From Sphyrna mokarran (taxonomy: Eukaryota): DNA of 64,000 nucleotides. Shown in pieces: positions 1 to 64,000 of this stretch. The DNA is taken from positions 12,462,001 through 12,526,000 of the forward strand of contig JAGIQG010000016.1 in NCBI GenBank assembly GCA_024679065.1, given 5' to 3'. How positions within the stretch are numbered: the stretch's first letter is position 1; each line of letters opens with the position of its first letter. The notes below the pieces were generated by a model, which did no database searches, had not been told where the DNA came from, and worked only from the letters and a program-made list of their open reading frames with translations. Both the position numbers and the translations under genes were made by a program.

Positions 1-2729
1 AGGTATACTGCAGGCGGAGCAGAGATGGAAATTGAATAACCCACGGTATTGGACATTTTGGAAGGACTGGCACAAAGGATAAACTCGTGGAGTGACACTG
101 CTAATTAACAAGGAAATTAACACAATAGTGAGAACGCTCTGACGAAGTGTGTGATATTGAGGAATATCAGTGGGGTGGGGAGGGGCAACATCAGTGGGTG
201 TCATTTATAGAATCACAAACTGCTGTGCTCATATTGGGAATTGTAGTAACCGCAAAATTAGAGATGCATGAGACAAACAAATCTCTATGATTATGGGAAA
301 TTTTAGTCTGCACATCGAGTGGGCAAATCAAAGTAACCACGATGCCACAGAGGAGAAATTCTTGGAATATTTACGGAATCATTTCCTTAACCGATATGTG
401 GAGAAACCAACTTGAGAGCAGGCTAATTAAACTGGGTAATTTGTAATTGGGAGACAATCATTGTGATCTCAAACTCCTAGAATCCTTAAGGATGATATCA
501 TGTTTTATGAAGATGGAGAGTTAAGCAGTTGATTCAAAGACTGGGGAGCCACATCTCAATAAAGGAAGCTATGAAGATATGAGGCCTTGAAAGATTCGGG
601 TGAATGATTTGAAAGGATGACAGTGCATAGGAAAATATTCAAAGAATCTATGTGCGAACTGTAGCAAATCTTTATTTCTGAATGGCACGACGCAAAATGG
701 GTAAGGAGGCCAATCCAAGGCTTACAGAGAAAATTGTAGACACTGTTCTATCTAAGAAAGTAATATGCAGTTTGGCCAGGAGAAATAATAGATTTGAGGA
801 TTGGGAGCAGTTTAGAATTCAGCAAAAAAGAATAAAGAGGTCGACTAAGAATGGGAAAATATCTTCTGGAATTGAAATTCTAGGGAACATAAAGACCGAC
901 GGAAAGAAAAAACATTCTACAGATCTGTGAAGAGAAAAAGATTTGTAAAGTTAAATGTATGTCAGCTACAAATGGAAACCGGGAATTGTGTAATAGGGGA
1001 CAAAAAAATGGCCAAACAGCTGAATGACACTTTGGTTCGCTTTTGACAAAAGAAGACACAAATCACATGCTGCAGAATGCAAGATTTAGTGACAGAGAAA
1101 GACTTGGGGATATCACTATTTCTGGAGAAATGGTGTTGGGAAAATCGGTGAATTGAAGGTGGATAATCCCTAGAGCTTGGCAGCTTACATTCCAGAGTAC
1201 TTAAGAAATTGGGGCTCGAAATAATGCATGTGTTTGTGATGTATTTCCAGGATTCTATAGACACTTGAACAGTCCATGTATATTGCAACATAGCAAATAT
1301 CACTCAATATTCAGAAAAAAAAGAGGTAGAAAGAAAACAGGGAATAATTGACCAGGAAGTTTAACACTGGTAGTGGGAAAAAAATCTAGAATCCATTATC
1401 AAGGAGTTCATAGCAAAACATGTAGAATGCAATTGTTGGATCAGACAGTCAGTGTGGATTTATAAAAGGACAAACAAAAATGCCTGAAAATTTGTTAGAA
1501 ATTTTTGTTAGATGTCACTAGTCGAGTTGACCGGTTGGGGGTGGGTGGGAGGGGCGCTGTCCAAGTACCATTTTTGAACTTCCGGAAAACAGTTGAAAAA
1601 AAAACACTAAAGAGATTATCGTGCAAGACTAAGCATAAGAGATTCGGGAACGTGTATTAAAATGGAAAGAAAACTGTTTGGCTGAGATGGAATAAAGTTT
1701 AATAATTAATATTTGCTTTTCCGATTGGCAGGGATTAACTAGTGAGGTGCCACGGAGGAACCCCGAATATTCACAGTGTTCATTAATGATTTTGATGAGG
1801 GAACAAAAAAAGCAACATCACAACGTCTGAAGATATTACCAAGGTGGGTGGGACTGTGAACTGTGGCAATGATAAGAGATCTATCAAAAAGATCTTTCTA
1901 AATGTGTGGGCTGATCAATGGCACTGACATAATAACTTGGAAAGATGTGATGCTTTGCACGTTGTACGCTAATGCAAAATGGCATATTATGACATAAATG
2001 GCTGTCATTTTTGAAATGGGATTGTGCAGCTGACCCAGGGTATCCTGCACCAGCCACTGAAAATAAGCATCCAGGTGCAGCAAGCGGTAAAAAAAAACAA
2101 ATGGCATGTCGGCCTTATTGCGAGAGGATTTTCATAGGATGTTTTGTTGCAATTACAAAGGACCTTGAGTAAGTCGCACTAAAATATTGTGTTCAGTTTT
2201 GGTTACCGTTTCTGAGGAAGGATGTCCTTGGTGTCGAAGGATTGCAGCGAACATTTACAAGGCTGATTTCAGGACTGCTGTATGAGGCGGTCGTGAGTTG
2301 TTTAGGATTATTTTCGCTGAAGATCAGACGACTGAATGGGGATCTCATAGAGACTTGATCAATTATAACGAGGCTGTATAGGATAGATGCAGGGGAAATA
2401 TTACCAATGGTGGGGGAGATCAGAGTCAGGGGTCACAGTCTGAAGATACAGTGTAGATGTTTTAGGACAGAGGTGAGCAGATATTTCTTCACCCAAAGAG
2501 TGATGAGCTTGTTGAATTCATTTAAATGGGAAGCAACTGATGCTAAAATATTGCACATATTCAAGAGGCAGTTGGATATAGAACTTGGAACGAATGTAAT
2601 CAAAGGTCATGGTTAAAAAGCAGAAATGGCTATCAGATTGCGTGATTAGTCATGATCGTAATGAATGGCGAAGCAGGCTCAAAGGGACAAATAGTCACCT
2701 CCTGTTTCTATCTTTTCTGTTTCTATGTT
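1..2729 (+). mobile_element. CR1-clade LINE, degraded ORF2 (endonuclease + RT) with 3' end; 5' part lies outside the window
   Basis: EN motif ATGGGAAATTTTAGTCTGCACATCGAGTGG (MGDFNLHIDW-like) at ~294. RT remnants at 1340-2000. C-terminal RGHSLKI...FFTQRV in ORF 2407-2616. CR1 3' tail GAATGGCGAAGCAGGCTC...CTCCTGTTTCT..CTATGTT. Confidence 0.93.
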
Positions 2730-3417
2730 ACATACTATCATTTGAGTTATGAAAGGAAACATGATCTGATGTATCAGAATAAGGAAAAAAAAAGTGACTG
2801 CGCTTGACAACAGGTATTACTTCAGTGGATAAGACATTAAGGAGCCCAAGAAGAATTGGATCAATGTGATTAAAGATAAACGACTTGACTATCACACATA
2901 ACTGTCAACTATAAATACTGTTATGCTGTTTGACATCAAAATCTGTTTTTGTGACATCAATGTAGGTACAGTCCTGGTGCCATGAGTTCCCTTTTGCATT
3001 CTCAGTGCTCATACTTCCATTATAATGTCACAAAAGAGAACTATTGCACATTATTCGTCATAATTCACATCAGTGTACAAGTGTAATAAGTTGTCATCAA
3101 TATCAAGGATAAGCACAGTTGACAATGACAGTAATGACACGAAAATTTCCTGGATAGATGACCAACATATACAGAAGAAAATTCATAAAATGTCCCTTGA
3201 GATTAAATATTATCGTTATCGCTGAATTCCATGCTATCAATGCGATTTGCCTTATGCCAGGAACAGAAATGTAGTAAAACAAAAATGAAGCTATAGGAAC
3301 AAATCAAAGGACTGAAAGCGTTTGGCAAAATAAAATCAATTTCTTTGTCATGAAATCGCGCACACCATCTCAAGGAGCAAGTCATGCTGATAGTATACTT
3401 TCTGATAGTATACTTAC

Positions 3418-3745
3418 CATTTGGCTGGATGAGTGCAGCAATGGCATTGTTCAAGAAAATCGGGAAAAATCCACCACAGAAAAAGAAGTTTGGTTGAACG
3501 GCTCCCATTCCAAAAACATTTGCTCCCATGACGACCGAAGTTGTGATTTCAATTCTGCATGGTGCAATTCCCGAGGTCGCCAAACTTTCCTTAACCAGCG
3601 TTTGCCAGAACTACGACAACAGCCAGCCTTAATTGGAAGAACAACATGGGAAGACCACCAACTGGACCTCCGCTTAAAATTGTCCTTACTGTTCTTTGAT
3701 AGGACACTGGAACTCACTGTACACAACATGGTGCAAAAACGTTCA
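3418..3745 (-). other. Candidate exon of an unidentified minus-strand transcript, ending ...CCAAATG|GTAAGT
   Basis: Minus-strand acceptor gtttttccattgttacatcctgcAG and consensus donor ATG|GTAAGT. More GC/CpG-rich than its flanks. No recognisable protein in any frame. Confidence 0.3.
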
Positions 3746-4167
3746 CTGCAGGATGTAACAATGGAAAAACGTCATCTCATGATTTCATATTCAAAGGTAT
3801 TACTGATAGTACATGAATGCTATCGTGGCCGTCGAATCGCATATCCCGCAAATCCATTACACATAATGCGAATTGCATCGTCTGACCAGAAATATTTATA
3901 TTGATGACTCAAATGTGAAGTCTTTCAATTTGATGTTTTTCTCCGAGGAATCCAGTTTGCCGATTGTCTCTCAAAATGCGGAAAAAAAAGGAAAATGTGC
4001 AACTTTGTATATTTAAACTCAGCGAATATGTAATCAATCTATATTGTCTTGATTTCAATAGTAAAATCGAAAAAGAAAATAATTCGAATGAATATTCATA
4101 TAGAACAAACGGTTTGTGATGGTTCTTTGTTCCGCTGAAAACAGTCAATCGGTGACTTTCTTGCCAC

Positions 4168-5160
4168 ATATATGAACATGCCGTGATAGAACAGAGAACA
4201 GGCCCTTCGGCCCTCGAAGTTGTGCCGAGCTTTGTCGAAAGCAAGATCAAGCTATCCCAAGCCCTGTCATTCTGTTGTGGTATATGTGACTATCCAATAA
4301 CCGATTGAATCTTTCTAAACTGTCCGAATCCACTGGCATAGCAGGTAGCCCATTCCACACCTCAACCACTCTCTGTATAAGGAACCTACCTCAGACATCC
4401 TTCGTATATCTCCCACCATTAATACCTACATCCACCAGAGTAAATAGTCGCTGAACGTCCACTCTATCTACCCCCTACCCCTCTCATGACCTTATAAATA
4501 TTTATTAAGTCGCCTGTCATCCTTCTCCGTTCTAAATAGAAAAAGCCCAAGCTCCTTCAAAGTTTCCTCATAAAACCTGCGCTTCAAATCAGGCAGCATC
4601 ATAGTAAATCTCATCTGCACTCTCACCAATGCTTCCACATCCTTCCTAGAATGAGGAGACCAGAACTGTTCACAATATTCCAAATGTGATCTCACCAAGA
4701 TCTTGTACGGTTGCAGCATAAACCCACGGCTCTTAAACACAAACACCCCTGTTAATAAACTCTATCACGCAATATGCCTTCTTCACGGTTATAAGCAGCA
4801 AGGTCACCACCTTCTGTGATCTGTGCATACGAACCCAGGTTATTCTGTTCCTCCATATTCCTCAGAACTCTGCAATTGACCCTTTAATCTGTATTCAAAT
4901 TTGTCTTACAATAATGGATCATCTCGCATTTATCAGGATTAAAATCCATTTGCCATTTTCCGACCACAAAACTGCATCCCATCAATATCACTTTTCAACC
5001 GACAGCAAGACTCCACCTCATCCACTACTCCAACAACCTTGGTGTCATCAGCAAATCTACTGACCCAGCTTGTAGCCCCCCTCCTCCAAGTCATCGAATA
5101 ATATCACAAATAGCAGAGGACCCAGCACTGATCCCTGTGGAACACCATGGTAACTGGTCT
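4168..5160 (-). mobile_element. CR1 LINE, 3' half of an older element split by a younger CR1 (continues at 6886-8690)
   Basis: Minus strand reads RPVT..VPQGSVLGP, FADDTK and LVRSHLEYCEQFWSP (ORF 4492-4746). The 3' tail GAGGGCCGAAGGGCCTGTTCT lies near 4200. Confidence 0.92.
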
Positions 5161-6885
5161 ACAAATGCGTGCATGGAATACACGTCCTTCGACCCAAAGA
5201 GCCCACGCAGTTATTCTATCATTGTGAGTGTACTCTTCTTCCTATGACCCTTGTCTACGCCTATTGGATTCCACAGTCAAGGAATCATAGAGTCATAGAG
5301 TCATAGAATCCGTACAGTGGAGAAAGAGCAAGAGAGAGGGACGACTACTTCAGGGACAATTTCTTACCACCACTTAGTCTAAGAGCACGTTTTGGGGATG
5401 TGGGAGGAAACCGGAGCACCCGGAGAAAACCCAACCGAGCACGGGGAGAAAGTGCAAACTCCTACAGACATTGGCCCAAATCCATGTATCTGTACAGCAA
5501 ACAATGAGTCACTGACTGTTTGTTGCCCGTCAGTGACCCAGTTTAAGCGTACACGAACGACGTGAAGGACTAGGCAACTCTAGAAGCAACATCCAAGAGT
5601 AGCCCTCGCACGACCCACCGTGTGTATGCACCCTGTTGGACAACAATGCGGACTGAATCACACGTGGATTAAAAGAAAATACATCAGTAAACATGCACAA
5701 CTTATACCAACATTCATGGAATCTCCAGAAACTCAGAATTAAGACAAGTGAGCCAAAAAATACGTTGGAAGGTCCGTAGGAATCAATTGATTCCTAGGCT
5801 CTTGATCTTTATTTACAACAGCCTCCTGTATCCCTCCAACTCTAGTCCGCTCACGTGCCTATCTAAGTAAACCTTAAACAACATTAGCATACCTGCCTCC
5901 ACCACCCTACTTGAGCAGTGCATTCCAGGCCCCCACAATCTTCTGTGTGAAAAAAACACCCTCTAACATCCGCATTATACCACGTCCCTCTCGCCCTAAG
6001 CCCGTGGGCCCTCGTAATTTTTGCATCCAAACTAGGAAAAAGTTTACCATTGTTCACTCCACCTATACGCGTCATTATCTCATACATCTCTACTAGACCT
6101 CCCTTCATTCTCCGTCTTTCTAAGGAGAACAGCCCGAATTTACTCAATCTCTGCTCATAGCTCAATTCTTCCATACCAGGCAACATCCTGGTAAACCTCC
6201 TCTGCACTCTTTCCAGCGTCTCCGCGTCCTTCCGGTAGTGACCTGACCAGAACTGAACGCAGTACTCCAAATATGGTCCAACCAACTGCAAAATTAGACG
6301 CCATATTTTATAATCTACACACCTTCCTATAAAGGCAAGCATACCATAAGACTTCTCCGCCACCTTCTCCATTTGTACTGCACCTTCAAGGGCTTGTGTA
6401 CTTCCACCCCTAGGTCCCTCTGCGTTTCTATTCTCTTAGTAGTCCGACCATTTATCATATAACTCACCCCTACATTATTTCTTCCAAAATGTATCACCTC
6501 GCATTTATCTGGATTAAATTCCATCTGCCATTTCTCTGCCCAATATAGCAGCCTATCTATATCATGCAGAATTGCTTGACACTGCTTCTCACTATCAGCA
6601 AGTCCAGACATCTTTGTGCCATCTGCAAACTTGCTGATCGCACCACTTACTCCCTCTTCCAAGCCATGTATGTATATTGCAAATAGCAAAGGTCCCAATA
6701 CTGAGCCCTCTGGCACACCGCCAGTCACAGACCTCCAGCTGGAAAAAAGACCCTTCCACCGCTACTCTCTGTTTCCTGTTACCAAGCCAGTTCTCCATCC
6801 ATCTAGACTCTGCCCTTTATCCCATGAGCCTTAACCTTTTCCACCAACCTACCATGAGGGACTTTGTCAAGTGCCTTACTGAAAC
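5161..6885 (-). mobile_element. 5'-truncated CR1 LINE with a long (~650 bp) 3' UTR containing a V-SINE-type core
   Basis: ORFs 6327-6728 (GVPEGSVLGPLLF, FADGTK, WQMEFNPDKC) and 5884-6372 (LEYCVQFWS, QRRFTRMLPG). The V core (GGGAGGAAACCGGAGCACCCGGAGAAAACCC on +) is at ~5395-5470. The UTR is colinear with 45048-45629. Confidence 0.88.
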
Positions 6886-8690
6886 TTCTCCATCCACTAC
6901 CACCATTTGTCTTCTTTGAAATAGACAATTACTTAACCAATCGCCAAAATTCCCTCGATCCCACACCTCTTTGCTTTCTTCATGAGCCTATCATGAGAAA
7001 CCTTATCAGACACCTTACTAAAATGCATGTATATGGCATCGACTACACTACATTCATTTACACACTAGTTGTCTCCTAAAATAATTCAATCAAATTTGTG
7101 AAACAAGACTTGCCCTGCACAAATTCATGTTGTCTATTTCAGATTAAGCTGCATCTTTCCAAAATGGACATAAATCCTATCCCTTGGGGCACTTTCCATT
7201 AACTCACCCATCACCAAATTAAGATGAAGTTTCCTATAATTTCCAGGGTCATTCTAATTTCGTTGCTTGAACAGAGGAACAACATTTGTCACTCTCCAGT
7301 CCCATGGCAATATCCCCATGGAGAGTGAGGACCCAAATATTAGAGCCAAACGCTCTGCAATCTCTTCCTTGCCTTACACAGAATCCTAGGAAATATTCCA
7401 TCTGGCCTAGGGGACTTATCAACCCTCAGGTTTCCAAAATTGCGAATACATTTTCCCACAGAACATTTACTTCCTCCAGCCTATCAACCTGTATCGCATT
7501 CTTATCCTCAGAAACAAGGCTTCTCTCCTTGGTGAAGACTGAAGTAAAATATTCATTCATCACCTTGCTTATCCCTTCCGACTCTATGCATAAGTTCCCA
7601 CCACTATCCTTGACTAGTCCTAACACTCACAGTGGTCATTCTTTAACTTCTCTCATTTTTTCTTGATCCGACCCGCCAAGGACTTCTCATGATCCCTCCC
7701 AGCTCTCTTAAACCCTTTTTTGGCTCATTCTTTCTTATTTTATAGTTCTCAAGCGACCTGACTGAACTTTGTTTTCTCATCCTTACAAAAGCTTCCTTTC
7801 TTCCCTCTTGGCAAGGCGTTCAACGTCATTTGCGAACCATTGCTCACTCACTCGGCCATTTCCTCCCCACGCCGCATAGATATACCTATCAAGGACAATA
7901 GTATTTATTCCTTGAACAAGCTCCACTTTTCATTTGTACCTTGACGTGACAGTTTCCATTCCCATATTATGCTTCCTAATTGTTGCCTAATCGTATCATA
8001 ATTACCCCTTCTCCAATTACAAAACTTGTTCTGCCTTATGTCCCTATCCCCCTTCATTGTAATAATGAAAGGTACCAAATTTTAGTTGCTATGTCCAAAG
8101 TGCTCTCCCAAGAGCAAATGTAACACTCGGCTGGGTTCATTACACAGTACCAAGTCCAACGTGGCCTCACCTCTTGTGAGGTGATGACACATATTGTGTC
8201 ATCAAACCCTCCTGCACAAAGTACAAAATTGCTCTATACCAACTATTCGACCTATGAAGGTTCCAATCGATATTTGGACAGTTAAAGTCACCCACGATAT
8301 CTACCTGTGACTTCCACACATATCAATAATCTGCTCTGCAATGTCCTCCTCCACATGCCTATCACTATTTGGGGGCTATAGAAAACTCGTAAGAACCCGA
8401 CGGTCCCTTTGTTTTATTTTCTCACTTCATATAATGATCTTATGTTACTCAGTCGGCAGGAAACCTTCGAAATGCCTTACAGTAGCCGTTAAAATATCTT
8501 TGATTAACAATGACACTCCTTCACCAATTTGCAAACTTCACTACTCTTACTGAAACGAACTTCCACCAACTATTTCTGTAACCTTTCTAACCATATCTCC
8601 GTAATGGCCACAACATTGTAGCTCCAAGTACTTATTCATTTATTACGGATGTACCTTGCATTGAAATGGACGCAATTTAACCCCTTTCCT
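6886..8690 (-). mobile_element. CR1 LINE, 5' half of ORF2 (endonuclease, linker, RT N-terminus) of the split older element
   Basis: Minus strand starts GLNCVHFNARYIRNK (EN start) near 8685. ORF 7426-7626 contains MNEYFTSVFTKE. The segment ends with RRQMVVVDGE at 6890. Confidence 0.9.
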
Positions 8691-8997
8691 GTCTGCCGGT
8701 ACACTCCTGCGACCTGGATACCCTACTCGTGATAATGTGTACTTTCCAACAAATTGCCACGTGACTTGTTTGTATTGTTCTTTGAAATTATTATTTATAT
8801 GTGCTACCGATTTTTCCTTTTGCAAAAGTGTATATCAACTTCATCATTTGTGGAGCGCACCAAAGTTACAAAATAATAAAAAAAATACTGTTTGATAATA
8901 GATCGGACGTTTACTCCCTTCGCAGTATATATGAAAATTACTTCTTGATGCTGCATCTATCGGAGTGACCTCAATATACTGCGAGTACGGTGCTTAC

Positions 8998-9024
8998 CTA
9001 ATTCATTTTTGCATGTGAGTAGTT
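8998..9024 (-). other. Candidate 27-nt micro-exon (phase 1-1, ELLTCKNEL)
   Basis: ttgatgttttccAG|AACTACTCACATGCAAAAATGAATTAG|GTAAGC. Only the phase-1 frame is open. Confidence 0.25.
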
Positions 9025-11694
9025 CTGGAAAACATCAAGTATTATGCGAGCAGAGAGTTTAGTGTTAGAATTTAGCATTTAAAACGCTAATAAATGTTTA
9101 CCAACAGGCTAGTATTGCCGGATGGTGTTTACTGTTGTACTCATCTATTTTCTAAAATATTAACGTAATTTTAATAGACATGCAATTCTATTTCTAAGAT
9201 GGTATCAGCTAAATAACAGTTGAGCCATAGATGTCAAAAATCCCATAATCCTTGAAATTCATTTTTCTGGCAAGAATTGTCCAGTGGAAAAAAAGTACAT
9301 TTTTCACTTGGAGTAACGCTGCCAAGCGATACACATTTGCGTAGATGTGGCTAACAATTCTATTAGAAATAAATCTGTGGAAAACAAAACAGGTCGCCAT
9401 AAGTTGGTTCCTGCACAGATCATCTCCTCTCTATAACTTTTTAAGTAAAACGAATCATAGCAGTGCAATTCAATAATCTTGGTCTTTATGTAAAATGCCA
9501 ATTTTAACGTCAAATTTATGAACAATCAATATGGATCACTGCACTTGTTGTATTTTGAGTTTTCACTTCCAAGTATCTTAAATGTTGTTTCCTTTTTTTC
9601 CTTTTTCACTGATAATCTTGTTCCTCGCTTGCGACGTAATCTTATTTTCCTGCGCGAAGAAACATTACTTTTCAACAATCCATCCCTCTACAAATTTAAT
9701 CAGAATACTAAGGTTAATGGAGTCGAACAAATGTTATTTGAACTTTTATTATTTTTGATAAAAAATTATTATTTTTAAGCTCCATACATTAAAGATTTCA
9801 AGACCCAAGTTACAAGAATAACTAAATAGCGAAAATCACCCCGCTTTTGTCATGAAGTTGAATGACTCACATAAGGAATGATTAAATGGGTGTGAAAGCA
9901 GGGCAGAAGCAATGAGCTGTGTCATGAAAAGTTCGTTCAAAAGCTTAGCTGGAGGGGCAATACATATTATTAAATAAGACCAAACAATAATTAATGCCCA
10001 TGAATGTTAACATTGGGAACGACGCCAGATACCGCCTCAGTGATAGGTTTGGCTATGGAAAATTATGAGATTGGATGTCTTTCATGCAGCAAATTCGTAT
10101 GGTTCCATGTAGAGTGCACGATCTAGAATCACATGCTATTAAGTACCTTTAATCTTCTGTTTCAACTTTGCTTCTGTGAGGGAGAAAGTCATTTCATTTT
10201 CGCAAAATCTTTATCAAGATTGACCAACTAATAACAAATGACACAAAACAAACCTCTATTCACTCTATTGTCTCTGTGCTGTGGATTATATACCGTATGA
10301 TCATAAGGGGGGAAGACGAATAAATCGTGGGATGCACCAGTATGAAGGTAGAGGAGCCAATTTTAAGAAGAGAAAGAAAATAGGCTGCAGATTGTGTTAT
10401 CGGAGAGTAAATTAACAACGAAAAGTAAGACTATAAAATAATTCCAACCTAATTCCTCCATAGATTCTTCGCACGCTTCTGCAGAAGAAAAAAGAAATTA
10501 TTTCACGCATACAGACATACACCCAACGGCAGCATATTGATTGTTTCCTTCCAATCTGGCGTTTGCAGTCTGTAATCTCAAAAAAAAAAATGGCTATGAG
10601 AGACTTGTTTTTTCTCTCTCTCTCTAGTATTGGTAAACTATATAACATCTCGTGATCGACAGCAGCATGGGTCGTGCAGTGCTTTGCCAATGCCGATATT
10701 AGTGAATAATCCGGGAATTGAATCTGCTCGTGTATAGTTTTATAATGTAATAATACATCACTCCACCTGCTAAATTTATATCATATAGTAGATACGTATT
10801 TTCACATTTTCCACAGCTGTCGGAGGCTTGAACGTTTGCGTTAACAAACGGTTGTCAACCATTTTTAGCCTTCCCCAATCAATTTGTCCATCCATTTTTT
10901 TTTTCCCGGGCGATTCTAATTTATGTTCCGTCGCTCATGCTCTTCAATAAGCTACCCATTACCACCGTTATAAAGTTATCCAGAGACTGTCTCACGTTAA
11001 CTGTACCCAGATTTTCTCTCATCCTCCATATTTGGAGACACCGTCCCTGGGTGTCGCTATTGGAGTATGCTCTTAATATTGGCATGCCTTTTCCATATCA
11101 TGGATTAACGGTTTGTTGGATTAAAGAAACATAATTTGCTAATTACGCCTGATAGGTGTCATGGTCTTTTTTCGAATTTCAGTTGCGAATTACTTTAATG
11201 ATTTACATTCCCCTCGTCACTGAAAATTTACAGCTCCATGTAAAATGAAGGGACGAGTTACACTTAATGACTTCCAACAGGATGAAAAAAAAATGCATAA
11301 CGTGAATTTATCATAATGTTGTTTTCTTTAAATTCGCATCTCTTGGTATGTCCGGTAATTCGATGATGCTGAGCTACAAGCTTCAAACTCCTGAGATAAT
11401 ATTCCAATCCTTATTCAACGTATGCATCTTTTTTGAAACAATTTTAGCACACGCTGTCCTAAATGCGTAGAGGACTTTCACGGATATGCTCCCGTTCCTC
11501 CACGCCAATGAAACCGGGGTGTTTTTGCATCCAATTTACTTTCCCTGACAAAGGAATGTTGGCTGAAATAGGGGTTTTCAATTATCATGTTTCATTTGCA
11601 TTACTGAATTTGAAATGCCATTGATCGATTCTAATGATGGCAGTAGTCAAGATATTAAGCCTGCAGAATAACAGGATTTTCCACACATGTCCAA

Positions 11695-11897
11695 TAGAAC
11701 ATAAACATTACAGCAAAAACAGGTTCTTCGGTCCACAAGTTGTGCCAATTCTATCTGTACCTACCAGGCATATCTATAACTCTCAATCCCATTAAATCCC
11801 ATTTACTCATCCAGATGTCTCTTAAAAGACCCCAACGAGTTCGCCTCTACCAACACCGACGGCAGCCGATTCCATTCCATTCACCACCCTCTGAGAA
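11695..11897 (-). mobile_element. CR1 LINE 3'-end fragment
   Basis: TAGAACATAAACATTACAGC..ACAGGTTCTTCGGTCCACAAGTTGTGCC...CATTCACCACCCTCTG is the reverse complement of a CR1 ORF2 end and tail. Confidence 0.85.
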
Positions 11898-13319
11898 ATA
11901 CGAACGTAAATAAAGCAAATAATGGAAATTGGAATGTGTTCACCACTCAAGATGATTCTTTTTGAACATGGGGCTGTTCTTGACATCATCAGTTCTGCAA
12001 AATTTGATCATATGATCAGCACATACCTAACTCTTCTCCTTTAAGTGCCAAACCTGTGAGCACAAAAGTTATCGACTGTAACAATGAACGAAATATTTTC
12101 CAAAGATTTTAATTGCTATCGTATCATTATGTCCTAAGCATGAATGACAGTATCCAGTCTCACTCGTTTACCATTTTGTTTGAGGTTCCACATTAGAAGA
12201 TGCAGCCATTGTCGATCTGGTTAACCATTCATTACAACACTAGTTGTCTGAAATTATCAACCTCGAGGTTGAAAGCGCAATTGCGCGCATGTTCGTTTGA
12301 AGCTTTAGCGCACTTCGAGAAATTTCAATGAATATTTTGGTGACGGGCACTCTGATGGAAACATGTACACATCTAATTCCAAGAACAAATTTTGTTAGGA
12401 CATTGCATTGTCAGTACGATTTTTTTTCGGAGTCCCGAAAAACAGTCGTGGTGCCAAGAGCAATGGAATATTTATCACTTGGTTAAAAAAATAGAGTATC
12501 TTGTGTCCTGATATGTCCATCATTTATGAAGGAGGAATTTTGTCGCACAAAAATTCATGAGACTTTTAATAGTTGCATGGTATATCTGGGTGAATTAAAT
12601 AAACCCAGCACGTCTGTGTTAAGGGCAAACCATTGTCGACCAAGTTTCAATTCTTTCAGAAGTGGCACAAATGGCTGCTCACAGAAATATAGTCAATGCA
12701 GCCCATTTTGACTTCTAGCAAACATTGTGTAATTAACACACATTTGAGTTGCGACCCATTTTAATTGTTCTCTCAGATATGAGGTTTGCATAGTGAAAGT
12801 TATCAGAGTTAGATGGTGAATGAATGATTTCGTGCTAACTGAGGAGTAGTTAGAAATATTTTCCCAGTAATTCGTTGTTCTCATATTGCCCTTCCTGCTA
12901 AACATGAATCCGATCGATCTTGCAGACCAGAGCTAATTTAATTTAAATTACGATTCAAGTCAGGTAAGTATAAACAATAATTAAATGGTCCGAGTGCATT
13001 CTAGACAATATAATGTTAATTATTTGAAAACACCTACGTTCTTGTTGTTCACGTATTGTATCCGCTGAAAAGCAAACATAAGATTTTAAATATTTGTGAA
13101 ACAACATGTTATGTCACAGATATTCAGTATAATCAATTCAATATATGTGAGAAAACACATGCCTGCATTAACAAAAAAAGAAAAGCAAATGCCTCTATTG
13201 TGCTGCAAAACTGCTAAAAATTCCCTGTTGTTTATACGAGAATTATTAACCTGATACTCTCCTGATAATGTTGCTGAATATGAGCGTTGGTGGCCAGGAC
13301 GGCGTTAGTGTGAGCGCAG

Positions 13320-14140
13320 TATGGTAATATGGTCAGCGTCTGATTTTTTTTTTGTGATTCGATATCCTAACTTAAAGAATTGGGCACAGTAAAATCAAAC
13401 TCCAGCCATGACAGACTTGATGAAAGTCAAATTTACAAAAAGATAGAAACATGTCTGGACCTGGCCCATCAATCACACATAAAAGATGCGCTACTCAGGC
13501 ATGACAGAAGATCACCGCACCCTATTGAAATGCATTGGCCTATTGTTAGAAACACAGATTGGATCAGACTTTCTGTCACCTAGAATTTCTTTTCGGGCAA
13601 CAAGTTACTAATAACAACAGCATGGAGGTAGACACCTGGGAACGAGGCCCAGCGTCCTATGAGATGGACATCAGTAAACCCACTGGGAATTGGGACCTCC
13701 CTCTGGAGATCTCATTGGACGGAAATCAGAGACATTTCTGGAAAGGGAAGCAAACAGGCATAAATGTAAACATCCCAGACAAAACAACAGAAAAGACTCC
13801 ACGAAGAAGTTCACATTTACCATCAGATATAAAGAAACGGGGGGGGGGGGGGGGGGGGGGTGTGAGTTGCCATTGAGATTCACTTTCGTGACGACGGACC
13901 AGAGAGACTCGAGGAATCGGACCTGCAGTTTAACCAAAACATTTTTGCTGTAATATACTTCAAACGGTGGGATCCTCTTTGTTGCATTTGGATAATTTAA
14001 TGGTTAATATTTCTATAACTAACGAACTTGTTAGATCTTTACTTTTATTTATTATTTGGCCATCTTGCAATCAACAGCGTTGGGATAGAACCTTCAGTAA
14101 GAAAACTGGTCGAAAGTATCTGAGAGTTACAGTTACAACA
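13320..14140 (+). repeat. 5' LTR
   Basis: Colinear with 26257-27072 (shared ATTGAAATGCATTGGCCTATT, CTGTCACCTAGA, CTCATTGGACGGAAA, GAATCGG.CCTGCAG). Starts TATGGTAATAT, ends GTTACAACA. Contains a G22 run at 13839-13860. Confidence 0.88.
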
Positions 14141-14141
14141 A

Positions 14142-14155
14142 TTGTCACCCAGACG
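14142..14155 (+). promoter_or_regulatory. Degenerate primer-binding site, most similar to tRNA-Trp
   Basis: TTGTCACCCAGACG immediately after the LTR end matches 11/14 to TGGTGACCCCGACG. Confidence 0.55.
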
Positions 14156-14481
14156 CTCCTTCGATAAGTAGTGATGTGTTGCTCCGAAGTCGAACACTCA
14201 ACGTGGTATTCTCCAACACTCCACTTGAGCCTAATTTAAGAGATTAGGTTGCCCCACACGACAGACTGTCTTCAGTGAGTGAATGATTAATACAGATGCG
14301 AATATTCAATTAGGCCATAAACCCAGTGCCTGTTTATGATTGCGAGGGGTACAAACTGTTGTTAGAATTAGGATAGGCAATTGAATTTGGGTAAAATCTA
14401 CGAAGGGAATGTACTGAACGCCGGGCCCTTACCGCGATGCTTTATTCACACCCACGGAACGAATCATAAAAATAAATAATT

Positions 14482-15060
14482 ATGGACAGTTATGCTGAAT
14501 GGGTTGAAGTTCTCTGTTTATGTTTGAATCATAATTGGCCGAAATATGTGAAGTAAGGTGATACCCCGAAACAGTATTTTGGATCAGAGGGAGAGAATTT
14601 ATGAAGTCATGACGATAAAGGAGTGAGTAAGAGGGCTATACAGCTCAGGAAGGCGATTACAATCGCCTGATGTCGAGAAAAGCGGAGATTATCCGTGTTA
14701 AACATGGCAGAGAGAAAACTGTAATTAGAGATAGACACACGGGAGGAAAGGAACCAACTTATTCCGATACACATGAACGAGTTCCAGTCTGAATGTGATA
14801 ATGCCCACCAAAAGGCAAAACGCACTGTCAGTGAGAGAAGGGCTGCGCTGTACAGTTGCAGGAAATTAATCATAGATGCAGTGACCTGTAAGCTGCACTA
14901 AATTTTTTTGCAACAAACAGGAAAACAAAATACTGCCCATGCAACATAACAATCGGAATGCCTGCGTGACATTGACGATTTCTAATCACAGCTAGCTATT
15001 CAAGGGCGTGCAAGTTGTGCATTCACCACCAAAACAGGGGGGTATGAGCCACGGGTACAG
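14482..15060 (+). pseudogene. gag: ERV gag remnant (matrix-like N-terminus plus coiled-coil region); capsid/nucleocapsid not seen
   Basis: Reads MDSYAEWVEVLCLCLNHNWPKY (C-x-WP as in retroviral MA), then a charged helical stretch with stops. Position is between PBS and protease. Confidence 0.5.
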
Positions 15061-15089
15061 TGGGGGGGGGGGGGGAATTTAGAAATCGG

Positions 15090-15440
15090 TGCCTGCAGTT
15101 ATGCAATGGTTAGCATCACTGTGACCGGGAATCCCTCCTCCGTTCACACTAATCAAAAAAAAAAGACACCACTCTAATCCTACATCCATTCCGGAAAACA
15201 AAGTTGCGCCCCTAATCTGCCTCTATCCCGGAGCACTCAGTATGGTATATTAACAGGGGGGCTTAGAAACAGACTAACTGGAACTTAGACTGGGTAATAT
15301 AATATGCCATCACCCAGCTATCTTGGTTAAAATCCAGCCAAAAACAGAACACAGTCTAGGGAACGATTTGATGACGAAATGCAAAATAATTGTATCCATC
15401 GAAGTGTTTTTTTTAGCTAGTAAGAAGTTGTAAATGTCCT
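15090..15440 (+). pseudogene. pro: ERV aspartic protease remnant
   Basis: ...ELRLGNIICHHPAILVKIQPKTEHSLGNDLMTKCKIIV resembles the C-terminal LGRDLL motif. The DTG active site is eroded. Confidence 0.6.
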
Positions 15441-15466
15441 GTCGAAGTGGGCTACCCCCAGGTAAA

Positions 15467-15602
15467 AAGAACAAAGAATGAAGAACAAAATAGCACAGGA
15501 AACAGGCCCTTCGACCCAACGAGCCCGCGCCGCCACCCCGATGTTCCCACCTCTACCCGTGATCCTTGCCCATGTTTATAGATCTATGGATTAAAAACCA
15601 AA
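15467..15602 (-). mobile_element. 3'-terminal fragment of the V-core-bearing CR1 family, inserted in the ERV pro/RT boundary
   Basis: Reverse complement closely matches 45498-45629 (GATCTATAAACATGG..GGGAACATCGGGGTGGCGGCGCGGGCTCGTTGGG.CGAAGGGCCTGTTTCC). Confidence 0.88.
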
Positions 15603-15689
15603 TATGAGGTATGAAGACCGAATTTCTACTTTTAAAGTATTCTGGATCAGGGAATAGAAATGACGGAGTATCCTGAAACAAAGATATAT

Positions 15690-17303
15690 TAGCTCAACAC
15701 ATAATGGCAATCACCAGTCGCAAGCATGACTGTGACGGAATAACAGGGGAGGTAATCAAAGAAGGACCTTACCCTAAATCCCAAAGACAGCACGGCTTCC
15801 ATAAACAAGCCGACGGGGAAGTGGTCAAGTTGTTTAGCGTTTTATTAAAACAAAGGCTTCTGCACTCCGTTGCTTCACCTAACAATCCTCCATTTGACCG
15901 TTAAGGTAACCACAGTGCTCCCGAACGTTCACAATTGATAATCAAGCCCTGACTCAGATCATCCCAATAGTGGTGACTAGCCCAGAAGCCATGATGAAAC
16001 AAGCCGTGCGTGCATTTTTTTTTTCAGTGTTGGACAACAGTAAAAGCTTCTGGTTAATTCGCTTAGATCATCACTGTGGACATATATTTGCCTTCATGTT
16101 CAAGACACAACAGTGCATTTGGACATGTTTATTACAATATTTTCATACCTTTCATTTTATATTTCACCAGCGCTTAGAAAGCTGCTTGTAGCGATTCTCC
16201 AAACCTGAACATTGATTCCAATGCGTAGACCATCTCCTCTTATAGGCTGCAACAAGGTAGGAACATCTCAAATTATTGGAGGAACTGCTGAACCACTCAG
16301 GACAATAAGGTTAAAGATAAATCCCTAGAAAGCCCAGATCATGAGACCATAGGTCTGCTACTTGGGTACAGGAGTGACTAAGCAGAACCACGAGATATTA
16401 ATAAGCAAGTAGAATCTGTAACACGCCTTCCTCTACAAAGAAAATGAGCTAGGTACACTACTTTCTCGGCTTAGTGAAGTACGAACATCGACGGTTTCGT
16501 CACTAAAGCCACTCCCCTGTCTGAACTTCTTTGAAAAAAAAAGGTCCAGACTATGCGACACACACAAGTAGTCTCAGAACTAAAACAATCCGTGGCACAA
16601 GCCAGTGCCTTTTGGATACTCAACCCTGAATTCCCCTTCGTCCTTGAAGTAATGGCCACTGATAGCACACTCGCCACTGAGCTCCTGCAACAATAGGACG
16701 GCTCAGCTCAATCACTTATGCTTCCCCCATACTCTGCGAGAACGATTTTTTTTTTTTTCCGGGAAATGCACGACTTTAGCTGTAAAGTCGGCTGGCACCC
16801 TTTCGTTGTACTTATTGAACACCCCTCCCCCGCTCAACTGCTCATTAACGGTCGAATTAAAGATGGGACGGTTAGTCAAAACTGTAGCATAGTGAACATT
16901 CATATCAGAGTATAGAGATATTCGAGCGAACATACTCGGCTCTCCGCATTCCTGGAAGGCAACGCAACTTATGGGTTCGAGTCTCATGAGTGCCAGGTTC
17001 TGGCAATAAAATACCCCAAGTGGCCTTTGTTTGCCAAAAAAAAAAAGATGAGAGGAGCCAGAGGAATCAGCCAAACCCAGGGTCAGGACAGTTTAAACAT
17101 TTTTTATAATGGGTCATCCGTGGTGAAAGACGCAAACAGGAGGACATGATGTGAGATATACACGGAAGACCAAGAAGCCAAGCCCCAAAGCGAGGTTGTC
17201 TTAAAACTTACACATGGATGCACAGACTGCAGAACTGGCAGCAATAGCATAGGTAGTCAGCCACCCTGAGCTGTGCCCCAGACATACACTCCAATAGTAT
17301 ACG
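15690..17303 (+). pseudogene. pol: ERV pol part 1: RT, tether (degenerate RNase H) and N-half of RNase H
   Basis: RT: KHDCDG; FSVLDNSKSFW..FAFMFKTQQCIWTCLLQYFH (ORF 15970-16191); QCVDHLLL (QYVDDLLL) at 16219-16242. Tether: PEFPFVLEVMATD...QLLINGRIKDG. RNase H: IFYNGSS at ~17099, AQTAELAAIA at 17220, IHSNS at 17284. Confidence 0.88.
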
Positions 17304-20300
17304 AACATGAAACCTTGGAGCAGGAATAGGCCATTTGTTCCCTCAAGATTGCTCCATCATTCAATAAGGCCATAGCTGATATTTTCATGAACTAGCTCTG
17401 CTTACCGACCCGCTCACCAGAATCCTCATTTGCATTGTTTGTCAAAAATGCATTAACTTTACTTCAAAAAAACATCCAATAGGTAGCCTCAACTCTTTCA
17501 TAGTGCACGGAATTCTACAGACTTACAACCCTTTGTGTGAATAAGTTCGTCATCAATTCAGTTGTAAACGTGCTCCTCCTTATTTTGAAACCATGCCCGC
17601 TACTTCTACTTTCACTCGCCAGTGGAAACGTTTTCCCTGCTTCTACCTTATCTATTCCCCACATCATCTAATACGTTTATAGATCCCCCCCCCCCCCCCC
17701 CCGCCCCCCCCACCACCACCACCCATTCTTCAGAATACAGGGAATAGAATCCCAATCTACTCAGTCTCTACTCATATGCCAAGGCTCTTAAATCATGAGT
17801 CAACTTAGTTAACCTTGTCCGCCATCTCCTGCCCCACACTCCGCCTCCGCCCGCCCCCATCTCCACCAATGCTGCTGAATTGTTCGTCTATCCTTTTTCA
17901 TGTAAGGAGAACAATACTGTACACAGCACTCCAGGTGTCACCTCACCAGCAAGTTATACAACTGCAACATAATCTCGTTGTTTTCAAGCTCCATCTCTCT
18001 TGCAATGGAGGACAATATTCCGTTTGACTTCTTAATTACCCGCTGTACCTACAAACAGATTCCTTGTGATATTGCATAAGATCTGCAGGTCTTTTGAAAG
18101 CAGAATGCTGCAATTTTTACCATTCAATTAGTAATTAATGTTGCTGTATTCTTACCAAAATAGATGACCTCACATTTACCAACATTGTACTCCATCTTCA
18201 GACTCTTGGTCACTCACTCAGATGATCTATATCTCTTTTCAGACTTTCATCTCTCCCTACACAGTTTGGCCTGCCACACATTTTAGTGTTATCTGTGAGT
18301 TTTGACACACTACACTTGGTCCACATCTCCAAATCACATATAAATCGTCGACTATTGTGGTTCCAACTGTAATTCCTGAGTCACACCACTAGTCACTGAT
18401 CGCCAAGCAGAATAACACCCATTTACTCACCCCTCACCTTGTTCTTTGTTAGTTAACCAATACTTTATCCATGTTAATGCCTGAACCGTAATACCATGCA
18501 TATGGATCTTATGCAGCAGTCTTTGTTGCGGCATCTTGTCAAATGTCTTCTGGAATTCCAGTTACACCACGTACACAGGTTTCCCATTATCCACTGCACA
18601 TGTAATGTTCTCAACGAACTCCAACAAATTAGTCAAACATGACTTGGCCTTCATGAGCCCACGCTGCATATTACCAATGGGACATTTTTCTTTGTCTAAA
18701 TATGTCACTATTTTTTTCTTGAGGATAAATTAATGCATTTTCCTTAATAGGGAAGTTAAACTCACTGGCCTATTGTCACCTGCGTTTTATTTATGCCATT
18801 TAAAAAAGAACTAACAACAGTGTAACATTTTCTGTTTTCTGAGTCCAGCGAATTTTGGTAATTTTCCCCGAATGCATTTGCTATTTCCCCTGCCATCTCT
18901 TTCAGTACCACGGTACCTTTCGTCAGGACCAGGACACTTGACGACATTTGAGCCCCATTAGCTTGCCCAAACCTAACTCTTCCACGATACTGATCATGAT
19001 TAGGTCTTCGCCAACCACAGCCTTCCTGACACCAATTTTTGTCAAGTTACTTGTGTATTCCACTGGGTAGAGAGATTCAAAATACCTATTCAATGGCTCA
19101 GCATTTTCTCTTTTCCAGTTCTTGCATCCCCCTTCTCATCCTCTAAATGACCCATGTTTCTTTAGCCACTCTTCTTCGTTTTATATATTTGTACAAAGTA
19201 ATGCCATTTGTTTTGTATTGTGAGCCAGTTTACTCTCGTGTTCCAATTTATTGTTCTTTGAATCTTTTTTCCGTGGCTTTCTGCTATCTTTTAAAAATTC
19301 CCCAATCTTCTAATTTCTCCTAATCTTTGTCACTTTGCGTGCCTTTTTTTCTTTCAATTTGATACTCTATTTCCTTAGGTATCTATTGTTGTTTATCTCA
19401 TTTTCTCCAGTCTTTCCTTACCATCCGTACATACTTTGCTGAACAATGTGAAAGATAATTTTGAATGTCCTCTAACTGTTCCTCAGTTATCCCAACAAAA
19501 TTTTTGTTCCACTCTACTTTTGCCAACGCCTCCTTCATCCCTTTATAGTCTTCTTTGTTTAAGCACAAAACACTGGAATTGACTTTCCCTTCTCAGGCTC
19601 CATCTTTATTTGAATTCAATCAGACTATGATCGCTTCTTCCGAGAGGATCCCTAACTGTAAGACCATTAATTATTACTGTCACATTGCACAGGACTAGGT
19701 CAAGGATAGCTTGCTCCCTCGTAGGTCCCATTATATACTATTCAAGGAAGATATCGCGGGAACATTCTATGATCTTCTCAAGGCTGCATTGACCAATCTT
19801 GTTTGGCCAATTGATAAGTAGATGAACACTGCCCCCACCCCCCGCCATGATAACTGCTATACTAGTTTTGCATGCATCTGTTATTTCCATGTTTGTTTCT
19901 CACCTCACTGCCTTGTCATTATTTGATGGCCTAGAGACTATCCCTATCGATGACGTTTTATCCTTGTCATTTCTAATTTCCACCTAAATGGATTCAAAAA
20001 TATTTTCTGCAGAATCTTTATCATCTCTCATTGATACCATCCTTAAATAGCAGAAATGCACCTGCTCCATCAGTTTTCAAGTCTGTCTCTCTGAACAGCT
20101 TGATATCTCTAGGTATTTAACTCCCAGTCGCGGTCATTCTGCAATCGTGTCTGTACAATGGATGCCAAATCATTTAATTTCGCAATGCTTCGTGTTGTCA
20201 ACTCATTCATCGTGTTTTGAATGATAAGGGCATTCAGATAAAGTTCCCATATGTTTGTTTTTTGTATTTTTTTATATCCTATTAACAACTGATTTCTCCT

Positions 20301-21606
20301 TTCTTCTATCTTTTTCCCCCTGATTTTTTGTGCAGTTGGAGCTGTTCCCCATGTTTTGTCCTTGCTCCCTCCTTCTCGGGCTCCTTATATAAATTCCTAT
20401 CCCGTTGCACATTAGTTCAAACCCTTCTCAAACGCTCTAGCATGCACTCACATAGGATATCTGTCCGAGCTCTGCACACGTCTAGCCCGTCAAATTTGTG
20501 CAGGTCTCACCTCCCCAAAACTCATTCCAATGCCCCTGATACCATCTCTTCAGCCAGGTAGTTATCTGACGTATCCTGACATTTCTACTCGACTCTGACT
20601 TGAACTTGACAACAGCATTACTGCTGAAATCGCTACTTTTGAAGTCCGATTTCTTAACATTCTTCCTTGCTCCCTACGTTTTGCTTTTCGGATCGCATCT
20701 ATTATTTTTTTGTCCTCTCCCTTCAGAATGTCCAGCAGCCGCTCTGATGTATCATAGACCCTAGTACCAGTGAGGCATCGTATCATCCTGGATTCCCGTT
20801 TGCAACCACAAAGATACGTCTGCCTATTCCCCTTACAATTGAATCCCTAGTAATATTACACTAGCAAATGTGTTTTATCCTTTTCCTCTGCAACATTACC
20901 AATTATGGTACACGGAATTTGACTGCTGCTGCTTTCCCTGGAGACGTCATCCCCCTTAACAGTATCCAAAGCTGTATATCTGTTTTTTCAGGGGAATGAC
21001 CACAGGAGACTCCAACACTACCTGCCTATTTCTCTTGCTCTGTCTGATGGTCACCTATTTGCTTCCTGCTGCGGAGTTTGATACTGCTGCTTGACCACTC
21101 TCTAAATGTGCTATCCTCCATACTCTTAGATTCATGGATGCTCCGCAGCATCTCTAGTAGCTGGTGCAGCTCTGAAACTCAAGCTTCCAGGAGCTGTAGT
21201 TCAAAACACTTTCTGCACACGCGCTGATGCAGGAGTTTGCAATTGGCCACAGGTTGCCACAAGTGACAAGAGTAGGTGGAGCAAACCACAGCTTGGAGCT
21301 CTCTTGCCATGACTTACCCTTCAAATTAAACTTTTGAATGATGTTTTGTTCGAGGTTATATCTAATGTTCTAGGGTCCTTCCTTCCTTTCCTTGTTACAA
21401 CCAAACATAACCATTTGAAAGCATAACCAGAAAAATTAAACAGAAATAATATTCTTATGTACAACAACAAAAACTACAATGCCAAGAGCAAAAGGGAAAA
21501 AAAAAACTTTTTGATTAATCAACACTCTTACTTGTAGCCTCTGCTGCCTAAAACCATGCGTTCACCCACATCCAAATGCAGTCGTCTCAGCCAAGCAGCA
21601 ATCAGG
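17304..21606 (-). mobile_element. Near full-length CR1 LINE (5' UTR, ORF1 with Cys-rich N-terminus and SGNH-esterase-like domain, ORF2 EN-RT, 3' tail), degraded
   Basis: ORF1 start MARELQAVVCST at 21310 (minus). RCLTGTRVYDTSERLLDILKGE in ORF 20562-20786. EN at ~19550-20230 and RT at ~17500-18950. The tail ..GGCCTATTCCTGCTCC..CATGTT is at 17304-17345. Confidence 0.92.
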
Positions 21607-21930
21607 ACGTATGTCTGCAACAGTTTAACGGACTTCGTGCCAAGATGAGGAGCAAGGACATAAATATCAGCAGAAGAGAAACCTCTGTCATTAGCCTCAC
21701 TGTTAAGTTTTATTTTCCAGACTCCTGACCACAGGTATGGTACAATTAAATTAAAGTTTCACCACGGCACCTTCCCAATTGGGAACATAAGAGCGGGTGA
21801 ATTAGCCAGCCAGGGTGCTCGAGAGGGGTTTTACTTTTGGCATCTAATAGCTAAAGAGCGAATTGAAGTTTTGAATGTTAGCCAGACCAAGGAGGGATAC
21901 ACCCCTCCTCCTTTGAACATTAGCGAGATG
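21607..21930 (+). pseudogene. pol: ERV pol part 2: C-half of RNase H
   Basis: TYVCNSLTDFVPR*...SAEEKPL...IKLKFHHGTFPIGNIRAGELASQGAR matches DS-x-YV ... KVKAH ... GN-xx-AD-x-LA. Confidence 0.8.
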
Positions 21931-22240
21931 TTCTTGTCCTTAAGGACGGCCTATAGCACGAGGGGACACAGGTTTAAATTAAGGGGTATGAGTTACAGGA
22001 CGGATATCAGAGATAGGTTCTTTACTCAAAGAGTGATTAGGGAGTGGAATGCCCTGCCTGCAGCTGTTGTAGATGCGCCACGTTTGGTGGCGTTTAAGAG
22101 GTTAATTGCTAAGTATATGGAAGAGAAGGGAATGGTTTAGTTTGGAGGGGCATTGCTTTTTATTTTGGTCGGCACAACATCGAAGGCCGAAGGGCCTGTT
22201 CTGTGCTGTATTGTTCTATGTTCTATGTTCTATGTTCTAT
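21931..22240 (+). mobile_element. Young CR1 3' fragment inserted between ERV RNase H and integrase
   Basis: TRGHRFKLRG..FFTQRVIREWNALP, then GGCCGAAGGGCCTGTTCTGTGCTGTA and a (TTCTATG)n tail. Confidence 0.93.
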
Positions 22241-23300
22241 ATGTGACCTCGAGCAGAGAACATGACCAGATCGATCTCCAAAACGACGATGTCCAGAGCC
22301 ATCGCGGCCAGGAACCACAAATGAGCGCATCAAAGTATTGTGCGGTTCTCAAACCTAGAACATTGTGTGTGGCATTATGCTGATAATTGCATCATCTGTG
22401 CACAGAACAATCCCGACAAATCTACCTACACAGGCGAACTGAGGCATACTTGCCCTGTGGAAAGACCCCGGACTAATTTCAAATTGGTTCTATTGGGCTC
22501 CTCCCTCCGGAATGCGACTTTACAAATACATCCTGGTCATTGTAGACACTTTCAGTAACTGGTGGACACTTCTTCAACCCGCACGAGCACGGTCAAATTC
22601 ACGGCTAACATCCCAGTGCAGTACATATTCAGTCATTGTAACCTGCCACGCAGCATCGACTCGGACGAAGGCACTCACTTCATTGCAATGGTAATGCAAG
22701 GGGTAATGAAATAGTTCAGGATAAATTAGCAATTCCACTTTGTTTACCACCACCAAAAACAGCGGTGTGTTGGAGAAGATAAACTGTACCGTAAAAGGTA
22801 GGATCTTTAAGACCATTCAGCAGAACAATCAAACCTGGAACAATGTCGTCCTCTTCTTATTAATGAGAGTGCGCAACTCTGTATCTATTTCCACTGGATT
22901 CACGCACCGGGTCCTCGTGATGGGGCGATCCTTGCGAGAAATTGAACGTTTATTCGGGCTGAACATGTCCGGGTCCGAGTTCACGGCCCGCACTCAAGAC
23001 AATGTCGTGAGAGCATCCTTGACAGCATACAGAACCGCACAACGGGATGCAGCCGTTAAGAAAGGGAAGGGGAAGCAGCAAAATAACGCCTACTTTGACG
23101 AGAAGGTGAAGTTCTTCGAATATGAGATTGGACAAGAGATAATGCTCAGTGTCTTCCAGGCTGGTAAGTTCCAACCCCCCAAGTAAGCCGGACCCTATCC
23201 AGTGGTAAATAAGACCAGTCCCTCTGAACACAAGGTCAGAGTAGACTACAAGAAAACCAGTTTGCATCTGGTCAACCAAATGAAGGCATTCGGCTCCCAG
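22241..23300 (+). pseudogene. pol: ERV pol part 3: integrase (HHCC, DDE core, GPY)
   Basis: HRG...NCIICAQNNP; YKYILVIVDTFS; IDSDEGTHF; SGVLEKINCTVK (ORF 22740-23186); PK*AGPYPVV; HLVNQMKAF. Confidence 0.9.
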
Positions 23301-24450
23301 CAAAATTTTGACCAATACGGCGTTACCCTGGAAGGAACCATTGAGGAACATGGGATCCTCAACCTCACCACATCCCACTGGACCTTAACCGCAATCCACA
23401 ATCTGTAACAGAGGTTATTGACCCCCAACCAGAACTGCAGGACCGGCACATACATCCTTGGTTCCCACGCTAATTTAAAGGGCTTCAGGAATAAAGCCAT
23501 GACCTAGGGCAACCCAACTCAAAGGATGGGGCACCAGCAGGCCTTCCCCAACACGACGTGCTTGGCAATCAGACTCCCAGAACCGTTTGACCCAGCTCTC
23601 ATTACCAGAGGTGCTAACACCGAGGGCGTCTGACAATAAAAGCCCTCATACTTTGGTTCCCTCAACTAAGGAAGTATCATGGCATCAACGTCCAAGCTGT
23701 AAATTGTTTCATCCACTCACTCCACGCATCACCTAATCGAAAACGGCTTCTTGTCTATCCACATTATACTGCACCATAATAATCTGACACATTTCAGTTT
23801 GGCTGTGCCTTGAAAAATCTATTTTTATACTGTCCCATAGTTCTTCAACGACAGGGACACGTGCCACAGACCCAACATATTATTTTCACCTTGTGCAAAT
23901 TCCTTACTCCACTCAACCGCATAAAACACTGATTGCCAACGAAACCTTTGCATGACACTAGGTATTAATACGAACTGAGAGGTGCTACCTAGATCTCTCC
24001 CTGAATGAACTACATATCTACATATACTTATCTGCTATCCGATATATCTCGTCGTGGATAGAACCACAGACACCACACCAACGGAAGACTAGACTATGAG
24101 CCTCCGATACACCGGATACGAGCAAATTTGAGGGTTGCATCCTGTAGTATACCCCAAAACGAGTGTCACATATACGTGTAACAACCAAAAAGTGATCTAC
24201 AAGGAAGTTAATAAGAATTCTCATTATTGCTCCCCAATGACAACCCTCGCTCGTGATTGTTGGCTTACACTGACTATGGATATATAGAGCTATCCTGTCC
24301 AACCATAAAAAGAGGCATGAAATTAGGAACAAAGTGTCCCGGTAATGTTATTCAGAACGTTACATATACTACGAAATTAGGAAATCGTTAAGACCAACTG
24401 TTAGCATACCAATGCGTATTTTTCGGAAACCACCACAAGGCACCACAAAT

Positions 24451-25950
24451 GGGTTGATACCAAATCATATAGGGAAAATATTATTCGACAACATTCACTA
24501 CAAATTGGCACCAGTAGTGGTAGACTTAGCTGGAACACAATGATCAGACTGGTGTGCCTCCCCGCTTGTAAAATGGTCGCTCCAATTGACCCAAAGACCA
24601 CTAAGCTGAAAGCTTGGGACACACGAGGAAGGATAGACGTCCAGATCAAAGGACCACAATATGAGGGAAATCCCTAATGATATGGTGACGGCATATGGAG
24701 CGGGACAATCCACCATTAACACACTTGATCTGGCTGATTTGGATAACTTGCTGAGAGTCCTAACACACCAAGTTAAAGAGGCATTAGACCCCAAACTAAA
24801 TGGAACTGCTCGTCAACATGCTGAGAAAGATTTAGCTGAGAACAGTACCAGTTTCCTTCTGGTTTCTGTACCAAAAGGAGGTGCCAAAGTATTAATCACG
24901 TCTTTGACGGAAAAATGAGGATGATGCCAGACAATAGAGCCGAACCCTGTGTAGCATTTATGGGCAATGGATGATCGAGCACTTTAAACAAAACTTCGAT
25001 CATGTTCGTAGGAAGTAAGTTCTATCCGGGAAGAATGGCAAACAGGTTGAAAATCTATACCATGTAAAAATACACTCCAATATCACTAACTGTCAGTTAC
25101 AGCAACAGAAAAGGTTTGGTCTATCGATAGCGTTGGAGGAACCCCGGGGATCGCATGAGGATGGTGTTTGGGATTCCAGAAGCACTAAAAGATAAGGTAG
25201 GGTTGAGATTATTTGAAACAAAAATATTGGAATCAGTAAAGGGGGATATGGATTCAGAAAGGAGGGTGGTTTACAAAGCAGGTTAGCTCGTAGGCACCAA
25301 CCTGTGGATGTGTAAACATAGACAAAGTTGTCCTGTGCCCATATCCGATGTATAAAAATGAACTTGCACTGTGTAGATTCAGGACAACTATTGACTTAAA
25401 CTTTACACGGGAAATTCGAGTTTTAGAAAGGACGTTCACCGGCAGGTTACAATGGGGGGTGGGTGGGTGGGGAGGGGGGAGGGTAGACTACTGTATTGCA
25501 ACGTCGCCAGAAAATTGCCATTCTTCGACAGCCATTTGCAATATCCACAATACTGCATTTTACATTAAACCACACGTTCCCGCCAGGATAGAATTGAGGT
25601 AGTGAACATATAAAGAAATGTTAGTAAGGAATTGGGACAAAGCTTGACGGAGCACTTTGCAAACAAAAAATATATCGGGATCACACTTCTACCCGAAAAA
25701 CGTCAAGAATTTCGGACTCAATCACAGCAGACACGACCTTTGTCAAAATAGCACAATAAATGTTTTTTTTTTAAAGAACATTAGTGCAATTAGAATCATA
25801 TATGGTGGCAGGATTTCGGGTATTGTGGTTCCAATGTCCAAATCCATCCATAGGTCCGCATGTTGTCACCCATGGCCGTAATAAGAATCCTACTTATGAA
25901 AGTGTACCTACCGGTTCTCGTGTTTAAATTTGCTCAACAGAAAAAATGAA
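24451..25950 (+). pseudogene. env: ERV env remnant (class I fusion protein); may begin further upstream (~23400)
   Basis: GLIPNHIGKILFDNIHYKLAPVVVDL. Eroded cleavage site, then fusion-peptide-like EIPNDMVTAYGAGQSTINTLDLADLDNLL (ORF 24661). Cys-rich CSIYGQW, VLCPYP, YCIAT..C..C. Membrane-proximal HIWWQDFG..HP followed by a hydrophobic anchor at ~25860-25930. Confidence 0.72.
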
Positions 25951-26239
25951 TTTCTCCAACACTTGAACATGTCAACGGTCATCCAACATCGGGAATGTCC
26001 AAACAATAAAGTGCTTTTATACTCGCCCATCTATATTGTAATATGTTCAGTCATTTGTTATTTTGTACTGTTCATTGCTTTGATTTGTATTTACCCAATT
26101 GACGTTTCTTTTATTGTTTTTTTCTTCATTTCAATTTGTTACAATCATTATGGGTTAGAATGACACTGTCAAGCCTGGTATTGATTGCTTGTTGAGATGT
26201 TTTGGTGAGGGTTGTGTATCCAGTTCGCTGATGCTCAAT

Positions 26240-26256
26240 GGATAAAGCAGATAGAA
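26240..26256 (+). promoter_or_regulatory. Degenerate polypurine tract
   Basis: GGATAAAGCAGATAGAA (14/17 purines) directly before the TG that opens the 3' LTR. Confidence 0.5.
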
Positions 26257-27072
26257 TGTGCTAATATAATCAGGGCCCAGTTTTAAGTCAGATTATTTGG
26301 ATATCTTGAAAAAAAGAATTTGACATGTCAAAATCAAACATTATCAGAACTCACTTATGTCTGAATTGGTAAAAGTCAAATATACAAAGTCACAAACATG
26401 TCTGCGTGAGGCCCATCATCACATATCAAAGATAAATGCACTCTACTGCAGGTGTTCATTGCAGCCCATTGAAATGCATTGGCCTATTTTCAGAAGTCCA
26501 TATCAGTCAGACTCTCTGTCACCTAGATTTCCTGCGGTTACCTTATCTGACAAAATGTCATGTATAAGCAACAGAATGGGGAGCGGGCCTCAGTGCCGGT
26601 TAGGCAGATATCAATTACCCACTGGGTATTGGGACACCTCTTCCCGAGACCTCATTGGACGGAAAGCAGAGATGTTACTGGAAAGGAGAGTAAGCAGTAG
26701 GATAAAGGTAAACATTTCAGGCGTACCAGCAGTGAAGACTCGATTTTAGTGACATTATAACCATCCGGAAAATTGACCAGAGAAGGAAGGAAAGCAAAAG
26801 CTGCCATCGAAACTTACCGTCTTGACGATGGTCCAGAGGGACTCAGAGAATCGGGCCTGCAGATTAGCCAGACTTTTTTGGAGTTTCGTATACTTGAATC
26901 TGGAGTATCCTCCTGTTTAATGTGGGTAACTTATAGTTGAATCAGGCTTTTAGTAATAAACTTATTCGTGTTTACTCGTACTTATCCTTGCCCATCTTGC
27001 AATTAAAGACACCAGGATAAAAGTTTGAGTCAGTAAACTGGTTGAGCGGATCTGAGATTTAAAGGTACAAGA
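26257..27072 (+). repeat. 3' LTR
   Basis: Starts TGTGCTAATAT and ends GGTACAAGA. Colinear with 13320-14140. AATAAA at 26955-26960. Confidence 0.88.
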
Positions 27073-28463
27073 GGAAGGATTGCTATGTTCGCTAAACGTT
27101 CTGCATATTAAACATTTACACTGAGCCTTCACTGAAAAAAAAGAAAAATAAATACAATTGTTTGGGTAACATCCATACAACCCTAATGTTTGATACGTTG
27201 TAATCGGGGAAAAATAATTCATAATTTCCTCGTTGATTAATCATTCCGTTAGACTGTCGTGATGCATTGAGAGATTGGGTACTGGAACGTATTCTGTAAA
27301 CATGCTGGCACATGTCAATCATGGACATAGAATACTCAGTGAAAATGGAATAGTGATACTGTTAAAAAAAAAGAGAACAAAATGATTTATTCAAGAGTGT
27401 AAGAATCTGACCGGGGTATGACGGAAAGTCACGTGCATAAAACCGTTAGAATGCGTCTGCGCAGCGGAATCAAGTGACAAAGAAAATCAAAATGCCAAAT
27501 CAATTATTATTAGGTAGCATTAAATTAGTTGTGCTACTATTGAACAATGGCATTTGGACTGTTTGTGATCAACATTTTGAATCATAATTCTGGATTGCCA
27601 ATTGGTTGTACTTTTGTGAGGTTTTAACCGTGCAAATTTGCTGACGCATGACATTCCACTGCGAGATTGCCAGGCAATACGCTCTTCAAACTCTCAGGGA
27701 AGTATAATTTTCCAATTTGTGCTTACCTTATCCCAGCAATAATACATAATGCTATCTTAAACAGAAATATCTGATGGTCCAGGGTGTTTTCCTGATACAC
27801 TGACGCATGGAACTTAATTAATGTAAGTAAAATATAGTACATTCCCTGATAATATGTAATTCATGCCTCATTTCACTGGGAGGACATGCAATATCCTGTA
27901 AAGCCCAGAGAGAACAAATATCGACCACCTCTGAAATTCACTGCTACATGTAATGATTAGATTAAGATTCGCAAAGAAGCCCATTCTCCCTGATCAGTAG
28001 ACCCTCACATGACCGTACAGCACCCGGTCGTATCACCCAACACTAAATCACACTGACTATATCCCTCCTACACTCAATGATATGTCGGCAACCAAATAAC
28101 TTGAACCAATATAAATTCCTTGTGTTCGAAAATTGGCAATGATCCTTATAAGTATAGCTGTGGATGTGGTGAAATGTAAAGCCTTTTTGTTGGATTATGA
28201 ATATATGTTTGACTCGACAAATTGCCTGCAGTGGTTTGCACAGCTATACATTCCGAAAACGTGCATCTACTCATGCTCGCATGAGGGATTACAGATTGAT
28301 CCCCAAAATTAAATGATCACCAATGATTGAAATGTGAAATTAACGAGGAAATTATGCGCCCAAAGAATGATTGATGTTTTTAATTTACATCCGGAGAGTT
28401 ATGTAATTGAATTCTCACTGTGTATTGAAGAACCTATACAATGATATTTTGCATCAGATGTTA

Positions 28464-29842
28464 GCCAATTATTGTCCAATCAGTCTTCTTTCGATCATAA
28501 ACAATGTGATGGAAAGGGTCATCAGCAGTGTTATCTAGCAGCATTTGCTCAGCAAAAAGCTTCTCAGTGAAGCTCAGTATGCGTCTCGCCAAGGCCACTC
28601 AGCTTCTCACCTCATTATAGCCTCAAATCAAACATGGATAAAAAAGCTGAATTTCAGTACTGAGGTGAGAGTCACAGCATGTGACATCAAGGCCACACTT
28701 GACCGAGTGCACCTTCAAGGAGCCCTAACAAAACTTAATACAATGGATATCAGAGGGCAAAGAGTCTGCTGGTTGGATTCATAATTGTTACAAAGAAAGA
28801 TGGTTGTGGTTGTGGAGGGTCAGTCTTCTCAGCTGACCGGCATATCTGTAGGAATGCCTCAGTGTGGTGTCCTGGGCCTAATAACTTTCAGCTACTTCAT
28901 CAATGACCTTCCTTCTGTCATTAGGTCAGGAGTGGAGTCTTTTTGATGATTGCACAATATGTTCAATACCATTTGATATTGACGCAGATACCTCAGATAT
29001 TGACGCAGCTCATGTTCAAATACAAAAAGATCTGCAAAATTACCTGGCTTGTGCGGACAAGTGGCAAGCAACAGTCGCACCACTGAAATGCTATGCAATG
29101 ACCATGACCAATAAGAGACATTCTAACCAAAGACAAATGACATTCAATGTATAACCATCACTCAATCCTTCACTATCAATATTTTTGGGGTTACAACTGA
29201 ACAGAAGCTCAACTGGACACACTACGTAGACGCAGTGTCTGCATGGACAGGTTAGAAGCTAAGAATACTGCGGCGAGTAATTCAGCTCTAGGTTCCCAAA
29301 AACATATCCACCATACAAAAGGCACGAATCCAGAACGTGATGGAATGTGCCCTCCTTGCTGGATGCGTGCAGGACCAAAACACTCAAGAAGCTTGACACC
29401 ATCCAGGAAAAGAATTTGGCTTCATTTGCACCACATCATCGCGCATTCAATCCCTCCACTTCTCCGGAGCAAGAATGTGTCAGACGTATAAAATGCGCAG
29501 CAGCATTCACCAAAGATCCTCCGACAACACCTTCCAAACCCAAAAATCATTTTCACTCAGAAGGACAAGGGCAGCAGATAAATGGGAACACCACCAGTGG
29601 CAAATTCCCTTCCAAAACATTCACCATCCTACTTGCAAATATTGCAAACTACTCACCGTTCCCTCGCAGTTGTTGTGTCAAAATCCTGAATTTCCTTCCT
29701 AACATCGTAGGTCAACCCACAGAATATGGATAGCAACGATTCAAGGCGGCTGCTCACCATCAGGGCAACTTCCAGGGCTATGAGGGATGGGAATAAAGAC
29801 TGGCCTGTCAGCGTCGCCCATTTTCTTGGAATGAATAAATAA
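28464..29842 (+). mobile_element. 5'-truncated LINE of the CR1/L2 group (different family from the other CR1s), RT and 3' end
   Basis: NYCPISLLSII, DIKATLDRVHLQGAL (ORF 28545), GMPQCGVLG, WADKWQ-like motif. Tail GGGATGGGAATAAAGACTGGCCTGTCAGCGTCGCCCAT..GAATGAATAAA. Confidence 0.88.
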
Positions 29843-31336
29843 TATGCCAATTCAAATAGCTCAACCTGCGTCCAAATAGTTAAAATGGGAATGTTCTTTG
29901 GACTGATTTAATAGACGTGTGAACTTCTGTTTTGGATTTTGGATTCCATTCATGAAACCTACTGGTGTCTATTTCATTGTAGTCCAACTTGGAACATTTT
30001 CCGATTACATCTCGTTTAATGAACAGTCTTCTTCTCTTTCAACTGTATTTGATCTCGGTCAATCAACTGAGGAATATACAAACGAATTTTTGCCCGTTGA
30101 TCCCGATTTAATGGTTTCCATATCAATTCAACTGCTGCAGTGTGGCAACAGTCGAAATCTGCGTTGTTGCAATGTAACAGTATTATACACTTGCAACTTC
30201 AACTGTTTCATAACAGGGAAATGGATTGTTAGCTTTTTTCAACATTTGCTTTAATAGGTCTTCCACGCATCTGCATTTTTTCTGTTCCTGTTCCTTCACG
30301 TCTTAATTGGAGTCTTACATTCTGATCAAACACTTGTCCAATTGTTCTATACCTGATTCCTTATTTTCCTCGTAATCTTGTTGTGAAATTGTTTCATACA
30401 CATTAACTCATTTAAGTTTGACATATACGTTCACATCCAACAGCATAGCAGTTTTTTTTTCTGCAGTTTTTTTTAAGATTTTTTTTAATGAGCACTTTAA
30501 CGTTATGGAACAAGAACACTTAAATCAAGTGGGACGATTTTACTGTCTTGCTTCAAAGCACATATGTTGCATTATTTGCAGAAGTTTTCATCAAATAATG
30601 TTTTTGAAAGTTAACATAACTAAACGTCATTTATGTTGGAATGTGGGAGTTTGATATATTGGTCTACTGTTATGGGGTTGGGAAGGCTGTTGGCTGAGAA
30701 AGTCAAGACAAGTCAAGACATAAGATTATATGGCCTACAGGTTCAGCACAACAACAAAGAAGTAAAAGGAGGAATAGGTCAACAGGCAATTCGTTAAATT
30801 ACCTTATATTGTGCTTAAGGCTCTGGGGCGCCAGGCAACTAAAACGTGAACTGGGTTGTTCTTTGCAAAAGTGCAAGATTTTGCAGTGATTCTCTTACTG
30901 CATGCACATTAACTTGTTGTATGTAACCGTTCTCTGGGTAAATCTCGACATTTCCTGCAATTAAAAATCTACGTGAATTTCAAGGCATTCAGTATCCAGA
31001 ATTCTTACCAACATATTTCAGAAAATGCTTCCCTGATCTCGATAAATATAGAACTTTTCCTCAAAACATCTATCTTGCTCTATTTTAGGAAACTGTTTTG
31101 GGCGATTGTGAACAATTTTCAAAGCAAAACAGGTGGCAACATAGAAATCAGTAATGTTGTTCATTTGTCGGAATGTGCTTGTTTAATACCTCAGCACAGT
31201 TTTTTGTATTCAGATCCAATGCACTTGAGTTGATTTTCGAAACGGAGACGTGGGAGACGTGGGGGGGGGGGGGAGGTGGGCGGTAGATCATAAATATCTA
31301 TTCAGTAATGAATAAAAAAAACAAAAAAAAACTTAC

Positions 31337-31372
31337 CCATTTCCTGCATAGCTGCGGTGCACTTTAGCAATT
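31337..31372 (-). other. Candidate 36-nt micro-exon (ELLKCTAAMQEM in phase 1, or IAKVHRSYAGN in phase 2)
   Basis: gaatttcgtttatttctAG|AATTGCTAAAGTGCACCGCAGCTATGCAGGAAATGG|GTAAGTttttt. Strong sites, length divisible by 3. Confidence 0.35.
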
Positions 31373-32014
31373 CTAGAAATAAACGAAATTCAAATAATAT
31401 CTTTCGCCCAACAAGGTATTAAGCATTTGTGAAAACTTTTCTTTTTGTTGAACAGTTATGTTGATTGTTCAACTTAATATCTGATCACGTTAATCATTAC
31501 ATTTTGATTGTCGTCACGGTTGCAGTACCCTCTTTTCGAACAGACATCTATCACGGGTGCACAGTGAACTGATGCTGATGCCGTTCTGCTACCTGGACCT
31601 ACCCATTTGGGTTTAGAAACTGTAATGCATAATATCTTCTAAAATTTGTTTGCCACAATTACGCAGCAAAGCTTATGCTGGCATACTCAGAAGCAAAGTC
31701 AACTACCAGTGGACTGCAATTTTCTATTTGTCTTCCACATATGTTTATCGGATACGCGCAATATTTTTGTGAGAAACTGATTTTATGTCGTAAGTTGTTT
31801 GAGACTATTCAGTGCGAGTTATAAATGAAAACAAAATGATTGGAATTACACAGACAGTGCAACAAAGGTCCACTTCGAATGAAGAGGAAGCATAAAGTTT
31901 GACTACAAGTATATTTTTCACCGAAAGTTCGAAATAGCCAAAGGTTTTTTGTGGTTGTTGTTGTTAGATTGTTTTGCTGTTCCTTCCTTGGTTTGTGAAT
32001 GTTTGTAGTTTGAT

Positions 32015-32235
32015 TTCAAACAACAAAGAACAACACAGCACGGGAAGCATGACTTTCGACCTAATGAGCCCGCGCCTCTTCCACAGACGGCACTTGTCGA
32101 CACTTACTGCACTCCACATTGGGAACCAGATTGATGGGAGACTAATTTAGGGATAATTTATTACACCAATCAGCCTCACAGCAAATGTTTGTAGTGTGGC
32201 AGCAAACCGGAGCACCCGGAGAATATCATCACCTC
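32015..32235 (-). mobile_element. V-core-containing retroposon 3' fragment, tail related to 45048-45629
   Basis: AAACCGGAGCACCCGGAGAA core. The tail AAAGAACAACACAGCACGGGAA..TTCGACCTAATGAGCCCGCGCC is seen on the + strand. Confidence 0.75.
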
Positions 32236-32311
32236 ACTAAATAGACATAGAAGCAGATAACACAAACGTAACATCGAAAAAAAAATGTGTTGCCAGTGGA
32301 TGTGTATCGCG

Positions 32312-32640
32312 ATTGTGACACTGTGGCACAGTGCTTAGCACCGCTGCCTCACAGCGACAGGGAAAGTAGTTCAATTTCGACCTTGTATGACTGCCGAGTT
32401 TATGTCAAGTTTGCTTTCAAGTGTTTGTCGTTCGTCCCACTTTGCACAGATATGCAGTCGAAATTGACTGACCGTAGTAAATTGAATTTGAGTGGTATAG
32501 GGCGAGTCGGTACCAATCGGTTGGCTCAATTGGATAAATGCATGGAGTTATGGGGAAAATGTGTTTGTGGAATGCATAATCAGAAAGTAAATACAAACTG
32601 GATGGGCCGAGAAAAAAAACTTAACGATTCCACATTTGGA
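32312..32640 (+). mobile_element. Degraded tRNA-derived V-SINE (HE1-like)
   Basis: Head GTGGCACAGTGCTTAGCACCGCTGCCTCACAGC..GTTCAATT (A/B box-like), followed by an eroded core. Confidence 0.75.
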
Positions 32641-33547
32641 ATGCATTGTTGTCCACGAGAACAACACACGTGAAGAACCTGAATGAATTTGTCTCTTCTT
32701 TGCTCAGTTGGAGGCTTTCAATATCTGAACCAGGGAGAAGATGCTAATTAAATTAAAACTTCAAACTGCGCAGTATTCTGCTAGATTATGCCAACATCTT
32801 GATATCTTAATGTGATCAACCGTGAACACTGGTATGTGCGATGGTGAGACACACTGGTGAATGAGAATGCATTCCCGGTGACATTTAGGGTTGATGTTGC
32901 TCGCCACGGACGAAAACCGTCAGGTTGCTATAGAGAAAACAACAAACAAAGTGGAGTGTGGATAACCAGCAGGACATGTCGAATTGCGATGAAGTCCAGA
33001 AACTGTTAAAATCAGTATTAATGTAATCGAAAATGCACAGCCAAGTAGTCCGTATTCTTCTTCGCAGTTTTGACCTGCAATTGTGATTGTAGTGCATTTT
33101 TCATCGTGCCAAACTGAAGGACATTTGTTAGTGGTGATGGATGTTCTTGAATTGAGATGGATAGCATCAACCTTCACAGAACAAAACGTGCGTCCGTTCT
33201 TTTGGGGACTGTGATCTGCAGAACTGCGTTCAGAATTAAATGAACGAATCAAAACGGAGAATAATACCTCTTTCCTTATATTAGTAATGCGTCAATTAAT
33301 AGATAACTCTGAGAATTGGGCATATCGATATAACTAAGATTAAAGATTAGTTGTTTTTAGCATTGAATGTTGTGCAAACGAAATTGCCTTGATTGCAAAC
33401 AGTTGAAATCCAGTCCGGCAGCTGTTCAAACAACTAATTGACGCATTATTATTATACTGTGACACGGATTTCGAGACGCAAATTAATGTATTTCTTCGTA
33501 ATGCTGTTTTGAAATTCCCGTCGTTCAAAACAATTGTGCTGGTGAAT

Positions 33548-33815
33548 CACGGTAGATTAGTGGTCAGCGATGCTGCCTCGCAGTGCTTGTGGATCCGAGT
33601 TTGAGCCCTAGCTTACTTTTACTCTTTCTGTGGAATTTGCAAGTTCTTCCCGTGTCTGCGTGGCTCTTTCAGGTTCTCACCTTCCCTACCATATTTTTAA
33701 AGACGTAGTGATTAGATGTATTGAAATGCACAGACGCTGGACTCTGGCCAATAGTAAAATTTTACAGTAACATGATTACAATGCTAATGTCTTATTTGTG
33801 ATTAATCAATGAACT
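33548..33815 (+). mobile_element. V-SINE (HE1-like)
   Basis: CACGGTAGATTAGTGGTCAGCGATGCTGCCTCGCAG head and TGTGGAATTTGCAAGTTCTTCCCGTGTCTGCGTGG core. Confidence 0.8.
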
Positions 33816-34497
33816 TCTCTTTTATCTTTCGCATCTCATTGACGCGCGTCTCTCGGGAAAAAAAAATATCTATGCATCATTTAATGATACATTGGAGCAT
33901 GTAATTGGAGAAGGCATTTTCTTTTTTTCCCGTTATGAACCTTGCAAATAAATTCAGAACAGTGCAAGGTACCTTGCTTGGTGCCCCCAAAAAATCAAAT
34001 GCACAGACTATTCAAAAAATTTTAAAAAAGATTGTGGAGAAGGAAGATTGTAAAATCAATGAAAATCTCTGAAGATATATAGATTTGGATAGAGAGAAGC
34101 AGTGTTGGACTGGAAGGAACAAAACATTTTTCGGAAATAAGTATCAGATTAAAAAGCCCCAAAACATCTTTGCTCTCGCAGGAAGTGAGGGGAATTTGAC
34201 ATCACAATTATTCTCAATAGCATTTTAGGACGCAACATGGACGTCATCATCTCTGAATGTATTACAGCTGAGTATGGCTCCTGTCATGGTGAAGCTGACA
34301 AAAAAATTAAATGTGCTGTAAATAATTCCGAGTATATTCCGAAAGGTAGCATTCCATCCATTGACACTGTCTGTTCTTCCCTCTTTCTGAAATAAAACCA
34401 GCATCATCATAGAACTTATGCACAATTGGTATACGTTACTCCATCTTTGTGCAGACAGGAGAAGTCTCTAAAGTATGAGGTAACATGCCAACTGACT

Positions 34498-34712
34498 GAA
34501 GAAAACACCTTCTCTGCTGCCATCAGAAATTTGAGAATAATTATCATATATTATGCCATCCACTCCTTACACTCTATCTACATCTGTATTATGATATTTT
34601 GCACACTTTCCTTTCCTGCAATATGGACAGTGTGCTTTGTCTGCAAGGTGGGCAAAAATCAATACATTCTAGAATATGCCAATGCATGTGAGAATAATAA
34701 AACAAAGCACAA
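34498..34712 (+). mobile_element. Probable Rex1/Babar-like LINE 3' end
   Basis: GAAAACACCTTCTCTGCTGCCATCAGA (KNSFFPAAIR-like ORF end), terminating CATGTGAGAATAATAAAACAAA. Confidence 0.55.
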
Positions 34713-35292
34713 CAAAAAGGAAGAGCAAACGAAAAACGGTGCCAATAGACTGTTGTGCAACGTGCGGTCAAAAGTAAGTCACCATTATCGCAAGCCTTCA
34801 ATTTCATTCTGTAAGTTCATGACATATCCTAAGTTGCATTTTTCCCCCATCTCCTGCCAAAAGAACTGCATCCTTCATAAATCCAGGACATGTACCACAG
34901 CCGGCAAACAAATGGCTCATTATCATGTGATAAAATACTTGTTAACTGCCAGAATGTTAATATAATAATTGGGACGATGTTGACATTTCATTTTACATTC
35001 AAACAAAGCATAGCGTAAAGTTGTTTGAATGCAATCTACCAAAAAAGCCTTCTTGAGAGTCCCATTTTTTAAATGGAATAAATTAAGTAAGCAATTTAAG
35101 TTCAAATGTTGCCCAATGAGGTTGGTTAATTTTTTTAAAAAAACAGTAATGTCTGCAGGAACTGCCGTCATGATCCATTACTTGCTTAAAGGAAATTTCC
35201 TCCGAGTCATAAAAAAAAGCATGACGGATCAAAACACAAATGCTGTGTCCGCTTGGAATCGGACAGGAAGTCAGAAAACGTTGGAAAACTCT

Positions 35293-35568
35293 GAAGTTTG
35301 TTTATTATTGCCGTAAGTAGGCTTACGTAATTCCTGCAACAAAATTACTGTGAAAATCCCCTGTTCCCACTGTCTGGCAGCTGTCCAGTTCAACACACCT
35401 AACAAACACGTGTTTCAGAAAGTGGGAGGAAATATAGAAAACCCACTAAGACACGGGAAGAGCGTGCAAACACCATGCAAACAACCGGATTCCGAGCCGA
35501 GATCGAGCTCAGGTCTCAGACGCTGTGAGACAGCAGTGCTAACCACTGCGTGATGCTCCCGTGCTCCC
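35293..35568 (-). mobile_element. V-SINE (HE1-like), full length
   Basis: On +: GTGGGAGGAAA...GACACGGGAAGAGCGTGCAAAC...GCTGTGAGACAGCAGTGCTAACCACTG. Confidence 0.85.
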
Positions 35569-36354
35569 TATATGAGTCATGTGGACTCGATACTTTAAAC
35601 CGTCTTTCTCTTGCTCGTAAAAGAAACACTTCAGTGATCTGTCAATGCAATTTCGAAGTTCAGAAATTTGACATAGATTTAAAACAGTTGAAAATGTCAC
35701 AACTTTCTTGGATTCATGTTATGCAAAGTGATTGGCAGATTTGAGCCTTTTGTTTTCAGTTCGAAGCATGCTTCTGTTGTGCTGAAAAAAAATAAGCACG
35801 AACTTGAGAATGAATGGAATACAGCTTAGAAAACAGGAGCCACTTGTACGAAAAAGAGCCTTTCCAGGGAAAAAAAAACAATTCAAAAACCAGAATAGAA
35901 GGAGCTTCGCTGGGTAACCATTAAAATCTGACGCAGATATGTATCGGAAAATCCCTCCAATTGAGCATTGGGCAAAAAGGGACGCGCCAGAAAAAAAGCA
36001 AAAAAAAACAAATATCTAACTGAGGTATATCGAACAGCTGGAATAAACTTAGAGGTCGTCTGAATTAAAATAGCAGACAATTGGAGCCGATATACGTTAC
36101 TCTTCCATGAGGTCACAGTAAGAACTGATAAGAAAAAAATGATTGCCAGGAACCAAGAAACATCTGAAAATTGCTGCAGCATCTGGTTAATTAAAGCAAT
36201 TAGCAGCAATATTTCTTAAAGTTTGTGCCCAAACTCCATGACATTAAGGGACAAATGCACATAAACTGTCAGTGCAGCACCCATGCATTTGGGCATTTGT
36301 GATCCTCCAAACTCTTCCATACTTATGAGGACATGAGGGAGTAAAATGGAAACA

Positions 36355-36478
36355 ATTATAATTATGATTATTAATTTAAATAATATATGTTTCATATATT
36401 TATTTATAATTATAACTTATTTAGTTATACATTTATTATCATGTAATATAATTTATGTTATTTATAATACGATATTTA
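36355..36478. repeat. AT-only low-complexity tract
   Basis: Degenerate TTA/TATA repeats with almost no G/C. Confidence 0.8.
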
Positions 36479-39400
36479 AGACGTAAGCCATAACAAATTG
36501 TTTAAAAAGCTAATTATCAGCGTTTATCATTGTTTTCCAGCTTTGTGAAAGGAAAAAAAAACGTTGAGGGCGTTGAAACATAGTTCCATTCTCGGATTAT
36601 TCAGACATCGGTGGACATCAACTCTGTTGGCAAAGCTTTATCCACCGAACTGCCGGAACAGCTGAGCTTTGGCAACACATTAATTTGTGCAAGAAGGTCT
36701 TTTTATTGGCACCAAAAAATTATAATCAATATGCAATTCAATGCAAACTGAGAGCAGAAAAATCAGGTAATGTATCAATTATATTCTGAATGGAAATAAA
36801 GGAAAAAATCACAGCATTGAAGTACGATATTGGATCACTGAAGAACTACATTGGAGAAACACTTGAATTAAGAGACATAGACATGCTCGCAAAGCACTTT
36901 TGTGCATGCGAATTCTGTCCATTCACGTGGGAGAAAACGATCAGCAATTGGATCGTAAATGAAAATAAATATAAATCATGCGAGGAAAAAAAGGCAGTGA
37001 TGCAGAAAAGTAAATGCATTATGAATCGTCTCCAGTGCGCATAGTGTAGCAGGACTAATATTTCATCAATTGGAGTAGGTATTGGGGAAGACAATAGCCC
37101 GGTAAGCCAACGAGGCTTCGGATTTTTTTTCCCCATTTATATTATGGAAGAACACACATATTATGCGCAGTAAGTGCAGACAATGCCACGTGATACCGTC
37201 CAGTATTCATGATGTCTGCGATTAATTTAAACAGAAAATAAAAACAAATGCAAATTTGAGAACGGCTAAACTCTCTAAGCGTAATTAATAACCACATCAA
37301 CTATTGTAACAACAGGAAAATAATGCAGAAATCATGTACCCAAATTTATGCCACTGCGTTTTCCCACTCCCAGACACAGAGGCATATCAGAAGCTTGTTA
37401 TTTCTTATTTTTGGCTCGACTCAATATAGGACAAATACGGTTATTGGCATACCGAGCGAGAAGATACATTGTTTTTTTTTTCAGCTAAGTTTACGTAATC
37501 CATCTCCCGATCGAACCATCACGTTTCTAAACTCGTACATGTTTCTGTCCCATACTGCAGGGAAATGGTAGATTTGAAAAGCCAAACAAGCAATATAATG
37601 TACGCCCTCCAATACTTAAACTGATACATTCTAGTCATGGAAGCCAATATTTACTATAATGTATAACCATTTAGTCTAAAATATTTTACTATTTAAACAA
37701 TCAGTCAATCAAACTACCTATCCTCCTATTCATACAATGACCTATTCACCCCTCCAACTATTGGTGCCTCCATCCTTCCATCCGTCAATCTGTCTATATA
37801 TCTATCCACCTATCTCTTTATCTATGCCTTTCTGCAGTGTTATACTTCCCAGTCAAACTTACCATAACCAGTGGAATGTTAAATGTGCATTATTGAAGAC
37901 CAGAGAACATGGTCTGAGAGCTACAAGGATCATTGCATTTTATTTCTCTCAAGTTCATGGACTGTTCAACAATGCTTGTCTTGTTACCTGCCAGCTTTAT
38001 ATTTGCCTCCAAATTTATGCTCAATGACATTCAAATCATTATTACTGTTTTCCCAGTGATAAGGCAGGTTATAACCGCTCAAAGTTATTACAGTATAGCA
38101 CAGTTCTTCGCGGCTGTTCAATAAATGTAGCTGAAATGCGTCAACATATGTTCCTTTAAGTATTTCGTATTGAATCGCTGTGCAAGCCTCCAGATTTACT
38201 GGACATAATACGCGATTTATTTTCCTTGCTGTATAATGTTCAGCATAGGAAATCGAAGCATGATTCAAGTTTTCGAAAGTATAAATGTAGATGTTTATAG
38301 AGATGCACTGCTACGATAAATTCATAAAAAAAGTTGAATCGTGAAATGAGCCTTTGAAATGCGTCTGACAATTTGGCATACCTACATTAAACTTCCTTAT
38401 CAAGATTGTTTAAATTTATCTCCGAGTCAAGGTCAATGGAAATTAAACATTTCCTCTCTTACTTTGACCTTGCAACTTGCAATGTGCTGGAAGGCTCCTG
38501 AAAGGAGCGTATAGATAGACTTTTTTATTTTCTTGTACCTGACTTCTTGACAAAGCGGCTATAGTTTCTGCGTGATGGTTCTATTGCTTAGCACTGAGAT
38601 GAAGGTAAATTCCACATTAAGCAATGTACTGATGTCTCTGCACATTCCTCTGTAAATCCATTCATAGTTTTGCCCAAGTATGGCTGCTCAATGTACATGA
38701 TGCTGTTGAGCCTACATACAACAATATAATTCCAATGGTTGTGCTGCAATATACAGTCGGTAGGGATAGTATTATATATCAATTTGGATATTTTAAAAGG
38801 TGCCTGATTTGCAAAAATGCTGATATTGTCAAATATAAATCGTTTTTGGGCTCTGTGACAACTTATATTATAGATATCTAATTAGGACACATACCTTTCA
38901 CTTTTTCGCTGAGCATCACATCTGATAAGCAAACATATATCAGATTGCTATAATACCAAAGAAAAATCTTTTTTTGTTTATGCACCATTTATATTCCCGC
39001 CAGATGTACTTGCTATTAAATATAATAATTTTCAAAATATGGATGTATTTTCCTTCCTTTCTAACAAAATTTGTCTTGCAGGGAGGGCAGAAGCCTAGAA
39101 ATGACAAATCCAGCACTTTGCATGGTAAACAAAAAGTACCGTCAACATACATATTTAATGTTTTTGTCTTCAACTCTCTGATAATGTTGTCTCCCAAGTT
39201 CCACCGTTTGATTATGATTTGAGTATCATTGATTGACACAAGACATTATATCGTTCCACATGCATTCGTTCCGACTGCCAATGAAAAATCTCTCAGCACA
39301 GTGTCTTTTGCATATGATGCTCTGCAGAACATTAGTAATGTGAATTTGGATGAGGATTTAATTTGATTGTAGTGATGTTCCGGAGAAACTATTAATTTTC

Positions 39401-40554
39401 TGTATGTGTGCATATGTTTTTTTATTCAGCTACGATTGAAGGAAATAATACACATCATAGAGTCGAAAAATGTGGAGGTAATGTAGCTAGATGAACGCCT
39501 CTGAAATGAGAGTCTGTATTGAAGTGGATTTACAAGTGAGTGTCTTGAAGGTAAAAATGAACATTCACAGTTTTATAAGGACCTGAATGTTCAGCTGCTC
39601 AATTTCTGAGAGAAGGTTAAGAAACATTTACAAAGTACAATGCTGTCAGAAGAAATATATATTTCATAATCTGGCAGCCTAAATGTGAGGGCATTTTTTT
39701 GCTATATTGCTTTGCAAATGTGGCTTCAGATCAATCAGAGAACAGAGAGGGGAAAATGCATCAGTGAGATGCATGAAGATATATTTCATTTAGCTGTCTT
39801 GGTGTGTGTATGTGTGTGTGTGCGTGCACGCGCGTGTCGAGGAGGGATTGGAATGGTGGGGTGAGATAAGGAGGGGGGCGTTCGTTATTTGTGCTGAGAG
39901 AATGTGCGCCTGCTGAAGCAACAACCCAGAAGGAAAAAAAAACATTCAGAAGAAACTATGCTTTTTTTAAACTTTCTCGGACTTCTACAACAAATAAAGC
40001 TTATTACGGTGACAGCGGATATACCTTTATTCAAGTTACAAAATCTTAATATCGGTAATATCATTTGTTATTTTTTCTAATTACATTTTACATGAGAACT
40101 GTTGACGAAAATGAGCTACGTGTGTATTCTGACTGAATGGTGTTTCGTGACATACTTCATAAGAAATTCAACTCTCAACTGCGAACTGGCTATAATTATT
40201 CGAATTATACCTCTTCTGCCCCATGTTTTCAAAAATAACCTTACGATTCTAATCAAAAAGACAACTTTCCTTCTGAGAAGTTGTTGCATAACAAATGGCA
40301 TCTGCTCTAGTCTTAAACAAATACTATCGCATTTTGGCCATGCCTGGTTGTTGCCTCATGAGGCCTGTGCAGAGTCTCCTCACTGTTTGGTCAACTCTTA
40401 CTGGAAGAAAGAGGACGATTTTGAAGATGAAATAATCAGGTAGCGCATTGTAGTGCTATTCCGGATGTGCAATGTCGTCATCTCTAATATCAATAAGTGC
40501 AGTGACGTTGGCTCACATATTAACAATTGTCTGTTTGATCTGGCCGGGTATTTC

Positions 40555-40824
40555 TGGTTTGGGTTGCTGTAACTGTGAGGTTTGCACATTCTTCTCGTGC
40601 CTACATGGATTCCCTCCGGGGGCTCCGGTGTCCTCCCACCATAGTTGTGCGGGTTAGGTTAATTGTCCATGCTAAAATTATCCTATAGTATTTTGAAATC
40701 AGTAGGTTAGAGGATTTAGTGGGTAAGTATGTCGGGGTAAACGGGTAGAGCCTTTGTGAGATTGTGGACGGTGCAGACTTGATGGGCCAAATGACTTCTT
40801 TCTGCACTGTAGAGTATTGATGAT
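40555..40824 (+). mobile_element. V-SINE (HE1-like) lacking its head, with a CR1-type tail
   Basis: GTTTGCACATTCT..CCTCCGGGGGCTCCGGTGTCCTCCCAC core. Tail GGTGCAGACTTGATGGGCCAAATGACTTCTTTCTGCACTGTAG. Confidence 0.85.
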
Positions 40825-40825
40825 A

Positions 40826-40862
40826 TTATCTATCTATCTATCTATTCACCTACCTATCTATT
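40826..40862. repeat. (TATC)n microsatellite at the SINE tail
   Basis: TATCTATCTATCTATCTA..CTACCTATCTA. Confidence 0.8.
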
Positions 40863-41534
40863 TATAAGCCAATGTTAAAAAAAGTCCACAGCAATCAACT
40901 TTACAAAATTCGTAAAACATATGAAAAGATCGGTGATTCCACTCCAGATTTATAACAAATTCTATCTGGCAAAACCAGCGTATCAGTGCTGTATGAATGC
41001 ACTAGTCGCTGCCACAAGTCTTAAGATAGGTTAACTAATTCTAATGAGCTGGGATGCTACATACAGCTTTGCAGGATGCTTCAGAGCTACGATCGAACCT
41101 ATCATTCCTTGACTCAGTAACATGAGCTTGGACTTCCGTTGATCTTTATGAATGCCATTCAGATGTCATTAATACGTCTGTGATTTTAAGACAACTCACA
41201 AACTCCGTGCTTTCTCGAGCAACTGTGGTGGCCTGGTTATTAGTACTTCATTTACTCTCCTGATAAACAAAACACTGGTGGAAATCTGGGAAATCTTCAG
41301 ATTGCAAAGGTCAGGAATATTCTGCCTCGTCTGTCATGAATAAAAAAAGAAAGGTTGCATGTCCTGATCATCGGATGTTCTAGATTAATCCGTAAATGAC
41401 ACCATATCAGTGCTTGTTTTCCATTTCTTGAAACTTTTGTGGAACTTACCACCGTGATTACAGATTTTTCGAGGAACCGAATACGGTGCTGGGGAATAAT
41501 TCTATAAAACTCCTTCCAAATTGTAAGCTGCATG

Positions 41535-41770
41535 AGTCATTGACTGGGTGGACTTTGCATATTCTGCGTGTATGCATGGTTTCCTTCCGGATGCTCCATG
41601 TCCCTCCCATAGTTCAAAAGATGTCCTGGTTAATTGCATTAACCATGCTGAATTTTCTCTCAATGTATCGAGGGAGACGCCGGAGTATGACGACTAGGAG
41701 ATTTTCGCAATCATTTCATTTTAGTGTGAATGGAAGCCTACTTGTGACGAATGCACAGATAAACTTCAAC
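41535..41770 (+). mobile_element. V-SINE fragment with the GCCTACTTGTGAC tail type
   Basis: TTTGCATATTCT..GGTTTCCTTCCGGATGCTCC..CTCCCATAGTTCAAAAGATGT core. Same tail type as the 33548 and 35293 copies. Confidence 0.8.
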
Positions 41771-44700
41771 ACTCTAAATCCAACAATTAAACAAACGTCT
41801 TAATTCCTTCTGACAAATTGTGCAGGCCTCGGAAAAAGATGTCAAAATCGATGAAAATTTTGATGCTCATGCACTTTTCCTCCAATGAGAAATCTGAAGA
41901 TTTAAAACGGGAAATTTCCTCTCGTATTAGAGAAAACTCCTCCTAAAGAGGGGGGATTAAAACGTACAAAGAAAAGTCCCGTGGGGGAATATAGATACAA
42001 CTGCTCAGGGGACCTATTAACATATTCTCATTCCTACTCCTGGATTGATGGCCGTCCAAATCTGACCGACCTTTCGAATGTGACAGCCGTCGTCCAATTC
42101 TGACATAACACCCATTCCAGATCCAAAATACTGATTGCTGCACCCACTTTCAGGTTCTGAACATTACACTTGTTCAAAGAAAAACCCTCTCCTTGAGCGG
42201 TTTCCTGCCGCTTAAGGTTCTCTATATATCGCTTGGGCTCTCTTAGCCATACACGCCTTCACACAAAGCCTCTCTCTGGCTCTCTCCTCCCAGTAAATTA
42301 TTTACATTGAAACGTGTGTGCTCGCTTTTCTCTTTAAAGATTATGTTTATGCAAGCTGCTGGCAGAAAATTATTTTGCCTCTCACTGTCCCAAATTACAC
42401 CTCCACTGCAGCACCGCATCTACCTCACCAAGTGCGATTGAGGACGGATGGAGGTGACAGGATACTTGGAGCACTTGCGTAGATAAATTTATCGAGGGCG
42501 GAAATCTGACGGAGATTGCTATTTATGGACGTTACGAACAACAGTTTTTTTTTCCAGGTTTTCCAATGACAATGGAACTGCCCTTCCACTTACTGCTGCT
42601 TAATTTTCACTTACTCTTGTCCTCTGTCTTATTACATTTTTCATTTGTTGGCTCCACACTTCAGTAGTATACCAATTTTACACAAATAACATAGTTACCT
42701 CGGAATGAATAACATTATTTTCTGTTCCTTTATTTCTACATGTATTATTTTCTTTGTGCTGGTTGACCAGGGTCCTCTTGTTGCATTTGGGAACGAGAAC
42801 GCATGGCCTTAGTTCATGAGAAATTTGCACAACTCTGCTGCAAACTCGCTGCACTTTCGATGCATCAGCGCTTGCAAAAAAAAGGGTCGGCTGATCGCGT
42901 GATTACGTCCGAGAGTTAATGACTGAAAATCATGTCACAATAACACCTCTTTCCATACTTTCGTTAAACGAAAACAAAACAAATAATTGCAGAAATAAAA
43001 TACCTCGCTCTTTTGAATCGAGCTTCTTTTCTGTCCGGGAACAAAGGCATCGGAATTGAGTATAACATTTTGTTGTTCAATGTTTAAAAAAAACATGCAG
43101 AATAGACACATTTATGTATATAATTGTACGTTCTTCCTGATACTTGATGATAAAAATAATATTACTGATTGAATTAAGTTTTATTGGAAGAATATAATAT
43201 TTATGTTTTCACCATGTCTGCAGTTCAAGGGAATTAAAAAATAAACATGCCGGAATGAATGTGATGAATAGCATTATCTGAAAATTACCATTTGACAAGC
43301 TTAACAGATTGTTTTTTTTTTCTGTATGTATTGAATTTGCATGCTATCTCTAACTTTCCTTTAGCAAGTATACCGAATGGATTTGTCTATATCACATAAA
43401 GTCAAATTATTTCACTCGAATCAACAAATTATCGTGCGAAAAACGTTGATAAGACCGATGTAAGAAATATGACCCCTGTCCACCCCAAAACCTTTGAAAG
43501 CAACTAATGTGGACTCACTCCAGACGTTTCCATGTGTTTCTGAATGCTTTCTTTCAAGTGATTATGCTTTTCCCATTTTAAACTCATACCGTCTCTGGGT
43601 GGAGCAAAGACTTTACAAATCTTGATAATCTGTACATCTTCTCTTACAAGTATATCGAGAGTTCTTGTTTTTGTTATGAGCTCTCTAATGCCTCTGCATT
43701 TTACTGAAATATGATGTCGCTTTCTGTAATTAAAAATTCTCAAATATTGCATGGATTTCAGGGAACAAGAAACAGAGTAAATGGATAACGACAGACGAAC
43801 TACGCCGTTATCACAAAATGCATCTCGAAAAAAAAGACATGAAACATAGAATATTCAATGGGGACAAGTATGGTTTTGTGAAAATGATATATAACGTGAC
43901 AGAGCTTCAGAGTGTCTCGAAGATTTGACAATTCGTATAAACAAATTCGAGCCAGTCAGTATCGTGTACATATATTGAAAAAAAATGTTTCCAGTAAGAT
44001 GCCGGAAGAAAACGTTAATGGAGACGTTAGTAGTTCATGAAGCAGGATGATTAGTACTTCCGAATGAATAGATGATTTACGAATGCAAGTTTGTCCTATA
44101 TTCACTCCGTATATCAGTTGCAACAAACGATTCACAACATTAGACTCATCTTTTGAAATGACTTACTTTAGGGAGACTAATATTGCAACCCTGTGCATCC
44201 ATTTTTACATTGGCTAACCAAGTCTTGGCTGTTCTAAGTTCATCGGTAGCTAATGCATGGAAGAACGATATAGTAAATGGACAAGGAACAAGACATATCA
44301 TGTCAGGTATATTTTATCCTGGCAGTCAAGACGTCAAGGAAAATTGTGTTCAGACTGCATGGTTGTGGATGTCGTGTTGTTAATGCATAGATTATTCAAT
44401 TGCATAGGAGGAAGAAAAACACAGAACTTACTGATGACAAAGTTCCATAATGAGTAGTGGCAGTGATGATGTGAACATCCGTGTTCTTTGCTCGTGAACT
44501 AAGTGTCAATTTCTTAAATTGGTGTTTTTTTGCTAAACTTGCGACCGTCAGTGAGGCTGGAAGTGAGAAGGGGAAAAGGTGGTTGGTGTGGCTGTATGAG
44601 CGAATGTATTTCTGGTGCTAGAAAACTGTGTGACGTTTTGCATTGTATTGAGTATGTGATAGCCGCGTTGCAGTGAGTCTGTGTAAATGTGTATATTTGG

Positions 44701-45047
44701 CAGTGTATACAGTGTTATTTTGTTTGGGCGGTTGTTGTGAACCGTTGAGTGACTTTAAACCTCCTGAGATAGATTGACTGTGTATCACAAAGGGAGAGCT
44801 TGAGTAATTTCGAAATGAGAATGGGTGAGGTTTTGCGACGTGAAAGGAGTTGAGTAAATCTCGTCGTGAAAATTGGGTGGCTATGGCTCTTTTTGGGGAT
44901 TTTTTTTGCAGTCAGCGAAAGTCATTCTTTCAGTGTGAGTCATCGAGAGATTTTTGGCGTTGTTGGTGGATAAGTGTATTTATGGCAGTGAGAGTAAACG
45001 ACTGTGCGGAAGTGCGAATGAGAACGTGCGTTTAAAGTGACAAAATG

Positions 45048-45629
45048 TTAAATGACCATATGCGGCAACGTAAGCGAGTGACGGGTACAGAAAACTGATT
45101 TAAAATAGGGATCATGAGCCTTGGGAGTCCCTGGGAAGTGTGTAAATAGATGACGATATTGATGTATTTGTTTTTATCCTACAGGTACTTTGGTCCACCT
45201 TGTTGTCTAACGAGGGGCAAACACGCGATGGGTCGTGAGAGGACTGCTCTTGGATCTTTTTCGAGAGTGTCCTACTGCTTCACGTTGTTAGTGTATGCTT
45301 GACCTGGACCATCTGATAGGCAACACAAGAGCTCAGTGACTATCGCTGTGCATGGATTTGGGCCTGTGTCTGTGGTAGTTTGCGCATATTCCCCGTGCTT
45401 GCGTGGGTTTTCTCCGGGAGCTCCGGTTTCCTCCCACATCACAAAGATGTGCTTTTAGGCTAATTCGCAAAACAAATTCTCCCTAAATTGTCTCAAATTT
45501 GGTTTTTAATCGATAGATCTATAAACATGGACACGGATCGCGGGTAGAGATGGGAACATCGGGGTGGCGGCGCGGGCTCGTTGGGCCGAAGGGCCTGTTT
45601 CCCGTGCTGTTTTGTTCTTTGTTCTTTGT
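45048..45629 (+). mobile_element. CR1 3' fragment: last ORF2 codons plus long 3' UTR with a V-SINE core and (GTTCTTT)n tail
   Basis: Colinear with the reverse complement of 5161-5870. V core GGGTTTTCTCCGGGAGCTCCGGTTTCCTCCCACATC at ~45405. Tail GGGCCGAAGGGCCTGTTTCCCGTGCTGT. Confidence 0.85.
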
Positions 45630-45897
45630 ATGGATCTATGAAAATGCGACTGTTAGAATTGCGGGAAACGAATATCCATGAGAGAGGTCATTTTGCAATG
45701 ACAGAAAATGTATTTAACCTTGAAATTGAACATGTGACATTGAAAGAGATTGCTTGAGAATGACACAAATATATAATGAATCATGCATCCGGCGGTATTC
45801 GTGACTGTGGTGCAGGTTGTTCGAGCGATTGAGTAAAGGCGAGCACGGTGATAAAAGCGACTCATTGTGTGCGCTTCTGAAAATGTGTGTTGTGAAC

Positions 45898-45972
<75 letters not shown>
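45898..45972. repeat. (TG)n microsatellite
   Basis: Near-perfect TG run of about 37 units. Confidence 0.97.
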
Positions 45973-45976
<4 letters not shown>

Positions 45977-46129
45977 TTGATGGTAAGAGTGATTGGTTGT
46001 GTGTTTGGCACTGAAATTTGCATGCAACAATGTGAAATAGTTAATGCATCTATTTCAGTAAGAATGAAACACTGTGAAGAATAGGGAAAACATGCACGAG
46101 TGCAGTGACAGTCAGGAATTGTGTCTGTC

Positions 46130-46220
46130 AATGTATGTGTGTGTGTGTATGTGTGTGTGTTTGTATGTATGTGTGTGCCTGTGTGTGTGTGTGTGTGTGT
46201 GTGTGCTTTGTGTGTGCATG
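46130..46220. repeat. Imperfect (TG)n microsatellite
   Basis: TG run interrupted by TA/TT/CC. Confidence 0.92.
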
Positions 46221-46438
46221 TGGTACTGAGTCACTAATGCATTAGCACATCTGAAAGTTAGTCTATTTGGTGGTCGTACTGAAAGTGTTTGTATGTGACA
46301 GTGAAGATAAGAAATATATGCGACAGTAAACAATACTGATTGTAGCCATGTTCATATGCGGGTGGAGCGTCAGGAAGGAACAATTGATTTTTGCAGTGAA
46401 ATGTCGTGCATATGTTTAGGTTCTGCTGATGAGCGATT

Positions 46439-46492
46439 GAGTGAGTAAGTAAGAGAGTGAGAGTGAGTGAGTGAGTGAATGAATGAGTGAGT
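46439..46492. repeat. (GAGT)n degenerate tetranucleotide repeat
   Basis: GAGTGAGTAAGTAAGAGAGTGAGAGTGAGTGAGTGAGTGAATGAATGAGTGAGT. Confidence 0.85.
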
Positions 46493-48531
46493 GGCTTATT
46501 GTGTCACGAATTCAATGAGTGGAATACTAAAAGAAAAACAAACGTTGGTTTTGCAGTGGAGCTTAATGAGTTTGTGTGTGACAGTGGCAAAAAGTCAGTT
46601 AGTAATTCAATATGCATTTAGATTGAATGAGTGCAGCAATGAGAGTGTGAATGTGTCTGTGCTTGCATGTGCCTTTATTTTGGATTGTATTCAATGAGTT
46701 GCGAAACAGCGGGAATACGTTCATAAGTGGCACCGCGACTCGACATCTCACACTCAGCGAGAATGATTGTGTTCGGCAGTGAAAGTAGGTTTTTGCGGTT
46801 ATAAGAGCGATTAATTGGCCTGCCAGTGAGAGGCAATGTATGGGGCGGGGTGTTATATGAGTGCCCATTTGCCAATCAGTGAATATATGTGTCGGGCTGG
46901 AAGTTCTGTAAGTGTACGCGCATATGTATACTTTCGCACGCGTGTAGTAATTGTGTTTGCTGGCCTTTGAGTGAAAATTGGTGTTTTTTTGGTCTTGCAT
47001 GCGCCTGAAGCTTAATGTAGCAATGAGAAATCATGGATGTGTGTGCCAACGAAAACAAGTGAATGCTTATATCTGAAAGTGGGAGTCAGTGAGAGTGCAG
47101 GGTCATCAGAAGATAAGCAAGTCTCTGCGACAATCAGACAGGCAACTGCCTTTGAGTCGTAATTAATTTGTGTTGCACTGAGAGTATGTGCTTGTGATAG
47201 GAGTCACTCATAAGTAACTCTGTATGATATGAAAAATGCGTGTGTGCCAGTCAGTAACACTCTTATGTGGCTTGGAAGCGGGCCTTTCTGTTCGGCAGTC
47301 AGAGCGAAAATTTGTGTTGACATTGACTATTTTGTTGATTAAAAGCGTGCGCGTATTTCCTAGCGAAGGACTGAGAAGAAAAGAATGAGAGCTCATTGCC
47401 CTTAGTGTTCGGCCTCTCGCACCCGCAGCTGTACGCAGGATAAAAAAAAAATGATTAATGGTGAATGAGTGAACACCTAAGACTCTTAAGTGTTCACTCT
47501 TTGGCTCTTAGCCAAAGACGGACGTTTATAAAACTCTCACCTGGCCATTTGAATTACATGTTTGAATTCAATTATCACATATTGCTATGAACATTTACTT
47601 CATTTCATATTCAGCAAAGAGTAATCATAATTACGTACTTATCGAAGTCAAATTACTTTTGCACCAAAAACATATTTCTAGTACGGGTTCATTTGCTCCA
47701 AAGGTTTAGGAAACTCCAACGTTCTTCACTCTCCTTCCCACATCCACCCTAATCCTTCCCATGTCTGATCACCTTGGAAGGGAACAGAGTGACTTAACAC
47801 CGAGCGGTGATATGCTGAGCAAATTACTACTATTGATAATTATGCTATTAAGCGTGTATGTGCGGATGAAGTTTACTTTCTGATATGACAATTATCAGTG
47901 TTTTTAAGACCAAATTATTCGTCTTGGCGACGCTGCCGTTTTACTCAATCTGGATTCATTTTGCAGAAAGTGTTGATGTCAACAAACAGATAGAATTATG
48001 TCTACAATGGCAAGAAAAGTTTTTTTTTTCTCTCACCTAACTCTTGGACCATAGTTTTGCAGTGTTCCAGCGCTGCATGATATCAAAAGGAGAAATTGAA
48101 GGTCTCACAAAGGACAGTGCAGAAATTCGGCTCCTCACTGGACCACTCTCACCACATATGAAATTAAACGTTGAATTAGCAATAGAAAAATCATGTCACA
48201 TTTCAGGGCACTACTACAAAGACAATCGCTATTTCATCGACATTTTGAGGACAATTAGGATCTCACGATAACATGCACATGTATAATTTAGCGAATTTAG
48301 CAATCAAACTGAATGCATTAATTGCATTGAGGGAGGAAATCTATGTTCATATTTGAGGCAGCATCAAATGCGTTCGGTGATGGTACGGAGCTAATTATCC
48401 CAATGACAACAACGAAGTGTCAATTAATTGAATTTGTTTACGCTTATTAATGTGTCTAAAGTTTGTGGTTTTAAAATAGAGATAGAATATTAAGGAATTG
48501 AAAGAATAACCACATCTCCAAGAAAACATAT

Positions 48532-48565
<34 letters not shown>

Positions 48566-48566
48566 G
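48532..48566. repeat. Compound (CT)n(CA)n microsatellite
   Basis: TCTCTCTCTCTCTCTCACACACACACACACACGC. Confidence 0.9.
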
Positions 48567-50896
48567 CAATTAATTGTATACATAGATATGAGCACTCTTC
48601 TGAGTAGATGGGAATTGTGTAGCGCAAAGTAGTTCATGGATTACGTAATTGAGTCCGCTTTTTCGCGAGTATTCCATAGAAAATAGAGGTGTAATGGGGG
48701 GAAATACCCAGACTAAATTCATTTGAATAACCGAGCGTAATTATTCAGAACATTTTGGAAATGTAAACATTTGAGATTTTTGAATGGAAATCAGTAACCT
48801 TGAATAGACTTCTGCATTGTGAAGTATATTCCCAGACCAGTTACGTATATTGGCCCATATTACTGTTTTTTTTTGACAAAAGAATGTCAAGCTATTTAAG
48901 AAATGCGGAACAAATGTGAAAAATAAATCATAATTTCATCAACGTACCTTGTTCTGCTACTTTGGTATTTTCATCTATGATGGAAAAATGCAGACACATT
49001 GTCTCCTGATGTTACACAAATAATGTTAAGCGTAAAAAAAACTGATATATTTTCATTTCTCACAAATGGAGGGATTCATTTTATTTCCGCCCGTCTGTCG
49101 AATTTCAAAATTAGACGGAAAACATTTTGTTACTGAGGCAAAATAATTCTTTTTGCAGTTTTGAAGGAGGCAATTTGGCTCATGAAATTTGCAACTTGTC
49201 CCGTTCCTGTACAACATCGTTGTGATAGTGTGCATTTTTTGTTTGCTCAGCCTTTTTTTTCATATATTGATGGAATCTCCCATCAGTAGACTATTGGTAA
49301 TTGTGTTTCAGATTAACAAATCATTCCATTTATTTTGATATTTACTTTGAATCTGCATCACTGAAACAGTAATACAATTTTGAGGGGGAACTGTTTGACT
49401 ATTTGCAATTCCCTTCCCTCTCCAGACGCGATGACCTACGTCAAGGTTCCACATAGCCGACTCTTCCCCTCCAACGTTTACAGAAAGACAAATATTGCAC
49501 CTATCCTCAAAGTGACTTTTTTTTTTCTTCCCTGGAATCATTTTCATGATTCTCATTGCTGTTGCTATCGTGTTTCGAGAGATATCTGTAATGTGCGTGG
49601 AAAGCCGGCAACAAGTTATTATACAGTAAGTTTATTTGAAATCGCAGACTATCTGATGGTTTTTCCTTCGTCAGGTGTTGGAGCAGCGCCCCTAAAGCTA
49701 GTTGATTAGATAAATATTAGAACGGTAAACTGTTCTTATGCGAGCTGTCATCTTGTCGACCTCAGTACAACACTAACTTCTTCACATAAAGGCAATCTGA
49801 GTGGCTGACAGTTCTGAAATTCAAAACTTCCTCCCGCTAAGTTTCGGAAGAGTTGCTTCATGCCAGTGCAAATAGAGTTGTGGCGGGGAGGGGGGTAGGT
49901 ATGGGGAATAAGCTATCACTCATCTTGTGGGCATAATGAATTTCATGTTGTTGATGGCATGCATATTTGTTAAATACGTACTCACAAACAAGAATCTGAT
50001 TCAAGGAGGAAGGCGATTTGCCATCTTATGAGCATAACTTGTTGCCCAAGTATTAGTTTAACATGAGGTTTTGAATTCACAATGTATTTTAACTGATCAC
50101 CATTCACAAAATTATCTGGTTCATTCTTACTTCCTGAAACATTGTTTCCTTCCCTGTCTGGCCGACAGTTTTTGAAATAAATATCAAGGATACTTTTGAA
50201 CTGTTGACAGGGTAATGACTGTGAAGACATAAAAGGAAAGATTTTTAATCGCTACCTGCGATTGAATCTCAAAATACTCCTGGAGAATATTTTGAGATTC
50301 ACTCAACCTGACAATTTAACTTCACTAGCAGTTTAATAAACAGTTTAATTAATAATTTGTTCCACTTCACTTATTTGCAAAACATGACCTGAAATACATG
50401 ATTTTTAGATTCAACACGCACTTTCGAGGTTCAATCGACACTTCATTTACCGGCAGAGCTTTCATGAATTATTCAACAAGGTAAAACCATTTGGGGGGGA
50501 AAAAAAAAACATTATTCCGTCTTACGATCATAGCTTTGGTGACACTTTAGTCTTGGTACACAATAATGGATATTAATGCACATATCGGCTATAATGAGGA
50601 GAAAGAGAAAAATACTACAGTGCAGGGAAAAACGCACAAGGCGGTTGATATATTTCGATGTGGCTGGAATGCTTACAAGACAATTGAAACATCCTATTTA
50701 ATTAACGTAATTAAACATCTTACGCAGTTTTTTTTTTATTATTAAGCACAAATGAAATGATCGAGGTTAGTTGACCAAAATGTACATTTGTAGGATGTAA
50801 TTTCAGTTAAATATTGAGATCGGATTGTGGCAATTGCTATTTTTTTTTCTTTTTATTATGTATTAATTTAATGTAATCTAAATAGAGGTTATAATT

Positions 50897-51262
50897 GAGA
50901 GCTGATGCCCTAATGGTATTAACGGCGGAATACTAATCTAGGAACTCAGCTAATATTCTATGGTTTCGTGTTCAATCGTGACATGGCATATGGTTGAATT
51001 TGAATTCAGTTAAATGCAATCTCGAATCTACAATCTTCTGATGACCATGACGCCATTGTCAATTGACGGGAGAAGAAAGCATCAGATTCCTTCATGTCCT
51101 TTAGAGAGGAAATCTGCCAACCTTATCTGGATTGGCTTATTTTAGGCTCTCGAGTCACAGCAATATGGTTAACTCTTAGTTGCATTCCAAAAGTAATAAG
51201 GGACGGGCAATGAACTCTGGCCAGACAAGAACGCATGAAACCTATGAAAGAGTAAAGCAAAA
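50897..51262 (+). mobile_element. tRNA-derived SINE (not V-type) whose tail matches the LINE at 28464-29842
   Basis: Head TAATGGTATT..GTTCAATC. Body ATGTCCTTTAGAGAGGAAATCTGCC..CACAGCAATATGGTTAACTCTT. Tail AGGGACGGGCAATGAACTCTGGCC. Confidence 0.8.
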
Positions 51263-51949
51263 CAAGGCCCATGCATTTCTATTTTATTTTACAATCTGAA
51301 TAGAGTGAAATTCTTCATTAAGAATCATGCATCGATAGACTTCAATAAATTCGTTTTGAAATCTCTCCACGCCTTTACGAATTACGAGAAGGAAATGATG
51401 TTTCAAAATGCAACATTAAATCCATCATAACAGATGAATCATTTCTGATTAATGCTGTCAGTTGAGTGTTGTTGTCAAACCAACAGCCGATTTAACTAGT
51501 GAAAAACCAACGAAAAAGAAATACGGACCAGGTCAGGGAAGTGCCACTATGACAATGACAACCGCTCCCCGCCCCCCCATACTCTCACTATCAAATTAAA
51601 AAAGAAAACATGCTTGCATGTTGTTGTCAACAGTCACACATCGTTGCAAAATAGGAGAAGCCAATGCTAAGCAGGTGTCAGCCAAATGCATGAAATTGAA
51701 TTTAATACTGCCTAGAGATGAAATATAATAAAATAAAACTGATAGCATGTTATTAAAAATAAGTTAAATCCGAGAAAGCCAATCTTTCTTAAATCAGACG
51801 CCAGTATACAGCTGTGCAGAGGGAGGTTTGAATTACAGTTATGAAGGAAGGAACTCTGAATCGTTCACCTGATTTTTGAATTGTGAATATATCGGCTTTG
51901 AAGTCACCATGTGGCAGGTAGCTTAACAGGTTTTCAATTACAGAAATTT

Positions 51950-52327
51950 AGAAGGTTCAAAGCAGAACCATATTGAAACATATAAGATGATTAGAGGTTT
52001 AGATAGGGTGGACAGTGATAGTCTTTTTCCTAGGATGGAGAAAGCTAGCACGAGGGGACATAACTTTAAATTAAGGGGTGGTAGTTATAGGACGGATATC
52101 AGAGGTAGGTTCTTTACCCAGAGGGCGGTTAGGGTATGGAATGCCCTGCCTGCGGCGGTTGTAGATACGCCAAGTTTGGTGGCGTTTAAGAGGTTAGTAG
52201 ATAAGTTTATGGACGAAAAGGGAATGGTTTAGGTTGGAGGGTCATTGCTTTCTCCTAATTGGTCGGCGCAACACCGAGGGCCGAAGGGCCTGTTCTGCGC
52301 TGTAATCTTCTATGTTCTATGTCCTAT
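51950..52327 (+). mobile_element. Young CR1 3' fragment
   Basis: Open ORF2 C-terminus (51987-52232, TRGHNFKLRG..FFTQRAVRVWNALP) and GGCCGAAGGGCCTGTTCTGCGCTGTA..(TTCTATG)n tail. Confidence 0.94.
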
Positions 52328-55300
52328 ATGCACATGCATAATGTAGAGTTGCTTTCCGGTTTCTCCACTTTATTGTTTTCCACATGATTCCGTGATCATT
52401 GTCTTTGATTTATCTCTTAAAGTAAATAAGATGAAGGAAAATCAATATTTTATGGAAATGAATTATTTTGTCAATGGTCGTTATGATTCCAGGATATTTT
52501 GCAAAACATGCAACAATTTTAAACAGAATGCAAATCCGCATCTGTAAGATTGAGATTGTTCTTGTTATAATGGTTGGTTAAAATTTGGAATATTTGAAAT
52601 GTGATGACATATCGTGTGTTGGATTGATGATGGTTTACATTTCTTGTTAGAAAGAAAGACTTACTGCTGACAGAGTTAGAACAACGAAAGGCAGGCTCTG
52701 AAACGAAATACTGGGAAGAAAACAAGAGAAAGAATGTTTGAATATAAATTATCCCTGGACGGGTGTTGCGTGATAGTGCAATGGGGTCTATTTGAGAAAT
52801 TTACAGCACCGCTTTTGAAACTAGCAGAATCAGAACAGCTGTCTAATAGCAACAGAACATTTTTGGCATATGCTGGAAATAAGGCTTGCAACATTGTAAC
52901 GCTATGAATCGTCAGATGTGTTCAGACCAACGAACTCATCTGTCCCAAGCAAGCTGGACCTTTGTCTTTTTCTTTTATTTTGTTGCTTTGCAATTTATTG
53001 CACCTCAAATAAGATCTGCATTTGCTTCAAAACATTTGAAAATTCATTGGCTTACACTTTCGCATCAATTTTCTGTCTGAATTGAAATTTGATAATAGGG
53101 GAGGAGTTAAACATACATAATACGTGATGGGGTTTTGGGCGTGGAGCACACTATTGAAAAACTTTAGCAAAAGCACCCGCTTTAGAGCTGTCCGATAACG
53201 GTCCGACTTACTATTATAGTAATGTAAAGTTTAGTAATTAGTCATAAGTCAGGATATCATAATCACCACAATTAATTTACGGTGAAATCCCCCAATATAT
53301 CATTGTAGTTACCCAACATTCACGCTGGGTTCTGTGGTGTAGTTGTTCAAAATTAGTGAAAGGATCACAATTGTGGAAAATGTGGATCTCAATACAGAGT
53401 ACAAATTGGTGCAAACTCTAAATCAGCGAATGTTGGAATTGTGTCATATGCGAAACGGGAATGCCTACCCTCTCACCAAACTGATGGGTTATTGTCGGAA
53501 GGAGATGAAGGAAATACCTCACTGGGATAGATGGGTATTCAATGTAAAGATCAAGCATGTGATGCATTGATGAGATGGGATGATTTGAAAAGTAAAAACG
53601 AATTGTCGCTTCGGGTAAGCTGATATTTGGACAAGGTAGGGCAGATTTTAGGATGCAATTCATTTGTTGGTCAACAGAAACAACAAAGATGATAAAAGTT
53701 TTTTTGTGTTTAAAATCACAGTTTAGATAGCAGCTATCGATGTATGAAAATATTTCTGCAAGGAGAAAGACGTTAGGCTCTAATTTATAACCCTATACCA
53801 CTGCAGTTTGAATTCGGTATAAGATTGACATTGGCAAATGTGTTGATAGCAAGCTAGAGTAATGCGAAACTATTTAAGGCAAAGACAAATAATCAGAATA
53901 TTCTCCTGCCTGGGATCCAACGGAAAAAAAAAAGATTTATATTTGAAAGATGTTACGAAGCACACTAAATACGATTATATAAATGGGGAAGGTAGAAACT
54001 GGAACTGAAATAACAGAAAGAAATTGAAACATCTATTCCACTAGAACGATTGGAATATTTTGGCTTTAACTTGATGCATATTCTAACGAAAGTAAAGTAA
54101 AATTGAACAAGTAAACTGACAGTTTCTCTCGGTGCTATTCGTGCCCTCGATCGTGTTTTTAATTGAACTATTTTTTGATACATTAACCGCAACCAGAGCC
54201 ATCTGAACCATAAGGAGACAGATGGACACGTACTTCAAACTTATTAGATAAGATAGCCTGAGGGACAATAAGATGTTACCCTGATATTGAGATAGCGTTT
54301 AAGTATGTAAATAGGTTACATGTGAAGTTCTTATGTATAGGAAATCAGTCCAAATTGGACACATTTGATGATTTGGAACAGCTTGAAAATATTCACAAAA
54401 ATCTCAGTCATAAATACTATTCCACAAATAACATGGCTTGGAATGATTAATGGATAGCGCAGTCGAACAAAAAATAAATAAGTAAATAATCAAGTTATTG
54501 ACAGATCTTCCACTGTGGAGTCTCAAAAAAAGGAGAAAATTAAATACATCACTCCCTGTCAAAAAAATAAAAAAATGAAATGAAAGGCTAAATACATTCT
54601 TTTCTAAAAAAAAGTGTATTGGCTGTTAACACATCTGGTATCGAACTTGCAAAAGACAGATACATTGAGAGTTCTGGGATATTTTGTGTTCGTGCATGAT
54701 GTTATTTTGCACGATGTTGATTGAGGTGATTTCCATCTGTGGATTGTCATGCGGAGTGGATCATCAATCTAACTATTCGAGAGTAAATTATTTGGGCAAC
54801 AGCGTGATGATACAGTTGGAAGTGGAACAAAGTTATGCAGAAATGTGGCAACAAGAGCCGGACAAATTAATTATGCAATATCATAAATGGGCAGTTGAAA
54901 ATAGAATATCAGGAAATCGACGAAGCATTAAAAATCAGCTGAATAATTCTGAGGACGCTAACAAACCTGACGACCATTCGACTGATGGGAATTAGCATTC
55001 ATATTTGTTGGAGGGCCTCTTTATCCAATGAATGTCATGGGATCTTGTGCGTTCAGCAACCCCACGGAAGAACAGTAAAGTGGAGAAATAAGCAAATGAC
55101 CTGGATATCTGTAGTTCGTTTGACCCGAGAAAGCAAATCTATATCACTGATCTAGAATTTGAATAATCCGAGAGGGAAAACACAGGTTAAAATAAAAAAA
55201 AAAATCGAAGGGCCATTCATTTAGAGTTGAAAATAATACACAACTCAAATATAGTAGTTGTGGATGTCTAAAACCATGCCCCGACATTTATTGATAGTTC

Positions 55301-57491
55301 TATACCAATTAAACATTTTAACATTACCAAAGAGGAGAAATGAATTAATAGCACATTGAGCAGGAGGAGATCCAGTGAAGGGGGCAACAAAATTCATCAT
55401 GGTGATACCACGTAAAAGTATGTCTTTTTTTTTTAAGTATAGCTGCAGATAGACAATTTGCTATAAAAATGGAGGCTGGCTTTCCGAGTTACATTTAAAG
55501 GATCATTGACCTATATTACTGGCTCACATGTAAAAGAGATAGTGTTTTTTTTTATTCAGAATCCAAGCATAAGGTAGAGTGTTCTTGTTGGATCCTCGAA
55601 ACTCAACTGAACACCAGCGAGATCATTGTTAATATTTGCCATTGATGGAGGTGTTTAAAGCATTGCAGCTGAGTCCTGAGCAATGGCGCGGAATCTTCCC
55701 GGGAACAGAGATCAAATTCTGAGGTTTGCATTCCGATCGTAATCTCAATTTTTGCCTTCAAGTAACAAACATGTTGACTTCCCGAAGGTTCTAGTTGCCA
55801 CGAAAATATCAGGTTACATGCCCAATGCCTAGACATGACTCGATATACATTGAGCGGAATATAGACCGGCAGGCCATGTGATCGCCGCCAGACTGAAATA
55901 GTAACGGACACATCATTAGTGGAATGTATTTAAATTAGCATCGATAGCTAACCACCTACATAGCTGTTTGGAGTTCATCAGCATAGGAAATGTCAGAGAG
56001 GCTGAGGAAATGTTAATACGATCCACAAAATGTGCGGTTATGAAATAAGGCATTGTTTCACTACCAGTACTTTACCATTCTCCTATGGCTCACTCTAAGA
56101 AATAAGAAATAGGAAAATCAGGAGCTGAAATTTGCAGCAGAATTCTTTAGCATGCCTCCCGACGATTGGACAACGGGCCACGCAATGCATTCTCAACTAT
56201 GTATTTGATTTTTTTTGAGTGCTCGCCCAATGGCGAAAGGAGAGTGGGATTGTAAAGGGTTTAATAATCATACTGATAACTATGGAAGGATGTAGCAGTC
56301 ATTGACATACTGTGCCAGATAAAAAGGATAAACAGAGACAAACCACACACACACACAATGAACGCAATGTTTAATTGCAGGTCAGCAAGTAGAAAGTGAG
56401 AAAGATACTATGCTGGGAAAAAAAAAATCTTTCGGATAAGCAATTGGAATGTTGCTTAATTGCTGGAACGTGAAAAGTTAGTTGAAAGAAGTGCTTAGTT
56501 GATGCAACAAAAAAAACCATCATGACGATTGGATATTATAATTAAACAATTATATTGAGTTTCAAACAATACTTTTACATGAGCAAATCTTAAACAATAA
56601 TGATGATTGACAGAAATAACTGCTTTTCATTTTTATAGGCAGATGCTAGTTGTAATTATCGTTACACTTTGTTTCCCAATCTTGTTACGAATATCTGTCA
56701 CCAAATAACAGTATTTCACTTTTATTTCTTTACCAGTTCCCATATGGCGGCGTTGTTTCTTTTGTGCACGTTCCAATAGTGCATTTTTCATATGCACGTT
56801 TTATCCTATTCTAATGCGTTCTCCATATTTTTCCAGACACTGTAACGTCATTGTTAAATTAATAAGGTTTGCCTCAAGTAAATTGGCAAAAAGGTTGTCA
56901 TATGACTCTGATAAAGGCAATGTTTCAATTGGAAAACCGTGGGCAGGTGAAAAACTCCATTCCATTCACTGAGATAGATTTCCCTTAATTTAATGTGAAC
57001 CTTCGGTAATGTGGAGGTTGTTTGTCATTAGTATCAACAATCAAGTATTATTTCACGACACATCATATTGCAATTCTCAGGGCAGATTTGGGTTATCCTA
57101 GGAAAGATCGCAGCATCTATAAATTAAGCAAGACTTCGACGTCACTTCATTATAATGGGAGTTACTCTTGTGTTCTGACTGTTTTGATTTAAAGCGGGAT
57201 AGCATACATCCTTGCTCACTCTTTCCTACATTTGAATTCAGAATTTCGAAAAGAGGTTGACGCTTAAGTTTTTTTTTAATTCATTTGATTCCACATGTTT
57301 AGCCTCAGGAATGCCACTCGCCACCTATGTTCACGGGGACTACAAACTCATCGCGTTTGACTCCGTAGTTAGCAGGTTAGACAAGTTACTGATTTGGAAA
57401 AAAAACAAAGATTGAAAAGTACACTGCAAATTATAGCATGAATCACACATCACATATACCGCTTCCAGCCTGCTGCTTTTTTTTTTAAGTT

Positions 57492-57678
57492 ATGACCATG
57501 GGTGATCATTTATTCCAATACGCCGATCCTGCTTTACATTTTCCATATTAGTTGATCTCTTTCGCGACATCAGTTATATCAAGTTCATTCTTGAAATCAG
57601 ACGATGCTTTCTGTGGTAGCGAATTCCACATATTCACACTCTCTGGGTGAACAAAATTCTTCTCATCTCATTCCTGAT
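57492..57678 (-). mobile_element. Old CR1 3' fragment
   Basis: CTGTGGTAGCGAATTCCACATATTCACACTCTCTGGGTGAACAAAATTCTTCTCATCTC is the reverse complement of FFTQRV..WNSLP. Confidence 0.7.
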
Positions 57679-58310
57679 AGAGTCCTGGAATTACAGAATC
57701 ATGGAGGTTTATGGCCTGGAAATACACACCTCGGCCTTACTTGTCCATCCCACTCTTTTCTTTTTAAACCGCGAAGCTGGTCCCAATTGCTCACAATTGG
57801 GCCATATCCCTCAGTGTCCATTTACTCGTGTAACTGTCTAAACCACATTTTAAGACAATATATTTCCAAGTCTGTTGCTATTTGTTACCTTGTTCCAGAC
57901 ACTCGCTATCCTCTGTGTGGATAAAAAAAAAGTCCCTCTGGACACTTTTGCGTCTCGCCCCTCTCACCTTAAATCTGTTTTAGGCTGCCTTACCTTGGGA
58001 AAATATGTTGACTATCCAGTTGACCCATACAACGCATTATTTTATATACCTCCATAAGATCGTCTATTTTATCTCTGAGATAAAACAGCTTATCCCCCTT
58101 CCTGGATGAGAAGGGAATGGTTTAGTTAGGAGGGGCATTGCTTTTTATTTTGGTCGGCACAACATCGAAGGCCGAAGGGCCTGTTCTGTGCTGTATTGTT
58201 CTATGTTCTATGTTCTATGTTCCTCAAAGTGTAGCGGCCAAATCTGGACTCCCAGGCGATCGCGGCGCCTACAGTATGCATTTAGCCTCTTGTCAGAATG
58301 TTATAAGTTT
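57679..58310 (-). mobile_element. Old CR1 3' fragment hosting a young insertion
   Basis: Tail AGAATCATGGAGGTTTATGGCCTGGAAATACACACCTCGGCC and CCTCTCACCTTAAA (FKVRG). The sequence continues past 58224. Confidence 0.72.
58104..58219 (+). mobile_element. Very young CR1 3' tip with probable 5-bp TSD (TTCCT)
   Basis: About 110 bp nearly identical to 22125-22236. TTCCT at 58099-58103 and 58220-58224. Confidence 0.9.
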
Positions 58311-61254
58311 TGTTGAAACCTGCTCTCGCCCGTCTGAACTTGGATGAATATGAACCAAACCGTCTTAATGTCAACTCATAATCTCGCAGGACGAAACGGA
58401 AATGCTCACCCCAGAAATAACGTGTTTATTTGGGAAGGAATCCTGAGCAAGCTAATATGCGTCGACTGTAATTTTAAATATTGCTAATCATTTCTACTGA
58501 AATATACAAGATCCCGCATGAAGTCAGGAGCGAAATCCAAAACAATGTTTCATCTTCGGAAATAGGCTAAAATTAGGGGTCAACATTTCTAAAAGAAGAT
58601 CCGGCATTCAGACTGAATGTGAATGGCTTTCTTGCTCACTGTCAGACGTTCGGTAATCTCTGCAATTATGATCTTCAGGGAACAGTGAAAGTGGGGAAAA
58701 TAATGTTTTAAGACATTGTTTCCTACCGTGGTAATCAAAGGCAAGCAAAACTTGGTGTTGGAGGGAATATTTGTTGTCCTACGCCAACCATAATCAATAT
58801 AAGCACAGTAGGTTCGAGAGATTGAATGCCGTAATGTCACATTTGTTTCGTACGATCTTTGAGTGAAAAGTGGATATTTGCTGAATGACAATTGCTAGAT
58901 TTTCTGCAGCTACAAATGAAAGTTAACATGCCGAACCTGGAAACGTTTAATTGTGTCTATTTTGCGAAAGGCGCACTGGGCCTAGGAAAACGTGCAAGTT
59001 TAAACAGAAAGCACCGTTTATTTAATATGAGATATGATCCATGCTGTCCCAACTTAGTATTGCGTAAGCAGTTGTAAGACAACGATTATCAATTCAAAGT
59101 AATACGTTATCTGCTCTAAACGCCCTGCTCCCCAGTATGGTAACGGCACTGTTTCAGAAGACAATTACACATTTCTCTTTTCGATGTATTGAACGCACTG
59201 CCACATTTCAACCAAGTGTAGCTTTGCTTTGTAAAATATGATCATTTCTATTTTTGTTTCATGAAACAATAATAATTTGTCAAATTATTGATGACACTGG
59301 TGATTTTCACTGGACCGTGGCGACACCTCGTATTTTCTGTCCATCTACAGTCTCTTCAATATCTACAAATATTGGGCGCCTTGTGAAATTACCTTACAAA
59401 ATATTACGTGGATTTCAGCATACAAAGAAACTTAAAGGATGTGCTACTATTGCATAACATGAAAAATGCCCATACAAATTTTCCTTCAAATGCAACGTAT
59501 GTAGCAACTGACGCAAATATGCCACACTTGCGGTAAATATTCTATGTTTAAACAGGTATAATTATTTTCGATTAGCTCCATAGATTGATTTCTATGTAAT
59601 ATTTTATTTTTATCCAAATCTAGGAATCACCACATTCTTTTTCCACCTATATCACTGACATTGCAACGCTTGTCAAACAAGGAAATGCTCACTTAATGAA
59701 TGCATTTGGATTGGAATTTCCGGCCAATGATATTTCATCATGCTAACCTGGAATATTATGTTCCCGGGAAAAAAAAAATCAGGCTTGACAAGAAATAACT
59801 TAATTACCCTGATGATTGTGTTTATTGATTAGTATACAATTTACACCTTACCTTTTTGTTGTGACGGGAAAGTCAATCTAGAATGTCCTAATTTCCTCTT
59901 TCATTACACTATCAATTTAAGCTATTGCAATTTTTCAAATGTTATGGTTTTCCACGAAAAAAAAACTGAAACCACCAATAACTATTTACGAAGATCGTCG
60001 ACCATCTCTTTGGGGAATGCACAATCCGATTAATCAACAAAAGTTTATTTTATTCTGAACTCTTTATTATTATTAATCGTGGGATATTTAACACAACTTA
60101 CAGTTTGGTGAGTTTCAAATCCTCTAAGAGTATTTGGCAAAAAATGTTTTTGTTTATTTTTTATTCTCTCTACAGACCTTCAATGAATCCAAATGAGGAG
60201 GGTTTCAATTCTTCCAAAAACGTGGCATTCCATGCACGGAGTAAAATCCATGGAACTAACACGTTACAATAAATGTCCTGAGATTTTGTAATGAAACAAA
60301 ACGGATTTCAGCATGTTTTGACGGGGAAGGGTTGATAGTAGGACGATCAGTACGTTCAGAAGTGACACTTCCCCAATGTGAGAAGGCGGAAGCACTGAAT
60401 TATTATTGGATGCACGGGATCACGTGTTGAAACAATTTTGTTTTCATCATGGCCAGATTTTATATTATTGTTGGTGCGTACTCGAAATCGGGCACATGAT
60501 TTGCCTCCAAACTGCTAATGTCCCAATTCAAATCGCAACTGATTATGAAATTTAATCACCGGAAATTTGAAGAAGGTCCGGCAGGTTTTGGCCTGATATT
60601 GTTTTTAGTGTATTCAATGTCGTTATCTAAATTATTGTTCAAGCAAATTTACTGTTCAAAACGTCAACATTATTACTTTAAATTACACCACGCGGACAAC
60701 TGTATTGTTCTGTGTCAGGCTAGTTTATGCAAGTCACATGTTTTTTTTTCATAAGCGTTAGCTTTGCAGGATTGTTTCGGCATCGTATATTGCAAAACAG
60801 ATGTTTGTGGCGCTAGTTTTTTTTTTACTTTGACACAGTTCGAAATCTTCTGAATCTTGCCTCCAAGCAGCTGGACACATCATATCGGATCAGCAATTTC
60901 ATGTTACGGGAATTGCAAAATACGTGAATCGAAGAACCCGTCGACATTCATCATGTCTTAGGTGCGACAGATGATCCGTGAATTAGACATATAAAACATT
61001 CAGATGGTCCAATAGGACATGAAAATGGCAAAAAAATGATGATAAATTTCAGGAGTCATTCTCAACCTGACTGTGGCCTATCTGTTTCCTCAACTCTTTT
61101 ATTAAGCCTGATGATCAATGCAGAACGATATAAGAATCACGTTGTTATTTGTTGGCATTTTACTCATGGAAGGATGTGAGTATCCTTCACTCTAAGAGAA
61201 ATGTGTTTACCAGGAAACTTGGTTAACAGTTTTGAAAGCATGCTACTTACCAGA

Positions 61255-61990
61255 CGCCCATCTCCCTACCAGAGACTCTAGCAAATAACTTTTGAAATTT
61301 CCTGCCTGTTACCAACAAAATTGTCCTTGTCCCAGTTGAAAATATTAACTTTTTGGACAGATCTGAATTGCTATTTTAAAATTAATAGAATTAGGTTCGC
61401 TGGTCCCAAAGTGATCCCCTCGCGAAGACTTCTGTCATCTACCTTTCCTTTTTTTTCCCTAGAAGATATCCAGTTTTACTCTGTCTCTTCCTCCTGAATG
61501 CATTCAACGTATTGCTCTCTGTCCAATCCTCTAATACTATGGGTGTCCCAGTCAATGTGGGGAAAATTAAAGTCTCTGACGATTACAACCATATTTCTGT
61601 TGGAGCTATCTGTAATCGACTTACATATTTGGTCGTTAATTTGGCGCTGACTATTTGGGGGCTTACAGTACAATCCTATCAAAGTGGTTTCCCCCTTTTT
61701 ATTTATCAGTTCAACTCAATGACCGAACCCTCGGATATAACTACTTTAAGTTCGGCCTTGATACATTCTCGAATAAAAAGAACAACTCCCCCGTTCTCTT
61801 ACCTCCTGATCTATTTTTTTCTATCCCACCGTGGAACGTTAAACTGCCAGTCCTGGCCCTCTCTTAGCCAGATTTCAGTAATTGTGATAACATCCCTTCC
61901 CCACGTACCATCAATGCCCTGAGGTCATCTGCTTTGTCAATCATGCCTCTTGCACTGAAATAATTGCACTTTAATCTGGACTTCCCTTGT
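61255..61990 (-). mobile_element. CR1 ORF2 endonuclease fragment
   Basis: ORF 61476-61682: GLYCKPPNS..VIVRDFNFPHIDW. EN start KCNYFSARG near 61960. Confidence 0.88.
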
Positions 61991-64000
61991 TCTCTGCCTT
62001 GCCCTTTCACCTTGCGGCTCCTTTCAATCCTACATGGGGTGGCAAAAAAGGTAAAATTTTATCTCATAGGGCCCTGCCTAATTATTTCTGAAGCAGTGGA
62101 TCACAGCAATAATTCAATTGATTAGTAAAACTTATTAAAGACGGGACAATAAGTCCTTTAATTCCTTGATCATCAAGCAGATAATGAAACAAAATAATAA
62201 AATGCTGCAAGTGCTCTGAAGTTCTAAAACTATATGCAGAGTGGGGACTTGCGTGACAGTTTCAATTCTACCCGAGCGACGGAAGAAGGAAAAAAAGTCG
62301 ATTGATGTTTTTTTTTATTATGCAGCCTCATTGCTTTTGTATGGCATAGCTCATTATGCCTTGCACTTTTTGAAATTTAAGACACAATGCGAGGAAACAT
62401 ACGAAGTGTGAACAGTTCTCACTTGCTGCTGGCGATGCAGCAGAGAGCTATGAAATACCCGAGGTTCTGAGAGCAACACTGGACAAACTGGAAGGCTGCA
62501 GGATATAGCCCCAAAGCTATCACGTGTTATAACTATTGGTAGTCTGGTGCAGAGAGCACTCCAAAACTGCAAGTTTGGCATGTGCGTTAGAAAGCCATGA
62601 GCATTAAATCATCACCAATATGGAAAACGTCAAGGATGGCAGACTCGCAATGGGCCACAGCCGAGTCCCGAAGGGTGACAGCTGACTCAAAATGGGCCAC
62701 AGCTCAGTCACAGCAGGTTCAGCCGTTGGAACGGACATTTTTTTTTTGTTACGCTTTAGCCGCCCATGGCTTAGGAGACCCAGCATGATAGCACCAAAAG
62801 AAAGCGTTTTATGGCAGCAGCCCCAGAGAATGTCGCCCACTCATCGAGGGTCATGCACAAAATTGCTCAGTGTTAGATGCAATTGATGCTACGATTGACA
62901 GATGGTCTCATACTCAAAAGTGTATCGCCGAGTATGTACACTCCATGACTCAAACGTCGGTGGATCTGGCAGTGACACACCTGTGCGATTTTTCAGCTGG
63001 CGTCACTGCATTTACAACACAGCACCAAAGCATCATCCAAGGATCAGTTAGAAATGCCAAGGGATTATGAAGGTTTAGAGTCCACGCTGGTGTATTCCAA
63101 CATGGAGACTGCGAGTGTGGCTACAAATTCTGACAACCAAAGTCCTGACACCAAGCTATCTCAGTGGAGGAAGCGAGATATTCGAGGTGTCACGGATAGA
63201 TCAGTTCGCTGAAAGGCAGGGCGGAATCTCAAAGCCGAGGACATCCAGAATATCATGGCCAAACGCATCAATGACATGCTTCTTACGGCGTAGAGAGAAA
63301 ACAAAACTTCGTTGCAGTACCGGGAAGGCATAGAAGAAGTGCAGTAGTCTGCTTTAGAAGTAGGCTCTCATATATTATTTTAATTTGTTAATTATGATCA
63401 AGTTGTGTGATAGCACAATTTTGGACACTAATAAATGCTATTGCACCATACAACTGAGAATAAATTGTCCCCCATAACTCTCCAGCAGGGAGGACCGTAT
63501 CTTGGCTTTCTCTGGATGAACTCGTTCTTTACCTTCTTCGGGGAACCTCCATAGCATAGCCCAATCCTGCAAGGCAGTCAAGTTATTCACTAGTTACTGC
63601 GCGTGGCATGCAGTGACATTCAATTGCAACATCTGTAGTGGTATCCCAGTGCCAAAGAGAAATTCTCCTCGAGCCCATATTGATGTTTAGTACGCACAAC
63701 ACGCCTTCTCCACTACCCCCCACCCCAATCACCACTACCACCACTGACCACCATCATCACGAAGATGTGATGGTGGGTTTCGAAGTGCAGGTGTTAGACT
63801 TGTTTGCACAACATCCTCACCCCACTGACCACCATAGAAACTCGCTAACCAGGCTCACCACTTGTGACTAATAAATAAACCTGACTGTACTTTATAATGT
63901 AACAATGGTGCAGGTGTGAGTAGGGGTACAAATTTTGTGGGCGTGTTTCAATCCGCCTGGAGCAACACAGACCCTAGAGTCAGCAAAACTTCTATTGATA

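Follow-up and report, generated by a model that had tools for sequence, protein, structure and literature searches.

Snakehead retrovirus (SnRV) and the clade Huo endogenous retroviruses (ERVs), including elephant shark CmiERV lineage I (PMC4422223, PMC6001957), are probably the described systems that most resemble the family presented here; SnRV-like ERVs have already been described in cartilaginous fish (PMC4422223). They have in common with the family similar reverse transcriptase (RT) motifs, the best by-eye identity and a cartilaginous-fish host range, and measure 11.2 kb as compared with about 10.5 kb for a family provirus without deletion. SnRV has a 136-residue Env tail and a 205-codon 3' ORF (PMC12193657). 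Lokiretroviruses (PMC7947760) resemble the family in their LTR-gag-pol-env layout, a tether plus RNase H, an RxKR-type site and an F-like Env; they have not been reported in Chondrichthyes. A third point of comparison is provided by frog and coelacanth Pol proteins (P0003-P0008), which show the same domain order and are annotated as NYNRIN-like, a database name that does not denote classified viruses.

The window (the whole 64-kb stretch of DNA analysed) contains a retroviral remnant made of the following features:

13320-14140, + strand: 5' LTR, 821 bp, decayed TG...CA termini (pairwise LTR alignment and sister LTRs)
14142-14159, + strand: decayed primer-binding site (PBS), 10/18 ungapped matches; the family primer is tRNA-Arg(CCT)
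14160-15135, + strand: leader and 5' gag remnant, colinear with sister copies; homologous gag frame at 14725, start codon not located
15135-15241, + strand: site of a ~1.3 kb deletion, capsid and nucleocapsid (zinc knuckles) gone (sister-copy comparison)
15241-15461, + strand: protease remnant, C-terminal part; the sister counterpart aligns to frog/coelacanth protease
15462-15603, - strand: insertion 1, young LINE 3' fragment, not in sister copies, 92% to another window repeat
15686-16409, + strand: RT with frameshifts and stops (Pol protein mapping, RT tree)
16487-17000, + strand: tether (degenerate first RNase H), right limit approximate (Pol mapping, weak Pfam match)
17100-17300, + strand: RNase H, first part (motif positions, PF00075 in sister copies)
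17301-21608, - strand: insertion 2, 4.3 kb LINE splitting RNase H (RVT_1, E 9.7e-8; sister-copy junction)
21609-21828, + strand: RNase H, second part (Pol protein mapping)
21951-22236, + strand: insertion 3, young LINE 3' fragment with a tandem tail (window repeat matches, sister-copy junction)
22331-23291, + strand: integrase (IN) remnant, C-terminal GPY motif (Pol protein mapping)
24005-26015, + strand: env remnant, right limit approximate, 27 frameshifting indels and 13 stops against a sister copy
26240-26256, + strand: decayed polypurine tract (PPT) adjoining the 3' LTR (sister-LTR limits)
26257-27072, + strand: 3' LTR, 816 bp (pairwise LTR alignment and sister LTRs)

Aligned locally, the two LTRs scored 508, whereas none of 30 shuffles exceeded 44, and global alignment indicated 72.2% identity over 771 columns (K2P 0.35). 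The original prediction of two colinear repeats of ~820 bp with roughly 70% identity was therefore borne out end to end. LTR ends were set at the points where matching to sister LTRs begins or stops. The PBS of sister copies matched tRNA-Arg(CCT) at 15-17 of 18 positions in five of six cases and at 12/18 in the sixth. The SnRV primer is also a tRNA-Arg. Two of four bases of the target-site duplication match at the window locus; 4-bp duplications were identical (4/4) in three sister proviruses and perfect in several solo LTRs too.

Frog and coelacanth Pol proteins mapped colinearly to the + strand of the window copy (RT, tether, RNase H, IN), so that the internal segments correspond to one colinear polyprotein, and the sister Env mapped at 24021-25946. 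Together with the sister copies, these alignments confirmed the predicted retroviral order of PBS, gag, pro, RT, RNase H, IN, env and PPT remnants. The 'full layout' initially proposed holds for this order but overstates completeness, since most of gag is deleted. All three LINE insertions are absent from sister copies, which read straight through; their limits were close to those predicted, and removing them leaves 9,017 bp, as compared with the ~9 kb expected. The LINE of insertion 2, which we take to be CR1-like, has 7011 candidates in the genome. No gene is intact in the window copy, and the furin site of its env has decayed. Searches of the 64-kb window gave no match for a protease DTG and none to Rfam. 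Pfam analysis of its 18 reading frames returned two matches only, one to the RT of the LINE and a weak one to the tether (E 0.024); the provirus is thus easily missed at protein level, as had been anticipated.

A paralogue search, suggested along with the original prediction, identified many family copies (18 pol, 113 env and 950 LTR candidates in the genome). Sister frames carry PF17919 (tether), PF00075 (RNase H), rve and zf-CCHC, and the sister Gag contains two CCHC knuckles. In every copy examined, pol was broken, a difference from SnRV and clade Huo. Named relatives of the family env are mostly from sharks and rays, indirectly supporting the shark host proposed from the sequence. The locus cannot be regarded as a lone paleovirological record in an ERV-poor lineage: the family is large and this copy a poor one, in a group of hosts with described SnRV-like ERVs.

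A tree of 28 RT rows placed the family and the window piece in one group (100/99). P0007, P0017, P0019 and P0023 were left out, as were five loci (four short or redundant, one a Gypsy fragment). A branch with 100/100 support set the family, together with the retroviral rows, apart from nine Gypsy-type rows; the family was united with the frog and coelacanth Pols as sister at a node with 80/80 support. RT identity was 42-45% to these vertebrate dual-RNase H Pols vs 21-30% to Gypsy-type matches. An env-bearing Ty3/Gypsy (Metaviridae) element, to which the first IN match (a Gypsy-type Pol, 25%) and a weak Baculo_F match in one Env homologue might point, is extremely improbable given this branch, the RT identities and the tether plus separate RNase H, which together uphold the original assignment to endogenous retroviruses. 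A class I (gamma/epsilon-like) ERV was also rejected: four class I rows from the same genome formed a separate 100/100 group apart from the family, which has a dual RNase H. Viral contigs contained no match to the family Pol patterns.

The family Env is 685 residues long, with a cysteine-rich TM ectodomain of about 400 residues; the sister Env P0002 displays a furin site, heptads and a TM helix. A HMMER protein search with the family Env found 55 homologues; a word-based protein search found none, and querying PDB sequences with individual env sequences produced nothing beyond chance matches. A single-sequence model was unusable (pLDDT 36.5). The model built from a 41-row alignment (pLDDT 65.6, pTM 0.48) matched the F proteins of RSV, hPIV3 and NDV at E 2e-9 to 2.5e-8, and also the WEHV-1 and WDSV Env models. 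The family Env is therefore predicted to fold like paramyxovirus and pneumovirus F. With the class Ib fusogens, foamy Env and paramyxo/pneumovirus F (PMC11468914), it has in common the predicted fold and a long cysteine-rich TM ectodomain, but its N-terminal subunit is much shorter and sequence identity is 9-15%. The Atlas contained one match at 0.82, retained as a lead only.

By-eye counts against the portion of the RT alignment available from the supplement of PMC7947760 gave the sister RT ~71/136 identities with SnRV, ~51/136 with Loki-Pma and ~52/136 with HERV-L; the count against simian foamy virus was ~53/140. In the same rows, the signature LPQGFHxSP was common to the family and SnRV by eye, whereas the Loki rows have CPFGYSNSP (Pma, Lca) or TPFGYANSP (Aro) at this site; PQGFHNSP had no occurrence in that portion of the supplement. 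These counts suggest that the family likely belongs to the SnRV group. It differs from SnRV in having an Env tail of ~30 residues and ~250 nt between env and the PPT, with no room for a 205-codon ORF.

Our initial reading, a lokiretrovirus, was dropped on these published RT rows. It would have been the first in cartilaginous fish, a published screen having found none in 6 chondrichthyan genomes (PMC7947760), and it agrees with the dual RNase H, the predicted F-like fold and the best Pol matches, which are NYNRIN-like proteins of frogs and coelacanth, the Loki integrase being CGIN1-related. We now consider it very unlikely. Besides the differing RT signature, PF00523 was absent among the 41 Env rows (best 25 families listed), Pyxicephalus and Pelodiscus hold close Pol matches yet are unmarked in the Loki table, and the fusion peptide of one Loki Env, in the part of the source compared, is pneumovirus-like, unlike that of the family. 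The fold does not discriminate, because it fits lokiretroviruses and the WEHV-1 and WDSV models too; its prediction here weakens an F-like Env as a lokiretrovirus marker.

Somewhat less improbable, but still unlikely, is a class III lineage, foamy-like or otherwise unplaced, outside the SnRV clade proper. The best PDB matches of the family RT were foamy Pol, a ranking that cannot favour SnRV because no SnRV RT is among the PDB matches, and the best PDB match of the Env profile was foamy Env (E 0.021). By eye, however, the RT is ~38% identical to foamy vs ~52% to SnRV, and the sister Gag has two CCHC knuckles, which to our knowledge foamy Gag lacks. The Spuma protease profile PF03539 matched nothing, controls included, and is uninformative for this reason. 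Collectively, the locus is a dead copy of a multi-copy LTR-gag-pro-pol-env-LTR provirus, probably of the SnRV group (clade Huo, class III), its excess divergence likely reflecting a local fast clock as well as age.

The LTR divergence had first been taken as the mark of a very old insertion, a reading that the data do not support in that form. Among 6 LTR pairs, the K2P of 0.35 is the largest, the five sister copies ranging from 0.12 to 0.21. An insertion genuinely about two-fold older than the rest of the family, with no local rate effect, could account for this value; CpG transitions saturate with age, lowering ts/tv, and low-turnover regions can retain older repeats. We find this explanation rather unlikely. 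The window LTRs have a common stem of ~0.05, after which each added 0.16-0.19, and the LINE nested in the provirus, a later arrival, is equally an outlier (0.24-0.28 vs 0.11-0.16). With control loci chosen around family copies and 40 candidates scored per search, ts/tv at matched divergence was 1.27 in the surrounding region vs 1.83 elsewhere, and 1.09 vs 1.62 without CpG sites. The env CpG o/e was 0.68 in the window copy vs 0.31-0.39 in three sisters. The same excess of transversion-rich divergence with little CpG depletion extends over the surrounding ~5 Mb (C668, ~9.0-14.2 Mb). These comparisons suggest that the provirus likely sits in a chromosome stretch mutating unusually fast, which in part makes the copy look extra old. 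We retained no absolute date: the rate that PMC4422223 assumes for sharks would give ~800 My and a mammal rate ~80 My.

One sister copy, L022, has an unbroken 685-codon env (G000:C557:55,778,004-55,780,121, - strand) while its own pol is broken. We tentatively raise the possibility, on balance improbable, that this env is a domesticated F-like (class Ib) shark gene, syncytin-like or a restriction gene, kept by purifying selection while the pol beside it decayed. The analyses favour purifying selection after insertion, but the open frame may instead result from viral-phase selection or a later env replacement. A Poisson estimate for an intact env derived from the LTRs (3e-10) was discarded as excessive, indels accumulating faster in LTRs than in pol; with pol as the yardstick, ~6-7 breaks are expected, giving ~1e-3 per copy. 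A search of sequencing runs listed no RNA data set carrying the env. Contigs from three organisms, drawn from a multi-copy family, covered the env by pieces too short to read orthology or an open frame. The class Ib fold was found in none of the co-opted envs in the literature searched.

The history that we propose would begin with an enveloped virus that primed reverse transcription on tRNA-Arg(CCT) and probably entered cells via an F-like (class Ib) fusion protein. It would have made 4-bp duplications on integration and spread through the germline, in part as a gag+env form without pol that was likely copied in trans. The window copy then lost 1.3 kb of gag, was interrupted by three LINEs and decayed; both age and a mutation clock that runs fast locally likely contribute to its excess divergence.

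The window locus extends a known group of fish ERVs by one family; the LTR-dating bias and the F-like Env with its co-option candidate matter more than the locus itself. Within one family, an LTR distance of 0.35 in a ~5 Mb CpG-undepleted region vs 0.12-0.21 elsewhere indicates that LTR dating is biased here, and single-locus shark ages can therefore be about two-fold off. Sharks are a lineage with many live-bearing species, and the L022 env offers a candidate case of co-option among them that can be tested; if true, it would be a co-opted env of a fold class not met among those in the literature searched.

The two colinear repeats predicted at either end of the element are LTRs: they aligned end to end with a local score of 508 versus at most 44 in 30 shuffles, and a global alignment gave 72.2% identity across 771 columns (K2P 0.35). 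Frog and coelacanth Pol proteins mapped colinearly between them, in agreement with the retroviral order proposed for the interior.

Features of the provirus in the window
13320-14140, 5' LTR (ends set by sister LTRs)
15686-16409, RT (mapping of frog/coelacanth Pol)
from 16487, tether (same mapping)
interrupted by the large insertion, RNase H (same mapping)
22331-23291, IN (same mapping)
24021-25946, env (mapping of sister Env)
26257-27072, 3' LTR (ends set by sister LTRs)

The three predicted insertions were crossed without a gap by sister proviruses, placing their limits at about 15462-15603, 17301-21608 and 21951-22236. Approximately 1.3 kb containing the capsid and zinc knuckles is absent from the window copy, its env has 13 stops and 27 frameshifting indels relative to one sister env, and none of its genes is intact. 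The element is a real, dead provirus.

Searches of the 2.77 Gb Sphyrna mokarran assembly (G000), in which the window occupies G000:C668:12,462,001-12,526,000, returned 950 LTR candidates (40 scored), 113 env candidates (40 scored) and 18 pol candidates (all scored). Sister copies end in TG...CA and are flanked by 4-bp duplications; in 3 copies with both LTRs these are perfect. The PBS matched host tRNA-Arg(CCT) at 15-17 of 18 positions in 5 of 6 copies; a tRNA-Arg gene cluster (CCT and TCT) at G000:C927:4.37-5.49 Mb is the origin of this primer match. All five env-bearing copies that were mapped (L114/L025, L111/L024, L072/L038, L123/L107 and L120/L103) are devoid of pol and have one gag-to-env junction in common; they form a pol-less subfamily, which spread with its gag and env. 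Five family LTR matches lie at G000:C1548:108.8-109.14 Mb; this cluster is likely a tandem segmental duplication, because three matches are spaced at ~33 kb and the left flanks of L002, L003 and L007 are near-identical.

Sister frames matched the Pfam domains RVT_1, tether (PF17919), RNase H (PF00075), rve and zf-CCHC; the layout is therefore not that of Gypsy. A 28-row RT tree included the window piece, 9 Gypsy-type rows and 4 class I rows from the same genome. The family and the window piece formed one group in it (support 100/99), which was divided from the Gypsy-type rows by a 100/100 branch, lay apart from the class I rows, and joined the NYNRIN-like Pols of frogs and coelacanth with 80/80 support. 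Over 69 residues, the decayed RT of the window and a Mustelus RT fragment share 64% identity. The class I rows, L172-L175 (e.g. G000:C738:57,660,413 and C905:965,861), served solely as outgroup; they represent a separate, young ERV family of class I (MLV/epsilon-like) whose pol frames stay open over 1166-1456 codons.

Our initial reading as a lokiretrovirus was abandoned, as the published RT rows (PMC7947760) speak against it. By-eye counts on these rows gave approximately 71 of 136 identical positions between sister RT and snakehead retrovirus (SnRV), and approximately 51 of 136 with the lokiretrovirus row Loki-Pma. The motif LPQGFHxSP is common to SnRV and the family, whereas the lokiretrovirus rows examined have CPFGYSNSP or TPFGYANSP. 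Unlike SnRV (PMC12193657), the family has neither a long Env tail nor a 3' ORF. Earlier papers report a screen without lokiretroviruses in 6 chondrichthyan genomes (PMC7947760), SnRV-like ERVs in elephant shark (PMC4422223) and clade Huo, to which SnRV belongs, across all vertebrate classes (PMC6001957). The provirus is likely a new representative of this already described SnRV-type group. Titles and abstract openings, with few subscription papers covered, contained no description of the family or of a co-opted shark env.

In one sister copy the env is still open: its 685 codons encode a furin site, heptads, a cysteine-rich region and a TM helix. HMMER found 55 Env relatives; the 12 named among 20 looked up belong to Mustelus, Scyliorhinus, Chiloscyllium, Heterodontus, Heptranchias, Pristiophorus, Rhinoraja and one frog, and, with the Mustelus RT match, they point to a likely shark host. 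Two homologues that look full-length, P0034 (Chiloscyllium punctatum, 739 aa) and P0039 (Pelodytes ibericus, 723 aa), carry annotations as hypothetical proteins of the host and are further candidates, either as young proviruses or as co-opted envs. A family Env model (41-row alignment, pLDDT 65.6, pTM 0.48) matched the F proteins of RSV, hPIV3 and NDV (E 2e-9 to 2.5e-8), as well as predicted models of WEHV-1, WDSV, baculovirus F and feline foamy Env; the best match of the Env profile to PDB sequences was foamy Env (E 0.021). The predicted fold is consistent with the class Ib fusogens described in PMC11468914, and such an F-like fold, as modelled, is too widespread to classify the virus.

The original prediction took the LTR divergence to imply a very old insertion. 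This failed its control: LTR distances in five sister copies were 0.12, 0.15, 0.16, 0.20 and 0.21, far below the 0.35 of the window. Each of the two window LTRs lies at least as near to the family (0.30-0.33) as to its partner, and their common stem was only ~0.05. The LINE that later entered the provirus was an outlier of the same kind, at 0.24-0.28 from 11 relatives that differ by 0.11-0.16 among themselves. With control loci chosen near family copies and sites taken as independent in Fisher tests, the 60-80% identity class held 73% of matched repeat bases in C668 (the window's contig) 9-14 Mb versus 18-22% elsewhere, with a ts/tv of 1.27 versus 1.83. Young repeats were alike in and outside the region (1.73 versus 1.76), which rules out assembly error. 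All 21 samples taken between 9.0 and 14.2 Mb, a stretch that includes the entire window, had a CpG o/e of 0.49-0.77, versus at most 0.45 in 19 of 20 samples outside it on the same contig; the right edge is sharp, between 14.2 and 14.5 Mb. Old repeats within this domain are transversion-rich and displaced to 60-80% identity. A truly older insertion sitting in a low-turnover region is the less likely reading; the simplest one is that a regional fast clock accounts for the excess divergence, and C668 ~9.0-14.2 Mb is likely a germline-hypomethylated, fast-mutating domain. An absolute date for the insertion is not defensible.

Sister copy L022 carries the sole full-length open env frame among 63 scored candidates:

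L022:1746-3866 = G000:C557:55,778,001-55,780,121, (-) strand, open env

It has no breaks, versus 6-29 in 17 sisters, and a branch dN/dS of 0.15. Its private changes were 8 silent, 3 replacement and 0 stop, whereas the nearest sister has 14, 25 and 6 (p 0.017); the silent excess was significant in 5 of 6 pairings but not against L097 (p 0.22). L022 pol is broken by 3 private frameshifts within 1.7 kb, and its LTR distance is 0.12. On this sequence pattern, the env may tentatively be put forward as a co-opted gene. Against this, PMC12813294 gives a mean of 80 long env ORFs for each chondrichthyan genome. The low dN/dS can be partly inherited from the viral phase, and later replacement of the env through recombination is possible. 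The bias in LTR dating and the candidate open env matter more than the locus itself.

Follow-up and report, generated by a model that had tools for sequence, protein, structure and literature searches.

An ancient, decayed provirus, probably snakehead-retrovirus-like, interrupted by three nested repeats

Layout and decay of the provirus

The window (the whole stretch of DNA analysed, 64,000 nucleotides) carries on its plus strand a decayed provirus of 13.7 kb, or about 8.9 kb after subtraction of three nested repeats. It is flanked by a pair of LTRs in direct repeat, and the domains of its pol follow the order reverse transcriptase (RT), tether, RNase H, and integrase. Its parts are as follows.

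13355..14140, plus strand: 5' LTR; left edge uncertain (about 13335-13390), right edge the CA at 14140
14141..14160, plus strand: putative primer-binding site, decayed, placed by its position adjoining the LTR end
14400..15050, plus strand: probable gag remnant, by position only
15050..15420, plus strand: protease remnant; left edge set by eye, with P0131 aligning from its residue 10 onward at 15254
15471..15608, minus strand: short nested repeat between protease and RT; inverted copy at 45492-45629, 92% identical
15610..16560, plus strand: SnRV-like RT, with stops, frame changes, and a degenerate catalytic motif
16560..16900, plus strand: tether (degenerate first RNase H); Pfam RT_RNaseH_2 E 0.011, clade profile E 2e-10
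17090..17300, plus strand: RNase H, N-terminal half, in three frames; tblastn with P0002
17304..21608, minus strand: nested LINE, near full-length and antisense (4.3 kb), presumably CR1-type; splits RNase H
21610..21835, plus strand: RNase H, C-terminal half; P0002 E 2e-17, P0004 E 4e-5, Pfam RNase_H E 0.12, clade profile E 1.5e-5
21925..22241, plus strand: second nested LINE piece, a 3' end with a TTCTATG tail, between RNase H and integrase
22245..23300, plus strand: broken integrase (zinc finger, core, C-terminal GPY); P0004 tblastn E 1.5e-28, clade profile 67 bits
24100..25960, plus strand: probable env remnant, by position, open-frame cover, and motif scan; class not assigned
26295..27072, plus strand: 3' LTR, left edge uncertain; direct repeat of the 5' LTR

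Local alignment of the two LTRs spans 767 columns, with 71% identity across aligned columns and a K2P distance of 0.37; its score of 585 compares with a maximum of 80 among 50 shuffles, and blastn of the 5' LTR against 26.3-27.07 kb gives 66.6% over 751 columns (E 1.6e-42). No target-site duplication was recognisable at the LTR ends. The LTRs are unusually diverged: the K2P value of 0.37 stands against 0.033 in CmiERV lineage I, and dated shark ERVs range from 0.024 to 0.033, so that this provirus shows about 11-15 times the divergence of the two dated elephant-shark proviruses. The shark rate assumed by Han (2.2e-10) would imply an LTR age of about 840 million years, which is impossible, and a mammalian rate (2.2e-9) one of about 84 million years; neither was adopted.

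Stops and frame changes run through pol, in which eight successive tblastn pieces show seven frame changes, two of them falling across nested repeats, and the acidic residue is gone at three of the four RNase H catalytic positions. This copy probably makes no working protein. The LINE that splits RNase H has a minus-strand Pfam RVT_1 match (E 9.2e-8) and tblastx matches to other LINE pieces within the window, and the second LINE piece is 86% identical to 52046-52327 and 98% to 58103-58222, with tail repeats seen. Among the 37 ORFs outside the provirus, Pfam matched a single one, a LINE RT, and Rfam and tRNA gene searches of the window found nothing.

Motifs and domains of pol

All RT, tether, and RNase H motifs listed in a first-pass annotation of this DNA are present in the sequence. 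The RT motifs LDNSKSFW (16030-16053) and QCIWTCLLQYFH (16111-16146) share one frame, and the tether motif PFVLEVMATD lies at 16634-16663; the RNase H motifs IFYNGSS (17099-17119), AQTAEL (17220-17237), HSNS (17287-17298), YV (21610), and GNIRAGELA (21781-21807) are spread over three frames, with the 4.3-kb insertion between them. The GPY motif of the integrase is read at about 23190. Matches of Pfam to the window's own frames remain below the curated cut-offs (RVT_1 E 0.068; RT_RNaseH_2 E 0.011; RNase_H E 0.12, profile positions 70-140), but three further lines of evidence indicate that the motifs exceed chance. A phmmer search over 1.84 billion proteins returned five matches (best E 1.6e-14). 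One of these five, the relative P0002, has a full Pfam RNase_H domain (E 2.9e-20) and aligns collinearly on either side of the RNase H insertion, with residues 13-187 on 16775-17261 (E 1e-19) and residues 204-312 on 21610-21924 (E 2e-17). Finally, a clade profile combining P0005 with named proteins of frogs, coelacanth, and bowfin was searched against all six frames of the whole window; it scored 97 bits on the RT, 30 bits on the tether (E 2e-10), and 13.5 bits on the C-terminal half of RNase H (E 1.5e-5), with no match to the N-terminal half. By tblastn, the RT region is matched by the close relatives P0001 (E 5e-47) and by P0131 (E 2e-39; 63% identical over 177 columns). A word-based search with the integrase frame gave 356 candidates, none at E 0.001.

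The catalytic D-A-S of Gypsy, present in three of three Gypsy controls, is missing from the tether in intact relatives too. The first-pass annotation was right to read a retrovirus with tether plus RNase H in preference to Gypsy; its use of the dual RNase H as the mark of a basal lineage has to be abandoned, because this arrangement is common to all retroviruses.

Affinity with SnRV and competing readings

In a 33-row RT tree, the window, P0131, and P0001 formed a subclade (100/98) nested among frog and coelacanth sequences in a clade of 14 rows (95/98), which fell with the canonical retroviruses (100/98) and apart from lokiretroviruses and Gypsy (Metaviridae); a 27-row mixture-model tree agreed on the canonical side (98/96), with only 83/96 for the frog/coelacanth clade. 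The trees left out SnRV, foamy, ERV-L, ERV4, Odin, and class II sequences, and the canonical side of the RT trees consists of class I and fish/amphibian ERV rows only, with class I labels assigned by motif and, for the bird and hagfish rows, partly assumed. For RT, AU tests rejected grouping the window with Gypsy (p 6e-7), with lokiretroviruses (p 0.002), and with class I (p 0.003), which excludes class I (gamma/epsilon) membership. The RNase H tree is poorly resolved, with weak support (86/88) for a position of the window and P0002 next to class I and teleost rows and outside the frog/coelacanth rows, and the integrase tree leaves the window integrase unplaced. Profile bits for this clade, lokiretroviruses, and Gypsy were 97/21/8 for RT, 30/none/none for the tether, and 67/40/24 for integrase, bearing in mind that the clade profile drew on a larger and more diverse set of sequences than the loki profiles did, a difference that may inflate its scores.

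The SnRV label itself rests on counts of matching RT positions (51 residues, 16024-16176, compared by eye with published rows, one row per group), which clearly favour SnRV: 28 for SnRV, 17 for WDSV, 15 for SFV, and 12 each for Loki-Lch, HERV-L, and AciFLERV, with 25 for CmiERV scaffold 2, translated by eye. The intact relatives of the window carry LDISNGFW and LPQGFH in common with SnRV and CmiERV lineage I, an empirical marker without formal definition. Considering the RT tree, the AU rejections, the profile scores, and these counts together, we regard the provirus as very probably an ancient, dead SnRV-like ERV (clade Huo, or class III in the broad sense), which was the first option of the first-pass annotation (class III/snakehead-like). 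It has the RT motifs and retroviral layout of SnRV; it differs in being dead and interrupted, and the likeness is read from pol rather than from env, gag, accessory genes, or the priming tRNA.

SnRV-like ERVs have been known from a cartilaginous fish since 2015, when CmiERV lineage I of Callorhinchus milii was found to group with SnRV (Han 2015, PMC4422223). That lineage shares with the window, by eye, SnRV-like RT motifs (25/51), tether, RNase H, and a GPF/Y integrase tail, and at 9.6 kb it is close in length to the roughly 8.9 kb here. However, the env of CmiERV scaffold 2 is gamma-type, with an ISD and a CX6CC that were not seen in the window, and no LTR similarity is visible by eye. The earlier description of an elephant-shark SnRV-like lineage with these RT motifs largely refutes the first-pass idea of a basal lineage by the annotation's own standard, although the window copy is not of the same family, judging by LTR and env region compared by eye. 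The frog and coelacanth ERV Pol proteins (P0004, P0006-P0010, P0012, P0013) share its RT clade, domain order, and both RNase H families, but belong to other subclades, with about 35-40% identity to the window's decayed RT. They are annotated "NYNRIN-like" or "Gypsy integrase-like", names that we dropped as guides since loki and SnRV-like proteins carry them alike.

The most serious competitor, although an unlikely one, is a separate unnamed deep lineage among the non-class-I/II retroviruses, tied to SnRV only loosely. The window, P0131, and P0001 do form a well-supported subclade of their own, the RNase H falls apart from the frog/coelacanth rows, LTR and env region are unlike those of CmiERV scaffold 2, and SnRV- and Ovex1-related ERVs are still to be classified (Chong et al., PMC4299795). 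On the other hand, the window nests in the 14-row clade with amphibian and coelacanth ERVs, whose RT motifs are common to SnRV and CmiERV lineage I, and SnRV-related ERVs often swap env. ERV4 of crocodilians and turtles is likewise a non-class-I/II retrovirus, but it is without a GPF/Y motif after integrase (Chong et al., PMC4299795), and the GPY of the window integrase sets this copy outside it. A foamy-like endogenous virus (clade Tu, spuma), also proposed in the first-pass annotation, appears improbable. Such ERVs have been reported from sharks, the env-like region is long and looks non-gamma, and among solved structures the RT comes closest to foamy Pol (E 3e-5, against 1e-3 for MLV). For P0002, 2lsn and the 7kse/7ksf Pol chains rank ahead of MLV-type RNase H, and we take these leading structures to be foamy; we know of no SnRV structure in the PDB. 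Nevertheless, the RT matches SFV at 15 and AciFLERV at 12 of the 51 positions against 28 for SnRV, by eye, and Pfam gave no match to a foamy Env or a foamy Gag, although such a match might be masked by decay.

A lokiretrovirus, the remaining first-pass option, is very improbable and would extend that group to cartilaginous fish for the first time; the lokiretrovirus screen found none in six chondrichthyan genomes, in line with the host range given in the annotation. Lokiretroviruses (PMC7947760) share the tether plus RNase H, the tether GRIKDG resembles GRLKDG of Loki-Xtr, the database name "NYNRIN-like" is used on both sides, and the env-like region looks non-gamma. Their RT motif and clade are different, however: at the site occupied by LPQGFH in the window's relatives, 24 of 24 published Loki RT rows show PFGY/PFGL; P0024, used as a loki row, has the motifs of Loki-Lca/Pma. 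AU tests rejected the grouping in RNase H (p 0.008) and integrase (p 0.022, a weak result) as in RT, and loki profiles score far lower, missing tether and RNase H. Odin retrotransposons (PMC9040795) also have tether plus RNase H, but they are without env, come from sea anemones, and probably differ in RT motif and clade; their RT is sister to Loki, a branch off which the window RT lies in the 33-row tree. Least credible of all are a Tat-like reading, in which a Ty3/Gypsy element carries an additional RNase H, and a reading as unrelated fragments joined by chance. The sub-threshold Pfam scores would suit either, but the RT AU test speaks against Gypsy, the window lacks the Metaviridae arrangement of RT with one catalytic RNase H directly after it, and the LTR pair and single relatives collinear across all domains and across the LINE speak against a chance join. 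The provirus very probably adds to a group already known from shark, coelacanth, and frog genomes, and is neither a new basal lineage nor a lokiretrovirus.

Gag and env regions, and the history of the element

The gag and env identities of the remnants are probable assignments. Pfam found no match in the gag region, whose open-frame cover showed no excess (114 of 200 controls were equally high), and tblastn with 15 related Pol or Gag-Pol proteins gave no plus-strand match in either region. The env-like region, one of seven regions tested, has an open-frame cover of 0.86 against 0.56 in controls (0/200). Pol itself failed this test. About 430 codons separate a possible fusion-peptide stretch (about 24670) from a possible anchor (about 25870), and the motif scan found no gamma-type ISD or CX6CC, so that the region looks non-gamma. 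A C-x8-C ... ALC spacing at 25306-25360 recalls Loki-Xtr Env by eye. No match to Pfam, PDB, or Atlas was accepted, single matches to a Bdbt-like TPR (E 0.018) and MXRA8 (E 1) being dismissed as chance, and a single-sequence fold of 25294-25599 reached a pLDDT of 34. Pfam showed no Env like paramyxovirus F (PF00523), though decay could hide one, intact Loki Env itself reaching only E 2e-7.

The element would have originated as an enveloped retrovirus of standard LTR-gag-pro-pol-env-LTR layout that was reverse transcribed, with RT acting as polymerase, the tether serving as a structural link, and the C-terminal RNase H supplying the nuclease. It would then have entered a vertebrate germ line by integration, the host probably being a cartilaginous fish, with the copy subsequently decaying neutrally and receiving three later insertions, one of which splits RNase H. 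It is conceivable, though we consider it rather doubtful, that the provirus represents an undescribed SnRV-like subfamily of cartilaginous fish, with a long, cysteine-patterned env of the foamy/paramyxovirus-F class, that integrated far before any dated shark ERV. An F-like env would then exist on a third retroviral branch, beside foamy and Loki, and would be favoured as the ancestral retroviral envelope; the provirus would also offer an old calibration point, provided that orthologous copies are common to sharks or rays.

Every major vertebrate lineage harbours clade Huo (Xu et al. 2018, PMC6001957). In the coelacanth, the source of many named relatives of the window RT, SnRV-like elements form the main ERV class; in cartilaginous fish most ERVs belong to clade III, with 2,843 clade III RT loci in six genomes. 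The locus is one more decayed clade-III/SnRV-like copy of this commonest cartilaginous-fish ERV type, and neither widens the lokiretrovirus host range nor fills the gap between Gypsy and retroviruses. Its age and its env region could make it useful, as they bear on the timing of SnRV-like infection of fishes and on the envelope type carried by early retroviruses.

Structure of the Provirus and Its Two RNase H-Derived Domains

The provirus, correctly spotted by the first-pass annotation, is real. It spans 13.7 kb, or about 8.9 kb minus three nested repeats, with the following features.

Main features of the provirus (window positions)
~13355-14140 and 26295-27072, + strand: LTR pair, direct repeat found by alignment
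15471-15608: short nested repeat
~17304-21608, antisense: nested LINE splitting RNase H, with its own RT (E 9e-8)
21925-22241: nested LINE 3' end, with copies elsewhere in the window
24100-25960: env-like region

The LTRs are 71% identical over 767 aligned columns (K2P 0.37), with an alignment score of 585 versus at most 80 in 50 shuffles. Their similarity extends about 50 bases left of the TG expected as the LTR start. Protease, RT, tether, RNase H, and integrase follow in that order (15254-23300) and are spanned by single related proteins, with seven frame changes across eight aligned pieces of pol; a putative gag is placed by position alone. Long G, T, A, and C homopolymer runs occur at 13839-13860, 15061-15075, 16750, 17030, and 17686-17710, some of them coinciding with frame changes, and may represent either true slippage or assembly errors.

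All motifs named by the first-pass annotation were found where it had located them: those of RT in a single frame (16030-16146), that of the tether at 16634-16663, and those of RNase H in three frames (17099, 17220, 17287, 21610, and 21781), flanking the 4.3-kb insertion. Because they are too decayed on their own, the window's frames remained below Pfam cut-offs (RVT_1, E 0.068; RT_RNaseH_2, E 0.011; RNase_H, E 0.12). When 16481-17218 was searched against 1.84 billion proteins, five matches were obtained (best E 1.6e-14), one of which, the unnamed protein P0002, has a complete RNase_H domain (E 2.9e-20) and aligns collinearly with the window on either side of the insertion. The dual architecture is therefore real. 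It had been taken as the mark of a basal lineage, a reading that does not hold: a tether derived from a Gypsy-type RNase H, together with a newly gained RNase H, is established as common to all retroviruses and Loki/Odin elements (PMC7947760, PMC9040795), and thus separates the element from Gypsy while being silent on basal position. The tether of intact relatives lacks the catalytic D-A-S motif, which Gypsy controls retain, so that its degeneration is a family trait and not merely decay of this copy.

Phylogenetic Position

Relatives were drawn from two protein searches (120 of 474 hits listed in one, 116 in the other). Among the matches listed, the named proteins that came closest are Pol of frog and coelacanth ERVs, annotated as "NYNRIN-like" or "Gypsy integrase-like" (NCBI/UniRef). 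Since proteins with RT motifs equal to published lokiretrovirus (Loki) rows bear the same names, these are not decisive. RT trees were built from 26 and 32 of 239 stored proteins (named representatives and close unnamed kin, without SnRV, foamy, ERV-L, or Odin rows), the second omitting seven near-duplicates present in the first. In the 32-protein tree, the window RT grouped (100/98) with two unnamed proteins, P0131 (63% identity over 177 columns) and P0001, and this group was nested in the frog/coelacanth clade (95/98, but only 83/96 with 26 proteins). P0131 lies nearly at the node joining the window (branch 0.015 vs. 0.6); a little-changed natural member of the family therefore exists in public data. 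The hagfish protein P0189 grouped with class I ERVs (99/96).

The proposed retroviral rather than Gypsy affinity was confirmed, as the window RT lies with the canonical retroviruses, apart from Loki and Gypsy (100/98), and its placement in Gypsy was rejected (AU P 6e-7). A lokiretrovirus identity, also proposed, was contradicted by AU tests for RT (P 0.002), RNase H (P 0.008), and integrase (P 0.022). Placement of RT in class I was likewise rejected (P 0.003). Of the phylogenies that the first-pass annotation had called for, that of RT gave a position inside the frog/coelacanth clade, but the RNase H tree (18 rows) was poorly resolved and linked the window to class I and teleost rows with weak support; the integrase tree (17 rows), also poorly resolved, left it unplaced. 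Profile searches agree with the tree placement: the frog/coelacanth clade scored 97 bits for RT (Loki 21, Gypsy 8), 67 for integrase (Loki 40, Gypsy 24), 30 for the tether (no match with Loki or Gypsy), and 13.5 for the C-terminal half of RNase H (Loki none), the N-terminal half being missed.

The foamy and snakehead retrovirus (SnRV) options were compared by eye with the RT alignments published by Wang and Han, one row per group. Over 51 residues (16024-16176), the window matched SnRV at 28, WDSV at 17, SFV at 15, and Loki-Lch, HERV-L, and AciFLERV at 12 each. The suspected foamy likeness does exist, foamy Pol being the best PDB match of RT (E 3e-5 vs. 1e-3 for MLV), but it is shared; we take this match to reflect which structures have been solved and not closest kinship. 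By the residue count, the snakehead-like option is favored. CmiERV scaffold 2, an elephant shark provirus translated by eye, matched at 25 of 51 residues; Han grouped its lineage with SnRV (PMC4422223). The provirus is very probably a new, decayed SnRV-like (clade Huo) ERV, its formal membership being provisional.

Insertions, Decay, and Age

The LINE at 17304-21608 (− strand) is near full-length but decayed, with RT and a cysteine-rich ORF1-like stretch near 21300; as it sits inside the proviral RNase H, it is younger than the provirus. LINE 3' ends tailed by TTCTATG occur at 21925-22241, 52046-52327, and 58103-58222. The 98% identity between the copies at 22118-22237 and 58103-58222 places activity of this family much later than the provirus. 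Fragments akin to the nested LINE lie at 2380-8180, including a Pfam RVT_1 match (6327-6761), and at 61580-63560 (tblastx). We take the nested LINEs to be of the CR1 type, which is typical of cartilaginous fish. No host genes were detected within the window.

An SnRV-like enveloped virus would have integrated into the germ line, and the provirus would then have decayed neutrally and taken up three insertions. In this copy, RT has a degenerate catalytic motif, RNase H has lost the acidic residue at three of its four acidic positions, and pol is broken by stops, frame changes, and one LINE; this copy is therefore a fossil. Its LTR divergence is 11-15 times that of Han's two dated proviruses. It converts to an impossible ~840 million years at the shark rate assumed in Han 2015 (PMC4422223), with which it is incompatible, versus ~84 million years at a mammalian rate, so the LTRs do not fix the age.

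The env-Like Region and Known Elements of Cartilaginous Fish

The env-like region has an open frame above controls (0/200 as high), as one of seven regions tested; pol failed the same test. It had no match in Pfam, PDB, Atlas, or the related-protein searches, and a motif scan found neither a gamma-type ISD nor CX6CC. Visually, its length and cysteine pattern recall Loki Env and, through it, the foamy/paramyxovirus F class, a lead unsupported by any search; no account of an F-like SnRV-type Env was found in the papers searched. The ~800 bases between integrase and this region (23300-24100) may leave room for an accessory gene or env leader; no open-frame excess over controls was found there.

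SnRV-like ERVs were described from elephant shark in 2015 (PMC4422223), clade Huo is present in all major vertebrate lineages (PMC6001957), and most ERV RT loci in cartilaginous fish belong to clade III (2,843 clade III loci in six genomes). The first-pass annotation was right that these fishes were not among the Loki hosts first listed, with none of six chondrichthyan genomes positive (PMC7947760), and no later report appeared among the literature matches listed. Further comparison literature comprises PMC12440569, PMC4299795, PMC4977317, PMC10699275, PMC11089739, PMC13709493, PMC11468914, PMC8922424, PMC3747384, and bioRxiv 10.1101/2021.11.23.469661 and 10.1101/2024.03.17.585361; the supplements of these papers may tabulate shark SnRV-related ERVs and Env types. 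CmiERV scaffold 2 has a gamma-type env and an LTR divergence of 0.033, unlike the present provirus, which is therefore of a distinct family. The group to which it very probably belongs is a known one, and the novelty left in the provirus lies in its highly diverged LTRs and its env-like region.
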